A program made the position numbers and the translations under genes. Below, in pieces: positions 1 to 64,000 of a stretch of DNA of 64,000 bases. Within the stretch, counting starts at the first letter, position 1. The number at the start of each line of letters is the position of its first letter. The notes under the pieces were generated by a model that saw only the letters and a program-made list of their open reading frames with translations, did not search any database and was not told the DNA's origin. The stretch comes from a virus: positions 32,001 to 96,000 of the IMG/VR virus record IMGVR_UViG_3300023179_000038; one strand, 5' to 3'.

Positions 1-631
1 CAGCCAAAACGTTTGTGCTTGCTCCAATAGTTGCTTGTAAAGCATTTACCGCATTTTGTGCATTGTCAATTGCAATATTTGCTTGAGTTAATTCTGTTTG
101 TGCGTTTGCCTGTGCTGCTACCGCCTCTGCCTTAGCAAGTCCTGCTTCTGATACTGCTGTTTGAGCCTGAGTAATTTGTGTTCCTAAATTGGTTATGGCT
201 GTCGTTGCAACAACTACGGTATCTTTTGCATCTTGTACTGTCTGAGAACTTTGATCTATGGGGGTAACTGATAAATCAACATTATTGATAGTATTAATAG
301 ATGTCTGAACATCATTTACTGCTGAATTAGCAATTGATATTTTTGATGATATTTCTGCAACAATAGGTTGGGCTTGAGACAGTTCGGTTTGTGCTTGTGA
401 TACCTCTACTGCAGCATTGTTTGTGGCTGTAATGGCCTGTTGAACCTCTGTAGTAGCCGTTGCAAGGGCGCTGTTGACTGCTTGTTGAGCAGGACTAACA
501 ATGACCTGTTCTTGGTTTTCTGTAGCGCCAGCGCTATCTGGTGCCATAATTCCAAATACTGTTATAACTAGGCTTGAGCCAATAAAAAATAGCAGTCTTT
601 TCTTTATTTTACTCAATTGTGTATGGGTCAA
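1..631 (-). CDS. Secreted Ala/Gln/Thr-rich coiled-coil surface protein, 3' end outside the window
   Basis: Manual translation (not in ORF track): TTG start at 631 or 616, then KIKKRLLFFIGSSLVITVFGIMAPDSAGA signal peptide and an A/Q/T-rich helical region, open to position 1. Confidence 0.75.
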   Translation of the reverse strand, partial: MTHTQLSKIKKRLLFFIGSSLVITVFGIMAPDSAGATENQEQVIVSPAQQAVNSALATATTEVQQAITATNNAAVEVSQAQTELSQAQPIVAEISSKISIANSAVNDVQTSINTINNVDLSVTPIDQSSQTVQDAKDTVVVATTAITNLGTQITQAQTAVSEAGLAKAEAVAAQANAQTELTQANIAIDNAQNAVNALQATIGASTNVLA

Positions 632-694
632 CTCCAATTTTAAAATTATAAATGTATTATATCATTAATTATATAATAATTGATTTTTAATAAT

Positions 695-726
695 AAAAAA
701 AGAGGGTAGAAGTTAATCTACCCTCT
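695..726 (-). terminator. Rho-independent terminator
   Basis: Perfect 10-bp stem AGAGGGTAGA/TCTACCCTCT with 6-nt loop, followed by a T-run on the minus strand just after the stop at 743. Confidence 0.85.
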
Positions 727-742
727 AATTTATAGAAGTTAA

Positions 743-2431
743 TTACTTTTTCTTATATCCTGTAGGACATACTGGTGCAATGGCAGTAACTTTCTTAGTT
801 AACTTACCCTTAACACAAGTAATTGTTTTCTTAGGAGCAATCATTAATTGAAGTTGCTCAATTTGTTTTGTAATAGATGCAATAAGTGCTACGATTCCAT
901 TTAGAACCTCAGCATTACTAATTGCTCCATCAGCAATCTTATAAGAAACAGTCTTTGCTGAATCTGTTGCAACATATGCTGGAAGATCAACGATCAAATT
1001 ATATGAACCATTGACATTACCAACAGTAAACTTATATGTCTTAACACCTTGAGCAAATGTATCTGCTGATGTTGGGGCAGCAACTGCTGTCAGTCCACCA
1101 CCAGAAATAGCAACGTTAGATCCTACTGTAGCAGTATCAGCAACCTTTGCACCATTAATATCTGTTGCAGAAATTGTCAATGTAGCAATTTCTCCTGGAA
1201 CATAAGAGTTCTTGTCAAGAGATGCTGTGTACTTATTTACACCAAGACCGCAAGCAGCAATAAATTCATTTGAATAAATTTCTGACAGGTCTGAAAGGAC
1301 GTGCTTGATTCGTACAACAGATGATCCTGATGTAGAAGCACATGTCCAACCACCAGTTGCAACAGCAGTAGCAGATGATGATCCGCCTACTGAAACTGCA
1401 GTAACTTGTGATGTGTACTTAGTTGTATCAGCAGTTGGAGTAATACCAGCCAACTGATTTCCAGCAGCATCATTAACTACAAAGTCATAGGTTCCTGTAC
1501 GTGCTCCACCAGATAACGCAATGTCAACTCCTGTTACAGATATTGACGCTGGACGACCTGTAAAAGTAACACTCTTGGTTGCAAGAACTGTTCCATTAAA
1601 TGTAATGGTAATTGTAGTTGATAATGGTTTGTTTGCATTAGCAGTACCTTGAGTTACATAAAGTACTCCTGATACGCCAGTTTTGGCTGCAGAAGATACC
1701 TGAACTGAAGGTGCTGCATCAAAATTAACAACTGCGCCGTTTGTAGCGGTTGCTTGTATAACACCAGATGTAGATAGTTGTGCAGCATAAGCATCCATTG
1801 CACGAATATTTACATATGCTGTTCCACCATCTGAAACTGTTGTTGAACCAGCAACATCAACACTAGATGTTAGTGTTCCTGCTGTTGATGTATCTTGTAC
1901 ACGAACATAAGAATCTGCTACAGACAATACATTTGTCTTTGCAGTTGTTCCTGCATAAATTGTTTTAATATCAATTGTAGAAGTGGTTGATCCAACCTTC
2001 TTCTTTTGTGTTACAGTTACAGTGCCCGCACCATTAACAGTTAATTTAACATTTGTTGGTAAATTTACTGCTGTTGATGTTGTTGCTGTAAATGTAAACA
2101 ACTTACCCAAATTAGTTAATGTAACACCAGTTGGGTTTGAGCCTGCTGCTGTGTAATCAGTAAATGTTGCAGGACCAGAAATTTCCAACGTAACATTGTC
2201 ATCTGCTGTTGCAGCCAAAGTATCGCTTGTAGTTAATACAACAACTGCATTAACTCCAGATTCTGCCTTGGTTGTGTCTGCTAATACTGTTACTCCACGA
2301 GCACCACTTGCAAGTGTATCTGATAAAACGTATCCGTTAGATACCGCTGCAGATGCTTGAGGAACAGCAATTAAAAATGTGCTTGCTACGGCTGCAGCCA
2401 TAACTGAAGCAATCTTCTTAAATGAATTCAT
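743..2431 (-). CDS. Secreted S-layer/Ig-like surface protein with acI-type C-terminal motif
   Basis: Signal peptide, T/S/A/V/G-rich beta-sandwich composition, C-terminal amphipathic helix then KKTITCVKGKLTKKVTAIAPVCPTGYKKK; AAGGAG RBS. Confidence 0.7.
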   Translation of the reverse strand: MNSFKKIASVMAAAVASTFLIAVPQASAAVSNGYVLSDTLASGARGVTVLADTTKAESGVNAVVVLTTSDTLAATADDNVTLEISGPATFTDYTAAGSNPTGVTLTNLGKLFTFTATTSTAVNLPTNVKLTVNGAGTVTVTQKKKVGSTTSTIDIKTIYAGTTAKTNVLSVADSYVRVQDTSTAGTLTSSVDVAGSTTVSDGGTAYVNIRAMDAYAAQLSTSGVIQATATNGAVVNFDAAPSVQVSSAAKTGVSGVLYVTQGTANANKPLSTTITITFNGTVLATKSVTFTGRPASISVTGVDIALSGGARTGTYDFVVNDAAGNQLAGITPTADTTKYTSQVTAVSVGGSSSATAVATGGWTCASTSGSSVVRIKHVLSDLSEIYSNEFIAACGLGVNKYTASLDKNSYVPGEIATLTISATDINGAKVADTATVGSNVAISGGGLTAVAAPTSADTFAQGVKTYKFTVGNVNGSYNLIVDLPAYVATDSAKTVSYKIADGAISNAEVLNGIVALIASITKQIEQLQLMIAPKKTITCVKGKLTKKVTAIAPVCPTGYKKK

Positions 2432-2447
2432 TTTTCTCCTTATATTT

Positions 2448-4229
2448 TTATATTAAATTGAATCTATCCAAATAGTCTTTTACGTCATCTGGCATAGGCT
2501 TATATTGTATCACGTTTTCAGGTAGGTCGTCAACTCGCTTTGGTCTATCTTTGAATGTATGAACCTCAATTTCTTGATTAATATTTTTGGGGGTAAAACT
2601 AATAGCCCCAAATACTGCACCACAAACTGCATCTGCCAAGTCTTTAGATTTTTTACGTGGATGATCCACTTTTTTATCATTAATAATTTTTAATTCAGCA
2701 AGTTCTTCTAGCAATAAAGGTATCATTGGCATAGCAAGTCTTTCTTCATACACCAACATAGCAAAATCTTCGTAATGTTTTTTAGCAACAGAAATAGTCT
2801 CAGTTTTTATTCCTACAGATTTTAATTCATTTTGTATATCAAAAGACTGCCATCTATCAAATGACACCAATCCAATATTAAAGCCACTTCTTCTTAAATT
2901 AATTATCCAATTTTTAACATCACTTAAATTGACTGGACCCTCAACTTTTGGTTCCCACCAAGCAACTGCATCAACTACAACAATTGGTGCTACCTGTTGA
3001 TAATCTTTTAATACTTGAACACTTACCCACTTATCAACATGAGCAATTGCGACTGCACATTTATCATGTTTTTGTGCAAGGTCAGCGTGAATATAATATA
3101 TTTTTTCTGGATCTGGCTTAAAAGAATTATCAAACCTTTTTGAATTATCTAATGGATTTCTTAGTGACATGCATAACTCTAACTTTTCTCTTTGTTTAAA
3201 AAAAGCATCTGATGAATAAGTTGGTTTGCAGGCAAATCTCATCATTGCATCCCCTAAGTCAGTAAAAAATGATAACTTAAAATCTTCTATATTCCTAGTA
3301 GGATTAACTTCCCATGTTGGTTTTTTTAATGCAAATATTCCTGGAAATTTATATGATAATATATTATCTTCATCCCAAGATATTTCAAAAGTATTGTCTG
3401 GTTGTTCTTCTGGTAATGCTGGATTAATTATAAACTTATGTGTTTTTTGAATAACTTCTTTTTCTGCTATAACATCTTCATATCTTTTTGATATAAAATC
3501 TCCGACATATCTAGGAAAAGATAATAAAGCAACCTTTCCTAAATCTGGAAAACGAGAATCTACTGAACCACGAAATGCTTTATAAATATTTTCAGCAGTT
3601 TTACCTTGTTCGTTTCCTGTTCCCACTTCTGAAGCAAAACCAGAAATTTCATCCAGTACGGCAAGAATTAGATTTAATCCTTCGTGTGATTCTCTTTCTG
3701 AATGTCCAGAATAAACTGTAATTGATTTATTAAATTCAATACTGTCTGCTTTTGCATAAAACTTGCCAGCAAACCATGGAGATGACTCTATTTTAGTTTT
3801 AAAACCTTTAAAAAAAACATTCTTTGCTTGTTGAGCATTGATTGCCACATTAATGATATCAATTGCATCTCCAGATGGTTTTCCAAAATACCTGGCTGGA
3901 TCTTTTAAACATAATAATTTGTATACTAAATATGCACATCCTACGGTAGATGTAAAGTCTTTTCCGCTACCCTTTCCTAATTGAAGAATGATTTCATTTT
4001 TAGTATATTTCTTATAATATGCACTTCCATCATTTTCACCCATCAATGTTTCTAAATCTTTTTGATAATAAATCTGACTCATTGCTTCTACAATACTGTA
4101 CTGTATTGCTGAAAGAGGTGGCTGATTTAAAAAATTTTCTGACTCTACAAAAGTTTTTACATCTACTGGAGTTTCTTCAAAAACATCATCATTTAAAGCC
4201 TCAATAAAATCATTAAACATTGTGGACAA
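2448..4229 (-). CDS. terL: Terminase large subunit
   Basis: Walker A GKGSGKD, Walker B LAVLDE, nuclease motifs HADLA, FDRWQS, KDLADA. Confidence 0.92.
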   Translation of the reverse strand: MSTMFNDFIEALNDDVFEETPVDVKTFVESENFLNQPPLSAIQYSIVEAMSQIYYQKDLETLMGENDGSAYYKKYTKNEIILQLGKGSGKDFTSTVGCAYLVYKLLCLKDPARYFGKPSGDAIDIINVAINAQQAKNVFFKGFKTKIESSPWFAGKFYAKADSIEFNKSITVYSGHSERESHEGLNLILAVLDEISGFASEVGTGNEQGKTAENIYKAFRGSVDSRFPDLGKVALLSFPRYVGDFISKRYEDVIAEKEVIQKTHKFIINPALPEEQPDNTFEISWDEDNILSYKFPGIFALKKPTWEVNPTRNIEDFKLSFFTDLGDAMMRFACKPTYSSDAFFKQREKLELCMSLRNPLDNSKRFDNSFKPDPEKIYYIHADLAQKHDKCAVAIAHVDKWVSVQVLKDYQQVAPIVVVDAVAWWEPKVEGPVNLSDVKNWIINLRRSGFNIGLVSFDRWQSFDIQNELKSVGIKTETISVAKKHYEDFAMLVYEERLAMPMIPLLLEELAELKIINDKKVDHPRKKSKDLADAVCGAVFGAISFTPKNINQEIEVHTFKDRPKRVDDLPENVIQYKPMPDDVKDYLDRFNLI

Positions 4230-4746
4230 CGGTTATGACCTCATTTTCTTTAGCAATTTCAGAAAGTTTTTTCATAATCTTATTTCTTATTTCTGGATGT
4301 TCACTAGCAATATCTTTTAATATTTCTATTAATGCTTGTTGACGTTTTTCAATTTCAACCATCTCTTCAGCAAGTTCTTTATTTTCTAAAAGACCAGCCT
4401 TTTGTAGCATTTCAATTCTAGATTTTTCAATATCTACAACTAACTTTATTCCTTGGGTTTTTGCAGACAGATTATTTGTTAAACTTGCTTCATCAATTAC
4501 TTCATATGCCCTTGTAATTAACTTACCATAATGTGCATCCATTGATGCTAGTGCTTCTTTTGCTCTTGCACGAATAGCATCATTTGCAGATGCCATAACC
4601 TTCCACTCATTAATTAATGCAACAACACGAGTGCGTGGTATATCTAATTCCTTAGATATTTTTGTTGGATCATTACCCTTTAAGTATTCTTCAACAACTT
4701 TATTAACTTCATCTAAATGATCAATTAATTGTTTTTCAGTTGACAT
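4213..4746 (-). CDS. HTH protein, probable terminase small subunit
   Basis: N-terminal HTH (PTKISKELDIPRTRV) plus coiled coil; overlaps the terL start. Confidence 0.55.
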   Translation of the reverse strand: MSTEKQLIDHLDEVNKVVEEYLKGNDPTKISKELDIPRTRVVALINEWKVMASANDAIRARAKEALASMDAHYGKLITRAYEVIDEASLTNNLSAKTQGIKLVVDIEKSRIEMLQKAGLLENKELAEEMVEIEKRQQALIEILKDIASEHPEIRNKIMKKLSEIAKENEVITVVHNV

Positions 4747-5071
4747 TTTCTTCCTTTGCCACCTTTAATAAAATTAAATAGCCAATTAAATCATCAATAT
4801 CGTTATCGCCAACGTATTCTGTGCCTTTCATTAAACGACTTAATTTATCATCAATTCTTACCTTAAGTTGTTCTACAGGATCTGATTTACTAAAAATTCT
4901 AATAGGATCTAGTGCAGAGTCTCCGTATGCAATATTTTTATCAATTAACATTTGTGCAATTGAATGGCAAGCCTGCCAAATTTTATTTCCAGATGGTGCT
5001 GAAATAGAATGTAAATAAAGATCGTCACAATTAAAATCTCTTACATCTTCAAATACTGGATTCAGTTTCAT
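4736..5071 (-). CDS. DUF1599/nucleotide-modification-associated domain 1-like protein
   Basis: KNIAYGDS...VRIDDKLSRL...DDLIGYLILL motif; start placed at MKLNP after GGGAGG. Confidence 0.6.
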   Translation of the reverse strand: MKLNPVFEDVRDFNCDDLYLHSISAPSGNKIWQACHSIAQMLIDKNIAYGDSALDPIRIFSKSDPVEQLKVRIDDKLSRLMKGTEYVGDNDIDDLIGYLILLKVAKEENVN

Positions 5072-5183
5072 CATCCTCCCATTCAAATGCTTCTGGTATT
5101 CCTTTGAGTGCAGTAATAACATAGGTAACCCCAACAGCCCCCATAACACCAAGTGCTATTAATATTTTTTTTGTTTTACTCAT
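5049..5183 (-). CDS. Small membrane protein (44 aa)
   Basis: MSKTKKILIALGVMGAVGVTYVITAL TM helix; ATGA overlap with upstream gene. Confidence 0.6.
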   Translation of the reverse strand: MSKTKKILIALGVMGAVGVTYVITALKGIPEAFEWEDDETESSI

Positions 5184-5335
5184 CTTTTTGATTTCCTTAA
5201 TCCAAATTTTGCAAGATATACATAGATTGTTTCTACGCTTGCCCCGCATTCTTTAGCAATATCTTGTGCAGACTTTTTATCCATAAGATATCTCTTACGA
5301 AGCCAAGTTTCACTTGTATATAGTTTAGCAGCCAT
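5180..5335 (-). CDS. Small HTH DNA-binding protein (51 aa)
   Basis: Manual translation MAAKLYTSETWLRKRYLMDKKSAQDIAKECGASVETIYVYLAKFGLRKSKR; AAGGAG RBS; below the ORF-track cutoff. Confidence 0.75.
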   Translation of the reverse strand: MAAKLYTSETWLRKRYLMDKKSAQDIAKECGASVETIYVYLAKFGLRKSKR

Positions 5336-5337
5336 AA

Positions 5338-5913
5338 CTACTCTTTGTCAAGTCCAATTGATTTATCCCAGTTATTAATAGCCCAATGACCAATAGCAAC
5401 TGCATCTGCCACATCATAATCTTCAATGTTTTTATCATACAATATGTTCAATAACTTTATTGTTCTTTTCTTTCTAAAATCTCTTTCATATGCCTTGTAC
5501 CAGGATGCAGATTTTCCAGGATTACTACTTCTAATTGCTAACTGCTCTTCTTTATTTAATTTCTTGTTTCCTAAATAATTTTGCCAAGTTATTGGTGATA
5601 CTTTTCCAATTGTTTTTATATTGGACAGGCCTGCCCCCCCTATAATGCCACCCTGAACCAATGCAAGATCTGCTGCAGTTTTTGGAGAATTCATGAAAAC
5701 TGTATGTTCAATAACAACAGCATTTATATTTTGATAATGATCAAATAATGCCTTTGTCTTTTTTGTTGCATCTTGAACTTTTTCATATATACTATTTCCA
5801 TCAAAATTTATTTTTCCATATTGAAATATTTTATCATTTGAGTATATGCAAAAAGCAAGATTGTTTGTGCTGGCATCAATAGAAAATATATTATAATTTT
5901 TATTGTTTGTCAT
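5338..5913 (-). CDS. RuvC-like Holliday junction resolvase
   Basis: SIDAS, VVIE, DVADAVAI acidic motifs of the RuvC fold. Confidence 0.75.
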   Translation of the reverse strand: MTNNKNYNIFSIDASTNNLAFCIYSNDKIFQYGKINFDGNSIYEKVQDATKKTKALFDHYQNINAVVIEHTVFMNSPKTAADLALVQGGIIGGAGLSNIKTIGKVSPITWQNYLGNKKLNKEEQLAIRSSNPGKSASWYKAYERDFRKKRTIKLLNILYDKNIEDYDVADAVAIGHWAINNWDKSIGLDKE

Positions 5914-6184
5914 TAATTATATCCTTTATATTCTTTAATGCTTTATTGACATCCTTTGGATTTATTTGACAAAAATTGCACAAAACCTCATCATTGTATA
6001 TGGACAAAGGATTGTTACATGATTTACATTTTCTTTCTTTACCTTTACGTTTTTGCCTTCTTACAATACTATATCTTGCAGCAATTTTTTCTTTTGTTGC
6101 CTGATCTCTGCACTCAACAGAACAATATATCTGATAGGATATTGATGTTATAAAATCATTATTACACCAACTACAGTTCTTCAT
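5900..6184 (-). CDS. Cys-rich zinc-binding hypothetical protein
   Basis: CxxC/CxxxC pairs (CSWC, CSVEC, CKSC, CNFC). Confidence 0.6.
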   Translation of the reverse strand: MKNCSWCNNDFITSISYQIYCSVECRDQATKEKIAARYSIVRRQKRKGKERKCKSCNNPLSIYNDEVLCNFCQINPKDVNKALKNIKDIINDKQ

Positions 6185-7031
6185 CTTTCAATAACTCCAG
6201 TGGTTTAATTTTTATGCTTCCTTCTTCCGCCTCAGAACATGCTTTTTGAATTGGACAAACCTTACATATCTTAGAATTTGATCTATATGTTTTTTGTGGA
6301 ATAGTTTGTTTTTCCCACGCACTTCTAACCAACCTCATCCAATCAAATGCTTGATCTAACCACTTTAAATAATGATTGTTTATTTTTACAGGTAAAACTA
6401 ACAACTCGTGATTATTTTTGTTTTCATAAATTATTACACCTTTATCTTTTTTCAAAATTTTCATGTACATAAGTAATTGCATTAGGTGTCCAGTTTTAGG
6501 TTTACGACTAACCTTTTTATATTCAAAGCCATCATTAGGCATTGTTTTTATTTCGCCAAGAATTGTTTCATTGTTATAATTTAACATAACATCGCCATAC
6601 CCACTGATTGGTGGATCTTGATATTTAATTTTAAACTCTAATGCTGGATGTATTTGTTTTTTATATTTGCTAGGCTCTGAATCAAATTCCATTCCCTCTT
6701 GCAATATGCCAGAATTCAGTATTGCATCTTGAATTCTATCGTGACCAAGAGTTCCTTGAGTTCTATTTGCCACCCCATATGCATCTGAGTTATCATAAAA
6801 TACTGCACCATCAAATGCTAGATACCAATATCTTGCACACTCTCCCGCCCCATAAACTATACTAGATGGGGCAAAGGTTGTCTTTTTTTGAAACTTTGGC
6901 TTAAGATTAGCAATATATCCAGATTGTATTTTTTCTGCCAACCCATCAGAAAAGGATAAGGACTCTGCTGATTGGTCAGCATTATTGTTTGAATCTTTTA
7001 ACATTATACTTTTTAATAAATTTTTTGTCAT
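6171..7031 (-). CDS. Cas4-like PD-(D/E)xK exonuclease
   Basis: ECARYWY, GYGD, GEIKT, QLLMYM, CKVCPIQKAC (four Fe-S cysteines). Confidence 0.82.
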   Translation of the reverse strand: MTKNLLKSIMLKDSNNNADQSAESLSFSDGLAEKIQSGYIANLKPKFQKKTTFAPSSIVYGAGECARYWYLAFDGAVFYDNSDAYGVANRTQGTLGHDRIQDAILNSGILQEGMEFDSEPSKYKKQIHPALEFKIKYQDPPISGYGDVMLNYNNETILGEIKTMPNDGFEYKKVSRKPKTGHLMQLLMYMKILKKDKGVIIYENKNNHELLVLPVKINNHYLKWLDQAFDWMRLVRSAWEKQTIPQKTYRSNSKICKVCPIQKACSEAEEGSIKIKPLELLKDEEL

Positions 7032-7065
7032 ATTAACTCGTCTCTATTACTATAAGTATAGCAGA

Positions 7066-7371
7066 TTAGCGTGTAATATATTTCAATGCAGACACTAGAT
7101 TGTTAAGTGATTCTGCTGCAGTGTAATAAAGGTTTTTTTTACCACGATCTGACTTGTCTACATTTGCCATCCAGGTTGCTTTAAAAGCCATCTTTGCTGC
7201 AATTGCTTGAAGTCTTACAATCTCTATGTGAACAACATTGATTGGAATATCTGGTTTAATAATAACCTTGGCAATAAATGTAAGAGCAGTAGTTAATTCT
7301 TCATCCTGCATATACTCTGCAATTTCAGACAAACCATTAACCATGCTTATAGTTGTTTCATTATTATCCAT
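7066..7371 (-). CDS. Phage hypothetical protein
   Basis: Helical ORF with GGAG RBS, coupled to neighbours. Confidence 0.6.
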   Translation of the reverse strand: MDNNETTISMVNGLSEIAEYMQDEELTTALTFIAKVIIKPDIPINVVHIEIVRLQAIAAKMAFKATWMANVDKSDRGKKNLYYTAAESLNNLVSALKYITR

Positions 7372-8062
7372 TTAATCTCCCAAACGTATTGTTTATTTTA
7401 TTTTCTTTAAAATATTTATTTGTCATTTCATTAAGATATTTAACTCTTTCTTTTCGTGCTTCTTCATTTCTTGACTCTAGATTTAAATTGTAATAATCTT
7501 GTAAATTAGAAAAGTGACAAGTTAACATTTTTACTTTATCGTCAATATTAAACTTTTGTTTTTCTCTCCAATGCAAGATACCAGCCCCCCAAAAAACTAA
7601 TAAATCCATGTACTCTAAAACAAACTTTTCTCCTTCTACAAATATTGGCCAATCTATTGTTTTGTCTAATTGATAATCAAAAGTTATTTTTGAATAATAG
7701 TTATCAGAGTCATAATGAAATGGAAGTTCTGATGTATCGTTTTTTCCAAAATCTGCACCAGAATATTCTAAATAACTGTTGTGAGTCATTACAACCTCTT
7801 CTCCACAAAGATTAGAAGCAATATTTTCAAGTTTCTTTTTAATATGATCTGGATAAACTAACTCTATATGCATCCTACCAAGATTATTTAAAATAATTTT
7901 TTGATAAAACTCATTGTCTCCATTGTAAGATTTAGCAGAATTAATTACATTTTGCATTTCTTCTACATCAGATTCTGATAAAACATTTTTAATTATTTGT
8001 GCTTTAAAATTATTTTTTGCAGCAAAAGGCTTTGCGTATTTGTTTATATAATTGCTTTCCAT
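7364..8062 (-). CDS. 2OG-Fe(II) oxygenase-like protein
   Basis: LPFHYD...WPIFVE...LHWRE (HxD...H..R); start at MESNY after GAGG. Confidence 0.7.
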   Translation of the reverse strand: MESNYINKYAKPFAAKNNFKAQIIKNVLSESDVEEMQNVINSAKSYNGDNEFYQKIILNNLGRMHIELVYPDHIKKKLENIASNLCGEEVVMTHNSYLEYSGADFGKNDTSELPFHYDSDNYYSKITFDYQLDKTIDWPIFVEGEKFVLEYMDLLVFWGAGILHWREKQKFNIDDKVKMLTCHFSNLQDYYNLNLESRNEEARKERVKYLNEMTNKYFKENKINNTFGRLNG

Positions 8063-8063
8063 A

Positions 8064-8609
8064 TTATTTTTCCTCTGTTTTAGCAAACTTAACTAATAAA
8101 ACTTTTTCAAAATCTGAATCAGACATTTTAATTATTGGTCTGTGATGATTTTGATTTACGGCATCAAAAACAACTGCTGAATTGTTTTTTAAAACAAAAC
8201 TTTCATTTTCTACAAATATTGGCCAAACAACATTTGTCTCTATGCAATAATCAATAATAACTGTATGAGACCCATGACCAGTATCTTTGTGAGGCATTAA
8301 CTTAGGATTTCCATACTTGTTCCTGTATTCTAGGTATGCCGTACTACCAACATAATGATAGTCAGTCCAGTTGTTTTCGATTACAATTTTTTTAAATTGA
8401 TCTAAGCATTCGTCTGATAGTGGTAAGTTTTGAATAAGAAGTCGACCTAAAGGTTTTATCCAAATTTTTAATGGATCTGTAATAGTTTTGTCATACCCTA
8501 TGTCTGTAAAATTCAAAGATTTAGAATAGTAATCAACTGAATCTTTTATTTCTTGAATACTTTTTTGGGTTAAGACATTTTCTACATACACATTATTAAA
8601 ATTAAACAT
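8064..8609 (-). CDS. 2OG-Fe(II) oxygenase-like protein
   Basis: LMPHKD...WPIFVE...HHRP; paralogue of the adjacent gene. Confidence 0.7.
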   Translation of the reverse strand: MFNFNNVYVENVLTQKSIQEIKDSVDYYSKSLNFTDIGYDKTITDPLKIWIKPLGRLLIQNLPLSDECLDQFKKIVIENNWTDYHYVGSTAYLEYRNKYGNPKLMPHKDTGHGSHTVIIDYCIETNVVWPIFVENESFVLKNNSAVVFDAVNQNHHRPIIKMSDSDFEKVLLVKFAKTEEK

Positions 8610-8633
8610 TTATGCTCCTCTTATTATACATAA

Positions 8634-8921
8634 TTATACACTATCTTCAACAATTTGTTCTAAAATACTCATCTCAATTATAGCAAGTCTGACTTTAGAA
8701 TTACCCTCGCCCATTACTACAACAATTGCTGGATCTTTGCCATTTTTTATAGCATCGGTTGTTGCCTTAGCCCATACTTCTTTGTTTAAAGTAAAAGACT
8801 TTCCAACCTCTTTAAAGTCTACAGTAAAATTTTCCCAAGATGCATCACCTTTATGTGTTCCACGTCCTGAGTTTTTATGCTGTTTAGCACCCATTCTTTT
8901 GCTTTCACTCTTCTCTGTCAT
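8634..8921 (-). CDS. Small PD-(D/E)xK nuclease (resolvase-like)
   Basis: NSGRG..KGD....VDFKE motif. Confidence 0.6.
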   Translation of the reverse strand: MTEKSESKRMGAKQHKNSGRGTHKGDASWENFTVDFKEVGKSFTLNKEVWAKATTDAIKNGKDPAIVVVMGEGNSKVRLAIIEMSILEQIVEDSV

Positions 8922-9093
8922 TTTTTTTCTTTGTCTTATATCCTATTTTAAAAAGTTGTATTTTAGATAAATGTTTATTAGAGCACATCCAAGAGGCTAT
9001 TCCTGTTTCCATGTAGACTCTAACAGTTTTAACTTCTTCGTTACAGTTTTTGCATGGAAACTTTCCTGGATATACACTAAACTTATTAGACAC
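8905..9093 (-). CDS. Small zinc-ribbon protein
   Basis: CKNC...CSNKH; overlaps both neighbours. Confidence 0.55.
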   Translation of the reverse strand: MSNKFSVYPGKFPCKNCNEEVKTVRVYMETGIASWMCSNKHLSKIQLFKIGYKTKKKNDREE

Positions 9094-10099
9094 AACTTAA
9101 TCTATCTTTTAATTTATTTTGTAATTCTATGTCTTCTTTTATTTTATTTATAATTCCATCTCTTCCTTGTACCTTTGTACCGTCATCTAATTGATACCAT
9201 GCACCAGTTCTATTAAGAAGACCACTTGCTTCTGCGGTATCAACTAGATCGCCTATTACATCAACACCAAGATCATCACCCCTAAAATAAAAATCATACT
9301 CACCAGATTGGAAGCCTGGAGAAGTTTTTGAAAACTGTAATTCCCATCTAACTTTTCTGCCAATTTTTTCTTCAATTAATTTGTCTCCTACTTTAATTTT
9401 TCCTTTAATTGCTTGATTGTCTGATTCAGAAGAAAACAATTTTATAACACAAGATGAATAAAATTTTGTTGCTTGACCGCCAGATGGTTGCTGACTAGTG
9501 TACATTGCATTAATGTTATTTCTTGATTGTGAAATTAACACTAAGAGAGTTGGTTTTACTTTATTGTTTGCATAATTTAGCATTTTCCAAGCATTACTAA
9601 AGTCACGAGATTCTGCTCCAATTTGTTTTGTATTTTCTAGAGCCTTCATTTCATCTGTATCTTTTTCAAAATAAATTGCTGGTAGCATTGATGTAATAGA
9701 GTCAACTACAATTAAATCAACTCCAGCATTCATTAATCCAACACCAACATCAACCATATCGCTAATAGTTCTTGCCTGTGAGTAAATAAGTTTTTCTGGA
9801 TCTACCCCTAACTGTCTTGCCCAGTCTTCAGAATAAGACATTTCTGAGTCAATCCAAGCACAAATTTTTCCTTTCGCCTGTGCAAGTGCAATCATCTGAA
9901 GACACATTGATGACTTTGCAGAAGATTTGCTTCCCCAAATAAGAACTTGCCGACCATATGGAAGTCCACCACCAAGCGCTTTATTAAGACCAAAACTTGG
10001 CGTTGGCTGATATTCAAAATTTACACCAACCCCACTGCCCAAACGTTTTCTTAATTTTGGATCTAATTGTGCTAATACATCCTCTATGCTAACCGACAT
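9086..10099 (-). CDS. recA: RecA-like recombinase
   Basis: ALGGGLPYGR, P-loop GSKSSAKS, WIDSE, VVDSI, GGQATKFYSS, RTGAWY. Confidence 0.93.
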   Translation of the reverse strand: MSVSIEDVLAQLDPKLRKRLGSGVGVNFEYQPTPSFGLNKALGGGLPYGRQVLIWGSKSSAKSSMCLQMIALAQAKGKICAWIDSEMSYSEDWARQLGVDPEKLIYSQARTISDMVDVGVGLMNAGVDLIVVDSITSMLPAIYFEKDTDEMKALENTKQIGAESRDFSNAWKMLNYANNKVKPTLLVLISQSRNNINAMYTSQQPSGGQATKFYSSCVIKLFSSESDNQAIKGKIKVGDKLIEEKIGRKVRWELQFSKTSPGFQSGEYDFYFRGDDLGVDVIGDLVDTAEASGLLNRTGAWYQLDDGTKVQGRDGIINKIKEDIELQNKLKDRLSCV

Positions 10100-13000
10100 T
10101 AATATCCTCCAGAATTATTGTTCCATCTTTTGTTTTACCAAAAGAAAATCTATAAGAATTTCCTTCTTGTACATGCATGTATGCTTTAGGAAATGATGTT
10201 GGAAATACAGTGACTGAGTGTAACTCTCTTGATGTATCTGCCAAAGTTAATGATGCCATTTTTTTCCCAGTCTTTGTAATCCTTGGTTTAAAAGAAACTA
10301 CAAACATTTCGTCTTCTTTATACGGCAATTGTTTATAACTTAAAAATTTAACCAATGCATTTGAAGATCCTTTTATTTCGTCCACAGGAATTGCAGAAAC
10401 AATCCTATTATCATTACAAAGAACCAAATAAGTGCGACCCGTCTCAATAGTGGTGTTTTCATCATCAAATATGCCCACAGACCCAGTTTTGTCCAAAATT
10501 TCAACTCTTGACCATCCTTTTCCTCTTTTAATTGACTTTATCATTCCCATTAAAATAAAAGATCCCTTTTCTTCAAAATCACAAACATCCTGAATAAAGG
10601 CATAATAGTGTGATGGAATCGTTATGTTAAATTCTGGAAGATTTAAATATTCATAAATATTTTGCTTAATCTCTTCATCGTTTCTCGGATTGTCTGGAAA
10701 AGTTGCTGCGCCAATTAAACGCATTGCTGCTAGTGCACGACTATTAACGCCACTACCCTTTGTAAATGTAAACTCTTCAAGTTCTTTATAAGATTTAAAT
10801 GGTCTTGCTTGTATATATTTACTTGCAATGTTATTTGATATATATTTTATATTGGTTAATCCAAACCTAATTCCTTTTCCTTCAATTTTAAAATCTAAAT
10901 CAGAATCATTAATGTGTGGAAGTTTAATAGATATACCCATACGTTTTGCTTCAATTAGATATTCTGTACGACCATCTTTATCTTTTTCATTTTTGAGAAG
11001 AGCAAACATAAATTCAAGTGGGTAATAATATTTTAGCCACGCCGTCCAATACGAGAGAGTAGAGTAAGCAACTGCGTGGCTCTTGTTAAACGAGTACCCC
11101 GCATGTGCTTCGAAATCATGCCATAGATCACGAGCCTGATTAGGAGTAATATAGGCAGAAGCACCAGCAATAAAACGTTCTTTATAAATGTCAAACTCTT
11201 TTGCATCTTTTTTCTTTCCAATAATTTTACGAACTTTGTCAGCATCAGACATTGACATTCCGCCTAAATGAACGCAAGCCTGCATAACCTGTTCTTGATA
11301 TAGGATACATCCATATGTATCATCGGTAAATTCTTTTAGGACTTGATGAATGTATGACACATTTTGTTTACCATGTTTACGAGCAATATAATCCTTACCA
11401 ATAGTATTCATGGCTCCTGGACGAACCAAAGCGTTAGAGGCTGCCAGTTCATCAAAATTCTTTACGCCCATTTTAACTAAAAGGTTTGTATATGGCGTTG
11501 CTTCACATTGAAATACACCCTTTGTATATCCATCGGAAAGCATTTCATAAACTTTTGAATCTTTCATATCAAGTGACAATAAGTCAATGTCTTTATAGTG
11601 ATTTTCTTTTATCATGGCAATTGTATCCTGGATTACACTTAAAGTTTTTAAACCAAGAGCATCAATTTTAATAAGACCAATTTTTTCAGCCTCTTCCATA
11701 TTAACTCCAACAACTGGGATCCTTTCGTCTGATCCAGGAGAAGATCGAGTTTCTAATGGAGCGTATTTAAATATTGGATTTTTACTAGTTACAACTCCAG
11801 CAGCATGAATACCAGTTCCCCTAATACGACCACGAAGTTGTTCTCCGTAAACTTCTACTTCTGGATATTTCTCTCTAAACCACTCTGTTGTTTTTGATCT
11901 ACAAAACTCATCCCAAGTATCAACTAATTTCAAAACCTTATTAACATCTGTTAATGGAATATCTAATATTCTTGCAACATCTCTTACAACACCCTTATCC
12001 TTAAACTCTAAAAAAGTTGCAATAGAAGCAACATGCCTATACTGCCTAACTAAATAATCCTTTACTTCATCACGACGTGTGTCTTGAATATCTGTATCAA
12101 TGTCAGGAAAATCATTGCGTTCTGGATTAATAAAACGGAAAAATAATAAACCATGCTCAATTGGATCAATAGTAGTAATTCCAAGTAGGTAACAAACTAA
12201 AGAGCCAGCAGATGATCCACGACCTGGACCTACAAGAATTCCTTCTTTCTTTGCCCAGTTAATCATATTGCTCACTACAAGGAAATATGGTGAAAATTTT
12301 TTGTTACGAATAACCTCTAACTCTTCATCAAGCCTTTGCTCATATATATCATTGCCAAGCCAATTACTATTAAGTCTATATTTTTCAAGACCTGCAAATG
12401 CTAGGCTTGCTAACTCTTGATCTGGATTTTTATATTGAACTGGAAGAAGGTTTAGTCCATCTTGAATGTTGTAATCTTCTACCGTATCTGCTAATAACAA
12501 TGTGTTTGAGTATATATCTTCTCTATCAATACCCTGTTTTTGCATATCGGATTTTATTTCTTCATAAGAAAGCAAATGAATATTAAATTTATTAAATGTA
12601 ATATCACGATCAACACCATAAAGATAATCAAGTCTTTCCATCATATCTTTTTTCTTTTTAGACTTTTCATATGATGACTCTTTATTAATTTTTGCATGTG
12701 TATTTAAAAGCAGTTTAAATTCTTGGATTTCTTTTTGAGAAGTATCTGAGTGGTGACAGTCTGGGGTTACTATGGCCTTTATTTTAAATTCATCTGCAAG
12801 TTCAAGCAAATAATTATTTATTTCTGCAGTATTGTGTGGCATTACTTCAATATAATAATCACTGCCAAAATTATCTTTAAACCATTTAATATATTTTTTA
12901 GCAATAGCAAACTCTTGCTCTTCTAATGCTTTAACTAAAACGCTACTTGGACATGCAGATGTTACTATAATTCCTTCTTTATATTTTTCTAATATTGCAA

Positions 13001-13376
13001 AATCAAATCTTGGCTTTTTAAAGAATCCATCAGTCCATGAAATTTCACTAATTTTATTTAAATTTTCCAAACCTTTTTGATTCTTGGCTAGAAGGATAAT
13101 ATGATTATAAACAAGATCTTGTTGACCTTCTCTTTCAGACTTATCTCTTTTATCAGATATGTCTGCACACATATATCCCTCTAGGCCTAGAATTGGCTTT
13201 ACACCTTTTGCTTTTGCAATGCGGTACAGTTCCCGATGCCCAGATAATGTTCCGTGATCCGTGATAGCCAATGCTGGCATACCAAGTTCAACTGCTCGGT
13301 CTATATATTCTTCTGGAGTAGCAACACCATCAAACAATGAGTAGTGAGTGTGTACGTGTAAGCCTACGTAACTCAT
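10089..13376 (-). CDS. dnaE: DNA polymerase III alpha subunit with PHP domain
   Basis: HVHTHYS, ITDHG, GPGRGSSAGSL, FPDIDTD, KIDALGL, YSFNKSH. Confidence 0.96.
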   Translation of the reverse strand: MSYVGLHVHTHYSLFDGVATPEEYIDRAVELGMPALAITDHGTLSGHRELYRIAKAKGVKPILGLEGYMCADISDKRDKSEREGQQDLVYNHIILLAKNQKGLENLNKISEISWTDGFFKKPRFDFAILEKYKEGIIVTSACPSSVLVKALEEQEFAIAKKYIKWFKDNFGSDYYIEVMPHNTAEINNYLLELADEFKIKAIVTPDCHHSDTSQKEIQEFKLLLNTHAKINKESSYEKSKKKKDMMERLDYLYGVDRDITFNKFNIHLLSYEEIKSDMQKQGIDREDIYSNTLLLADTVEDYNIQDGLNLLPVQYKNPDQELASLAFAGLEKYRLNSNWLGNDIYEQRLDEELEVIRNKKFSPYFLVVSNMINWAKKEGILVGPGRGSSAGSLVCYLLGITTIDPIEHGLLFFRFINPERNDFPDIDTDIQDTRRDEVKDYLVRQYRHVASIATFLEFKDKGVVRDVARILDIPLTDVNKVLKLVDTWDEFCRSKTTEWFREKYPEVEVYGEQLRGRIRGTGIHAAGVVTSKNPIFKYAPLETRSSPGSDERIPVVGVNMEEAEKIGLIKIDALGLKTLSVIQDTIAMIKENHYKDIDLLSLDMKDSKVYEMLSDGYTKGVFQCEATPYTNLLVKMGVKNFDELAASNALVRPGAMNTIGKDYIARKHGKQNVSYIHQVLKEFTDDTYGCILYQEQVMQACVHLGGMSMSDADKVRKIIGKKKDAKEFDIYKERFIAGASAYITPNQARDLWHDFEAHAGYSFNKSHAVAYSTLSYWTAWLKYYYPLEFMFALLKNEKDKDGRTEYLIEAKRMGISIKLPHINDSDLDFKIEGKGIRFGLTNIKYISNNIASKYIQARPFKSYKELEEFTFTKGSGVNSRALAAMRLIGAATFPDNPRNDEEIKQNIYEYLNLPEFNITIPSHYYAFIQDVCDFEEKGSFILMGMIKSIKRGKGWSRVEILDKTGSVGIFDDENTTIETGRTYLVLCNDNRIVSAIPVDEIKGSSNALVKFLSYKQLPYKEDEMFVVSFKPRITKTGKKMASLTLADTSRELHSVTVFPTSFPKAYMHVQEGNSYRFSFGKTKDGTIILEDINVG

Positions 13377-13377
13377 C

Positions 13378-14034
13378 TTACCAATCTGCGTTGGTTGATG
13401 AAGTTATAGATGGAGTATCAAACCCCAAATAGAATGCCTCTTGTTCAGCATAAGGTATTTTCTTTAATGCTAACTCGAGTGGATAAGGTTTAATTTCTGA
13501 CCAATTAAATGGTTCTGTGTCTGGTGCACCTGGAATGGTTGTATAACTTGTTTCAGTACCTTGGCCATTACGCTTTACCTTCCATACTACATTTGATATG
13601 CTACCAGTTTCAAGTGCATACTCACGAATTGTGTTAAATGCTGACTGCTTGCTTACACCCATTGACCAAATAGCCACATATGGTGCTTCAATGCCATCAT
13701 CAACTAGAACGTTGCAATAAAAACGAAGACGTGCTCGCCAGCCAGCCTTTGGATCTTTTCTATGCATTTCTTCTGCCCAGTCACGACCTTCTGATTCCAT
13801 TGTGTCTACAGCCTTGCGTCTGTAATCTTTTGGATTTGTATGCTCTTTTACAACTAGAGCAAGACCACGATCTGGATTATAATTTGCTGAGTCTTCGTCT
13901 AATTCTTCAATAAAACGAATTTTTGCAGACTGGCCATCAGCAAGTTTTAGCCATCTTACTTTTGGTGAATTTTCATCATATTTTGGTTTATCGAGCAGGG
14001 CATTTATATTTTTTAGTCCCTTTACTACGCTCAT
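13378..14034 (-). CDS. Single-stranded DNA-binding protein (gp32-like)
   Basis: WLKLADGQSAKIRF, KRNGQGTETSY, acidic/aromatic C-terminus; adjacent to dnaE. Confidence 0.7.
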   Translation of the reverse strand: MSVVKGLKNINALLDKPKYDENSPKVRWLKLADGQSAKIRFIEELDEDSANYNPDRGLALVVKEHTNPKDYRRKAVDTMESEGRDWAEEMHRKDPKAGWRARLRFYCNVLVDDGIEAPYVAIWSMGVSKQSAFNTIREYALETGSISNVVWKVKRNGQGTETSYTTIPGAPDTEPFNWSEIKPYPLELALKKIPYAEQEAFYLGFDTPSITSSTNADW

Positions 14035-15557
14035 ACTTTTTCTCCTTCGTTTATTATGTTATCTAGATATTTGTTTAAAGGAATTGATAAGTGTTTTTTG
14101 CTATCTATTTCTTTAACTATTTCAGTATATCGTACTTCTCCTTGTTTGTCAAGAAAACCTTTTATTTTATCTTTATTATAAAGTTCATTTCCAACATACA
14201 CAGTAATCCAATTTGACCAACTAAAAATTTTTCCTGGCGTATCAATGAAACTAGATAAAGAAATATCATTTACTCCTTCTTTTAATAACTTAGTTATTGT
14301 TTCTGGCATTTTATTGTTTATTGTAAAATTTTTCCAAAAATCTGTATTAGTTTTATTAGTTACATAATGTAAATATAAAAAGTCTAAAATATCTCTGTTT
14401 TTAGTTGACATTTTTTGATTATATTTTTGTACTATACTTAAATCTTTATTTATAAGATAAGTCTCAATGTCGTTGTCTAAAAATTTTTCAATTGCTCCTG
14501 TTGCATGAAGAATTGCAGTTCCTTCAAGAGGTTCAAAAAATCCTGCAGATAATCCAACAGCCAGGCAGTTTTTTATCCATGGATTAGAATAGTATCCAGA
14601 TTTAAACTTAAACTTGTTTACAATTTTTACATTTGAACCAAATTTTTTATTAATTTCTGCAATGGCTTGATCTTCTGATAAATATTTAGAATCATAAACA
14701 TATCCACAGCCCCATCGATGTTGTAATGGTGTCTTCCAATTCCAACCAAAATCCATTGCTATTGCTTCACTATATGGTTGTATTTTTTTCATATCCATAA
14801 AAAATGCTATTGCCGAATCGCAAGGAAGAGAATCTTGTGTATTTACCCACTCTGCATTGTAGTGCTTACCAATAAACATTCTTTTAAATCCAGTTGAATC
14901 AATTAAAAAATCACACAAGATAGTCTCTCCGTTAGCAATGACATACTCTATCTCATTATTTATATTTGTTGAAAATGAATCAACTACTGCATCAACTACC
15001 CTAATGCCACGCAAAACAGCATATTTGTTAAAAAACTGTACTAATTTTTTTGCATCAATATGCCAAGAATGAGCATCAGGAATAACATTACCATATTCGT
15101 TTATAACTGTTTGTAAATTAATTTTATCTAAGTTTGTATCTCTATCTATTGCATATGCAATGGTTGATGCAAAATCTTTCCTACTATCTATCTTAAACTG
15201 TTTATAATTATAATTTTCTAGAGTTTGTTTTGTCTTAGCCAAATGTTTAAAATATGATAGTGTCGATGTGTCTGTGTAATCACAGAATGGATGAAAATAT
15301 TTTTCTTTGTCTTTTCCCCAACCAACAAACATTAATCCATTTTTTACAGTTGCCCCAGTGTATTTAACAAACTCCTCAATTGGCAAATCAAGTTTTTTTA
15401 ATGTCTGGGCAAACACTGGAGTAGTTCCTTCTCCTGCTCCAAGAATACCAATTTTGCTGCTGTCAATAAGTGTGATATTCCATTCTGGATGTTTATGCTG
15501 AATCTGCAAAGCACTCATGTACCCTGCAGACCCACCACCGACAACAACTATTTTCAT
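14031..15557 (-). CDS. Flavin-dependent tryptophan halogenase-family protein
   Basis: GGGSAG FAD motif, GAGEGT, catalytic Lys in ATVKNG, WNWKTPL (WxWxIP-like), FFEPLEGT. Confidence 0.88.
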   Translation of the reverse strand: MKIVVVGGGSAGYMSALQIQHKHPEWNITLIDSSKIGILGAGEGTTPVFAQTLKKLDLPIEEFVKYTGATVKNGLMFVGWGKDKEKYFHPFCDYTDTSTLSYFKHLAKTKQTLENYNYKQFKIDSRKDFASTIAYAIDRDTNLDKINLQTVINEYGNVIPDAHSWHIDAKKLVQFFNKYAVLRGIRVVDAVVDSFSTNINNEIEYVIANGETILCDFLIDSTGFKRMFIGKHYNAEWVNTQDSLPCDSAIAFFMDMKKIQPYSEAIAMDFGWNWKTPLQHRWGCGYVYDSKYLSEDQAIAEINKKFGSNVKIVNKFKFKSGYYSNPWIKNCLAVGLSAGFFEPLEGTAILHATGAIEKFLDNDIETYLINKDLSIVQKYNQKMSTKNRDILDFLYLHYVTNKTNTDFWKNFTINNKMPETITKLLKEGVNDISLSSFIDTPGKIFSWSNWITVYVGNELYNKDKIKGFLDKQGEVRYTEIVKEIDSKKHLSIPLNKYLDNIINEGEKV

Positions 15558-16084
15558 TATTGATTAAAACCTCTTCTATCGTACCCAAATCTATTTATCA
15601 TCTCAGCGGACTCTGCCCATGTATCAGAATTTTCTTCTACTCCGTGACCTTCTACAATTCTGTTAAACATATTAAATGCTGCACAAACAACTATTGCTTC
15701 TTTTAACTGATATTCAGAAAATCCAGAATTTAGAACTGCTTCAACATGTGTGCTATTCAGGCTTGATGGCGCAATGGTCAAAATTTTTACATAATCTAAA
15801 ATACTCTTTAATTTATTTTCTTCATAGTTTCCACTGACTACATCTTCTAACTCTTTTTCGTCTGCACCAACTGAAATTGCAAACATTTTGTGCGATCCAG
15901 TACAAAACTTACATGAGTTTAATGATGATGTAAATGCTGCAATCAACTCTCTATCTTTTGGATCTAAATGTCCAGGCTCTCTTAGTATTTCCTGTGCAAA
16001 AGAAAGTAATGGCATAAACTTGTTTGGCTGTTGCATAAATACATCTGATATGGTTTGTCCGCTTGGAACTGATTGCAATAACAT
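15557..16084 (-). CDS. AhpD/carboxymuconolactone decarboxylase-family peroxidase-related protein
   Basis: RELIAAFTSSLNSCKFCTGSH (E...CxxC...H), FNMFNRIV. Confidence 0.85.
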   Translation of the reverse strand: MLLQSVPSGQTISDVFMQQPNKFMPLLSFAQEILREPGHLDPKDRELIAAFTSSLNSCKFCTGSHKMFAISVGADEKELEDVVSGNYEENKLKSILDYVKILTIAPSSLNSTHVEAVLNSGFSEYQLKEAIVVCAAFNMFNRIVEGHGVEENSDTWAESAEMINRFGYDRRGFNQ

Positions 16085-17032
16085 TTATTTTCCTATCATT
16101 AGTTGTATTGAATCTGAAAAGTTTGAACTTAGTTTAGCAATATCAGAATCGTCCATATCACCAATATCCTTGTACTTGCTATCCAGGTTTATTACAGAAA
16201 CTCTTGACCCAAGTTTTTCAATAATTTTTGTCTTCATATTTCCACCTGCCTCGTCGTTGTCTGCAATAACAATTATATCATTAAAGTATTTTTTTAATAA
16301 CTCTACCTGACTATTAGATACATTTGCCCCAAGAGTTGCAACCGCTATAAATCCTACTTGATCAAGTCTTATTGCATCAAATGACGACTCTACCACGTAT
16401 ACCCTATCTGCAGTCTTAACTCTATGCAGATTAAAAAGAGTTTTACTTTTTGGTAGTCCTGGCGTATTTTTAAATTGTTTTCCTTCAATAGACCTACCAA
16501 CAAATCCAATTGGCATGCCGTCTGGACTATGAACTGGTATAGTAATCATATCTTGTTTTTCAGAATATCCTATAATAAACTTATTTTTAGAATAATTATT
16601 TATTTTTCTATGAGAAAGATATTCATTTGCCCTTTTAGAAGAAATCAAATTATTATTTAATTTTTTAATTATTGAATCATCAAACTCAATAAATTCTGTT
16701 TTTGTTATTAATTTTTTATTTATATCTTTTTCAAAGTTGTTTTCTGTTTGTTTATTTTTAATAAATCTAATTGATTCAAAATATGTTTTTCCAGATACGT
16801 ACATTATTAATTCAATAATGTCTACAGTGTGATGACAGGAAAAACAAAAAAATCTACCAGTATTTTTATCTACTTCTCCAGCAGGAGTTCTATTATTAGA
16901 ATGAAATGGACAAAATATTATGTAATGAGAATCTACCTCAGACTCAATATTTATTCCTGAATCTGAGAGTACTCTTTCAATTTGTTCTTTTGAATAGGTA
17001 TCGGTTTTGATCCATCGACTCCTAGTATCCAC
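16085..17032 (-). CDS. dnaG: DNA primase (CHC2 zinc finger + TOPRIM)
   Basis: CPFH...CFSC, GFVGR, VVESSFDA, DNDEAG, KDIGD. Confidence 0.9.
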   Translation of the reverse strand: MDTRSRWIKTDTYSKEQIERVLSDSGINIESEVDSHYIIFCPFHSNNRTPAGEVDKNTGRFFCFSCHHTVDIIELIMYVSGKTYFESIRFIKNKQTENNFEKDINKKLITKTEFIEFDDSIIKKLNNNLISSKRANEYLSHRKINNYSKNKFIIGYSEKQDMITIPVHSPDGMPIGFVGRSIEGKQFKNTPGLPKSKTLFNLHRVKTADRVYVVESSFDAIRLDQVGFIAVATLGANVSNSQVELLKKYFNDIIVIADNDEAGGNMKTKIIEKLGSRVSVINLDSKYKDIGDMDDSDIAKLSSNFSDSIQLMIGK

Positions 17033-17277
17033 TCAGCGCTCTTCTTTCCTGTATATACTCCATAAACTGTTAAACAAAAATTAAATATTTGCTTTGATTC
17101 ATTATATTGTACTGTAAAATCTGGTTCAATGTCAAGTCTTGGAACATATCCAAAAGCCCTCATCTCTAAAATTAAAAATCTAATATATTCTTGTTTTAAT
17201 CTACTAATTGCAGATTCATCGTAAATAGAGCCATCTAGGCTGAATGACTTTATCTTTTTGTGATGATAAGTTTTCAC
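16951..17277 (-). CDS. Phage hypothetical protein
   Basis: GTG start 7 nt downstream of TATAAT; between helicase and primase. Confidence 0.6.
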   Translation of the reverse strand: MKTYHHKKIKSFSLDGSIYDESAISRLKQEYIRFLILEMRAFGYVPRLDIEPDFTVQYNESKQIFNFCLTVYGVYTGKKSAEWILGVDGSKPIPIQKNKLKEYSQIQE

Positions 17278-17300
17278 AAAACATATTATAACTAACTATA

Positions 17301-18521
17301 TTAATTTTCATAATCTTTGTATCTATAGTATCCTTTGTCAAAATCTACCTGCACTAAAAAGTCTCCCATAAAGCCGTTCCTGTTTTTTCTGAATACACAC
17401 TCAATAATATCACTATTGGTTGCACGACCCAAAGCCATAACCCAGTCAGCATCATATGCAATCTGTCTGGACCAAGCAGTTTGTCCAAGTGTTGGGGCAG
17501 TGCTTAGATCTTTTACATCATCAGGAGTTGCAGAAGAAATTGCAATTATAGGAACCTCTTCACTAATAGCCATCAGTTTAAGTTCTCTTGAAAGATTTTT
17601 CATTCTTACAGTTTCATTATCTGATTTTTGATTTGGAGCCATAAGTTGTAAATAATCAACAATCACAAAATCTGGTTTGTATTGATTTATTTTTCCACGA
17701 ATAACTGATGGACTTACTTCTCCACCACTATCATTTGAAATTATATGAAATTCTGGCTTTCCTGATAATTTATTTTTATGCCAATTTTTTAGCATGTCTA
17801 ATTCTATTTCGCCATTACTTAATTTTCTATGAGACCAAAGCCCCTCACCCATAATTGCAAATACACGATTACGAACTTCAGTTTCAGACATTTCAAGACT
17901 TATCACCATTGGGGTTTTACCCTGCTTCCAGGCTTGTACAGCAAAGTAAAGAGCCAGCCAAGATTTTCCAATACCTGGATATGCTAAAAACACTCCAAGT
18001 TGTCCTGCAGTTATTCCAGATGGGAGATAGTTGTCAAATCCTGGTAATCCAGTTTTAATACCAAATTGACCATTCATCTTTTGTTGTTTAATATTTTCAA
18101 AATATGCTATAGCAGATTCTAGATCTGTGGCATCAATATCACGAATTGCAGAAACATTTTTCTTTAATTCAGATGTCTTTGTAATTAATGAAGTTAATGC
18201 GTTAGCACTATTTCCTAACTGAACTTCACTTGCTGCAGATCGCAAAATATTCTTTAAACTATCATTTAAATATTCTGATTGTAATTCTTGAAGGTGATGC
18301 TTTGTTGCCCCAACTTCATCTATTAAGATAAAGTCTTTAAATTTTTCTGAAACTAAGGATGGTGGAGGAACAGATCCGTTATTATTAAAATATAAATTGA
18401 TAAAATTCCATATATCGTTATGAGTGTGAAGCATGCTCTCTATATTAGATTGCAACAAAACGCCAATTTGTTTATCTTTTAATACCGCCGAAATTAATCT
18501 TGCCTCTACGTTATTCATCAA
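17301..18521 (-). CDS. dnaB: DnaB-like replicative helicase
   Basis: TGLPGFD, AYPGIGKS, SLEMS, IVDYLQL, LSRELK, YDAD, KNRNG. Confidence 0.93.
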   Translation of the reverse strand: MMNNVEARLISAVLKDKQIGVLLQSNIESMLHTHNDIWNFINLYFNNNGSVPPPSLVSEKFKDFILIDEVGATKHHLQELQSEYLNDSLKNILRSAASEVQLGNSANALTSLITKTSELKKNVSAIRDIDATDLESAIAYFENIKQQKMNGQFGIKTGLPGFDNYLPSGITAGQLGVFLAYPGIGKSWLALYFAVQAWKQGKTPMVISLEMSETEVRNRVFAIMGEGLWSHRKLSNGEIELDMLKNWHKNKLSGKPEFHIISNDSGGEVSPSVIRGKINQYKPDFVIVDYLQLMAPNQKSDNETVRMKNLSRELKLMAISEEVPIIAISSATPDDVKDLSTAPTLGQTAWSRQIAYDADWVMALGRATNSDIIECVFRKNRNGFMGDFLVQVDFDKGYYRYKDYEN

Positions 18522-18819
18522 TCCACTTCTTTGCTAGTTTTCTACGTTGTAGTCTTTCTTCAATATCCTGCTCTACTTCTATTTTTGCCTGAAATATTCT
18601 CTCTGTATTGTATGAAAAGTAATTCCAAGATGGGTTGCTAGAAACAGAAAAATAATAATCAAGTAAGTCATAACAAGTTTCCAATCCATAAGATTCAATT
18701 ATAGCATCTGAAGACCACTGCTCTGCATTAATATTAAATAAATTTTTAGTATTATATCTTTGAAAATGAAGTTTATTATAACGACTAAGCAAAGACATTC
18801 TATCCTTGCGGGTAGCCAT
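18511..18819 (-). CDS. Hypothetical protein (possible helicase partner)
   Basis: Coupled ORF directly upstream of dnaB. Confidence 0.55.
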   Translation of the reverse strand: MATRKDRMSLLSRYNKLHFQRYNTKNLFNINAEQWSSDAIIESYGLETCYDLLDYYFSVSSNPSWNYFSYNTERIFQAKIEVEQDIEERLQRRKLAKKWIDE

Positions 18820-19031
18820 TATTTTTCTTCTATCTCATACTTTGCTTCTTGAATTTTAGTTGTTAACTTATCTTCAACAAACTTATAAACTCGTTCAAAA
18901 GCCTGATCAATGTTTTCTCCATTACGTCTAGAGTCAACAATCCCTAAATCAATTCTTAATGATTGAAAGTTTCCTAAATTAAGCGTATATCCCAATGTTA
19001 TATTAATTTTTGTATTTTCATTTTCTGTCAT
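18819..19031 (-). CDS. Phage hypothetical protein
   Basis: LGYTLNLGNFQSLRID; start at MTENE after GGAGG. Confidence 0.6.
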   Translation of the reverse strand: MTENENTKINITLGYTLNLGNFQSLRIDLGIVDSRRNGENIDQAFERVYKFVEDKLTTKIQEAKYEIEEK

Positions 19032-19047
19032 TTTATCCTCCACTAAT

Positions 19048-19076
19048 AGAATATCATTATTCATGATATATGTCAA
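19048..19076 (-). promoter_or_regulatory. Sigma70/SigA-type promoter for the replication operon
   Basis: TTGACA-17 nt-TATTCT with TG extension. Confidence 0.7.
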
Positions 19077-19088
19077 ACATTTTTATAA

Positions 19089-19631
19089 TTATAAACTTTC
19101 TGCCCAAATTGGTATAAACCTTCCATCTTCCGTTTTTGTATATGTAATCATACCATCCCCCATTCTTCTTGTCAACTCAGCCCTACTTGGAGTTATATCG
19201 TTAGTAATTAATTTATCGGCTCTTGGACGACCAATATGATACGTTGCTAAGATATCTCTAATTTCAAATACTTGTGATTCAGAATAATACGACCTAACCT
19301 GCCAGCCAGTTTTTCCCCCAACCTGAGAGCCAGTTGGAAATGGAATTATTCTTCGTTTCATAAGGGATGGCATATACTTTTTGTGTCGATTTATCAAATC
19401 AGCAGTTTGTCCCACAGTGTATGCTCTTTCTCTATTTCTTTTAAAATCTGAAATAAGACAACTTTCAATTCTATCCTTATTAATATTATAAAGAGAAATA
19501 ATATTATTTGATCTATTTATATGATGTATCCTAACCAAATCTTTATTTAAAAACCAAACTTTTTTATTTCCAGGAATTACAGGTAGGACATTGTAATCTT
19601 CGCTCGAAACTTTTCCTTTTCTAGTAGCCAT
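19089..19631 (-). CDS. MerR-like HTH DNA-binding protein
   Basis: AYTVGQTADLINRH...RSYYSESQV. Confidence 0.6.
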   Translation of the reverse strand: MATRKGKVSSEDYNVLPVIPGNKKVWFLNKDLVRIHHINRSNNIISLYNINKDRIESCLISDFKRNRERAYTVGQTADLINRHKKYMPSLMKRRIIPFPTGSQVGGKTGWQVRSYYSESQVFEIRDILATYHIGRPRADKLITNDITPSRAELTRRMGDGMITYTKTEDGRFIPIWAESL

Positions 19632-19768
19632 TGTCCTTCTGTCGATTCGTTAGGTGGATGAAAAAATCTTCTAGATCCACAATATAAACAGTAAATTTCA
19701 ATATGCTCTACTGTAGTGTATTGCCGATCTATAAACATTTTTTTTTTACATTTTTTACATAAAATCAT
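19577..19768 (-). CDS. Small zinc-ribbon protein
   Basis: CKKC...CLYCG. Confidence 0.6.
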   Translation of the reverse strand: MILCKKCKKKMFIDRQYTTVEHIEIYCLYCGSRRFFHPPNESTEGQWLLEKEKFRAKITMSYL

Positions 19769-20211
19769 TAGTTTGGTACACCAACAACTATTAAATTTAC
19801 AGCAACAGAAACATCTCCAGTATTGTTAAATCTAATTACACCCTCTACCTTTGAAGTTGTTATTGATTTTAAAACAACTGTAACATCTTTACCAGCATCA
19901 GTACCGCCAACGTTTATTGGTGTAGCAGTTACTACTGGCGTATACTTAAAATCTGTCGGAAAGTCATAAGTAAATGGAGATTCTTGTCCTTTTGTTCTTG
20001 TTGAACTAATTACAACATCTATATATCCGCCAATAATTCTAGCCTCTGAAGCCTTAAGATTTTGACGTCCAATTCCTGGAGCATCAACAGAAACATACTT
20101 ATTATTTGAAAAAGATGTTTGAGACGATATATCGTTAATTGCATTTGCAAGTTCGTAGATGTATGATACATCCAGTGGCTGGCCTCTTTCTGGTAACGGT
20201 ATTTTTGCCAT
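19768..20211 (-). CDS. Virion/tail-associated protein
   Basis: End of tail module; FKYTPVVTATP beta-rich C-terminus. Confidence 0.5.
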   Translation of the reverse strand: MAKIPLPERGQPLDVSYIYELANAINDISSQTSFSNNKYVSVDAPGIGRQNLKASEARIIGGYIDVVISSTRTKGQESPFTYDFPTDFKYTPVVTATPINVGGTDAGKDVTVVLKSITTSKVEGVIRFNNTGDVSVAVNLIVVGVPN

Positions 20212-20229
20212 GATTAATCTATTATACCA

Positions 20230-20664
20230 CTAAACATTTACTTGATTTGATTCAAATAATGTAGCCCCTGAAAATCTTTCCTTGGGAAAGGTTGGTACTT
20301 GTACGGCAATTCTAAAATGATTTGCCCCCTCTTTAATAATTGTTGAATAACTAGTAGTAAACACGGTAGAAACAAATTCCCAAGGATCACTATTCCATTT
20401 AAGATAAATATCAAATTCAGACCTTATGTTATTTGATGGATTCCAAACAACATTAATCATGTCATGAGATTGTTCAACAGCAACACGATAATCTATCGTA
20501 TCTGGGCTTGATGCTGCAATTTTATAGTTTGGTGACCAATGAGAAGTTCTGTTTTTATCTTCTGTAATAACTCTATATTTGACAATATATTCTTGATCTG
20601 TTCCATAAAATTCTGGAAGGTCTTTTTTAACTATGACTATCTTTTTAATATTTGAATCTGACAT
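20230..20664 (-). CDS. Minor tail protein
   Basis: Tail module position; YRVITEDKNRTSHWSP. Confidence 0.5.
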   Translation of the reverse strand: MSDSNIKKIVIVKKDLPEFYGTDQEYIVKYRVITEDKNRTSHWSPNYKIAASSPDTIDYRVAVEQSHDMINVVWNPSNNIRSEFDIYLKWNSDPWEFVSTVFTTSYSTIIKEGANHFRIAVQVPTFPKERFSGATLFESNQVNV

Positions 20665-21803
20665 TATTGAACATCCAAAGCAAACCTAAACTCAATATAG
20701 TTTGTTGTGTTTGCAGATTTAATAATAGTTTCGGCATTGTTATTTTTAATAACGGAATACCCAGTTAAACCATATAAAGGATTATTTGTGCTATTATTTT
20801 CTAATCTAATAGCATCTAAACATACATAAAAATTATCTGTTGGAGAACCATTATCAGTTATACAAGCATAAATCTTTACAACATCAACGCTGCTCCAAGT
20901 AAATCCAGTGCTTTTATAAAGTTCTTGTAACTGTTTTGTTGCAACAACATATCTACTATTTGAAAAATTGTGTTGATTTGTATCTGTTCCATTATTAAGA
21001 TTAACTTCAAACCTTGCCCATTGCCCATTAGGATCATTATGAATATCAGATGATGCAAATTCTAGCATAATTCTTACATTGTCTGGAACCGCAGTTGAAC
21101 TTCCATTTTTATTTATTACTGTAAAAGAAAGCCTGATGTCATCTGTTGGAGAATTTCTATTAAAATCTAATATCGCTCCAGTTAAATGAATGTGTTCAGA
21201 ATTTTGACCAACAACAATATGGTTATTAGAGTCAATTGTTAACTCAGAAGAATCTCCACTCATTACTATTGTGTTATTAAAAAAACGACATCTTTCATAT
21301 CTTTGAATTCTTTCTGTATTTGTAAAAATTCTATTATCTGAGTTTGTTTGAAATACACTGTATGGTTGATTAATAATATTATTGTTGTCTGATCCATCTA
21401 GCGGAGAGTAAACAATTGGAATTTCTGTTGCAGCAGTATTTGTGTGATGTTCCCAATTTTCATCTTGTGTAAATGCATAAATAGATTTACTATCATATGC
21501 GCCAGCCTGAGAGTTTGCGCCTGCTGAAAAAACTCCGACTTCACTAATTTCATATCTTTCTTCGCTTGGTAGTTCTGCCGTTAAAACAATTTTTGATATA
21601 CCATCTTCTGTTACATATCCACGAGACGTAATTGGGACACGAAACATTTCAAAATCTAACCTATCTTTGCCTGAATAGTCTCCCAGGATAGCATCAGACG
21701 TTAGTGGCTTTGCTCCACAACCAACTGCAATATAAGAGGCATATGCTGGTGCTTGACCAATCAAGTATTTTGCTAAAATATTTTTACCAGTATTAGTTAT
21801 CAT
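20664..21803 (-). CDS. Minor tail/baseplate protein
   Basis: MITNTGKNILAKYL...YIAVG...ISEVGVF tail-protein N-terminus. Confidence 0.6.
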   Translation of the reverse strand: MITNTGKNILAKYLIGQAPAYASYIAVGCGAKPLTSDAILGDYSGKDRLDFEMFRVPITSRGYVTEDGISKIVLTAELPSEERYEISEVGVFSAGANSQAGAYDSKSIYAFTQDENWEHHTNTAATEIPIVYSPLDGSDNNNIINQPYSVFQTNSDNRIFTNTERIQRYERCRFFNNTIVMSGDSSELTIDSNNHIVVGQNSEHIHLTGAILDFNRNSPTDDIRLSFTVINKNGSSTAVPDNVRIMLEFASSDIHNDPNGQWARFEVNLNNGTDTNQHNFSNSRYVVATKQLQELYKSTGFTWSSVDVVKIYACITDNGSPTDNFYVCLDAIRLENNSTNNPLYGLTGYSVIKNNNAETIIKSANTTNYIEFRFALDVQ

Positions 21804-21805
21804 TA

Positions 21806-22405
21806 TTATTCCACCTCATATATTGTACCATTATAAATTTTTCCACCTACTAAGATTTGAACCTCTATCTGCTCATCCCCTTGTAAATTTATTATATCAA
21901 TAATAAGATTTCCTGTAGCCTCATCTATATACACTGTCTTACAATTTGGTCCAGTTCCGCAATTAGGTATTTTTTCTGATAGTTTTATTGGAAATTTATT
22001 AAAATATTCTTCTGATGTATTTTGAAGAGATAAAACATTTTGTGGATTATATTTAAAATATATGCTGCTAAGATTTTTAATTGGTTGATATATAACATTT
22101 TGTCCATTAATAATATCTGTTCTAGCAATATTTATTAATTCTTGACCACCAATATTTTCAAATATTAGGTCTGTCATTAATTCAACTGGAACATCTTCTT
22201 CTGATATTATTATATCTGGTCTTGCTGTTTTTATACTTTGAGATTGTGCTGAATAATTTGTAGTTTGTCCTTGCATTCCAGAAGCAGCAAGAAGAGTTGG
22301 AGATATTGCTTGAACATTAGAATTAGCAGAGGTTGTACTAATTGATGCTGATTGATTAAATATTACATCTGGCGTTGTTGGATAATCAGAATAATTAAAT
22401 ACCAT
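21806..22405 (-). CDS. Minor tail protein
   Basis: Tail module position. Confidence 0.5.
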   Translation of the reverse strand: MVFNYSDYPTTPDVIFNQSASISTTSANSNVQAISPTLLAASGMQGQTTNYSAQSQSIKTARPDIIISEEDVPVELMTDLIFENIGGQELINIARTDIINGQNVIYQPIKNLSSIYFKYNPQNVLSLQNTSEEYFNKFPIKLSEKIPNCGTGPNCKTVYIDEATGNLIIDIINLQGDEQIEVQILVGGKIYNGTIYEVE

Positions 22406-22406
22406 C

Positions 22407-25400
22407 TTACACTACCTCACTTAAATATACTCTTGTTTCTGGTCCATTTGTATTTCTAATATATTCAATATTATACACTACAAATCTTGAGTCTTTAGCA
22501 GATATCTCGTTAGTTTCACTTGAATCTTTATAGTCTATCTCAACTATATCTCCTAATTGTAAGTGTGGCGTTCCAAAAGTTTGAACCCCAACAGACTTTC
22601 TTGGTTTCATAATTTTTGAAATTACCCAAGACATTACTTCCTGTGCATCATCTTGTGTTTGAATATATGGAGCATCTATATAAAAATCTTTTTTACCATA
22701 AGTCATTCTGCTTGCCTTTATGTCGTCATATTGCTTATTAAATATTAATGGTGATTTTATTAATAAATTATTATTAAACTTTGGATTAGAAAAATCGCTA
22801 TTTTGAGAAAAATATTCATCTACGCTATAATTATGTTCTGATTCTTGAGTAAATGTTACTCCCTGTATTCTTAAATAATTTCCACTTGTTGAATCAAGAT
22901 TAAGAGATGTATCAGTTGAATTAAAAATTAAAAATTCTGCACCATAAGATCCAGCCCTAAATCCAGAAATTGCATATCCTTTTAATTTGTTAAATGTTGG
23001 AGATATTATTGCATATAGCGCTGGATATGCTTTATCATATCTAATATTAAAATATGCTGCTTCTCTCATAATAGTTCCAAATTCCTCAAAATAAATATTG
23101 TATTTTGGAGTATTGTTTGGATCTATTCCAGATAAATATGTGGACTGCACAATACCACTCATAGAATATTTTCTAAAAGATTCATTTGCATCAATCTCAG
23201 AATCATTGATTGCAGTCATTACTGGAGTATCTAGCGCAAAAACTGTATTTTGACTATAATTGTTTGTTAAAGCATAAATATTTTCAAACATACATCTTGC
23301 AGATCCACGAACAAAAAGAGCCATATTGTTGTAAATTGGTAGTGGATCTTTATCATCAACTATAGCAATGATCTTATTGTTAATATATAAATAAAATCTT
23401 CTAATTGTTCCAATATTTTGATATTCTACTGCCAAGTCATATACTGTTGGATTTTCTTCTCCAACCATCCTATACTGACCAGTAAAATTACCATCATCCA
23501 CAATAATGTTTGATAATCCACCCCACAACTTTATTGGAATTGCATCTCCTTGTTTAATGGTAGTTCCCGATACATCAGAAGCACTTCTCTTTATTTTATA
23601 AAAAATAACGTTATGTAAATTTTCTGCAGAAGTATTATAGTTATTAATGTTATTTTCTGTTAATGCTAAAATTTCAAAATAATATCCTACGTTTGTTGAT
23701 GGATTTATCATGACGGCCATTCCTCCAGAACCACCGCTAATATTAATATTTTGATCTGGAGTATTTCCAGTAACAACGAAATATGTTGTAGAACCAATAG
23801 GAGTTTGACCTCTATTTTCGTTGTTTTCAATTTTTCCAACAATTCTCATTCTGGTACCAAAGTGTTTAAATCTATCATCTAATGGCTTATTGACATATGA
23901 AATAAAATCAATTCCATTTTGAGTTGTAGTAAATGATGGTCCACTAATAACTAATGCAGATGATTGAATAGTTCCAGACTGTGTAGATAGTATAGAATTA
24001 GATGTAACTTCGTCCTTATATGAAAGTGTTAAAAAGTTTTTAATTGTTCCAGACCTTATTGACTGCTTTGCCAATTCATTGCTTACTCCCGCTGCTAAGT
24101 TATCAACTGGCATACTTAAAGATTGAGACTGTAAATCTTCTGTTGAAGATAGTGAAAATAATAAATCAGATTTCATGCTGCAGCCACGAACATTTAAATT
24201 ATTAGACCAATATTGATTTATACCTGCATTATGAAAAGTAATACTTGTTCCAAATTGTGCACGACCATGTTTTTCAACATCGCCATTTTTTAATCTTGTT
24301 ATTTCATTGATATTTTCATAAAAAGGTTTAGCATAGATTCTTATAAGACCCGTTGGATATATTTTCCCATTATGTCGTAACTTAGAAAAATAATTTTGAT
24401 AATCTTGTGTGCTTGTTATCCATACATTGCCATAATCAGTAATGCTGTACTCAACAGCATCATATTTAATTACTTCTCCATTAGCATAAAAATATCCGTT
24501 ATACCTTGTAATCCAGTAAACACCTTCTCCTAAATCCATAGTATTATTTATTATTTTATGGTTTGACACAGATGGAACTAAATTGTTAAGATCAGAATTT
24601 AGGGGTATTGCACTTAAAATATAATCTGATTGCCTGCCACTACTATCATTTATGGATTTTGTATTTTCTGTACCTTCAACTTCCCAAAGTAATGATGGCT
24701 TATATATCCAAGTTTTTTCTTTATCAATTAAACTTGCCTGTCTTATTGAGCCATAAGTTTTTTGAATATACTTTGTTTTATATTTAATTAATCCATCATT
24801 AAAAACTTCTGTATTTTGTGAAGCAATACCAACAATATTTGAAATATTACTTGAAATAGTTTTATTTTTAACAACACCGTCTTTTTCAATATCTTTTGAT
24901 CCATAAAAAACAATATCTGTATTTCTTTGATCTGTTGTTGGCATTATATAGTTTTTGCTCATACACACAAAATTATTGTATTCATCAAAAAACATAGCAG
25001 TTTGAGTTGATCTTGCTAAATCATTTAATATTTCTGCAACTGTTTTATCGGGTGGAATAAAGAAAAATGGAATAATACTTTCTTTTTCAAAATTTATTCT
25101 TTTAAAAATATAATTAGAAAAACCTATTGAATCTAATAACATAGATATTGCACTACTAACAGAAACGTTTGTTAATAAAATTTGTGGTGCAATTAATGAC
25201 TCTAAGTAAAAAAACATATCTCGTAATTGAATAGATACTGTTCGTGATCTATTATCTGTTGCTGGAAACCCTTCAGTATACATAGTTTTGATAGGGATAA
25301 AATAACTAGATTGTTCCTCATCTGTAATGATTTCATAAAACTTTATTTGAATATTTTTTGTAATAAAATCTTTTATTATGCTATTTAAGTTATTTGTATT

Positions 25401-26762
25401 AAATGCTTGATCATAATCAAACAACGTAAGTGATCCAGTAGATGCTAAAAGTTGACCGACTGGCAAACCAGATATACCAATATCCGATCCAATCTTATTT
25501 AAAGCAAAATTAATTGTTTTTTCTGATAGATCTACACATAGTCTTGGAGATAGTTCAATTAAATCAAAAGTTGAATTTATCTTAGTCATAGTATCAACGA
25601 CAATACGTAATCCATAAATATAAGAAAATTCACGATATTTTGTTAAACCATCTTGTGTATTAACATAGGATATTGGAGATGTTGTGTCTGTTACAAAATT
25701 AGTTAGCCTATCTATGGTTTCTTCTTGTAAATACCACCCATATGTTGGTGTAAATTTTTCATACAAACTTCCAGTCCATATATGATACTCTCCCAAAGAA
25801 GTTTCTGAATTTTTTATTAAATAAGCATATCCGTTAATACTTTTTTCAGGCAGTAGGGTCTCTGAAGAAAATTCATCTGCTTTTATAAAAATGTTTTTAT
25901 ATTTTTCTGGAATTATAAGACCATAAGCAAGTTCAACATAGCCGTCAGATTTTATAATTGGAGTTCCATCATTTCTAACTGAAGAGTTGTTAAAATTAAT
26001 TATATCAACCCAATTATTGTTGCTATCCAAATATTGGATTTTCCATTTTTTAGGAGTACTTTTATTTTCATTTTGATAAAATGGATCAGAAAATGTTTTA
26101 CCCAAACTTGTGAAAGTTCCTAAATTTGTATCTCCAATATGTGTTTGCATTTTTACTATTATTCTATTTGCTGGAACTTTTTCTTTATAAACAACAAATG
26201 GTGAAGCATCAGAAATATACGAATTTCCATTTAAATTAAAATTTGAAATACCATACTCTAATCCATCTTCTGTTCGATAAGATGTCCAATATTTAAATAA
26301 ATCATTTTTATCAGACATATAATATCTAGGTCGATTAAACATGCTCGGATTTGAATGATGAAAATATTTTCCTGAAATAAAAGTTGCCTTATTAATTCCA
26401 GATCTTGGTCTAAACCTATTAAAACAATCCTCTAAAGAATATAACAACTTTTGTTTTTCTTTTTTAGATATTAAAAACATAGGAGTTGAATTATCTTCTG
26501 GACTTATACCGCCATCTATTTTAACGTCAGCATCTGTTGCATTAGTATAAAAATTTCCAATATCATTAATATCAAATGTTAAAGATGGTAGTCTATATTT
26601 TGAATCAGGGTCTGAGTCTATTGCTAATGGCCTATATCTATAATTTCCAACCTTTAATATGTTATTTGGAATGTTCATATTCCACTCTGCAATAACTGCA
26701 GATTGAGTCCTAATAACTTCAGAGTTATCTAAATATTCTTTTAATTTTTCGTCTTGAAACAA
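22407..26762 (-). CDS. Large minor tail (hub/tip) protein
   Basis: 1451 aa, second gene after TMP; FFDEYNNF and PHLQLGDIV hub-like motifs. Confidence 0.7.
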   Translation of the reverse strand: MFQDEKLKEYLDNSEVIRTQSAVIAEWNMNIPNNILKVGNYRYRPLAIDSDPDSKYRLPSLTFDINDIGNFYTNATDADVKIDGGISPEDNSTPMFLISKKEKQKLLYSLEDCFNRFRPRSGINKATFISGKYFHHSNPSMFNRPRYYMSDKNDLFKYWTSYRTEDGLEYGISNFNLNGNSYISDASPFVVYKEKVPANRIIVKMQTHIGDTNLGTFTSLGKTFSDPFYQNENKSTPKKWKIQYLDSNNNWVDIINFNNSSVRNDGTPIIKSDGYVELAYGLIIPEKYKNIFIKADEFSSETLLPEKSINGYAYLIKNSETSLGEYHIWTGSLYEKFTPTYGWYLQEETIDRLTNFVTDTTSPISYVNTQDGLTKYREFSYIYGLRIVVDTMTKINSTFDLIELSPRLCVDLSEKTINFALNKIGSDIGISGLPVGQLLASTGSLTLFDYDQAFNTNNLNSIIKDFITKNIQIKFYEIITDEEQSSYFIPIKTMYTEGFPATDNRSRTVSIQLRDMFFYLESLIAPQILLTNVSVSSAISMLLDSIGFSNYIFKRINFEKESIIPFFFIPPDKTVAEILNDLARSTQTAMFFDEYNNFVCMSKNYIMPTTDQRNTDIVFYGSKDIEKDGVVKNKTISSNISNIVGIASQNTEVFNDGLIKYKTKYIQKTYGSIRQASLIDKEKTWIYKPSLLWEVEGTENTKSINDSSGRQSDYILSAIPLNSDLNNLVPSVSNHKIINNTMDLGEGVYWITRYNGYFYANGEVIKYDAVEYSITDYGNVWITSTQDYQNYFSKLRHNGKIYPTGLIRIYAKPFYENINEITRLKNGDVEKHGRAQFGTSITFHNAGINQYWSNNLNVRGCSMKSDLLFSLSSTEDLQSQSLSMPVDNLAAGVSNELAKQSIRSGTIKNFLTLSYKDEVTSNSILSTQSGTIQSSALVISGPSFTTTQNGIDFISYVNKPLDDRFKHFGTRMRIVGKIENNENRGQTPIGSTTYFVVTGNTPDQNINISGGSGGMAVMINPSTNVGYYFEILALTENNINNYNTSAENLHNVIFYKIKRSASDVSGTTIKQGDAIPIKLWGGLSNIIVDDGNFTGQYRMVGEENPTVYDLAVEYQNIGTIRRFYLYINNKIIAIVDDKDPLPIYNNMALFVRGSARCMFENIYALTNNYSQNTVFALDTPVMTAINDSEIDANESFRKYSMSGIVQSTYLSGIDPNNTPKYNIYFEEFGTIMREAAYFNIRYDKAYPALYAIISPTFNKLKGYAISGFRAGSYGAEFLIFNSTDTSLNLDSTSGNYLRIQGVTFTQESEHNYSVDEYFSQNSDFSNPKFNNNLLIKSPLIFNKQYDDIKASRMTYGKKDFYIDAPYIQTQDDAQEVMSWVISKIMKPRKSVGVQTFGTPHLQLGDIVEIDYKDSSETNEISAKDSRFVVYNIEYIRNTNGPETRVYLSEVV

Positions 26763-26763
26763 A

Positions 26764-27420
26764 TTAAACCTCTTCCAAGGTTAATGATATGTTCCAAAAA
26801 TCATGATTATTTCCGCCACGTTTTACTACCGTATATTGAAAATTTGTAAAAAACATTTCTATTAATTCATTATATTTTGATAAATGAGTAAAGGCATCTT
26901 CATCTTTGCCAAAATTTGCATAATTATCATAAGATAAATAAACCCAAAATGAACCAGTGTTGTTTTGATACCAATCTAAAAGTTCTACTCCACCAGCACC
27001 GCCGTCAGTTGTATATTGTTCATCTGGTGAGTTAGGTCTTCCATATCCAGAAACTGACGGTATGCCAGTTGTAGAGTTAAAGTCTGGCAAAGTATAAAAA
27101 GATCTAGAAGGCAGCATGTTCCAAGATACTTCAATAGTATTTTTATCAGCAATATGATATGATCTCATACGACCATTTACCATTCTTTCTCTTTTTTCTA
27201 TTCTCATTGGACGAAAATCTATAGGTGATCTATTATCGTCTGAGAGTATTAAAAATTGATCAAAAAGATTTTCATTAGTTTCTGACCCAGTATCTGAGCC
27301 AATCTCAAGCCCAACTGGAAGATAGTATCCATCAGACAAAGTTCCAGCATTTTTGGACCAAAGCATTGCTTGTGGTCTTTGATATTTTTTTCTTCCCGAT
27401 AAATATTCACTTGATGCCAT
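26764..27420 (-). CDS. Distal tail protein-like
   Basis: Directly after TMP; RMVNGRMRSYHIADK...WNISLTLEEV. Confidence 0.65.
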   Translation of the reverse strand: MASSEYLSGRKKYQRPQAMLWSKNAGTLSDGYYLPVGLEIGSDTGSETNENLFDQFLILSDDNRSPIDFRPMRIEKRERMVNGRMRSYHIADKNTIEVSWNMLPSRSFYTLPDFNSTTGIPSVSGYGRPNSPDEQYTTDGGAGGVELLDWYQNNTGSFWVYLSYDNYANFGKDEDAFTHLSKYNELIEMFFTNFQYTVVKRGGNNHDFWNISLTLEEV

Positions 27421-30400
27421 TAAATTCTACCACTCCTTATTCTTAAAGAATCTATCTGCCTTATCTTAGACATTACAGTGTTTGCAATTTGTTCTGGATT
27501 TGCATCAGACCTTACATTAACACTTAAATTATAATTATAAACTGAGTTTCCGTCATATGTTCCGTTATTGATAGCCTTCATTTTGTCTACACCAAAAGAA
27601 TCTACAGCATATCTACTCATCACAAATTCTCCTGGTGTTAACATTGCTGGTACTGTATCTGTTCCACGAGCAAATCCACCAGAAACAAAATACTTAGGAA
27701 CTATACCTCCATTTGCTCTTCCAAACCACCCACTAAATGTATTTGTGAGAGCATTTTTTACTGTTGAAACTGGATTAGTAACTATATTTTTAACTGCCGT
27801 CGCAACATTAGATATTCCTGTTGATACAGACTTTGCCACATTTGATACACCAGAAGCCACTGACTTAACTGCATTAGATATAGGAGTAGTAACAGTAGAA
27901 ACAACTTTAGATATTGGATTATTAACACCAAGATTCATTCCAATACTTGAAGGGCTTGTTGTAGGAACTATTTTTGTTGATGCACTTGTTACTCCCGATA
28001 ATGGATTATATTTATCTGGACCAGTAAATGTTGGAACTGATGGAACGTTAGTCTGGGTATTTGACATTTGTTGTGTTTGAGGTCCTGAACCTACTTCTGT
28101 TGTTTTAGTTGGAGCATTTCCTGTATTTGTAGTGGTTGACACTACTGGAGGAGTTTCGTCATCTTTTAAAGTTACAATTTTATGATAAGTTACATATGTT
28201 TTATTGTTAAGATCATTCCAATAATTTTTAATACTTTCTACAATTCCTAATGCAGCAAACATTGAATTTTTATATTCATTACTACTTGTTTTTGCTGTAT
28301 CAATTCCATTTTTAATAGATTCCCATTCAGATCTTGATTTATCAAGAACCCTTAAACTATTAATTAGTTCATTTTTTTGAATCTCTGCAAGCCTTATAGA
28401 TTCTCGTGCTGGCTCTAATATTTTTTCTTCTAAAATTAAAATTTGATCTTGAAGGTTTTTTATTTTTTCTTCAATTTGAATTCTTGTATACCCCTGATCA
28501 TTTCTAATTTTTGCAATACTATTTTCTTTTGATTGCTCAAGTGCAGATCTTTGTTGATCTATTGCATTTTGGGCTGATTGAGATCTTGATTCTTGTACCG
28601 CTTTTGCAGCAGCAGCAATATCTCCTTGTGATAAAGCATCAGCAATTGTTAATTGAGATTTTTGTTGTTGAATTATTCTATTGTTTACTTTTTGAATTTG
28701 ATCCAATGCTTTAAATTTGTCTTCATAGGAATCGTTTATTGCTTTTTCCTGATTTTCAATATCTTTAAGTCCATACTCCCAATCATCAATTTGATATTGA
28801 ATTAATGCAATATTATTTTCAGTTTTTTGTATTAAATCTTTATTGTTTCTGGTATCTATGTCAAATTTTAATTCTATAGATTTTTCCTTAGCATCAAAGG
28901 CTTCCATGGCTTTACCAAAACCTTCATCAAATAAACCTTGCATAAAGTCTATTGTCTTTATTTGTTGTGCAAGCCTTATTGCAAACTGACTACCGCCCTG
29001 TTCTCCCGCTTCATACAGTGCTTTTAATATTGGATCTGAAATTATTGCTCTGGCTTCTTTAAATCCAAAACTATTTTTTATTGACTGCGTAATAATTTCA
29101 TCTTGATTGGCTTCTTCTATTGCTTTATTTGCATCTTCAATAGCCGTGCTTCTTTTTTCTTGTTTAATAAAATCATTATATAGCACTATCATTTTTTGAA
29201 GTTCTGCTTTATTTTTACTAGTAGCAATCATTGCCCTAAATGATTTATCGGCAATTAATTCGTATGCTTTACCAACTGGAACACCCAATTGAGTTAATTT
29301 TGCATATGCCTTATTTTGATCAACTAATTCTTGTTTTTGTTGTTGTATTGCAGATTGAAAATCTCCAGCAACAACGGAATTTAATGCTTCTTGTATATTA
29401 GTGGCATCCCTTTTTAAAGCAATTATATTTCCTTTGTTGTCAAATTTAAATAATGAATTTTTACGCTTTTCATATTCTTTTGGATCCATTCCAACAATTA
29501 ATTCTATTAGATTTTGTCCAGCACCAATCGATCTTAAATCTTGCTCAATTCCACTGAATGCTGTTATTGTTTTATTACCACCAAATAACTTATCTAGCGC
29601 TTTACGTGAAGATGCCCATCCTTCTGTAACCTTAATTTGATTTAATCTAACATCTTTTAATTTTTTAATAATATCGTCTAACGGAGAAGAACTTACTTTA
29701 GATCCTTCTACAGGAGGTATATTAGATTTTTTATCTGTAGTTACATCCTTAGAAGCAACAGTTACTTTGTATGCTGACTCAGCATAGTAATCTCCTTCGG
29801 TTTTTCCAGGATTTGCTTTAAGCCAATTCTGAATTGCTTCCTTGTTGTTACCCTCCATATTGACCATTGTTGTTAATGTTTGCAGGTACACCTTTTGTTG
29901 CTCTGGAGGTAATGAGTTAAAATATTCTTGATTTGCACGAAGAACCTCTATTTCTTTTGCACCAAGAATTTTTGTTGCAATTTCTAAATCAATCTTACCT
30001 TTTTGAGCGCTAATATAATCTATGGTTTTTTGTAGTTGCGCTGCTGCGATTGGATTATTGCTATAAAAACTTAAGGCAACCCCTACATCAACTACTTGAC
30101 CAGACTTGCTTATCTCAGAAAATAATTTTAGATATTTTTCTGCATCAGCAGCAGTTTTTGTACTAATATCGGCAAGGAATTTAGTTTGTTGCTGCTTTAA
30201 TGGTTTTCCATTTTTATCAACAAACAAACTTGATATAGCAATAGCCTGGTTTGCAAATGCACCACCAAATTTAGTTACAATACTCATAACTTTTTCTAAA
30301 GATTTTTTATCATTACTAAATGTTTCCATTAAGTTAATAATTTGCATTGGGTCCATCTGTCCAGAAGCAACTTGCATTTTTAATGTATATTGAAGTTCTT

Positions 30401-33400
30401 TGGACATACCACTATCATTAATTAAATCTTTAGCCATGGGAACAATGTCTTCCATTGCTGTACCCTTATATTTTTTTGTAATGGCTTTATCTATACCAGT
30501 TTCTAAAGCACCACGAACAGCACTAGAAGATTTTGCATAAGTATTTTGAATATCTGTAATCAATCTTCCGTTTTCAGCAATTAATGTTGCATTTGCTTTT
30601 TCATATTCACCCTGCAATCTAGTTGCTTCCGCAATATCATTTGCTGCCTTTGCATTTTCAATTCTTTTTTCGTATTCTAATCTTAAAGAATCTTGCATTT
30701 CTTGACTTTGTTCTAAAGCCATTTTTTGTATTGCAACATTAGCACCAGATGCTATTCCAAGTTTTTGTTGTTGTCCTTTTTGTGCAAAGTATAATGCTCC
30801 TGCTGAAATAGTTGCACCTATTGCTGCACCTATTGCAGTTCCAACAACTGGCACAACTGATCCTGCTGCTGCTCCTGTTGCTGCTCCACCGAGTATTCCA
30901 CCAGCAATTGCCCCACCAATACCATAACCAGCCATACCAACTTTTGTTTGTGTTTGTGTTAATGCCCCTGGTGCTGCAGCATTCAATATTCCAAATTTTT
31001 GTTGTAAATCTTTTCTTGATTCTTCTACCAATCTTAATCTAAGTTGTAATGGATCCTTCATTAAATTTTCTCCATTAACACCTACTAATTCAATTAATTT
31101 TGCATTAACCTGTATGCCAAAAGAGTAATCGCCCAATTCAGAAGAAATATTTGCTGCAATGCTTCTTGCCTGTGCTGGATTTATTGCTCCTGATGCAATT
31201 CCTGTTGCAAGTTGATTTAACAACTGGTTCTGTGCAGTTTGCCTTCCATTAGTTTTAATAGATTGAGATAGGTTTGAAAGCATTGCCTTGCCACCTTCAG
31301 ATTGAACGTAACTTTCACCAAAAGTTGTTTTTCCTGTTTGAATCTGAAATTGAGAAAGCATTTGTGATCTTCTTCTATCCATAATTTCGCCAGCACGAGC
31401 AGTTCCAGCGAACTCAGAAAGATCCTGAATAGCCTTTTCGCCACTACCCATGGCTTCAGCCATTTTCATTGCGTTGTCTTGTGCTTTATCAAATGCCATA
31501 CGTAATGCAAGTGTTGCTGCCACTACAGCAGTTAAACCAACAGCAAATGCTCCAAGTGGACTTGTGATAAGTGGCAATAGCATTGTTAATGTAATTAATG
31601 GCATCATTAATTTCTGTGCTACCTCGCCAACTTTTCCTGGTGCCATAGACGCAGCCATCATAACCCCAGATGCTGCCATCATTCCAGTTCCAGCACTCAT
31701 TCTATTTCTTCTGACTGAAACATTGTCTTCTTTATTTATACCATTAGCAACCATTCCAGTGATTGTGCTTTGTTTTAATAATCTTTTTTCTTTAATAGCA
31801 TCAAGTCTTTGCTGTTTATCTATTTGTCTACGCAATGATTTTTGCATTGGATCAATAGGACCAGTTCCATAAAGAGCAGTTCTAGATGCAACTGCTTTTT
31901 GTGACTGTGTTCTAGCCCCGTCAACTAGTGCTGTACCTAATTGTTTTCCAGTTATCTTTGCATCATCAATAAATTCTTTTGCTCCAACTACCAGACCCTT
32001 TCCAGATTCCTGTCCAACTTTTTGCATTCTTCTTGATGGAGATTTAATCTGTAACGCTTCTTCTGCTGCAGTTGGCATAGAATTTACTATTCTTGCAATA
32101 CCACGTTTTAAGGTTCCTTCTGTGCGTTTTGTTGCTGCAATAATTTCAGTAGTTTGTTTAGACATTGTTTCTGTTCTTGCGGTTGCTGCATCTGCCACTG
32201 CACCTGCATAAAGTCTAAAGTTTTTAGAAACATCTTTTGCTTTAATAACACCAGTTGACATATCTCTATCTATTGCAGAAAGAACTCTGCCTTGAATCAT
32301 TAACTCATCACCAACAAGTGCAGTTCCTTGTGTTACTTTTGCAGTAATTGATTGAATTTGTGATTCTGTTGCACCTGATTTAGATAAATATTGTAAATAT
32401 AGTTCTCTATTTTTTCTTGAAGACTTTAAAGAGTTTGATAGATTATTCTCTGCACCAGTTTGTGTAGTCCAAACATCTGAATTCCAAGCAGCAAGCAATT
32501 TTTTCTGTGAATTATTTAATTCAATGACGTGTGCCCTGTCTAACTGTGTTGCAGCAGTAATTTGTTTAGTAGTAGCACCAAGGGCTGTCATTTTCTTTTC
32601 AATTGCTTTTGCTGCTGCATTTGCTTGATCTAATTCTGCTTGTGCTGCTGACATACCTCGTTCACTAATTAGTTGTGTCTGTATTGTTCTTCTTTCTCCA
32701 GCGCCACGTGCATTAAATGTTGCAGTTCTTCCAACCCAATCTGATTTAGCAAATGCTGGACCTGCAATCTTGCCTTTGCTTGCTGCTGCTAAACGAACCT
32801 GCTCTTTAAATTGTTCAAGATTAATTTTTGTTTCAGATGCCAATTTTTCTAATGCAATTTTTAGTATGTCGTCAATTTGACCGAGAGTTCCATCAATAAG
32901 ACTTTGAATTCTTGCAGTAGTTGCTTGTTGTTTTGTACTTATATTAAAAGATTCTTGTCCAACATTAACAGATCCTCCTGCAAACTTAGATAATCTGCCA
33001 CCACCTATCATAAACTTAATTGCTGGTTTATTTGCTGGATCTTGTGCTGGTCCTGCTGGAATTACTGCTTCTCCTGGTGTAAGCATGGATGGAACGGAAT
33101 CTGTTCCTCTTGCATAGTATCTTACTCCAATAGTACCTTTGTTAAATTTCTTTGGTCCTTTACTACCTCTACCGCCAACAAAACCAGCGGTTGGCATAAA
33201 CGCTGCTTGAGCACTAATTGCTTTTCTATATACATTAACCAATGCAGTAAGAGCATTGGTTTCAGATGTAAAGGTTTGTGTGAGTTTGGTATGAACTTGA
33301 TCTAAAGATGATGCAACTGAGGCAGCCTCTAGTTGTTCTTGTGTCATATACTGTGTTTGATTGCCAAGGGATTGAGATGATTGTCCAACTCTATTAAACA

Positions 33401-35144
33401 AACCTTTAACACTAGTAAATAATTTAATTATATTTGCTAAACCGTTTGCAAGCAAACCAAAAGTCATAAGCGCTACTGGTCCAATACCAGCCAAAACTGT
33501 AGTTAAAATAACAGCAAAGTTTTTTGCTCCATCACTAAGATTATTGAATCTATCTAATACTTTTGAAATAAAATCTACAACTGGTGTTATTGCTTTTAAG
33601 AATGACTCTCCAATTGGAGCCAAAGTAAGTTTTAGATCCTCTATTGATTTTTTAAATTTATACATTGGAGATTCTTCAACACGTTTTAATTCTCGTTCTG
33701 CCAAAATAGCCAACTCTTCTGTTGTTGCCTGAGTCAAACTTAGTACACGACTTGCCTGATTTCCTTGTGCAATAACATTTTGGAATAAAGTAGAAAGACG
33801 TGAAAATTGAAATTTACCAAATAATTGTTCTATAGCACGTGCACGATTTAATGGATCTAGTGTATCTAACGCTTTAGCAAAATCAATAACAACACCCTTA
33901 ACATTTCCTTTATTTGCCTCTACAATTCCTTTAATATTTATACCCATTGATCCAAGCATTTTGCTTGCTTTTTCTGTTGGATTAATTAATGATGCAAGAC
34001 CAGACTTTAATGCGTTAGCACCTTCTGATGCGTTGATACCGCCTTCTTTCATAGCGGTTAAGAAAAACGCTAAATCTTCTACATCTCCACCAAGTTGTTG
34101 TACAACTGGACCTGCTTTAGGAATTGCAATTGTTAAATCTTCAATAGATACGACAGTTTGGTTTTCAACTGCGTTAAGAAAATTAATCTTTTTTGTTAGA
34201 TCTTCTGCAGCAATTCCAAATGCATTTGATAAAGAAATAGTAGTTTCTAAAGCCTGCTCTTGTTCAACTCCACCAAGTATAGAAAGTCTTGTTGCTTGAT
34301 TTACCTGTGCTAATAAATCAGCCCCCATTTTACCGCTTGCAGCAGCGGTTGCTGCCATTTCCATAGTTTTTTCAACAGCAACACCATATTTTGTAAATTC
34401 TTTAGCAAGCAACTGAATCTCTTTTAACATTGCGTTTGTTTCTTCGCCAGTTGTAAACATTTCTCCATAAACACGTTTAAATCTAATTGCTTGCTCTTCA
34501 ATTTGCATAAATGTTCGTGCTGCCTGAGTTCCAAGCATTGCGAGGGGAATTGTAAAACCAACCATTAACTGACGACCAGCCCACTGTGTATTTTTACCAA
34601 AATTTAAAAGATTTGTAGATCCTTGTTTTAATAATTGATTTAATAATTGCTGTCTTTGTGCTGCAATTTGAGTTTTTGTTGCCAGGCTTTCCATATCAAG
34701 CGCTAAAGGCCTAACTGCAATAGCCTTCATTGCTCCATTAGCATCACGACCCATCTTAATATATTGAGTCTGTAAAGTTTTTACTCTTTCTCTTGATACC
34801 TTTTCGATAGTATCAAACTCTTGTTTAAATAGTCTTCCAAAAGTTTTTGTTGATGCTCCAGCATACCTAAAATATTCTTTTACTGTAAATTTATTTTTTT
34901 CTAAAGCATTAGTAAATGATTCTGTAGACGTACGAATTGTACGCATATCTGCTGCAAATTTTCCAGTTGCATTTAAAGAGTTAACCAAATTTTGTTGCAA
35001 ATTTGAAGATACTGCTGCAGCAGCAGCACCACTCTTTGCCATTGAGGTGTGAAAGGCTGATATTTGACGCTGAAGCAGTTTAATACTTGATAACGCTTCA
35101 GAGGTATCAATATTTACTTGTATATTTGACTGAACATCAGCCAT
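27420..35144 (-). CDS. Tape measure protein
   Basis: 2574 aa, helical and Ala-rich, TP901-like core (EGANALKSGLASL), TM segments, SPSR motif; after the chaperones. Confidence 0.93.
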   Translation of the reverse strand: MADVQSNIQVNIDTSEALSSIKLLQRQISAFHTSMAKSGAAAAAVSSNLQQNLVNSLNATGKFAADMRTIRTSTESFTNALEKNKFTVKEYFRYAGASTKTFGRLFKQEFDTIEKVSRERVKTLQTQYIKMGRDANGAMKAIAVRPLALDMESLATKTQIAAQRQQLLNQLLKQGSTNLLNFGKNTQWAGRQLMVGFTIPLAMLGTQAARTFMQIEEQAIRFKRVYGEMFTTGEETNAMLKEIQLLAKEFTKYGVAVEKTMEMAATAAASGKMGADLLAQVNQATRLSILGGVEQEQALETTISLSNAFGIAAEDLTKKINFLNAVENQTVVSIEDLTIAIPKAGPVVQQLGGDVEDLAFFLTAMKEGGINASEGANALKSGLASLINPTEKASKMLGSMGINIKGIVEANKGNVKGVVIDFAKALDTLDPLNRARAIEQLFGKFQFSRLSTLFQNVIAQGNQASRVLSLTQATTEELAILAERELKRVEESPMYKFKKSIEDLKLTLAPIGESFLKAITPVVDFISKVLDRFNNLSDGAKNFAVILTTVLAGIGPVALMTFGLLANGLANIIKLFTSVKGLFNRVGQSSQSLGNQTQYMTQEQLEAASVASSLDQVHTKLTQTFTSETNALTALVNVYRKAISAQAAFMPTAGFVGGRGSKGPKKFNKGTIGVRYYARGTDSVPSMLTPGEAVIPAGPAQDPANKPAIKFMIGGGRLSKFAGGSVNVGQESFNISTKQQATTARIQSLIDGTLGQIDDILKIALEKLASETKINLEQFKEQVRLAAASKGKIAGPAFAKSDWVGRTATFNARGAGERRTIQTQLISERGMSAAQAELDQANAAAKAIEKKMTALGATTKQITAATQLDRAHVIELNNSQKKLLAAWNSDVWTTQTGAENNLSNSLKSSRKNRELYLQYLSKSGATESQIQSITAKVTQGTALVGDELMIQGRVLSAIDRDMSTGVIKAKDVSKNFRLYAGAVADAATARTETMSKQTTEIIAATKRTEGTLKRGIARIVNSMPTAAEEALQIKSPSRRMQKVGQESGKGLVVGAKEFIDDAKITGKQLGTALVDGARTQSQKAVASRTALYGTGPIDPMQKSLRRQIDKQQRLDAIKEKRLLKQSTITGMVANGINKEDNVSVRRNRMSAGTGMMAASGVMMAASMAPGKVGEVAQKLMMPLITLTMLLPLITSPLGAFAVGLTAVVAATLALRMAFDKAQDNAMKMAEAMGSGEKAIQDLSEFAGTARAGEIMDRRRSQMLSQFQIQTGKTTFGESYVQSEGGKAMLSNLSQSIKTNGRQTAQNQLLNQLATGIASGAINPAQARSIAANISSELGDYSFGIQVNAKLIELVGVNGENLMKDPLQLRLRLVEESRKDLQQKFGILNAAAPGALTQTQTKVGMAGYGIGGAIAGGILGGAATGAAAGSVVPVVGTAIGAAIGATISAGALYFAQKGQQQKLGIASGANVAIQKMALEQSQEMQDSLRLEYEKRIENAKAANDIAEATRLQGEYEKANATLIAENGRLITDIQNTYAKSSSAVRGALETGIDKAITKKYKGTAMEDIVPMAKDLINDSGMSKELQYTLKMQVASGQMDPMQIINLMETFSNDKKSLEKVMSIVTKFGGAFANQAIAISSLFVDKNGKPLKQQQTKFLADISTKTAADAEKYLKLFSEISKSGQVVDVGVALSFYSNNPIAAAQLQKTIDYISAQKGKIDLEIATKILGAKEIEVLRANQEYFNSLPPEQQKVYLQTLTTMVNMEGNNKEAIQNWLKANPGKTEGDYYAESAYKVTVASKDVTTDKKSNIPPVEGSKVSSSPLDDIIKKLKDVRLNQIKVTEGWASSRKALDKLFGGNKTITAFSGIEQDLRSIGAGQNLIELIVGMDPKEYEKRKNSLFKFDNKGNIIALKRDATNIQEALNSVVAGDFQSAIQQQKQELVDQNKAYAKLTQLGVPVGKAYELIADKSFRAMIATSKNKAELQKMIVLYNDFIKQEKRSTAIEDANKAIEEANQDEIITQSIKNSFGFKEARAIISDPILKALYEAGEQGGSQFAIRLAQQIKTIDFMQGLFDEGFGKAMEAFDAKEKSIELKFDIDTRNNKDLIQKTENNIALIQYQIDDWEYGLKDIENQEKAINDSYEDKFKALDQIQKVNNRIIQQQKSQLTIADALSQGDIAAAAKAVQESRSQSAQNAIDQQRSALEQSKENSIAKIRNDQGYTRIQIEEKIKNLQDQILILEEKILEPARESIRLAEIQKNELINSLRVLDKSRSEWESIKNGIDTAKTSSNEYKNSMFAALGIVESIKNYWNDLNNKTYVTYHKIVTLKDDETPPVVSTTTNTGNAPTKTTEVGSGPQTQQMSNTQTNVPSVPTFTGPDKYNPLSGVTSASTKIVPTTSPSSIGMNLGVNNPISKVVSTVTTPISNAVKSVASGVSNVAKSVSTGISNVATAVKNIVTNPVSTVKNALTNTFSGWFGRANGGIVPKYFVSGGFARGTDTVPAMLTPGEFVMSRYAVDSFGVDKMKAINNGTYDGNSVYNYNLSVNVRSDANPEQIANTVMSKIRQIDSLRIRSGRI

Positions 35145-35159
35145 TCACTAGCACCCCAA

Positions 35160-35489
35160 TTAACTATTAGTTACAAGACTGCCTACTAGCGATGCATCAG
35201 TTAGTTTGATTCCAGATGCTTCTTCGACAATTTTGTACACTGTTGGAAGATCTAGATTTTCTTCTAGAGCCTCCAAGTCTTCTGATAATTCTGGTTTGTA
35301 TTGCTTCATAGCGATACTAACGCATTCCATAAGAAGATTCATTGATTTTTCATTATTTTCTGCTACTGCAGCAATTCCCTCAAACTTAGTCATAAATTGA
35401 CGAAGTAAAGAAATTTTTAAAGGACGTACTTTTATTTTAGTTCCATCGATTAATGTTACCGTTTTTTCTTCATGTACGGTAGTAGTCAT
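35160..35489 (-). CDS. Tail assembly chaperone, short gpG-like form
   Basis: Just upstream of TMP; paralogous to the N-half of 35536..36222; AGGAGGAG RBS. Confidence 0.75.
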   Translation of the reverse strand: MTTTVHEEKTVTLIDGTKIKVRPLKISLLRQFMTKFEGIAAVAENNEKSMNLLMECVSIAMKQYKPELSEDLEALEENLDLPTVYKIVEEASGIKLTDASLVGSLVTNS

Positions 35490-35535
35490 TTATCTCCTCC
35501 TTATAAGGTTAAATTAATTATACCACAGCGGTATT

Positions 35536-36222
35536 TTATTTTTTAGTAAGATCCTCATAGTCTAAACCAAGCCCTATGCCAAATCCAGCCTTTGCTGCGT
35601 TGCTACCCTGTAAGGCTAAGACATCTTTTGGATTATTAGTTTTTCCTTTACTAAACACCTTTGCCTTTAATTCTTGCCAAGCATCCTTTTTCCCAGACTG
35701 TTTATCTAAGTCTACTCCTTGAATTGCTGCTAAAAATTTTTTTTCAGAATACTCTAATTCTCTTTTTATTTCTAAAGTTGCCAACATTTCTGGCATAGAT
35801 AGTGATAACTCTAGTTCTTCATAATCTTTCCAAATTCCAAGCAAAAATGTTTCAGACTCTAGTTTTGCAAGATCTAAATTGTCCCAAGTTGATCCACTAT
35901 CTACTGCTTGTTTTTTTACTGATTCATCGACTTTAGAATTTACCTTAATTCCTGCTGCAATATCTAATACTTTATATATTGTTGGAAGATCAATACTATC
36001 TTCTAATTCTTCTATTGTTTTTATATCGGGGAAATATTGTTGCATAGATATTCTGGCACATTCTGCAAGCATAGATATTGCTTCAGCATCATCTTTAGCA
36101 TTTTTTACTAAATCAAACACAGACATAAATTCACGCAAAAATTTTATTTTTAATGGAGTAATGTATATTTCTCTTCCATCGACTAATGATATTTTTGCAC
36201 TATCATATATTTTTGTTGCCAT
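35536..36222 (-). CDS. Tail assembly chaperone, long gpGT-like form
   Basis: Between MTP and TMP; gpG-like N-half plus WKDYEELELSLSMPE C-half. Confidence 0.75.
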   Translation of the reverse strand: MATKIYDSAKISLVDGREIYITPLKIKFLREFMSVFDLVKNAKDDAEAISMLAECARISMQQYFPDIKTIEELEDSIDLPTIYKVLDIAAGIKVNSKVDESVKKQAVDSGSTWDNLDLAKLESETFLLGIWKDYEELELSLSMPEMLATLEIKRELEYSEKKFLAAIQGVDLDKQSGKKDAWQELKAKVFSKGKTNNPKDVLALQGSNAAKAGFGIGLGLDYEDLTKK

Positions 36223-36243
36223 AGTAAATAAAGTATACCAAAT

Positions 36244-36281
36244 AAAAGAAGGCTCAACCTTTATGATTGAGCCAACTTTTT
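36244..36281. terminator. Terminator after major tail gene, possibly bidirectional
   Basis: GGCTCAA/TTGAGCC stem flanked by A- and T-runs. Confidence 0.7.
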
Positions 36282-36292
36282 ATTAAGTTGTA

Positions 36293-36910
36293 TTATAGGG
36301 AACGATCAACGATCTTTCCATATGATGCATTGTCATTTGGAAGTAAACGGAATGAAACTTCAAACATTGTTGCTTCATCACGCTTTGCTCCAACAGTTAC
36401 GCTCTCAATTGAGAGTGCACGATATGCAACATAGATTCTTTCAATACTGTCAGAATCTGCACAATCTCCAGTTCCTGGACCAACTGCTACCAAACCACGC
36501 TCTACTGGACATTCGCCAATATCGCCTGCGGATAAGTTTAATGTTGGATTATTACTTACAGTTTCTAGGTTGCCATCTTTGCTTGCAAGAGCAAATAATA
36601 AGTTTTCCAAAGTTGCTTCAGCAAATGTGGTATTTAGGTTAACCTGCATACCTTGCTTATATAACTTTGCAACGTCAAGAACTTGGTCTACCTGTACTTC
36701 ACCGAAGTCTGGTTGAAACTGTAGTTCTATTCCGTTCATTGTATAACCTACGTTACGGAATCCTTCTTCATCTGAGAGAGTCGTTTTGTAGGATGTACCT
36801 GCAATGTATCCTGGAAGGACACCTGTCTCTGGTAAAACACCATCTTCATACGTAAATAGTGCTGCTGCACCTACGATGATTTGTGTACTATCACCACGTG
36901 TATATGCCAT
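36293..36910 (-). CDS. Major tail protein
   Basis: IIVGAAALF, VGYTMNG, EATLENL; GAGGTG RBS; own promoter and terminator. Confidence 0.85.
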   Translation of the reverse strand: MAYTRGDSTQIIVGAAALFTYEDGVLPETGVLPGYIAGTSYKTTLSDEEGFRNVGYTMNGIELQFQPDFGEVQVDQVLDVAKLYKQGMQVNLNTTFAEATLENLLFALASKDGNLETVSNNPTLNLSAGDIGECPVERGLVAVGPGTGDCADSDSIERIYVAYRALSIESVTVGAKRDEATMFEVSFRLLPNDNASYGKIVDRSL

Positions 36911-36978
36911 ATATTTCACCTCTTTTTTTTCTATAGAAATAAAAGGCGTGTTTCCTCATTGATAAGTATACAGCCTAT

Positions 36979-37572
36979 TTATGATAAAATGCCTGGTCTA
37001 TCAATAATGTTTTTATTATATCTTGGTCTATCGTCAGTAGATTCCTCAACCCTTTTATATCTATTGGTTGATTGATGATAGTCATAGTCAATAATTATCT
37101 TATTGCCCGCATAGGTTCGGGCTGTTCCAAAGTCTACTATATCCCGTGCCTCTTCTAACTGGTATATCTTGAAATCATGAAAATAAAACTCACAATTCAT
37201 ACCATCAAAAACTTTACCTGTAGTCCAAACATTTAACTCTTGAGCACTTTCGTCTCCACGATCCATAAGTCTCATGATTGCTTCTTGAATTTGAATCATC
37301 TTTAAACTTGGACTTTCGCCAGTGGCATAAAAATAATATAAGACCTGTTCGCATTTTATATGTGGGAATGTACCCCTACGCATACGAAACATCCTATCCC
37401 ATACTGCCATAGTGCCACCTTCTGGAAACTGCTTTTGTAAAGTTTCTAAAGTAGAGGGGCCAGTAGGAAAAAATGGAATATCTTCTAAATCAGTTAGTAA
37501 AGGAATCTTTTCTTTAAGGTACTGATTTATCCATAATACTGGTGTATTTAATACTGATGTAGATTCTGTCAT
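36979..37572 (-). CDS. Probable tail terminator/completion protein
   Basis: Synteny only (just before MTP). Confidence 0.5.
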   Translation of the reverse strand: MTESTSVLNTPVLWINQYLKEKIPLLTDLEDIPFFPTGPSTLETLQKQFPEGGTMAVWDRMFRMRRGTFPHIKCEQVLYYFYATGESPSLKMIQIQEAIMRLMDRGDESAQELNVWTTGKVFDGMNCEFYFHDFKIYQLEEARDIVDFGTARTYAGNKIIIDYDYHQSTNRYKRVEESTDDRPRYNKNIIDRPGILS

Positions 37573-38243
37573 CTTGCAACTCCTGCGTTTGCTATCCAGC
37601 GATATCCTACTTCATAACCTTTAGACTTACCGCCCCTTTTACCAGCACTAAGATTCTTTTTGTATGACACTGGATTAGATAGATATTGTGCTACACCGCT
37701 TGTTCTTAAAAATGCTTGAGTAAAATATCTATTAAAAAATGATTCAAAAGTTTTTTCAAAACCACCCTCAACTTCATTTCCTCCAGGATTTAAAACCTTT
37801 ACTGGTTGTTTTGTAAATATCTCTTCACCGTTTACATCAAATGCTAATGCTTGTGCTTTTACAGGACGAATAGTTACTGGAATTCCCTCTTCCATAATTT
37901 TTGCTTTATTATAAAATGGAACACGAGAGCCACGCTTTATAGACGTTGATTGTTTAAATGTTGACATAAAAGATAAACCAAGGTTGCTTATAGTGTAGTT
38001 AATATCAAACAATCTAGCGCTAGGACTTCCAGTTTCATGCCATTCATAAACATGATGAAGCATTTGAGGATTTACTCTAGCACTTGAATCAATATATTCT
38101 TTCATTAACTCTATAGTCTCTAAACCAAGGCTAGAAAGAAACGCCCTTTTTCCACCCTGTATTCCATTTATATATCCAATTGAATATTCAATTATATTGT
38201 TCATATCTCTACGAAATGCTTTATTGTTAAATGTTACTTTCAT
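37569..38243 (-). CDS. Head-tail/neck protein
   Basis: Synteny; LHHVYEW motif. Confidence 0.5.
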   Translation of the reverse strand: MKVTFNNKAFRRDMNNIIEYSIGYINGIQGGKRAFLSSLGLETIELMKEYIDSSARVNPQMLHHVYEWHETGSPSARLFDINYTISNLGLSFMSTFKQSTSIKRGSRVPFYNKAKIMEEGIPVTIRPVKAQALAFDVNGEEIFTKQPVKVLNPGGNEVEGGFEKTFESFFNRYFTQAFLRTSGVAQYLSNPVSYKKNLSAGKRGGKSKGYEVGYRWIANAGVAR

Positions 38244-38689
38244 ACATCTACCGCCTGATTTTCAGATCTACGAATAATTAATTTGTAATATTCAACATTG
38301 CCAAATGGTCCAGTAAAAGGGTCTTGTGTTGCTATTTCAAAGATAGTTGATTTGCCTTCACGAGGTCCTGATGTCTCTAAATATATCTCATTGCAATTTT
38401 TATCACGTATATTAGTTATAATTACATTTGTAATAGAGTTTTTAGCCTCTAAACTAGATATACGAATATCTGTTTTTGCACGACCTAGCAACAATTTTTC
38501 TTGAGTTATATTTATGTTTGGTTGAACTTCTTCTTTAAATGCTGTGCCTGCTGGAGCAAAAGAACATGCAATGGTTCTATCTAACATCCAAGTTTTTTTA
38601 ACTTCTCCATATACACCTTGCTCAACTATTGGATGATATACGTCTGCTTGCATTGGAAATGCGAAGTCTGGAGTTTCGCATATAACCAT
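38240..38689 (-). CDS. Head-to-tail stopper
   Basis: Synteny and size; beta-rich, GEVKKTW. Confidence 0.6.
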   Translation of the reverse strand: MVICETPDFAFPMQADVYHPIVEQGVYGEVKKTWMLDRTIACSFAPAGTAFKEEVQPNINITQEKLLLGRAKTDIRISSLEAKNSITNVIITNIRDKNCNEIYLETSGPREGKSTIFEIATQDPFTGPFGNVEYYKLIIRRSENQAVDV

Positions 38690-39564
38690 TATAAAACCCC
38701 AACGTGCTTTATTGTTTTTTCATATTTAGATAATATTTTATCTACAATCAAATTTCCTGTTCCGTCAATCATTGATTTATCAAACTGAATTCTAAATTGA
38801 TCTGTATTATATGAAGAAATATATCTTTTATAATAATCTAATTTTCCACAATCAATATCGTGTATAAGAATTTCTGCAGCCCTGACAATGTCAGATGGTA
38901 TAGATGGATACCCTGTAGCAACAATTATCTTATAATCCCAACCCTTTGGAAACCCTCTAGGCTCATAATTTAATTCTACAATATCTGTTGGGGATGATGG
39001 AAATAGAATTCTTGTTGATTCATCTCTATTTATTGCATCTGAATAAAACTTTGTAATTGCTGTTTTATCATCTGTTAATATATATTCAGAAAAAAAACTT
39101 TCTGAATCTTCAATATCCCAAACTAAAATATTATTTTCATAAACTTTTAAAACTTTGTGAACATCTTTCCATACAGGAATATAATCTAATCCCAAACCAA
39201 CTGTTTCAATAATTTCTTTTTTATAATAAAATTCATCACTATGAGCATCTATAATTGCTCTTGCTAATTCTTCATTTAACGAATATGATTCAATTTCTGA
39301 CAAAGTTGTTCCATGATTTTTTGGGTTTGAATATGGTCGTCTTAATTCAAAAAAATATGAAGAATTATTAATTATTAACTCATAATCATTGTCATACGTA
39401 GATGGAATTTCAATTAATACTTTAGAAGATGAGTTTGATGTAGCAACACCAATAATTTCTGATGAGTCCGCCAAATCAATAATTGTATAATTATATACCG
39501 TAGATGGATTTTCAACATCAATCAATACGGTAATCGGAAATGGCGGAACTCTCAAAATTTCCAT
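38689..39564 (-). CDS. Head-to-tail adaptor
   Basis: ARAIID, GYPSIPSDIVRAAEIL, TGNLIVDKIL. Confidence 0.68.
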   Translation of the reverse strand: MEILRVPPFPITVLIDVENPSTVYNYTIIDLADSSEIIGVATSNSSSKVLIEIPSTYDNDYELIINNSSYFFELRRPYSNPKNHGTTLSEIESYSLNEELARAIIDAHSDEFYYKKEIIETVGLGLDYIPVWKDVHKVLKVYENNILVWDIEDSESFFSEYILTDDKTAITKFYSDAINRDESTRILFPSSPTDIVELNYEPRGFPKGWDYKIIVATGYPSIPSDIVRAAEILIHDIDCGKLDYYKRYISSYNTDQFRIQFDKSMIDGTGNLIVDKILSKYEKTIKHVGVL

Positions 39565-39568
39565 TTTT

Positions 39569-40045
39569 TTACTTCTTGAATTCCAATGCTACTTCTTCTG
39601 GAGTTGCAATACGAACATGACTTCTAGTTAGCCATTTATCTGCTGCTGTCTTTTCAACAATATTATAGCCACGATAAACTTTTCCAACTCCACTCCATGT
39701 AACATTTTTTGTAGAATATATAGCAACTGTATCAGCCTTCTTTTCTGACTTTATATTTTCAGATTTTTTAGGCTTTAGTTCAGATTTTGTTGATCCAATT
39801 ACCCCTTGCTCTACAACCCCCATTGATGGAACTGTTGAAGCAGGAAATGATGGTGCAGTAATTACATTATTATCTAAAGCAGATTCTTCTACTTCTGTAA
39901 TTTTTGCGTCAATATTTAATTCTGATGCCAACTCTTCTACAAGAGTTTCCTCTTTAATAGGTTCTTGCGCTGTTTCTAATTGTGCTTCTGGAGCAATCAA
40001 ATCGGAAACATTTTCTATTAATGAATCTTTATTTTCTTCTGACAT
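39569..40045 (-). CDS. Hypothetical head-associated protein
   Basis: Acidic disordered N-terminus and compact C-terminal domain; follows MCP. Confidence 0.55.
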   Translation of the reverse strand: MSEENKDSLIENVSDLIAPEAQLETAQEPIKEETLVEELASELNIDAKITEVEESALDNNVITAPSFPASTVPSMGVVEQGVIGSTKSELKPKKSENIKSEKKADTVAIYSTKNVTWSGVGKVYRGYNIVEKTAADKWLTRSHVRIATPEEVALEFKK

Positions 40046-40081
40046 TATGTACCTCCTAAGTATCTATTATAACAGAATAAT

Positions 40082-40122
40082 AAAATTAAGAGGGGGAGGA
40101 GATCTACCCCCTGCCCCCTCTC
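40082..40122 (-). terminator. Terminator after major capsid gene
   Basis: GC-rich imperfect hairpin GAGGGGG...CCCCCTC followed by TTAATTTT on the minus strand. Confidence 0.65.
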
Positions 40123-40139
40123 AAAGGTATTATTACAGA

Positions 40140-41270
40140 CTATGCATCTGATGCAGCGTCTGCCCACGCAATTGCGTCTTCTTCTTCCCATTGAATACCA
40201 AAGCGGACGAATACTGTGTATTCAATTGTGTCCTTCTTTGCTACGTATTCACGGTTAACAACGATATCACGTTGGAAGCCCCATACACGGTTCTGTGGGA
40301 ATGTCAAATCGACATATCCTGCAGGGTAATAAGGAACTTCTTGCACATCAATTCCTAGAACACGAGTTGTACGTGCTCCACCAAATGTCTGTGCTCCACC
40401 ATCAAGATATGCTTGACGGTTAGCGGATGTACCAGCAACACGACCTGCGAATGCTTCAGCAACAGCATCTGCTAAAGTACCGTTATTTTTTACGATACCT
40501 GCAAATGCATCTGTACCTGCATAAAACTTAAGATTGTTCTTAAGTGCACGATACTTACGTGGCATTGCTAGAATAATGTTTTGCATTACTTCTGGAGTCC
40601 ATGCATTATCAGCAACTGTTACTACTGATTCATGTGAATCTCCGCCATCTTTGTGCTTCTTTACGAAACCTGTCATGATGGACAAGAAGTCACCTGTTGA
40701 GCCATCGCCATTAATGGCAAGGTCTTCAAGGTCGTTGGCAAATGCATTAGTCATTAGTCTAACTAAATGATCTTCTAATGCAGCCCCCTCGACGTTGTCT
40801 TCAAGTGCTTCTGCAGATACTTCCCAATCAAGACGAATCTTCTTGGTTGTAAGTTCTACTTTTGAGAATGTAGCGCCAGTGTTTGTGTAATTTCCAACTG
40901 CTTGAGAAGCAGCACGAATAACACGCTCACCAACGTTAATCTTTTCTAATTCCATGGTGTTTGCTCTCATGGTCACACGACGACCATCTTGAGCAAGAAC
41001 AGTTGCATCCCACACGTAGTCAATAAAACGTTGTGCTTGTTCAGGACGCAAAATTCCGCTTGCTGCATCACCCGAAGGATCTACGGCATTTGGACCAGAT
41101 GTAACACCAAAGTTGGCATTAGGAATGTTTCCAAGTGTATCAGCACCTGGATTTGTAACACCACCAATACCACCTGAAGCGAATGCACCTTGACCTTGGT
41201 ATAGACCAGGGGCTGTTCCGCCTAGTTCGCCAGTTGTTCCTGGCTGGTTTTTCTTAATCTCTTCCGACAT
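40140..41270 (-). CDS. Major capsid protein (HK97 fold)
   Basis: GILRPEQAQRFID, LEDNVEG, EDLAINGD; start at MSEEIKK after AGGAGGT. Confidence 0.9.
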   Translation of the reverse strand: MSEEIKKNQPGTTGELGGTAPGLYQGQGAFASGGIGGVTNPGADTLGNIPNANFGVTSGPNAVDPSGDAASGILRPEQAQRFIDYVWDATVLAQDGRRVTMRANTMELEKINVGERVIRAASQAVGNYTNTGATFSKVELTTKKIRLDWEVSAEALEDNVEGAALEDHLVRLMTNAFANDLEDLAINGDGSTGDFLSIMTGFVKKHKDGGDSHESVVTVADNAWTPEVMQNIILAMPRKYRALKNNLKFYAGTDAFAGIVKNNGTLADAVAEAFAGRVAGTSANRQAYLDGGAQTFGGARTTRVLGIDVQEVPYYPAGYVDLTFPQNRVWGFQRDIVVNREYVAKKDTIEYTVFVRFGIQWEEEDAIAWADAASDA

Positions 41271-41292
41271 ATTGTCACCTCCTAGTGATTTT

Positions 41293-42633
41293 CTATCTAA
41301 ATAGATCGGCTGTTTTGAGGAAACGTCCGCCCCATTGGGATTTATCAGATTTTTCAATCTGAAATTCCTGTACGATTTCGCCTAAATCGCCAGATTTTCG
41401 GAAAGCGGTATCTGCCTCTACAGCATCGACTCTCTTTCCAAATTCATTAAAACGATCATTAGTTGCAGCAATATCTTTGGCGACTGCATCTAAAGAACTC
41501 TTTACTTCTGCTGTATCAACTTTTGTAGACTTAAGTATTTCTACTTCTGCCTGCAAAGATTTAACAGTTTCAACTAAATCGCTAAAGGCTGATGTAATTG
41601 TGTTTTTGATTTCTGCAACTGTATCAACAATTGAGTCATCTGACTTAGATACTTCTGCTGCAGCCTCTGCTGGCAGTGCGTCAACTGTTTCTTCAGTTTT
41701 AGCAACTTGATCATTTGATTGAACAGTCTCTTCAGATTTTTCAACAACTTCTTCAGTTGTTACAACATCTTCAGACTTTTCAACAATATCAGTAACAGCA
41801 GTATCAACTACAGTGATTGCCTCTGGAGCGATCTCTTCTGACTTACTAACTTCGGTATTTTCAACCTTATTATTTTTTGTCATAGGATTTTCCTCCTTAG
41901 TGGTCTTAGCATAAATGCCCTTAGCACTGTCTACTAAGAATTTGATTATATCCATTTTTTCGTTGTCTTCTTTTTCAACGAAACCTATATTTTTCATTTT
42001 ATTTCCAGTTGTTGGACTTATAAAAGATTCATCTTGTGAAATTGTAACTATGCCAGATTCTTCATCATAAAAAATATTTTCTAAAACAACATCTTGACCT
42101 TTAATAACATCAACACCGTCAACTTTTTCTACATGCATAATATTTGCAAATTGATTTGCTGGAGAATCTACTAAAGATAATTCTACTAAATCATAATCCT
42201 TAATAATTCTAATTGTGGAATCAGTTTTTTCATCATAGCCATCATCCCATTTGTTCATTTTTCCACCAATAGAAAATCCAGTTAATGTTCCGTCTAAAAC
42301 CTTTTCCCACGTATCCTGTGCACCCTTTGAAACATATGCAGAAACAAAAACACCAGAATAAAACTTTTTAGATTCTGGATCAAAATATTTATCTTCTTTA
42401 AAATTAACCATTTTCCCAACAGCAAGTGGTTGATGCATTTCACGAATATTTCCACGAAACTTTGAAAAAGCCTTTATAGATGCATCTTGTGTAACTATAT
42501 CTCCCTGTTTATCAATATTGTCAAGGGATGCAAAACCTGAGACAACACGTCTTTCTTTATCAACCTTCGTAAATGGAAGTGAAAGTCTTACAGAATCGCC
42601 AGAGGTAGCCCAATAGGCTTTAGATATAGTCAT
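41293..42633 (-). CDS. Prohead protease fused to scaffold
   Basis: DKQGDIV, REMH, GFSIGG, ELSLVDSPAN; acidic coiled-coil C-half. Confidence 0.88.
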   Translation of the reverse strand: MTISKAYWATSGDSVRLSLPFTKVDKERRVVSGFASLDNIDKQGDIVTQDASIKAFSKFRGNIREMHQPLAVGKMVNFKEDKYFDPESKKFYSGVFVSAYVSKGAQDTWEKVLDGTLTGFSIGGKMNKWDDGYDEKTDSTIRIIKDYDLVELSLVDSPANQFANIMHVEKVDGVDVIKGQDVVLENIFYDEESGIVTISQDESFISPTTGNKMKNIGFVEKEDNEKMDIIKFLVDSAKGIYAKTTKEENPMTKNNKVENTEVSKSEEIAPEAITVVDTAVTDIVEKSEDVVTTEEVVEKSEETVQSNDQVAKTEETVDALPAEAAAEVSKSDDSIVDTVAEIKNTITSAFSDLVETVKSLQAEVEILKSTKVDTAEVKSSLDAVAKDIAATNDRFNEFGKRVDAVEADTAFRKSGDLGEIVQEFQIEKSDKSQWGGRFLKTADLFR

Positions 42634-42672
42634 ACTACCTTATATTATAACGACCTTTTAACAACATCTCAA

Positions 42673-44241
42673 TTATTGAGACGATCTTCCTTCACCTTTA
42701 GGATTTCTACCATCTAATGTTGCTGTACTATCAGACTGATTGTTGACTCTTTCGGCATCTCTTTGACGTCCCTGATTTAATTGAACTGGAGTATCCCCGC
42801 CCGCAATCATTGGAAGTTTCAGTACTTCTCTTGCTTCATTTGGAACCATAATTTGAGTCTTTACAAATCTTTCAAGAATCTGAGATTGAGCAATTTCATC
42901 TGTTAGGGTTAATTCATTAAACTTTAACTCTAAAATATCTGTCTTTTCTCTTATTATTTTATTTATTATTTTTTCAAGTTGTCTTTGTGCTGGTCGTGCA
43001 ACCTGCTCTTTAAATGTACGATCTTGGGCAAGCGCTGATGCGATTGCAGAAGAATCTCCTCCACCAATCTTTGAAAGAGGAACCTGATGTGCAATTAATA
43101 TGTCATCACGATTTTGTTTTCTATATCTCTCAAAAGAGCCTTCCTGAACCCCCGTTTCAATTGGATCCATCTTAAATTCAACTTTGTTAGAATCGCTATC
43201 CCCTGGAAGAGGTATATAAAGAGTTCTGTGAGATTGCCCCTTTAGCCCTGTTTGTAAAAATCTAAACATTTTGTCTTCTGCATCTGAAGAAAGTTTTGCA
43301 CCTTTTAAAGTGACTACATAACGTGGAACAGCCTTGTTAGAAAAATAATCTATGTTGTATTGTGATGCTAACTGATCACCTTGCAAAGAAGTGATTGCAG
43401 ACATGATATCTGGAACTCCATAGAAAGTGTTTAATGGAGAATATTGTTTAAAATGAATAATTTCATTTGGTCTGGTGTCTGATGTTATTGGGTTTGCGTT
43501 TTTTGCTGCAAAATTTCTAAAATAAACTACTTTATTTCCAATAATCTGTAAATATCCATCACGCAACCTACGAATACGAATCGTTGTTGCTGGGATATGT
43601 CCTATGTAACCTATGTCTCCTGCTGTAGTTCTACCAATTTCAAGGTATCCATTGCCAATTGCCTGAACATCAGTAAAAACCTTTTCCATGGTTGTTGTAA
43701 AAGAGTCATCATCATTTAGTGATTCTAACCAATCACGTAATTCTATTTTTGCTCTTTCAATTCTATTACGTGCACGACCAACTGAATCTTTGTCTGGAGA
43801 AGACTCTAACTTAAGCATTGTTCTTGGAGATATTTCAAAACTATAACCTAGACCAACAATGTTCTCTACTTTGGCATCTATTGCTGCATGATTAGCAAAT
43901 GATGTGTCATAATAATTAGCAAGTTCATAAACATTCCATGGTGGAGTTATGACATCAAACATTCCATAACCATTTCTATAAACAGTTCCTGGATTTATTT
44001 CCTTTGATTGTGCGCCATTTATTCCAATTTGATTGCTGCGAGCACTATCCAAATACGATGCTGTTGGCTCAACAGACTTGTTTATTCTGTTTGTCCTTCT
44101 TTTAAAATTATTATCTAATCCAGAAAAATTTTTTAAAACATCCCAATTTTGATTAAACGGATCAGATTTTTTAAAAATATCATCTTGTTTAACTAAATCA
44201 TCTATTTTTGCACCAATTATATATTCATTATCATCTGACAT
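42673..44241 (-). CDS. Portal protein
   Basis: GNGYLE, EIIHFK, YGVPD, FSNKAVP, HQVP, PNEARE. Confidence 0.9.
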   Translation of the reverse strand: MSDDNEYIIGAKIDDLVKQDDIFKKSDPFNQNWDVLKNFSGLDNNFKRRTNRINKSVEPTASYLDSARSNQIGINGAQSKEINPGTVYRNGYGMFDVITPPWNVYELANYYDTSFANHAAIDAKVENIVGLGYSFEISPRTMLKLESSPDKDSVGRARNRIERAKIELRDWLESLNDDDSFTTTMEKVFTDVQAIGNGYLEIGRTTAGDIGYIGHIPATTIRIRRLRDGYLQIIGNKVVYFRNFAAKNANPITSDTRPNEIIHFKQYSPLNTFYGVPDIMSAITSLQGDQLASQYNIDYFSNKAVPRYVVTLKGAKLSSDAEDKMFRFLQTGLKGQSHRTLYIPLPGDSDSNKVEFKMDPIETGVQEGSFERYRKQNRDDILIAHQVPLSKIGGGDSSAIASALAQDRTFKEQVARPAQRQLEKIINKIIREKTDILELKFNELTLTDEIAQSQILERFVKTQIMVPNEAREVLKLPMIAGGDTPVQLNQGRQRDAERVNNQSDSTATLDGRNPKGEGRSSQ

Positions 44242-44618
44242 TAGTCTTGTGCTCCATATTTTTTAATTGTTTGTTGTGCAGCATGAACAGCACCAAGATC
44301 GTTTAAGTTTGGAATTAATCCAGACTTCATTCGATCAACTTGCTCGCTATACTCTTCATCTGTTACACGAGATAGTCCAGCAAAAAAATATGCCTCTCCG
44401 TCTGGCTCTCCATAGTGGGCTGCTGCTTGTTTTAATTCAGAAATCTTCAAAATATCACCCTTCATTGAGGGAATGTTTAGTATATTTCCTTCTCCGTCAG
44501 TAAACCACTTTCCATTTGATTTTTTCCAAACATATATTCCCCAGTCATAATTTTTTTCAACTAAAGATACTTTGGTTTCACCTATTTGACCAGGCATGCG
44601 AAATTTTTTATTTTTCAT
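44241..44618 (-). CDS. Phage hypothetical protein
   Basis: Coupled to portal; ATG at 44618 lies 7 nt after TATACT (alternative start 44624). Confidence 0.6.
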   Translation of the reverse strand: MKNKKFRMPGQIGETKVSLVEKNYDWGIYVWKKSNGKWFTDGEGNILNIPSMKGDILKISELKQAAAHYGEPDGEAYFFAGLSRVTDEEYSEQVDRMKSGLIPNLNDLGAVHAAQQTIKKYGAQD

Positions 44619-44636
44619 AACCATCAGTATACCACA

Positions 44637-47600
44637 TCATATGGCATTTTGAACTGTTGATTGCCATAGTGCGTCGGCATATATGCGATATTCATAATTA
44701 TTTAACCTAAATTGTCTTGTATCATCAATAATAAATTTATTTGTACCAACGTAACTCTTATATATATCTGATGGCTTAACCCCATAATAAGAGGTGTTGG
44801 ATAAAACTAATACACCTTGCCAAACATATGCAGAATCCCAATACTGCCAATCAAACTCAATGCCACCATCACTTTTTACTCTAAACCAAGGTCTTTCTGT
44901 AATATTTTGAACTTCTTGTAAATTTGTAGATTTATAGGTAGACACAAGATTTACTAATAAAGGACCATTTATTTTAATAGATCCTGTGTAATTATTAAAA
45001 TCTAATAAACTAGAAAAAGATATTCCAATCATAGACCACTCTTTAATGTTTATTACTGGATCTTTAACAATATTTCCATTTAAATAAAATCCAATGCCCT
45101 GCTCTATTTGTCCAGTTTTAGTATTAACTGCATAAATTTTTGCTCTTTTGCCATTGGCATTAGAAGCAACCATAAAAAATTTAATTATTGAGTCTTTAGA
45201 TTCAACTTCAAATATTTGTGTTGGTGCATATGGAAAAATATCTTCATCAAATCTAATTGCCATTTGCATTGCCATAACCTTATAGTTAGAAGATGACTCT
45301 GGATTTATGGGAATTAAAACACCACGGTTTATTAGTGGATCAAACTGACCTCTAACTTTAATTCCAGAGTGTCTTGTTAAATATAAGTATGGGGAACTGT
45401 CTTTATAAATTGTGTAAGGATTTCTATCCTTATAATTATAATATAGACCATTCTTTATATACGGATATATCGAAGTTCCAAATTTTGTGCCAATTGCATT
45501 TGGAATAATATCATTAAATGCTTGAGAGGCTAATTGAAGTTTTTTAATTTTAATTTTATTTTTTATAATATCATTGACCTTAAATTTTAATTGTACTACT
45601 ATTGCTAACTTATTGAAATCTATATTTTTAGGTGGATATATAATCATGTCATTTACAACTTCATATTTTGTTTGCATCCAACTAGTTCCTGGCTCAATTA
45701 CTCCATTTTTAGGAGCCATCTCTGTATTAATAAAAAATGAATCTGGTGCATTTGCTCCAGACTCTAAATACTGAAAAGTAATATAAGATTTAACTAATGC
45801 GTTATCCGTATCATATCTATAATTTACCTCTGAATTATTTTTTAAATCATCATAGTTTAAGTATTCAGTAAATAAATTATTATCTAAAGATTGATACGTT
45901 CTTAATTCTGGTGAAGAATATTTTAGTTGTAACTCATTATAGGTCCATGAACTATTGACACGATCTTCAGTAAAACTTAATGGTGATGGATAGTTAATAT
46001 TAAATTGAATTAAATCTAAATCATAGTAGGAATCATTTCTTGAATCCGTAACATATTGAGCAAAATACGATAGTGGAACATGGTCTTCCCATGTACCCTC
46101 AATATCAACAGTTAGGTAAAAGTTATTAAAATTTTTAACTGATACAAGTGTATAACTTGCAGTATGAGAAATTAAAGAATCTCCTGGAAAAGAAGATGGT
46201 GTTCCTCCATCTAAAAGAAAATCCCAAAAAGATGATGGTAGTTGAACATTTCCAGATAAATCTAACTCATCTTCAAAATACTCGTCTCCAGCATCATGAT
46301 CTATTTCTTCTGTGTAATTATTAAAAACATCTTCAAAGTTTATCGGAATTCCTGAAATTGGATTAAATAAATAAGTTATTGGTATAAGGTTTTTACTAGA
46401 GCAAAATCCTATCTTATAAACATTTCCATCAAAAGTTTTTTGTAATTCTTTGCATCCTCCTACATACAGTTTTGCAGAAGATAAATTTCCAAAAAATGAT
46501 GCAATTCTTTTTCCAAAATAATCTATAAATATAGTTTTATATATTCCGACAACAAATTTTTCATCGATAAATACTGGAACTGACTGATAAAGAGTATCTA
46601 TTTGTTCAGTCAAAGAACCATTTTCCATGGTTTCATATTTTAATAAGTATGTTATTTTTCCATCTATTAATTCAATACTAAAGTACTCTTTCGTAGAATC
46701 ATTATCTATTCTCAACAAAATAGTATCATTATTAAAAGATGAAACACTAAATATTCCATAAAAAGCATCTGATGAAGTAACTAGTCCAACATCATTAAAT
46801 AGTAAGTATCCCTGTGTATTTTGCCAATTTTGATTTGGCTTTAATTTAAAATATTGATGATTTGTAATTTGAAGATTTACAGAGTCTGTGTAAAAATCTT
46901 CTAAACTTTTATTATTAAAAAATACTTCTGGTAATTCATAATTTTTACTTGTCAAACAATTTTCTCTTACATCTAAATTATCTATAGAGGCTTGAGACCA
47001 AGATCCTAAATCAGGATACATATAGTTATTTGTATAATTTGCAAAAGAATAATCAATAAAAGTAGAAGTTCCACTGTATGAAGCATTAATATTTTCTGGA
47101 ATCTCTACACCTTGACCATATACAAACCTTCTTTTTGCAACAATAGATGGTATTGGATATGAATATATAGAAATACAATCTACTTCTATAGGAAATACAT
47201 CTTCATAAGAATAAAATCCAAGCCAATCTTGTTGTTTATTTTGATAGTACGGTTCTGGAAAGGACAGAGATGTAGTCAAAAGATTTAAAGATATAACCTC
47301 ATCTCCATTAATCATTAATGAAGCAATATTGTTGCTATATCTTATATGTACAAGCATTGGTCTTGCCCATTCTCCAACATAATGAGATTCAAAACTGTTT
47401 CCAATTTTTAATAAAATAAAAGGACCTTCTACATATAATCCATCATCCGAAGCAATTGGTCCAAAAATTCTTTTCTTTGTATAAGAATCAGAATTTATTT
47501 TTAACCACATTTCTACAGTATATTCTTTAAACTTTCCAGAATTATTTAAAAATCCGTATCCAGGAAATATTAAAGATGGCTTATTGTTATTTGGAGAAAT

Positions 47601-48374
47601 TGATGTTGTGCCTGTTGATCCATAAACCATTGGAATGCCAGAATTTTTTGCAACTAAAGAATTATTTTGTATAAGATAATATCCTGGAATATTTTCTAGA
47701 CCATATGACTTTGCTTCAACTGCATAATCACAATCAACATTAATTATTTCTGGAAACAATATTTTTTCTAAACCAAGAGAAGTAGAATTAAACTCTTCTG
47801 ACCATTGTCCAGCAGTTACACCATTAACATAAAATATATAATCATCTTGTGTTCCACCAGAAATATAATTAATCTTTATAACAATTTGTATTGAACCCAC
47901 TTCGGATAAAATAGGAAATGTTTCTGAAACAAAAACCCATTTTCCATAAACAGATGTTCCAAAATTTTTTATTTTTTCAACAGTATCGCCAATTGTTTCA
48001 TCATAGTATCGATAACCAATCTCAATTCCAGAAATATAAGAACTATTAGAATAAAAATAAGATCCAATACAAAAGTTTTGCATATAGTCATTAAGATCTT
48101 CTAAATTAAAAACCTCATCACTAATACATACAATCTGACCAGATTCTTCTGTAAAAAGATTTCCAACTATTTTTGTTACTGAAGAAGATGGAAATGGCTC
48201 ATCTGTTATATCATCATCAGAATAAGCAGAGCCTCCGTCTATTGACCAAGAATAAATATTTCTATCATTTTCTGATATTAAAGAAATATAGTCTATGTTA
48301 TCATCTAAAGCCCAAATAGATGTGGGATGTTCAGAAAATATTTTTTCTGCATACAGGTTTGAAGGAATAGACAT
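44637..48374 (-). CDS. Large virion structural protein with LamG/concanavalin-like domain
   Basis: HPTSIWALDD N-terminus, YTVEMWL, LMINGDEV; beta-rich. Confidence 0.6.
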   Translation of the reverse strand: MSIPSNLYAEKIFSEHPTSIWALDDNIDYISLISENDRNIYSWSIDGGSAYSDDDITDEPFPSSSVTKIVGNLFTEESGQIVCISDEVFNLEDLNDYMQNFCIGSYFYSNSSYISGIEIGYRYYDETIGDTVEKIKNFGTSVYGKWVFVSETFPILSEVGSIQIVIKINYISGGTQDDYIFYVNGVTAGQWSEEFNSTSLGLEKILFPEIINVDCDYAVEAKSYGLENIPGYYLIQNNSLVAKNSGIPMVYGSTGTTSISPNNNKPSLIFPGYGFLNNSGKFKEYTVEMWLKINSDSYTKKRIFGPIASDDGLYVEGPFILLKIGNSFESHYVGEWARPMLVHIRYSNNIASLMINGDEVISLNLLTTSLSFPEPYYQNKQQDWLGFYSYEDVFPIEVDCISIYSYPIPSIVAKRRFVYGQGVEIPENINASYSGTSTFIDYSFANYTNNYMYPDLGSWSQASIDNLDVRENCLTSKNYELPEVFFNNKSLEDFYTDSVNLQITNHQYFKLKPNQNWQNTQGYLLFNDVGLVTSSDAFYGIFSVSSFNNDTILLRIDNDSTKEYFSIELIDGKITYLLKYETMENGSLTEQIDTLYQSVPVFIDEKFVVGIYKTIFIDYFGKRIASFFGNLSSAKLYVGGCKELQKTFDGNVYKIGFCSSKNLIPITYLFNPISGIPINFEDVFNNYTEEIDHDAGDEYFEDELDLSGNVQLPSSFWDFLLDGGTPSSFPGDSLISHTASYTLVSVKNFNNFYLTVDIEGTWEDHVPLSYFAQYVTDSRNDSYYDLDLIQFNINYPSPLSFTEDRVNSSWTYNELQLKYSSPELRTYQSLDNNLFTEYLNYDDLKNNSEVNYRYDTDNALVKSYITFQYLESGANAPDSFFINTEMAPKNGVIEPGTSWMQTKYEVVNDMIIYPPKNIDFNKLAIVVQLKFKVNDIIKNKIKIKKLQLASQAFNDIIPNAIGTKFGTSIYPYIKNGLYYNYKDRNPYTIYKDSSPYLYLTRHSGIKVRGQFDPLINRGVLIPINPESSSNYKVMAMQMAIRFDEDIFPYAPTQIFEVESKDSIIKFFMVASNANGKRAKIYAVNTKTGQIEQGIGFYLNGNIVKDPVINIKEWSMIGISFSSLLDFNNYTGSIKINGPLLVNLVSTYKSTNLQEVQNITERPWFRVKSDGGIEFDWQYWDSAYVWQGVLVLSNTSYYGVKPSDIYKSYVGTNKFIIDDTRQFRLNNYEYRIYADALWQSTVQNAI

Positions 48375-48410
48375 TATGAGTCTATTTTACCACAAAGGAC
48401 TGTTTATTTT

Positions 48411-48905
48411 TTAATTTTTTGGAATCCACAACTTTTCGTTACCTTTATTGTGATACCTTGCCATAACAAACAGTAGGTCCGAAAGCCTGTTTAAGTATTT
48501 TGCAATATTTATGTTTAATCCTTCAACTTTCCAAACCTCACGCTCTGCCCTTCTCACAATAGTTCTTGCGTTATGTAAGGGACCTGTAGGTAAAACAAAA
48601 GAATGAAGCGGCTCTAGGTACTCGTTATAATCATCAATTATATTTTCTAAATGAGTGATTCTTTCTTCTGATATTGTTATGGTTGGAGCACCAGAAAGTT
48701 CTGCACCAAGATCAAATAAATCACTTTGGATTCTGTCTATGATGTCATTATGATATTCCGTCGCCATTCCAATAGCGGAGTTGGCTTCATCTACTGCACC
48801 TATTGCTTCAATTAAAGAACTGCTTTTGTCTATTCTTTCATTTGTAGCGGTAGAGGTTTTTCCATCATCGCCAGTCTTTGTATAAATACGAGTTAAGTGA
48901 ACCAT
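48411..48905 (-). CDS. pduO: PduO-type ATP:cob(I)alamin adenosyltransferase
   Basis: IYTKTGDDG, GAVDEANSAIG, IQSDLFDLGAEL, ARTIVRRAER, YLNRLSDLLF. Confidence 0.95.
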   Translation of the reverse strand: MVHLTRIYTKTGDDGKTSTATNERIDKSSSLIEAIGAVDEANSAIGMATEYHNDIIDRIQSDLFDLGAELSGAPTITISEERITHLENIIDDYNEYLEPLHSFVLPTGPLHNARTIVRRAEREVWKVEGLNINIAKYLNRLSDLLFVMARYHNKGNEKLWIPKN

Positions 48906-49069
48906 TAGTGCCCTGTCAAAGAACGCCAGATATCAACTGTAATGCTGTTGGCTATATAAAGTCCAACCAAATTTATAACCAATTGAAATGCGTACTCAAT
49001 TTTAGTAGGTTTCTTTTTTTGTAACGGAAAATCTATAACATTATATAATTCTTTATAGGCTAATCTCAT
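48905..49069 (-). CDS. Small single-TM protein (54 aa)
   Basis: Manual translation MRLAYKELYNVIDFPLQKKKPTKIEYAFQLVINLVGLYIANSITVDIWRSLTGH; ATGA and TAATG overlaps with neighbours. Confidence 0.7.
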   Translation of the reverse strand: MRLAYKELYNVIDFPLQKKKPTKIEYAFQLVINLVGLYIANSITVDIWRSLTGH

Positions 49070-49521
49070 GGAAATATTAACTCTCCTTTAGGACCAGTCC
49101 AAACCAATCCAACTGAGTCTCCTGGATTTAAATATTGTTGATCTATGGCAAGTTGTCCCCAACCCCACTCATTGCGTGGAAATGGAATAACTTGTTTTTC
49201 TTTTATTATAATTGCCCAATACGCTTCTGCGGGTGGCATAACTTCACAAGACTCTGCCTTTTCATCTGGCAAACCATTAACTCTACAAACTACTCCAAGT
49301 CCGTATTTTTTAGTGCCTTCTATTTCAAGGTTGGCTTGTTTTAAAACATCTAAAGCAAGAATGCTACTAGATGATTCTACACATTTTTCTAACTTTGTTT
49401 GATTATCTAAAACTCCATAATCAACATAAAGATTTATACAGTTGTTATCTGGTTTGTTTATAACAAACAGTGTTGCTCCAACTGCTATAAAAATTGCTAA
49501 TGATGCTAGTATTTTTTTCAT
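49066..49521 (-). CDS. Membrane-anchored/exported DUF4430-like (transcobalamin-like beta-grasp) protein
   Basis: Signal/TM then ALDVL...VVCRVNGLP...YW...W...LNPGDSVGLVW pattern; flanked by B12 genes. Confidence 0.62.
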   Translation of the reverse strand: MKKILASLAIFIAVGATLFVINKPDNNCINLYVDYGVLDNQTKLEKCVESSSSILALDVLKQANLEIEGTKKYGLGVVCRVNGLPDEKAESCEVMPPAEAYWAIIIKEKQVIPFPRNEWGWGQLAIDQQYLNPGDSVGLVWTGPKGELIFP

Positions 49522-49531
49522 TTTATCCCAC

Positions 49532-51562
49532 TTAGTATAATTTTATCTCACAAGCGTCTGTACTGCAATAGGCTTCACCTTGTGCTTCTAGATTTTCTAC
49601 TCCATCATAGATGGCAGACCAGTCAATCTTTGCAATTTTGCCTACGTAAGAATTGTACTCTTCTCTTGTAATATTGTTATATGGTTGTTGTGGAAATGTT
49701 TCATTGCCCATTGGCAAAAATGAAACAGCCTTTAATTCGCCCTCATAAAGATGAAGTGCTGGAGCCACATGTTTTTTTTCTGTTTCTTTATCAAATGATA
49801 GAGTTACAGATACTCCATTATCAGACCAGTATTTTTGAGCGGTAGCAGCCAAACCAATCTTTTCAAAAAGACTTACATCTTTTTCAGAACGTGGATGTTC
49901 AGATGCTACTGGAAAATATACTACTGAAGTATTGGCAGACACTAAGTCTGCTTCTACTTTATACCCTGCTGCTTTGAATAAATGAAGCATTGGATCTGTA
50001 TTTCCAAACCTTATGGCACGTAGATAAAATGCCCCTCCTGGACCCCAGTGAACTCCTGGTGTTGCACCAGAAAGTAGTGAAACGGATCCTGAAGGTTTGA
50101 CAGTAGTTACACGAATTGATTCACGTACACACAGCCACTCAGAGTATGAGTGATCGTATGCTTTAATTTTTTTATACCCTTCGTCCATCCATTCACGAAC
50201 TGCTGGCATGCCTTTTGTATCTGCAAAAGATGCAATACCAGTTAAAGATGTTCCAATACGACGATTACGTTGCATAATACCATTTGTGGTTTGCCAATGT
50301 GTTGGCATCAGGGTTACAGTCTTTCCATATAAATACGCAAACTTTAGTGTACGAAGAAAATCTTCTTTATCTTCATGACGGTTTAAGTGAACCTCTACTA
50401 ACGTACATAGTTCGTATGATTCTAATGGTTGTTCTGCACATGGATTAAAGCCCATTACACGATAATCTTTTCCATCTGGTGCATCTGCAAGTCTTCCATA
50501 GTTACGAGCAACGTCAAGCCAAATAAATCCTGGCTCTCCATTATCTGCAATTAAATCAACATAGTCTTCATAGTTTGTTCCAACTTCTGCAGCAATAGAG
50601 TTATTGGACATCCAAGCCCACCCTGGATTTTTTGGATCATAAGAATTACGTTCTGGAAAAACCTCTGCATTTTTTAAATTACTAAAATCTTTGTCATCTG
50701 CATCTCCTAAAGCAAGAGTGGCAGAACGACGAACATTTCCTGAAACTACGCAGGTACCAATAAGATTAACAATATCTACTATTGCACGAGAGTCAAATTT
50801 GTCCCCTGCCCTAGATCCTATAATTTTTGTAATACGGTTGTGTAAGTCCATTAATGGCTCTGGACCACTGGCTACCCCACCAAAACCCTTAATAGGTGCT
50901 CCTAGAGGCCTTATAAAGTCATACGTGAACTGTTGTATAGGTTGGTTTGGACGCAGGTATGAATTAATTAATAATCTTACAGACTCAACCCAACCCTCTC
51001 TAGTATCAGGAATTTCATATATTGAGGGTGGCTCTGTTGGCGCATAGATTAACATTTCTTTCTCTTGTCCAAGGGTATCAAACCCTACCCCTATGCCTAG
51101 CATTAATGCATCCATTACCCAGGCAAACAATGCCCCTGGATCATTACGATCAATGTCACGAGTAGAAACCATTGCACAATTTTGTAAAGCAGCAGAGTTG
51201 CGTTTTTCCATTGTCATAGGAGTACCAAAAGCCCATAAGCCACGACCAGGGGGAGTCCATTTTAAATTAAACATTCGATCAAATGCTTCTTGTGCAGATT
51301 TTTGTGCCTTATAGTCGTTCCAAGGTAAACGATTTTCTTTAGCATGATTTTTTTGAACAGAATACATTCCTTCAATTACACGTTTGCAAACTTCATACCA
51401 TCTTTCTTTAGTATTGTCTTCTTTCATGCGAGAATATGTTCTAATAAAAGTAATCTCTCCCAAAGAATTACTAGCAGCATCTTTAAATCCGAAGGGCGCT
51501 TCAAGTTTTTTATAACTCTCTATAAAATCTAATGATAATTTAAAAGAAAAAAAGTCTGACAT
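49532..51562 (-). CDS. nrdJ: Class II (adenosylcobalamin-dependent) ribonucleotide reductase
   Basis: RTYSR, PPGRGLW, NCAMV, GNVRRSA, NPCAEQ, TTVKPSG, C-terminal CSTDAC. Confidence 0.95.
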   Translation of the reverse strand: MSDFFSFKLSLDFIESYKKLEAPFGFKDAASNSLGEITFIRTYSRMKEDNTKERWYEVCKRVIEGMYSVQKNHAKENRLPWNDYKAQKSAQEAFDRMFNLKWTPPGRGLWAFGTPMTMEKRNSAALQNCAMVSTRDIDRNDPGALFAWVMDALMLGIGVGFDTLGQEKEMLIYAPTEPPSIYEIPDTREGWVESVRLLINSYLRPNQPIQQFTYDFIRPLGAPIKGFGGVASGPEPLMDLHNRITKIIGSRAGDKFDSRAIVDIVNLIGTCVVSGNVRRSATLALGDADDKDFSNLKNAEVFPERNSYDPKNPGWAWMSNNSIAAEVGTNYEDYVDLIADNGEPGFIWLDVARNYGRLADAPDGKDYRVMGFNPCAEQPLESYELCTLVEVHLNRHEDKEDFLRTLKFAYLYGKTVTLMPTHWQTTNGIMQRNRRIGTSLTGIASFADTKGMPAVREWMDEGYKKIKAYDHSYSEWLCVRESIRVTTVKPSGSVSLLSGATPGVHWGPGGAFYLRAIRFGNTDPMLHLFKAAGYKVEADLVSANTSVVYFPVASEHPRSEKDVSLFEKIGLAATAQKYWSDNGVSVTLSFDKETEKKHVAPALHLYEGELKAVSFLPMGNETFPQQPYNNITREEYNSYVGKIAKIDWSAIYDGVENLEAQGEAYCSTDACEIKLY

Positions 51563-51611
51563 ATGCATAATCTCCTATTGTTTTGAATAACTAATTATAG
51601 CAGAGTTTTCA

Positions 51612-51649
51612 AAAAAGAAAAACTCTACCTAAAGTTATAGTATAGAGTT
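51612..51649 (-). terminator. Possible terminator
   Basis: AACTCTA...TAGAGTT inverted repeat followed by TTTCTTTTTT on the minus strand. Confidence 0.45.
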
Positions 51650-52154
51650 ATTTAGATTCTAAAACAATCTGTCTTAATTTTGATATTAGGGCTTCAATAT
51701 TATTAATATGAAGTTTATAAAATTCATATTTTGTGTTTTGAACTTGGTCCAACTCATTTGCATATAAAATTTCTAGTAAAGATAATTGTTTTTGTGGATC
51801 TAAATTCATGGAGTTTTTTAAAATAATTTCATTTCGATCTTTTAATGAAAAATAATATACAAGTTCTTCTGCATCTTTACCTATATAAAGAATCACATCT
51901 TCTTTGTTAATTTTATCCTTTAAATTAAATTTTTCAGTACCATAGCAAGAATGATAAAGTCCAGCCAGACATGTTTTCTCTGAAGCACCCATACTTTTTA
52001 ATAAAAAGAAAACATTGTATAGGTGTGCAAAAAGAGAACCCCTTAAGTGAGGAATATGTTTTATTTTATCAAAAAGGTATTTAACTGCTAATACTTCTTT
52101 TTCTGTAAATTTAATTTCTTTTTCTGTAAAGTTAATCATTATTAATTTATCCAA
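51648..52154 (-). CDS. DUF6817-like HD-related protein
   Basis: HLRGSLFAHL...CLAGLYHSCYGT...IGKDAEELVY. Confidence 0.65.
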   Translation of the reverse strand: MDKLIMINFTEKEIKFTEKEVLAVKYLFDKIKHIPHLRGSLFAHLYNVFFLLKSMGASEKTCLAGLYHSCYGTEKFNLKDKINKEDVILYIGKDAEELVYYFSLKDRNEIILKNSMNLDPQKQLSLLEILYANELDQVQNTKYEFYKLHINNIEALISKLRQIVLESK

Positions 52155-52157
52155 AAA

Positions 52158-52904
52158 TTATCTATAAGATTTTTTGTGCCAAAAAAATCTTTTATACCCA
52201 GAGTTAAATACACTTCTTATATTTGCTGTTATATTTTTAACTTGAGAAACTTTTTCTTGTGTTTCTATATATTCTGATTCGTATTCTTCTCTCTTAAATG
52301 GGATTATTTGCAATAAAGGTGTTCCTTTTGAAACAACGCCTTTAAAATTCTTTTTTACTAAAAAAGACATTAAACCATTAGATGGATAGGTATCAGTATC
52401 AATTATTGCAGATATTGTAAATAATGGAGAAACTTCTTGATGTTGTGGTTGTATAAAGAGTGTGCTATATCCAGGATCGGTTTCAACAGCCCAAATAACA
52501 TTTACTCTAAATAAATACTCAATGTATTGGTCTTTGTCAAATGGATATCCAGTAACTTGTTTAATATCATGATTTCCAATTAAAGCCTTGTTTCCAAGAC
52601 TAACAAACGTTTTCATTACTTCGGGAATATCAAAGTGTGGATTATCTCCAGTTGTATCTATATATATATCAAACGGTGCCTTTATTATATACCCACTTGA
52701 AAGCATATCTAAAAATGCAATACATCTTTTAACAGTTATTTGCTGATGACCATTTACTGGTGTTGTATCGTTATTATAAAAACTTTCAAGTTTTTTATAC
52801 CAAATTGGTATATTTTTTGAAGCAGGTTCTGGAGCAGGAAAAACATTTTTTATTTTTGGAAAAGTGTTAATAAACCTAACTACTGAAGGCCTGTTTTTTT
52901 TCAT
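52158..52904 (-). CDS. DUF6065-like phage protein
   Basis: TVKRCIAFLDMLSSGYII...IIDTD...KGTPLLQIIPFKR. Confidence 0.5.
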   Translation of the reverse strand: MKKNRPSVVRFINTFPKIKNVFPAPEPASKNIPIWYKKLESFYNNDTTPVNGHQQITVKRCIAFLDMLSSGYIIKAPFDIYIDTTGDNPHFDIPEVMKTFVSLGNKALIGNHDIKQVTGYPFDKDQYIEYLFRVNVIWAVETDPGYSTLFIQPQHQEVSPLFTISAIIDTDTYPSNGLMSFLVKKNFKGVVSKGTPLLQIIPFKREEYESEYIETQEKVSQVKNITANIRSVFNSGYKRFFWHKKSYR

Positions 52905-52948
52905 ATTAACAGTATATCACAATAACTAAATTGGATAAATATGTTATA

Positions 52949-54118
52949 TTAAGCAGGAGTACTTGGAGTAAAGTCTTTTACAAGCATTTTCTTAGTAAAG
53001 AAGTTATCATATGGCTCGCAGTTTATAGCAACTTTTTGCATATATAATTCTACAGCCTCAACAAGTTCAATATCAACAAATGCATTGTCTTCAAATGAAT
53101 ATCTTTGATATGTTGTATCTATTTGTGATGATTGAATAAACTTTACAACGCCATCTTTTTTAGTTAAAATCCAGTGTGTATTAGAAAACATATCTCCATC
53201 AATGTATACGAAGTCTGTTTCTGTTTGAATACCAATCCATGTAATTGTAGTTTCAACAACATTTAAATCTGATACATTTACGTTTGAAGGAAGTGTCCAA
53301 TTTTGCCAATATGCTGCAGAGTTATCATTAGACTCATCTCCAAGATCTAAGGCTAAAAGTTTATCTCCAACTTGAAGTTGACCAGCAGGCTTTGTTGCTT
53401 GTGGTTCACCTGCAACTGTTGATAAAAGAACTTCTGTATTTATGTTTAGTGACCAGTCAAAGCCAAATGCACCAAAAGCACCAAATGCACCAAAAGCACC
53501 GAAAGGTGCAAAGGAAAATGTTGTAGTTACGTTGTTTGAGTTTGAAGATGTTCCAGAGTTTCCATTGGCATTAGTTGCACGAACGTTATATGACTGTGCA
53601 GTTCCTTGCTCTTGTCCAACGTCAACAGATGTTGATGATGTATTTCCAGATTTACCATCTGTTGATTGCCAGAAATAATTAGTTATTGCGCTACCACCGT
53701 TATTTGGCGCTGACCAAGAAATTCTGTCAACTCCAGCAGATGGTGATGATGCTGAAGGCGCTGAAGGTGTTTGTGGTACGGTTGTTGCAGTAATGCTATT
53801 AGACGCAGCAGATGCTGGAGAGTTTCCAACTGCATTTGTTGCTACAACTGTAAATGTGTATGCTGTGCCTGATTGTAGACCAGTTACAGATATAGGAGAT
53901 GATGCTCCTGAAGCAGTATATGATCCTGGAGAGGATGTTACTGTATAAGATGTAGCAGCAGGGCCTGATGAATCATGTGTAAAGGTTACATCTGCTCGTC
54001 CATTATTAAATGCACGTCCCGATCCAACATTTGTTGCTGATACTGAAGTTGGTGCCTTTGGCTCCAAAAAGTCATTTGATGCTTGGGACTTTTTACCTGA
54101 TTTTTTACCTGCTGCCAT
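52949..54118 (-). CDS. Two-FN3-domain protein with (FGA)n repeat and C-terminal Hint domain
   Basis: FN3 motifs (VTGLQSGTAYTFTVVATN; WSAPNNGGSAITNY); Hint blocks SLNINTEV..L.VGD, SNTH, NFF...LVKD. Confidence 0.8.
   Translation of the reverse strand: MAAGKKSGKKSQASNDFLEPKAPTSVSATNVGSGRAFNNGRADVTFTHDSSGPAATSYTVTSSPGSYTASGASSPISVTGLQSGTAYTFTVVATNAVGNSPASAASNSITATTVPQTPSAPSASSPSAGVDRISWSAPNNGGSAITNYFWQSTDGKSGNTSSTSVDVGQEQGTAQSYNVRATNANGNSGTSSNSNNVTTTFSFAPFGAFGAFGAFGAFGFDWSLNINTEVLLSTVAGEPQATKPAGQLQVGDKLLALDLGDESNDNSAAYWQNWTLPSNVNVSDLNVVETTITWIGIQTETDFVYIDGDMFSNTHWILTKKDGVVKFIQSSQIDTTYQRYSFEDNAFVDIELVEAVELYMQKVAINCEPYDNFFTKKMLVKDFTPSTPA
53460..53504 (-). repeat. 9-bp tandem repeat encoding (FGA)4-FG
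   Basis: Alternating ACCAAATGC/ACCAAAAGC units on the plus strand. Confidence 0.85.
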
Positions 54119-54150
54119 TTTGAATCTCCTTTTTCCTACTTAGTTTTTTA

Positions 54151-55500
54151 TTAAGCCATTAAGTCGCCGTATACAACCCATGTGTTTTCTGCTCTCTTGA
54201 AAAGAGTTGCAGATGACCATTGAGTGCGTAACTTTAAGCCTGGTGTAGCATTAACTGTAACTCCAGCAGATGCTGCAATTGTAACCTGTCCAGTTGAAGT
54301 TTGAAGAATATCAATAGATGTTCCTACTGGATATGCTACTGCAGAGTTTGCAGGAATTGTAATTGTAGTTGCAGATGATGAAGCAACTTCAATCAAAGAA
54401 TCTCTTTCAGTAAGTGATGAAAGTGTATATGAAGCAGATTTTTGAATAATTGGTGTTCTAGATGGTACACCTTCTTTAGATTGAGTTCCATCTGTAAAGG
54501 CTACTCCAGATGCTGCAACTGTTACAAGACCTGTAAATGTTGGAGTATTGATTGGTGCTTTTGCAGCAAGTCCATTAGTAACTGTTGTTGCAAAGTTTGC
54601 ATCGTCACCAAGTGCTGCTGCAAGTTCATCAAGAGTATTAAGTGCTGCTGGGGCAGATGCGATTACTGCATTTACCTGAGATGTTGCATCTGCAATAGCC
54701 TCTGACTTAGCAGTTGCGATTGCTGCAGCCTGTGCTGTAGATACTGGCTTGTTTGCATCTGATGTATTGTCAACATTTCCAAGTCCTACTGAAGACTTTG
54801 TAAGTGCTGCTACTGCAGTTGCAATCTTTGAGTCTGCTGCTGTTCCTGCTGCTGTAACTGCATCTGTTTCTGCTGTATCTACATAAGACATTGTTGCAAG
54901 AAGCGATGTATTTGCAATTCCATGAACATTTGTTGTTTGTGAATTGTGTGTTGAAATCTTTGTATCTGCTGCTGTTCCTGCTGCTGTAATTGCTGCTGTT
55001 TCAGCATCTGAAGCCTTTCCATCAGTATAAACTTTTGTTGCAAGAAGTGCTGTGTCGGCAATTCCATGAACATTTATTGTTGCTGCTGTGTGGTCAGATA
55101 ATTGAGTTAAACTAGCCTTTTGTGATAGGGCAACCAGCATGGTTGATGCAAATGTTGCGTCATCTTCAATTGCTGCTGCTAACTCATTAAGTGTATCTAA
55201 TGCTCCTGGAGCACCATCAATTAGGTTTCCTAATTGTGATAAAGGAACTCTTCCTTGTGCGTCAAGTGATGCTACACCGTTTACTTGTCCCTTTGTGTCT
55301 ACTGGAACATAGTCATCTAGGGATCCGCCAAGATCTTCTAAATTTTTAAAATATGATAAATCTTCCCAATGGTTAATTCCATCACCAATTTTAAATTGTC
55401 CAGTATCAGATTCAAATCCGATTTCTCCTGCTGCCAAAATTGGGTCTGCTGCAGTCCATTGTGCTGCGGTTCCTCTGCGCTGTTGCATTCTTGTTGCCAT
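54151..55500 (-). CDS. Fibre protein with Mtd-N/hyaluronidase-type N-terminus
   Basis: RRGTAAQW...GEIGFESDTGQFKIGDG; two TL.ELAAA motifs; NVHGIA repeats; VGLGNVDNTSD; WVVYGDL C-terminus. Confidence 0.78.
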   Translation of the reverse strand: MATRMQQRRGTAAQWTAADPILAAGEIGFESDTGQFKIGDGINHWEDLSYFKNLEDLGGSLDDYVPVDTKGQVNGVASLDAQGRVPLSQLGNLIDGAPGALDTLNELAAAIEDDATFASTMLVALSQKASLTQLSDHTAATINVHGIADTALLATKVYTDGKASDAETAAITAAGTAADTKISTHNSQTTNVHGIANTSLLATMSYVDTAETDAVTAAGTAADSKIATAVAALTKSSVGLGNVDNTSDANKPVSTAQAAAIATAKSEAIADATSQVNAVIASAPAALNTLDELAAALGDDANFATTVTNGLAAKAPINTPTFTGLVTVAASGVAFTDGTQSKEGVPSRTPIIQKSASYTLSSLTERDSLIEVASSSATTITIPANSAVAYPVGTSIDILQTSTGQVTIAASAGVTVNATPGLKLRTQWSSATLFKRAENTWVVYGDLMA

Positions 55501-55549
55501 GTTTTATATCTCCTTGTGGGTTCTTCCCGTTATATTATAACATCAATTT

Positions 55550-56011
55550 TTAATTGAAGTTATCGATTGCAAATCCACCATCCCATGTTATTGTCCATGC
55601 ATTAGTGTTGTAACTTCCAGCATCAACTGGTGTAGAACTTGCGTCATTATAGTAGCCAGCATCTTGATATTGACTTACTATAAAACCAGTTCCATCAATT
55701 GCAGTATCATGAATGTGCTGTGGTAAATCAATTGTGTCATTCATTGTTGCAAGAGTAACCCATTGATTGTCAGCAAAAAACGAAATTCTTCCAGTTAACG
55801 AATCAAGATATAATTGTCCACTTACTGCAGATTCTGGTGCGCTTTCATATGAAGAAATTGCAAAATTGGCTAAAGAATCATCTACGTATAATTTAGTAGC
55901 AGCGTGTGTGTCAATTGTTGGAGATCCAACAACTACCGCACCTCCAAAACTACCAGTTCCATTAACCTGTAGTCCATTTTTTACTCTAAAGTCTTTGTTG
56001 ACTGTAGCCAT
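55550..56011 (-). CDS. Fibre adaptor/structural protein
   Basis: KDFRVKNGL N-terminus, HAATKLYVD, C-terminal DAG/DGG motifs. Confidence 0.6.
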   Translation of the reverse strand: MATVNKDFRVKNGLQVNGTGSFGGAVVVGSPTIDTHAATKLYVDDSLANFAISSYESAPESAVSGQLYLDSLTGRISFFADNQWVTLATMNDTIDLPQHIHDTAIDGTGFIVSQYQDAGYYNDASSTPVDAGSYNTNAWTITWDGGFAIDNFN

Positions 56012-56029
56012 TTAACATCTTCTCCTTTA

Positions 56030-57679
56030 TTAGTCACCGTATGCAAGCAACATGCCAGATACGATAACCTCTGTTGAATTATTTTGTGCATTTACCTTTA
56101 ATGAGTACGATCCATTTGAAAATTCTGCGGTAACATCCCCAAGAATTCCATTTGTATGTACTATTGCATATTCTGTAATTGCTACATTACCAGCGTCATC
56201 CTTAGTTACTAGAACTTCGGAAACTTGTGAGTGCTGTCCTTCACGAACTCTCACAAGAAACTTTGCTGCAGGGAATGAATTTCCATTCCAAGTATAAACA
56301 GTTGATACACCTGAGTTTGCAATAAATGTGTATGTACCAACTTGCTTTGTTGCCCAGGTAAAATTTATCTCCTGATATGTTGGAGAAGCATTTGCGTTAC
56401 CTGCTGCAATTGCGTCATTGATATTTCCACCTACAGCATCAATTGCTCTTTGATTTGTAAAGTATAAATTTGATCCTTCAGAAATATCATCTGTATCAAG
56501 TGCCTCAATTGTTGAATTAACACCAGATATGGCATTAGCAATATCTGTTGCTACTGCATCTTGTGCACGTTGATCTGTAAAGTATTTGTTTAAACCTTCT
56601 GCAACATCATCTGTATCAAGATCATCAATACGAGTGTTTGTTGCTGAATCAAGACCGTCTGCATAAGACTGTGCTGCTGCTTGTGCTGCCGAAGCAGAGC
56701 CTGCTGCATCGTAATTTACAGCAAGACCGTCAGCGTAATCTTCTGCTGCTGTCTGAGCATTATTTGCTGCAGTTGTAGCGAATGATTCTGCGTTAGACTG
56801 TGCTGTATTTGCATAGCCTTGTGCTGCTGTATCAAGATCAGAAATTTCTGAATCTACATAAGATGTATCAGCCTTTGTTGCAACCAAGTTAGCAACATCT
56901 GTTGCATAGTTTGGATTGTCAGCAATTGCTGCTGCTAACTCATTTAATGTATTAAGAAGATCAGGAGCAGAATCTACAAGACCTGCAACTGCGCCATCTG
57001 TGTATGTGTTAGAAGAGGCAATGGCTGCTGCTTGTGCAGCGTTAGCCTTTGTAGTGGCATCTGCTGATGCAGTTGCCTCTGCTGCTGCTTGTGCAGCGTT
57101 AGCCTTTGTAGTAGCATCTGCTGATGCAGTTGCCTCTGCTGCTGCTTGTGCAGCGTTAGCCTTTGTAGTGGCATCTGCTGATGCAGTTGCCTCTGCTGCT
57201 GCTTGTGCAGCGTTAGCCTTTGTAGTAGCATCTGTTGCTGCATCTGAAATTGCTTCTGCCTTAGCGGTAGCAACTTCTGCATCTGTAGCAAAATCTGCAT
57301 CAAGACTTGTTGAAATTTGTACATTTTGTGTACCATCAAAAGATACAGAACCTGTTATATCTCCTGTTAATTCAATTGTACGAGCAGTTTGAAGTGCTGT
57401 TGCGGTATCTGCATTACCAGTTAAATCACCAGTTACATCACCAGTTACATTTCCACTTAAATTAGCAGTAATGGTTCCAGCAGAAAAGTTTCCATCTGCA
57501 TTACGTTTTACAATTGTGCTTGGTGTATTTTGATCTGTTGCTGTTCCACCAATAAGACTTACAATGTAGTCTTGGTCTGCTTGTTTCTTTGTAAGAATGT
57601 CATTACCAGCGACGGTTGCTTCTGCACCTTCAACGATAAGACCTTGCTTTATTTTAAAGTTTTTGGTTATTGTTGCCAT
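56030..57679 (-). CDS. Long coiled-coil fibre protein
   Basis: GNADTATAL, LNTLNELAAAI, TDD..EG.N.YFT repeats, 19-aa repeats; start at MATITK after AAGGAG. Confidence 0.75.
   Translation of the reverse strand: MATITKNFKIKQGLIVEGAEATVAGNDILTKKQADQDYIVSLIGGTATDQNTPSTIVKRNADGNFSAGTITANLSGNVTGDVTGDLTGNADTATALQTARTIELTGDITGSVSFDGTQNVQISTSLDADFATDAEVATAKAEAISDAATDATTKANAAQAAAEATASADATTKANAAQAAAEATASADATTKANAAQAAAEATASADATTKANAAQAAAIASSNTYTDGAVAGLVDSAPDLLNTLNELAAAIADNPNYATDVANLVATKADTSYVDSEISDLDTAAQGYANTAQSNAESFATTAANNAQTAAEDYADGLAVNYDAAGSASAAQAAAQSYADGLDSATNTRIDDLDTDDVAEGLNKYFTDQRAQDAVATDIANAISGVNSTIEALDTDDISEGSNLYFTNQRAIDAVGGNINDAIAAGNANASPTYQEINFTWATKQVGTYTFIANSGVSTVYTWNGNSFPAAKFLVRVREGQHSQVSEVLVTKDDAGNVAITEYAIVHTNGILGDVTAEFSNGSYSLKVNAQNNSTEVIVSGMLLAYGD
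57024..57234. repeat. 57-bp tandem repeat, about 3.7 copies (ADATTKANAAQAAAEATAS)
   Basis: Copies start at 57024, 57081, 57138, 57195; near-identical. Confidence 0.93.
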
Positions 57680-57695
57680 TTTTTTTATCTCCTTT

Positions 57696-58142
57696 TTATG
57701 CCTTAAGTCCAATACGTGCAAAACGTGCTGTGACTGGCGTAATTGCAGGATCTGGAGTGACTGTTAAGGTCACGGTATTTCCAGCCCGTGAGACGCTAAT
57801 GGTGCCAATATTCCCATCGTTGTCTATAGTTCCATATTCGCTGACGTTAATGTTTGATCCGTCAACTAAAATTGTTATTTCTGTAGCATAAAACTTATTA
57901 TTACCTGCCGATGTCATAGACAAAGAAACAATATATTTAATCATGCGCCAATCTGATGCATTGAAATTATCTATTATTGTTGCGTTTTCTATTCCATTGA
58001 CTGTATTTTCGTTATTGCCTGCTGTTCCAAGATCTGTTGCTTGTGAAGTAGCAGAGTCAATTAAATCTTCATAATCTTCCTGTGTAGGACGATCACCAGT
58101 TTGAAATTTTTCTTTTACTAGGGGTATTGATATTCTTGACAT
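57696..58142 (-). CDS. Structural protein sharing its C-terminal domain with 56030..57679
   Basis: FQTGDRPTQEDYEDLID N-terminus; KYIV...EI...SEYGTI domain. Confidence 0.6.
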   Translation of the reverse strand: MSRISIPLVKEKFQTGDRPTQEDYEDLIDSATSQATDLGTAGNNENTVNGIENATIIDNFNASDWRMIKYIVSLSMTSAGNNKFYATEITILVDGSNINVSEYGTIDNDGNIGTISVSRAGNTVTLTVTPDPAITPVTARFARIGLKA

Positions 58143-58172
58143 GGTTATATTATAACCTCCATTTTTAAATTA

Positions 58173-58397
58173 TTAAAGAATATAGTTGCTAAACCCAATT
58201 ATTGCTATACCAATTGGTGCAGGATTTGAACTACTATATCCTTCAATTCTAATGTTTTTAAACTTTACCCTAAAAGGCAAGGTTTCATTTATTTTAACTT
58301 CTCTAGTTTTGTTTTTTAAATTAATTATTGCATACGATTTGGAGTCAATTTTTTTAATTTTATTGGTATTGTTGTATAACAAAGTTGCTGATGCCAT
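58173..58397 (-). CDS. Small hypothetical protein
   Basis: Coupled (TAATG); ends PAPIGIAIIGFSNYIL. Confidence 0.55.
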   Translation of the reverse strand: MASATLLYNNTNKIKKIDSKSYAIINLKNKTREVKINETLPFRVKFKNIRIEGYSSSNPAPIGIAIIGFSNYIL

Positions 58398-58801
58398 TAA
58401 TCAGTTACATCCTCAAGAATTATCATGCTACCTTGTGCAACAGTCCATACATTTGTTTGTCCAGCATTTGTTAGTTGTATATCAAATATGTCTCCAGTTT
58501 CAAGTATTTGAGACTCTGACGAAGTAAGGGATACTGTAAACTCTCCTAAAAGATCATCAGCATCTGCTTCTGGTACTAGGGTTAAAACTAAAACAGCGTC
58601 ATCAGAAATAACACCAGGATTAGAATTAGGTCTTTTAATTTTTATTAAAATATCCCAATCAGGAATAACAAGAGGTTCTTTTTCATCATCTGTAACATAT
58701 ACCTTGAATGATGCTGTATCTCCACGAACTACCGTCCAATTAATTGTTGGAGGTTTGTTTCCTATATCATATGATGATGCTGATCCACGCAGAGTTGCCA
58801 T
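58397..58801 (-). CDS. BppU-N-like adaptor protein
   Basis: VVRGDTASF...FDIQL...WTVAQG...EDVT pattern. Confidence 0.55.
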   Translation of the reverse strand: MATLRGSASSYDIGNKPPTINWTVVRGDTASFKVYVTDDEKEPLVIPDWDILIKIKRPNSNPGVISDDAVLVLTLVPEADADDLLGEFTVSLTSSESQILETGDIFDIQLTNAGQTNVWTVAQGSMIILEDVTD

Positions 58802-58821
58802 AATATTAGATTATACCATAA

Positions 58822-59349
58822 TTAAGATAATCCGTTTTTAAGTGCTCCCCAAGTTCCATTACCTTTTGCTTCAACAATAATAATTCCAGTTGCTGCACTA
58901 ACATTAGCAACAATTCCTACAGCACCAGATCCACCAGTAGGTCTGGTGACAGTAAGTCCACCACTTTCTCCAACATAAACAACCGATCCTGCTGGAGATA
59001 AATCACTTGTATTTATATTATCTAAAACTCCAGCCACAATAACCAAACCCTGTTCATTATTTTCTAGTTGTTCTTTTAATAGTCCAAGTATTGGTTGTGA
59101 AGTTGATGCTATTGCTTTATTAACATGTGTAACTCCATTTGCAGAAGTTGTTACATAAACTGGAGTTCTTTTTTCTAATGTAATACCACTTACATTTTTA
59201 ACATTCATTTGAAAAGCAGAGATTCCTAATGATGGAAGAACAACCCTAAGCCTCTCAGCCAATTGCTCAATATCACCATGTACATTTACTGGATCTTCTG
59301 CTATAGGAAATGGTAAATTAAATCCATATCCTGTATTTCCCGTTGCCAT
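58822..59349 (-). CDS. Structural protein, DUF2190/capsid-cement-like
   Basis: TPVYV...ILGL...GLVIVAGVL...VYVGESGGLT pattern. Confidence 0.45.
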   Translation of the reverse strand: MATGNTGYGFNLPFPIAEDPVNVHGDIEQLAERLRVVLPSLGISAFQMNVKNVSGITLEKRTPVYVTTSANGVTHVNKAIASTSQPILGLLKEQLENNEQGLVIVAGVLDNINTSDLSPAGSVVYVGESGGLTVTRPTGGSGAVGIVANVSAATGIIIVEAKGNGTWGALKNGLS

Positions 59350-59377
59350 ATTTATTTATTATACCACTTTTACGCAC

Positions 59378-59407
59378 TTGACATAATAAATAATATCATG
59401 TTATACT
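59378..59407 (+). promoter_or_regulatory. Sigma70/SigA-type promoter for the lysozyme-like gene
   Basis: TTGACA-18 nt-TATACT with TG extension; back to back with a minus-strand TGGTATAAT at 59358-59366. Confidence 0.72.
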
Positions 59408-59461
59408 TATATATGAATAACACCCTTAAAAAAGGTGTTTTTTGTTTCTAAGGAGGAAACT

Positions 59462-60025
59462 ATGATTACTTTTATGAATAATAATAAGAACATCATTGGC
59501 ATACTCAGCATATTGGTAATGTTTTCCGTTTGGTCAAACATTGCTAATGCTTCTGAAAACCGATTAAACGATAGTAAAACTATTATGCTTGAAGAGACTA
59601 TGGAGGCCACGCAAGTGGCCAAAAGTGTTTCTAAGGCTAAAGAAGATCAGTTAGAAAGATATTCTAATGCTACATCTCTATCTGATGAAGATCTAAAAAA
59701 CTTGCTTAATTTAGTAGGTTTTAAGGGTCAAAATCTTAAGGAGGCTTGGGCCATTGCTAAAAAAGAGTCTAATGGAAGACCATTGGCTTTTAACAGCAAC
59801 CATGAAACTGGTGACTTATCTTATGGTATGTTCCAAATTAATATGATTGATTCTCTTGGTCCAGACCGTAGAGAAAAGTTTGATCTTGACTCTAATGCTG
59901 AACTATTCAATCCCGTAAAAAATGCAGAAATTGCATATTATATGACAAATGGTGGAGATGATTGGTCTTCTTGGAAAGGCATAACTCCAAAGACCCAAAT
60001 GTGGATGAATAAATTTCCTAAGTAG
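59462..60025 (+). CDS. Secreted lysozyme-like/lytic transglycosylase
   Basis: Signal peptide; AIAKKESNG (catalytic Glu), SYGMFQIN, LFNPVKNA, WSSW; AAGGAGG RBS. Confidence 0.85.
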   Translation: MITFMNNNKNIIGILSILVMFSVWSNIANASENRLNDSKTIMLEETMEATQVAKSVSKAKEDQLERYSNATSLSDEDLKNLLNLVGFKGQNLKEAWAIAKKESNGRPLAFNSNHETGDLSYGMFQINMIDSLGPDRREKFDLDSNAELFNPVKNAEIAYYMTNGGDDWSSWKGITPKTQMWMNKFPK

Positions 60026-60036
60026 TAAAATAAATT

Positions 60037-60066
60037 AGGACCTCTCTTAGGAGGGGTTCTTTTTTA
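60037..60066 (+). terminator. Rho-independent terminator
   Basis: AGGACCTCTC-TTAG-GAGGGGTTCT stem (with G-U pairs) followed by a T-run. Confidence 0.75.
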
Positions 60067-61039
60067 TTTCTTGAAGTATCCAGTTATAAGTTTTTTCAAT
60101 TCCCTCTTTTAATGTCATAGAATAATCCCAACCTAACTTTTCTTTAACCAGGTTGTTATTAGAATTTCTACCCCTGACACCCAAGGGTCCAGTAATATGC
60201 ATTTTACTTAAAACCTTGCTTTCAACACTACAGGCAATATCTACTAACTGATTTATAGTAACTATTTCTTCAGACCCAATATTAACTGGTCCAGTAAAAT
60301 CTGATTGCATGAGTCTTCTTGTTGCTTCTATGCATTCATCAATGTATAGGAATGAGCGGGTTTGTTCTCCGTCCCCCCAAATTTCTACAGAATCTTTTGC
60401 TTGTATAACTTTACGACATATTGCAGCAGGGGCCTTTTCTTTTCCACCATCCCAAGTTCCTTCTGGGCCATAAATATTATGATATCTGGCAATGGCTACA
60501 GGAATTTTATTGTTTCTATTAAAGGCTAAAAACATTCTCTCGCTAAACAGTTTTTCCCAACCATATTCGCTGTCAGGATCTGCAGGGTATGCATCAGACT
60601 CTTTAAGGCCAGGATTATTTACATCTAACTGCTTATAGTCAGGATACATGCAAGCAGAACTTGAATAAAATATTTTGGTTTTATTAATATCGTGTTTTGC
60701 GTTTAATCTTGATTGAGCCCTTAAAAGATTAAGATTTATAAGTGCAGAATTTTCCATAATTTGAGAATCATTTATGCCAGTAAAAATATATCCTGCGCCA
60801 CCCATATCTGCAGCAAATTGATATATTTCATCAAATGCTATTGTGCCCACGAGATGTATAATGCTTTCAATATTTTCATAGACAGATAAATCTTTTTTCA
60901 TAAATTCATCTGCTTTTGTTTTTGAAAAATCTGGAAACTTTAAATCAACACCACGAACCCAATATCCTTCAGATTTAAGCCTATTAACCATATGGCTACC
61001 TATAAAACCACCTGCACCTAAAACTAATGCTGATTTCAT
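60047..61039 (-). CDS. GDP-mannose 3,5-epimerase-like extended SDR
   Basis: GAGGFIG, AADMGG, SSSACMYP, YGWEK, HNIYGP, EKAPAAICRK, WGDGEQTRSF. Confidence 0.88.
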   Translation of the reverse strand: MKSALVLGAGGFIGSHMVNRLKSEGYWVRGVDLKFPDFSKTKADEFMKKDLSVYENIESIIHLVGTIAFDEIYQFAADMGGAGYIFTGINDSQIMENSALINLNLLRAQSRLNAKHDINKTKIFYSSSACMYPDYKQLDVNNPGLKESDAYPADPDSEYGWEKLFSERMFLAFNRNNKIPVAIARYHNIYGPEGTWDGGKEKAPAAICRKVIQAKDSVEIWGDGEQTRSFLYIDECIEATRRLMQSDFTGPVNIGSEEIVTINQLVDIACSVESKVLSKMHITGPLGVRGRNSNNNLVKEKLGWDYSMTLKEGIEKTYNWILQEIKKNPS

Positions 61040-61081
61040 TACTTCCTCACAATAATCTTAACTAAAGTATATGGCAATATT

Positions 61082-62029
61082 TTAAACTAAAACAGATATT
61101 TGTTTTTCCCAAAACTCAGAAATATGTAAATGTCTGTGTAGTCCAGGATGTGGCCAATGTGCTCCAGAACCTTTTAGCCGTCCATAGTTATAGGGGATTT
61201 TATGATAGTCATATGCGTGTTCAAATATGTCTGGATATTTATCTTTATATTCTTTATGGCATCCCTGCCAATTTATCATTTCAAAATAAGGAGGCAATCC
61301 AGATATATTTTCTGGATTACATCCAAACTCAAAGGCTGTAGGAAATTGTGTTTTTGTTGTGTCTGTAACGTAATGTCTAAAATTATTTTTTAAAAATTTT
61401 TCTTCTTTTTCTGTTAATCTATTTGACCATGTAGTCCAAATTAATTTAATATCATTAGATTCACAAAAAGCCTCTAGCATTTTAATATGATCTAGATTTT
61501 GATAATAGACCCACTCATATGGCAAAATTTCTTCATAGTCCCAAGGAGCCGATGCCTTTGTTTTTTTTTCTTTATGATTAATGTACCACATGTGCATTGC
61601 ATTAGCATCTTGGCTAATAAAATAAAATCTTTCAAAATTAGCAAAATGTGCAAGTACTACTTTTGGTTTATATTTGTACTGATGAATCATTCCAAAAAAA
61701 CTTGACACCAATAGATTTGCAGATGCTCCAGAATAAGATATGTTTCCAATGGGCTTATTAATTTTGTCTGAAAGAATATTAGACCATCTAAGGTTTTCTG
61801 GCATTCCCTGTCCTAATGTCAATGAGCATCCTAAAACTACAACTTCTGGATTTGTAGAAAATTCTACAGATCTCAGTCCATCACTATTCCATACATAATT
61901 ATATTCTGGTCTTTCTATTTCTGAATGTGATGCCAATACTGCATTAGTAACAGAATAATTTGTATTAGGGTATTTTCTATTGATTCCACAATAAGGAATA
62001 ACTCTTGGGTTAAATATATCAAATAGCAT
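61082..62029 (-). CDS. SGNH/GDSL-like protein
   Basis: NSDGLRS, LGCSLTLGQG, HPG...H near the C-terminus. Confidence 0.6.
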   Translation of the reverse strand: MLFDIFNPRVIPYCGINRKYPNTNYSVTNAVLASHSEIERPEYNYVWNSDGLRSVEFSTNPEVVVLGCSLTLGQGMPENLRWSNILSDKINKPIGNISYSGASANLLVSSFFGMIHQYKYKPKVVLAHFANFERFYFISQDANAMHMWYINHKEKKTKASAPWDYEEILPYEWVYYQNLDHIKMLEAFCESNDIKLIWTTWSNRLTEKEEKFLKNNFRHYVTDTTKTQFPTAFEFGCNPENISGLPPYFEMINWQGCHKEYKDKYPDIFEHAYDYHKIPYNYGRLKGSGAHWPHPGLHRHLHISEFWEKQISVLV

Positions 62030-62106
62030 TAGTATGTGTACCCACCTTTTTTAATTTTTCTATATTTTTTCCACATAATAAATTTATAAACAATTCTTTT
62101 TAGCAT
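62029..62106 (-). CDS. Tiny basic ORF (25 aa)
   Basis: MLKRIVYKFIMWKKYRKIKKGGYTY; fills the gap exactly, overlapping both neighbours. Confidence 0.5.
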   Translation of the reverse strand: MLKRIVYKFIMWKKYRKIKKGGYTY

Positions 62107-63131
62107 TTTGACTCTGCCCATTCTCTCCACCACATTTTTCTTCCGTTATCAAGTTCATGGTTATTCCAAGAATATGGTTGTCCTGTTGCTTTTTGAGGAT
62201 TGTCAAAAAAGTCCCAGGTTTCATTTCCTTTCTGATTTCTATTTCTATGTATATAGGCAGTGTATGTGCTTCCCGATGTACCAACAAAATTTGTAGCATT
62301 ATGCATTACTAGATTACAAATAAGACCAAACACAACTTCATCTTGAAATGGTAAAGACATAAATTCATTTTTAAAATTATTTACAATGTACTCATCTAGC
62401 AATATAAACCTATGCTTGTTGTCTTGAATCATTTTGTGTCCTGGTTGACATGTTGTTACAACTATTGGCAAATTGTTTTGTGCAAACCTATCTAACCATG
62501 ACTCAAACATTTCTTGTTTTGTTTCAAACATTTTAACATGATCTGAAAGCCTTAAATGCATTCCTTGAAAATGTCCTATTGAGTGATATATTTTATTTGC
62601 TAAATCAAAATACTCTTGTTTAAATTTAACTGAAGATATTGCTTTATTAAGGCTGTTGCTTCTTTTGTAAAAAAATCTTGAATACCAACCTAGAGTTAGT
62701 TTTAGGTGAAGTATTTTGTCTAGTGGAAGTCTTTTTCTTCCTTCTGCAAAATACTTTTCATCATCAGAAAAATCTTGATAATTGCTATAATAAAAATTAT
62801 TTAAAATATCATCAATAACTAACTCTTCTTGTTTAAAACTATCTATTTTTTCATTAATAAAAACTAAATTTGAATCAAAATCTATAAGATCTAACAAGTG
62901 AGGATACTGATCTGGATTTGTAAAACCCTCTCTTTGTTTATTGTAAAATCTGCTAGGAGTATAAATTGGAATATTGTCAGTATTATAAAGTTTTTTGTCT
63001 GCAGTATATTGTGTATAGTGAATTATTGCTGGCACATTTAATTCATGAGATAATCCAGTTGCTAATTCAAGACTCATTACTTGATTTATTAAGCCTGTAG
63101 GATTATATAATTGAAAAAATAACTTATTCAT
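62100..63131 (-). CDS. O-fucosyltransferase-like (GT-B) glycosyltransferase
   Basis: GLINQ, GMHLR..D, FVGTSGSTYT GDP-sugar-binding motifs. Confidence 0.75.
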   Translation of the reverse strand: MNKLFFQLYNPTGLINQVMSLELATGLSHELNVPAIIHYTQYTADKKLYNTDNIPIYTPSRFYNKQREGFTNPDQYPHLLDLIDFDSNLVFINEKIDSFKQEELVIDDILNNFYYSNYQDFSDDEKYFAEGRKRLPLDKILHLKLTLGWYSRFFYKRSNSLNKAISSVKFKQEYFDLANKIYHSIGHFQGMHLRLSDHVKMFETKQEMFESWLDRFAQNNLPIVVTTCQPGHKMIQDNKHRFILLDEYIVNNFKNEFMSLPFQDEVVFGLICNLVMHNATNFVGTSGSTYTAYIHRNRNQKGNETWDFFDNPQKATGQPYSWNNHELDNGRKMWWREWAESKC

Positions 63132-63722
63132 TTACATAGTTTCTATTTTGGGTTTTTCTTTAGTATTTGTTTTTCTAATGTCTGTGTATAAGTATTGAGC
63201 ACCATGTTTAAAAAACCAGTGATCTGGCTCTGTATAAAAAAAGAATGCATTGGCAACCAAATTAGTTTTTGGATTTGGAAAATCTTCTCTCCAATGTTGT
63301 TGATCATTGCCATATGATATAACTGCATCATTTTCTTCTGCTTCAAACTTTATACCCTCAACATAAAAATCCCAAGGTGTTTTATGAAAAATCGTGTAGT
63401 TTATATGATATGTACAAGCGTTGTCGTCCTTGTGTTTCCAAAGTTTTGCTTTATCCCCTTCATAAATACTTAGCACACACCATGATGGCAATAAAGTTTC
63501 TGACTCAAATTCTTCTCTTGCCAAAGGTAATAACATTTCATGAAACTTTCTAAGTGGCTCTATATTTGTACCGTGAGTATTGTCCCAAATTGTCCATTGG
63601 TGTCTACCAAACGATTCATCATAAGTACTCTTGTCTGTTGACCATAAGTTCATTGCTAGATTTTGCAACTCTAAATGTTCTGCTGGTGGAAATACTGTTT
63701 TTAATAAATAAGGAGTTTTCAT
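63132..63722 (-). CDS. 2OG-Fe(II) oxygenase-like protein
   Basis: LWKHKDDNAC...WDFYVEG...QHWRE. Confidence 0.72.
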   Translation of the reverse strand: MKTPYLLKTVFPPAEHLELQNLAMNLWSTDKSTYDESFGRHQWTIWDNTHGTNIEPLRKFHEMLLPLAREEFESETLLPSWCVLSIYEGDKAKLWKHKDDNACTYHINYTIFHKTPWDFYVEGIKFEAEENDAVISYGNDQQHWREDFPNPKTNLVANAFFFYTEPDHWFFKHGAQYLYTDIRKTNTKEKPKIETM

Positions 63723-63723
63723 T

Positions 63724-63966
63724 TTACCACTTACTTAATGGACATACTGCTTTTTCTAGTTTTGTTTTTAAATGCATTAGACATCCACACTTTTTACACT
63801 GCTTTGTTAATTTAATAAGTTCTGGACAAGACTTACATATGGAGTATCTATCTGTTGCTTTTTTTTCGTCTGCCCATTCGGCATTAGGATTTGCAAGATC
63901 CCAAGGTCTTGTTTCTCCAAGATTTTTTTTCCATTTTTGATACGGGGATAAGTTTTCTTCCAACAT
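63724..63966 (-). CDS. DUF6171-like Cys-rich protein
   Basis: RYSICKSC...QCKKCGC...KT....CP..KW. Confidence 0.65.
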   Translation of the reverse strand: MLEENLSPYQKWKKNLGETRPWDLANPNAEWADEKKATDRYSICKSCPELIKLTKQCKKCGCLMHLKTKLEKAVCPLSKW

Positions 63967-64000
63967 ATCTTACTCCTAAACTATTTCAAAAGTTATTTCA

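Follow-up and report, generated by a model that had tools for sequence, protein, structure and literature searches.

The C-terminal domain of P0001, a protein of an uncultured freshwater phage, is a genuine Hint domain with a serine nucleophile. Judged from its sequence and from analogy with known Hint domains, its most likely activity is processing at its junction with the aromatic low-complexity repeat that precedes it. Self-cleavage between Trp222 and Ser223, which would leave the aromatic tail as the new C-terminus of the protein, is the probable outcome. Hint domains are known mainly from inteins, Hedgehog processing domains and a few bacterial-intein-like (BIL) domains. In P0001, the Hint/BIL domain belongs to a new sequence sub-type and is found in a host context that is also new, the phage fibre-module proteins.

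The gene is present in a single copy in a 110,677-bp virus record that is rated 99% complete, and it was analysed within a window of 64,000 nucleotides (Table 1). The open reading frame (52949-54118) is read from the minus strand, a point that the preliminary description of this DNA had left unstated.

Table 1. Features of the P0001 gene and its surroundings (positions in the 64,000-nucleotide window)
Feature	Position	Strand	Details and basis
FN3-FN3-repeat-Hint protein (P0001), whole gene	52949..54118	minus	389 aa; stop codon 52949-52951; ORF list and translation
Conserved N-terminal peptide, residues 1-22 (...SQASNDFLEPKAPT...)	54053..54118	minus	Family consensus and AF2
FN3 domain 1, about residues 22-112	53783..54055	minus	Best Pfam fn3 stretch 42-107; AF2 β-sandwich
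FN3 domain 2, about residues 118-199	53522..53767	minus	Second Pfam fn3 stretch; AF2 β-sandwich
Aromatic low-complexity repeat, residues 201-222, FSFAP-(FGA)4-FGFDW	53453..53518	minus	Sequence FSFAPFGAFGAFGAFGAFGFDW
Ser223, Hint position 1, predicted nucleophile; predicted scissile bond Trp222-Ser223	53450..53452	minus	Aligned to intein residue 1
Hint domain, residues 223-382	52973..53452	minus	AF2, Foldseek, profile against PDB
Block B, S312-N-T-H315 (TxxH equivalent)	53174..53185	minus	Family conservation
Family-specific block F motif, C367-E-P-Y-D371	53006..53020	minus	Alignment to gp41-1; Asp371 at the block F His of inteins
Lys381-Asp382, at the place of intein His-Asn	52973..52978	minus	Alignment and family counts
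Tail FTPSTPA, seven residues after the Hint domain; +1 is Phe383, no nucleophile	52952..52972	minus	Translation
Tail-fibre genes upstream in this block (449 aa, Mtd_N; 153 aa; 563 aa)	54151..57721	minus	PHROG tail-fibre matches; Pfam Mtd_N
Downstream neighbour, DUF6065-like	52158..52904	minus	phrog_7084; atlas clusters partly carry DUF6065

In the N-terminal half of the protein, Pfam fn3 matches two stretches (E 1.2e-7), and both regions form β-sandwiches with pLDDT values above 90 in a full-length AF2 model with a pLDDT of 87 over the whole chain, which bears out the two FN3 domains read earlier from the translation. The peptide in front of them contains a short helix (residues 14-18 of the full-length model) and a proline, Pro20, that is kept in at least 90% of the sequences of the family consensus; it is a possible attachment segment. 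The repeat FSFAPFGAFGAFGAFGAFGFDW occupies residues 201-222, exactly where the preliminary description had placed it, directly before the Ser223 codon at 53450-53452.

The Hint fold became apparent only with an alignment of the family and not from the single sequence. Pfam searches with the protein alone returned fn3 only and left the C-terminal 189 residues without a match to Hint or any other entry, and phmmer with the C-terminal part against the PDB gave only noise. With a 45-sequence family alignment, residues 215-389 were modelled by AF2 with a pLDDT of 89.2 and a pTM of 0.85, and the top Foldseek matches of this model in the PDB were exclusively Hint-fold proteins: BIL2 of Tetrahymena (6y75), the Clostridium thermocellum BIL domain 2lwy, the Prp8, DnaB and gp41-1 inteins, and Hedgehog (1at0). 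A compact domain spanning residues 223-382 is also present in the full-length model. The family profile, searched against PDB sequences, matched the gp41-1 intein (E 3e-4) and the BIL domain 2lwy (6e-4), and among the 45 relatives Pfam recognized Hint_2 in 11 and Intein_splicing in seven. Thus, the Hint-like domain that had been suspected to start at Ser223 is supported by structure prediction, structure comparison and profile matching. In the HMM alignment, Ser223 falls on intein residue 1 and Asp382 on the terminal Asn, while in block F Asp371 takes the place of the His and residue 364, an Ala here, that of the Asp. Because this alignment places the same residues, the earlier manual assignment of the blocks (SxxH in block B, Ala and Asp in block F, a terminal Lys-Asp) is judged correct.

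Residue counts over 219 non-identical complete Hint domains reveal which positions are maintained. At position 1, 164 domains have Ser and 53 have Cys, the remaining two being alignment gaps. Block B begins with Ser (161) or Thr (49), together 210 of 219 and represented here by Ser312, and its His, here His315, is found in 195 domains and replaced by Gln in 21. The block F motif CEPxD, which reads CEPYD in P0001, is strongly conserved (Cys in 175, Glu in 194, Pro in 206 and Asp in 206 of the 219 domains). Position 4 of block F is Ser in 143 and Thr in 22 domains (165/219), and the Ala364 of P0001 is rare. The penultimate residue is His in 96, Phe in 68, Tyr in 40 and Lys in only four domains, so Lys381 is likewise a rare choice, and the domain ends in Asp (150), Asn (61) or Glu (6). 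The Lys-Asp pair that closes the domain of P0001 occurs in 4/219 sequences.

The two ends of the domain vary together. Ser at position 1 is combined with a terminal Asp in 150 domains and Cys with a terminal Asn in 51, while Cys with Asp never occurs. Cys-type domains end in His-Asn in 49 of 53 cases and the proteins typically finish with HN-K-stop; Ser-type proteins finish with Phe, Tyr or His followed by Asp and then a tail, mostly of four to seven residues. Since position 1 switches only about three times on the tree, this pairing is weak evidence that the two ends cooperate, and it was dropped as a proof of their coupling. The terminal Asp is nevertheless kept in 150 of the 164 Ser-type domains, so the combination of Ser1 and terminal Asp is a conserved sub-type and not a product of decay. 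The preliminary description had read Lys-Asp in place of the terminal His-Asn, and the residues are indeed as stated; they do not represent a degenerate His-Asn, because the Asp is conserved in the Ser type.

Canonical protein splicing is not expected of this domain, in agreement with the initial view of a Hint domain that lacks the terminal Asn, because Asp382 stands in its position and the +1 residue, Phe383, is no nucleophile. P0001 departs from a class 1 intein also in that only seven residues follow the Hint domain, and splicing would not restore a host protein interrupted at a conserved site, since the alleles without a Hint domain simply end. In some inteins, Asp, Gln or Glu can stand in for Asn in the cyclisation step (PMC4031507); together with the conservation of the terminal Asp, this keeps C-terminal cleavage or a BIL-type ligation conceivable.

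At the DNA level, the repeat in front of the Hint domain corresponds to 4.8 copies of a 9-bp tandem unit (53463-53505), and it is the sole low-complexity segment of the genome that is rich in Phe, Pro and Gly. Residues 204-220 have pLDDT values below 50 in the full-length model and are predicted to be disordered. Across the family, the 40 residues before the Hint domain consist of 24% Phe, 16% Gly, 16% Pro and 11.5% Ala, and at least 25% of them are aromatic in 160 of 213 relatives. The repeat units are diverse and include FGA, FGFTP, FGFSP, PFFPP, YFPP, WFPP and HGYGGFY; a collagen-like (GAF)n reading was dropped because of the five-residue units of relatives, such as FGFTP and PFFPP. In 22 of the 213 relatives the aromatic content is below 10%, and mostly Pro-rich or other low-complexity linkers replace the repeat. 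A comparison of this segment across related phages, which had been proposed at the outset, revealed that its length differs by 6-32 residues between close relatives with identical Hint domains (such as P0009/P0014, P0011/P0012, P0049/P0050 and L024/L027). In P0019 and P0025, aromatic repeats of the same kind join several internal Cys-rich domains. Because of this variation in length, the predicted disorder and the use between domains, the segment is best described as behaving like a slippage-prone, aromatic, disordered linker or tail and not like a defined core peptide.

Some relatives carry alleles that lack the Hint domain. In a search with residues 1-205, 27 of 108 relatives were without it, and among 80 loci retrieved through one of these capless relatives, 21 carry an FN3-FN3-repeat gene of this kind. 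In fourteen of the 21 the stop codon comes only a few residues behind the repeat, as in FGFSPPFR-stop; six others close with a small Cys-rich module, and in L112 a frameshift disrupts the Hint allele. Apart from L112, no Hint coding sequence was found in the 3.6-4 kb downstream of the capless alleles. They share the identical gene slot after four fibre-module genes, and in L089 the FN3 part is 84% and the neighbouring RNR gene 90% identical. Several capless alleles terminate in FR, the very residues that precede Cys1 in the capped proteins P0054 and P0055. The C-terminal module is thus swappable among relatives, which carry none, a Cys-rich knot, a Ser-type Hint domain or a Cys-type Hint domain. 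The presence of capless alleles in the same slot indicates that the mature protein can dispense with the Hint domain, and such alleles are just what a self-removing cap predicts.

In the proposed mechanism, the Hint domain, which is of the bacterial-intein-like kind, would act once and on itself. Ser223 would attack the carbonyl of Trp222 in an N-to-O acyl shift aided by Ser312 and His315 of block B, and the resulting ester would be resolved, most simply by water. The predicted products are a 22-kDa mature protein (residues 1-222) with the repeat at its C-terminus and an 18.8-kDa Hint fragment. Before cleavage, the cap may prevent the sticky tail from doing harm until the protein has folded or been assembled. 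Since only a short tail follows the Hint domain, the N-terminal junction is its only sizeable substrate; Asp382 may additionally cut off the seven-residue tail or allow a BIL-type ligation to Trp222. BIL domains are known to cleave at their own N- or C-terminal ends, and their sites are hypervariable stretches of proteins that are not conserved (PMC7765530). The P0001 copy is atypical within its own family, and because of Ala364, the penultimate Lys381 and Phe383 at the +1 position it could be slower or inactive.

The exchange of C-terminal modules among relatives also fits a Hint domain that is retained. It could remain unprocessed as a folded distal knob, acting as an adhesin or a structural tip, with the repeat as its flexible stalk. 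Receptor-binding tips typically show module swapping, and the modules found in sister phages, the rare Ala at block F position 4, the rare Lys-Asp end and the Gln that replaces the block B His in 21 relatives all agree with such a passive role. Nonetheless, a passive knob needs neither the position-1 nucleophile, which is present in 217 of 217 aligned domains, nor the widely kept block B His, and the capless alleles demonstrate that the protein works without the domain. We therefore regard an unprocessed knob as unlikely, although it ranks first among the alternatives to self-cleavage.

Next in order comes a BIL-type splicing or ligation reaction, which we also hold to be unlikely. Here, Asp382 would cyclise and free the tail, whose amino group (or, in relatives, a +1 Ser, Thr or Lys) would attack the ester, so that residues 1-222 become joined to FTPSTPA and the Hint domain is excised. 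The conserved terminal Asp of the Ser type and its ability to cyclise in some inteins are compatible with this reaction, as are a +1 Ser or Thr in 48 Ser/Asp-type relatives and tails that are conserved within sub-clades. In P0106, P0111 and P0139, tails of 38-95 residues follow an HD-S junction and resemble true C-exteins. The C. thermocellum BIL structure 2lwy is among the top fold matches, and the C. thermocellum BIL domain is reported to ligate even where no side chain serves as the nucleophile (reference 37 in PMC4031507). Against this reaction, P0001 has Phe at the +1 position and a penultimate Lys in place of His, and the capless alleles end with the bare repeat and lack any counterpart of the tail. 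In the known cases, ligation is inefficient when a nucleophile is missing.

As a sub-case of processing at the Trp222-Ser223 junction, the ester could be passed on to a nucleophile other than water, which would covalently couple the end of the aromatic tail to a partner in the virion or to a component of the host envelope. This variant appears quite improbable for P0001.

Enzymatic modification of the tail deserves separate consideration, because the preliminary description had likened the layout to a RiPP core peptide displayed on a virion protein. On such a reading, enzymes would modify the repeat as a core peptide, and the Hint domain would afterwards release or display it. At related loci, one downstream gene family is prolyl-hydroxylase (P4H)-like, with profile matches to the P4H of Bacillus anthracis (5iax, E 1e-13) and of PBCV-1 (5c5t, 3e-6). 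The comparison covered 55 non-identical genes for which the downstream DNA extends over at least 5 kb. A P4H-like gene is directly adjacent in 20 of 27 cases where the repeat contains at least 10% Pro, and in none of the 28 where the Pro content is lower (Fisher p 2e-9, Spearman 0.71, values uncorrected for shared ancestry). Thus, enzymatic modification of Pro-containing tails is plausible in some relatives. For P0001 itself, tailoring is unsupported, because its repeat contains a single Pro and the six P4H-like genes of this genome, at 5.9-27 kb, are 58-79 kb away from the Hint gene. A DUF6065-like gene adjoins the Hint gene, as the analogy would allow, but the neighbours of the Hint gene are only this gene and a DUF6817 gene and include no RiPP enzyme family. 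With repeats that double as inter-domain linkers, vary freely in length, are predicted to be disordered, give way to non-aromatic sequences in some relatives and stand bare in capless alleles, the core-peptide analogy is unsupported and very improbable.

The position of the gene supports a function connected to the phage tail. Three fibre-module genes (56030-57721, 55550-56011 and 54151-55500) come after a baseplate-connector-like gene at 57696-58142, and the Hint gene is the last of this conserved fibre block, whose upstream genes are present in 61-75 of 80 related loci. Behind it lie the DUF6065-like gene, which adjoins the Hint gene in 62 of the 80 loci, the DUF6817 gene and a class II-type RNR. 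Profile searches with the DUF6065-like gene and with the gene family termed cluster 12 gave no relative of solved structure in the PDB. From gene order and FN3 content only, P0001 would be a structural appendage of the tail-fibre module; a location at the fibre tip, as initially proposed, is deduced from gene position only and is unproven. The portal protein is 45% identical to the portals of Streptomyces phages with genomes of about 128-134 kb, and this similarity hints at an actinobacterial host.

The family is large and almost wholly viral. A scan of IMG/VR yielded 237 related loci, and a profile search of 1.84 billion representative proteins gave 1418 matches at E ≤1e-3 and 505 at E ≤1e-10; of the 150 best representative proteins, nearly all have the Hint domain at their very C-terminus. 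Among 50,697 records of cultured phages, tblastn with the whole protein and with the Hint part found no match even at E 1. Scanning 185,579 species genomes retrieved one locus, on a 10-kb contig in a lake MAG, which as a single contig of this size provides no host information. Look-alikes in BFVD derive from uncultured Caudovirales and are automatically named 'Fibronectin type III' or 'Hint domain containing protein'. In the literature on Hint and BIL domains, BUBL, inteins with a C-terminal Asp and phage FG repeats, we found no description of an FN3-repeat-Hint architecture; matches for the phages phiCbK and CBB concerned terminase inteins only.

Comparison with known systems places the domain closest to BIL domains. 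With type A BIL domains, whose features were described by Amitai 2003 and Dassa 2004 and are used here as summarised in PMC7765530, it shares the Hint fold, the profile match, a hypervariable, repeat-flanked site in a non-conserved protein and the absence of a +1 nucleophile, and by analogy self-cleavage would be expected. The Cys-type relatives within the phage family end in His-Asn as type A does. In contrast to the Cys1 and His-Asn of type A, P0001 and most of its family have Ser1 and a terminal Asp; they also have an invariant CEPxD in block F, and the hosts are phage fibre-module proteins in which the domain is terminal, with a tail of one to seven residues. Type B BIL domains possess all intein motifs except the C-terminal one (PMC7765530); P0001 has blocks A and B, and its block F is divergent (Ala364, Asp371), a comparison made at the level of motifs.

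The best structural match is BIL2 of the Tetrahymena BUBL protein (6y75/6tmm; E 8e-7, TM 0.65-0.75), a Hint domain that hands on its N-terminal cargo without restoration of the host protein (PMC8616854). BIL2, however, has a ubiquitin-like domain as its cargo, which it transfers to a Lys, and it carries Cys1 and Asn; its identity to P0001 is only 12-13%. The Hog domain of Hedgehog (1at0; fold match E 1e-4) has the same order, with cargo domains ahead of a C-terminal Hint domain; cleavage at the first Hint residue gives the cargo a new C-terminus, as is predicted for P0001. Different from Hog, the phage domain uses Ser in place of Cys as the nucleophile and is without a sterol- or adduct-recognition region, as only FTPSTPA follows. 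A functional parallel exists in the Peptidase S74 intramolecular chaperone, a C-terminal domain of phage tail spikes and fibres that self-cleaves at a Ser after assembly. The role proposed for the Hint cap is the same, but the folds are unrelated and P0001 has no Pfam match to S74. Nup98 (Peptidase S59) combines GLFG repeats with self-cleavage at a bond between an aromatic residue and Ser. This is a resemblance only, because Nup98 is eukaryotic and has a different fold, and its protease domain precedes the cleavage site, so that it remains attached to the repeats.

In summary, a large viral family uses a Hint domain to cap a low-complexity aromatic tail, and its combination of Ser1 and terminal Asp departs from the textbook Cys and His-Asn. 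In relatives, the link between Pro-containing tails and P4H-like genes may reveal a substrate on which orphan phage oxygenases act. If the ester were transferred to another molecule, a reaction in the style of Hedgehog and BUBL would be used by a virus particle, and the Ser/Asp sub-type would constitute a new mechanistic class of Hint domains. If the cap is self-removing, protein engineering might make use of it as a cysteine-free self-cleaving module. Because alleles with and without the cap naturally share one gene slot, the question of self-removal is directly testable. For the phages themselves, a self-removing cap would represent a second, unrelated answer to the problem that is solved by the intramolecular chaperones of tail spikes.

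Among related phages, prolyl-4-hydroxylase-like (P4H-like) genes adjoin the Hint gene only at loci where the repeat preceding the Hint domain contains proline (related IMG/VR loci L001-L080, 0-8 kb downstream). When 55 non-identical genes with at least 5 kb of downstream DNA were split at 10% Pro in the repeat, with shared ancestry left uncorrected, P4H-like genes were found beside 20 of the 27 genes with Pro-containing repeats and beside none of the 28 with Pro-poor repeats. Across L001-L080, the number of P4H-like copies rises with the Pro content of the repeat, and within the 0-8 kb interval it reaches a maximum of nine at one locus (L057).

The C-terminal part of this gene varies between relatives. 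In six sister alleles (L129, L132, L133, L134, L146 and L151), a small Cys-rich module (...CVRSYCWQACPACCGGCGC) takes the place of the Hint domain. In another (L112:2852-3637), the Hint coding region is out of frame with the FN3-repeat part, either because the reading frame shifts within the repeat or because the DNA was misread in sequencing. P0093, a relative of 1108 amino acids, carries a tandem pair of Hint domains; the first is preceded by an (IGT)n repeat, which is not aromatic, and has Ser as its +1 residue, followed by an 18-residue spacer. Several related phages encode two Hint-capped genes per genome (L005 and L063 on one contig, L020, L045, L080), and the linkers of such pairs may differ within a genome, e.g., aromatic in one and TPTPS in the other.

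Further genes of the window and of the phage genome are listed below. In one of them, the fibre protein of 563 aa, an Ala-rich unit of 18-19 residues (ATASADATTKANAAQAAAE) occurs four times in near-perfect form.

Additional features of the window and of the whole 110,677-bp phage record (C1; features with C1 positions lie outside the window)
Feature	Position	Strand	Remark
Very large ORF, 1451 aa	window 22407-26762	(-)	
Very large ORF, 2574 aa	window 27420-35144	(-)	
Fibre protein, 563 aa	window 56030-57721	(-)	
Nucleotide-sugar epimerase	window 60047-61039	(-)	auxiliary gene near fibre block; phrog_540, E 2e-74
'Ferrochelatase'	window 63132-63722	(-)	auxiliary gene near fibre block; weak PHROG match
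Six P4H-like ORFs (L082-L087)	C1:5681-8000, 19660-21027, 25882-27039		
'Cluster 12' gene, one copy	C1:21880-22608		
297-aa ORF	C1:96393-97283	(-)	long Pro-Thr/Ala linker (PVAPTPTPTPTPAPTPAPTP)

In the phage genome itself, the P4H-like ORFs and the 'cluster 12' gene are all separated from the Hint gene by 58-79 kb. Except for one PT-rich ORF, nothing in this genome stands out as a Pro-rich repeat substrate, and the Pro-Thr/Ala linker of the 297-aa ORF is its sole strongly Pro-rich segment. The phage's P4H-like enzymes may act on this linker.
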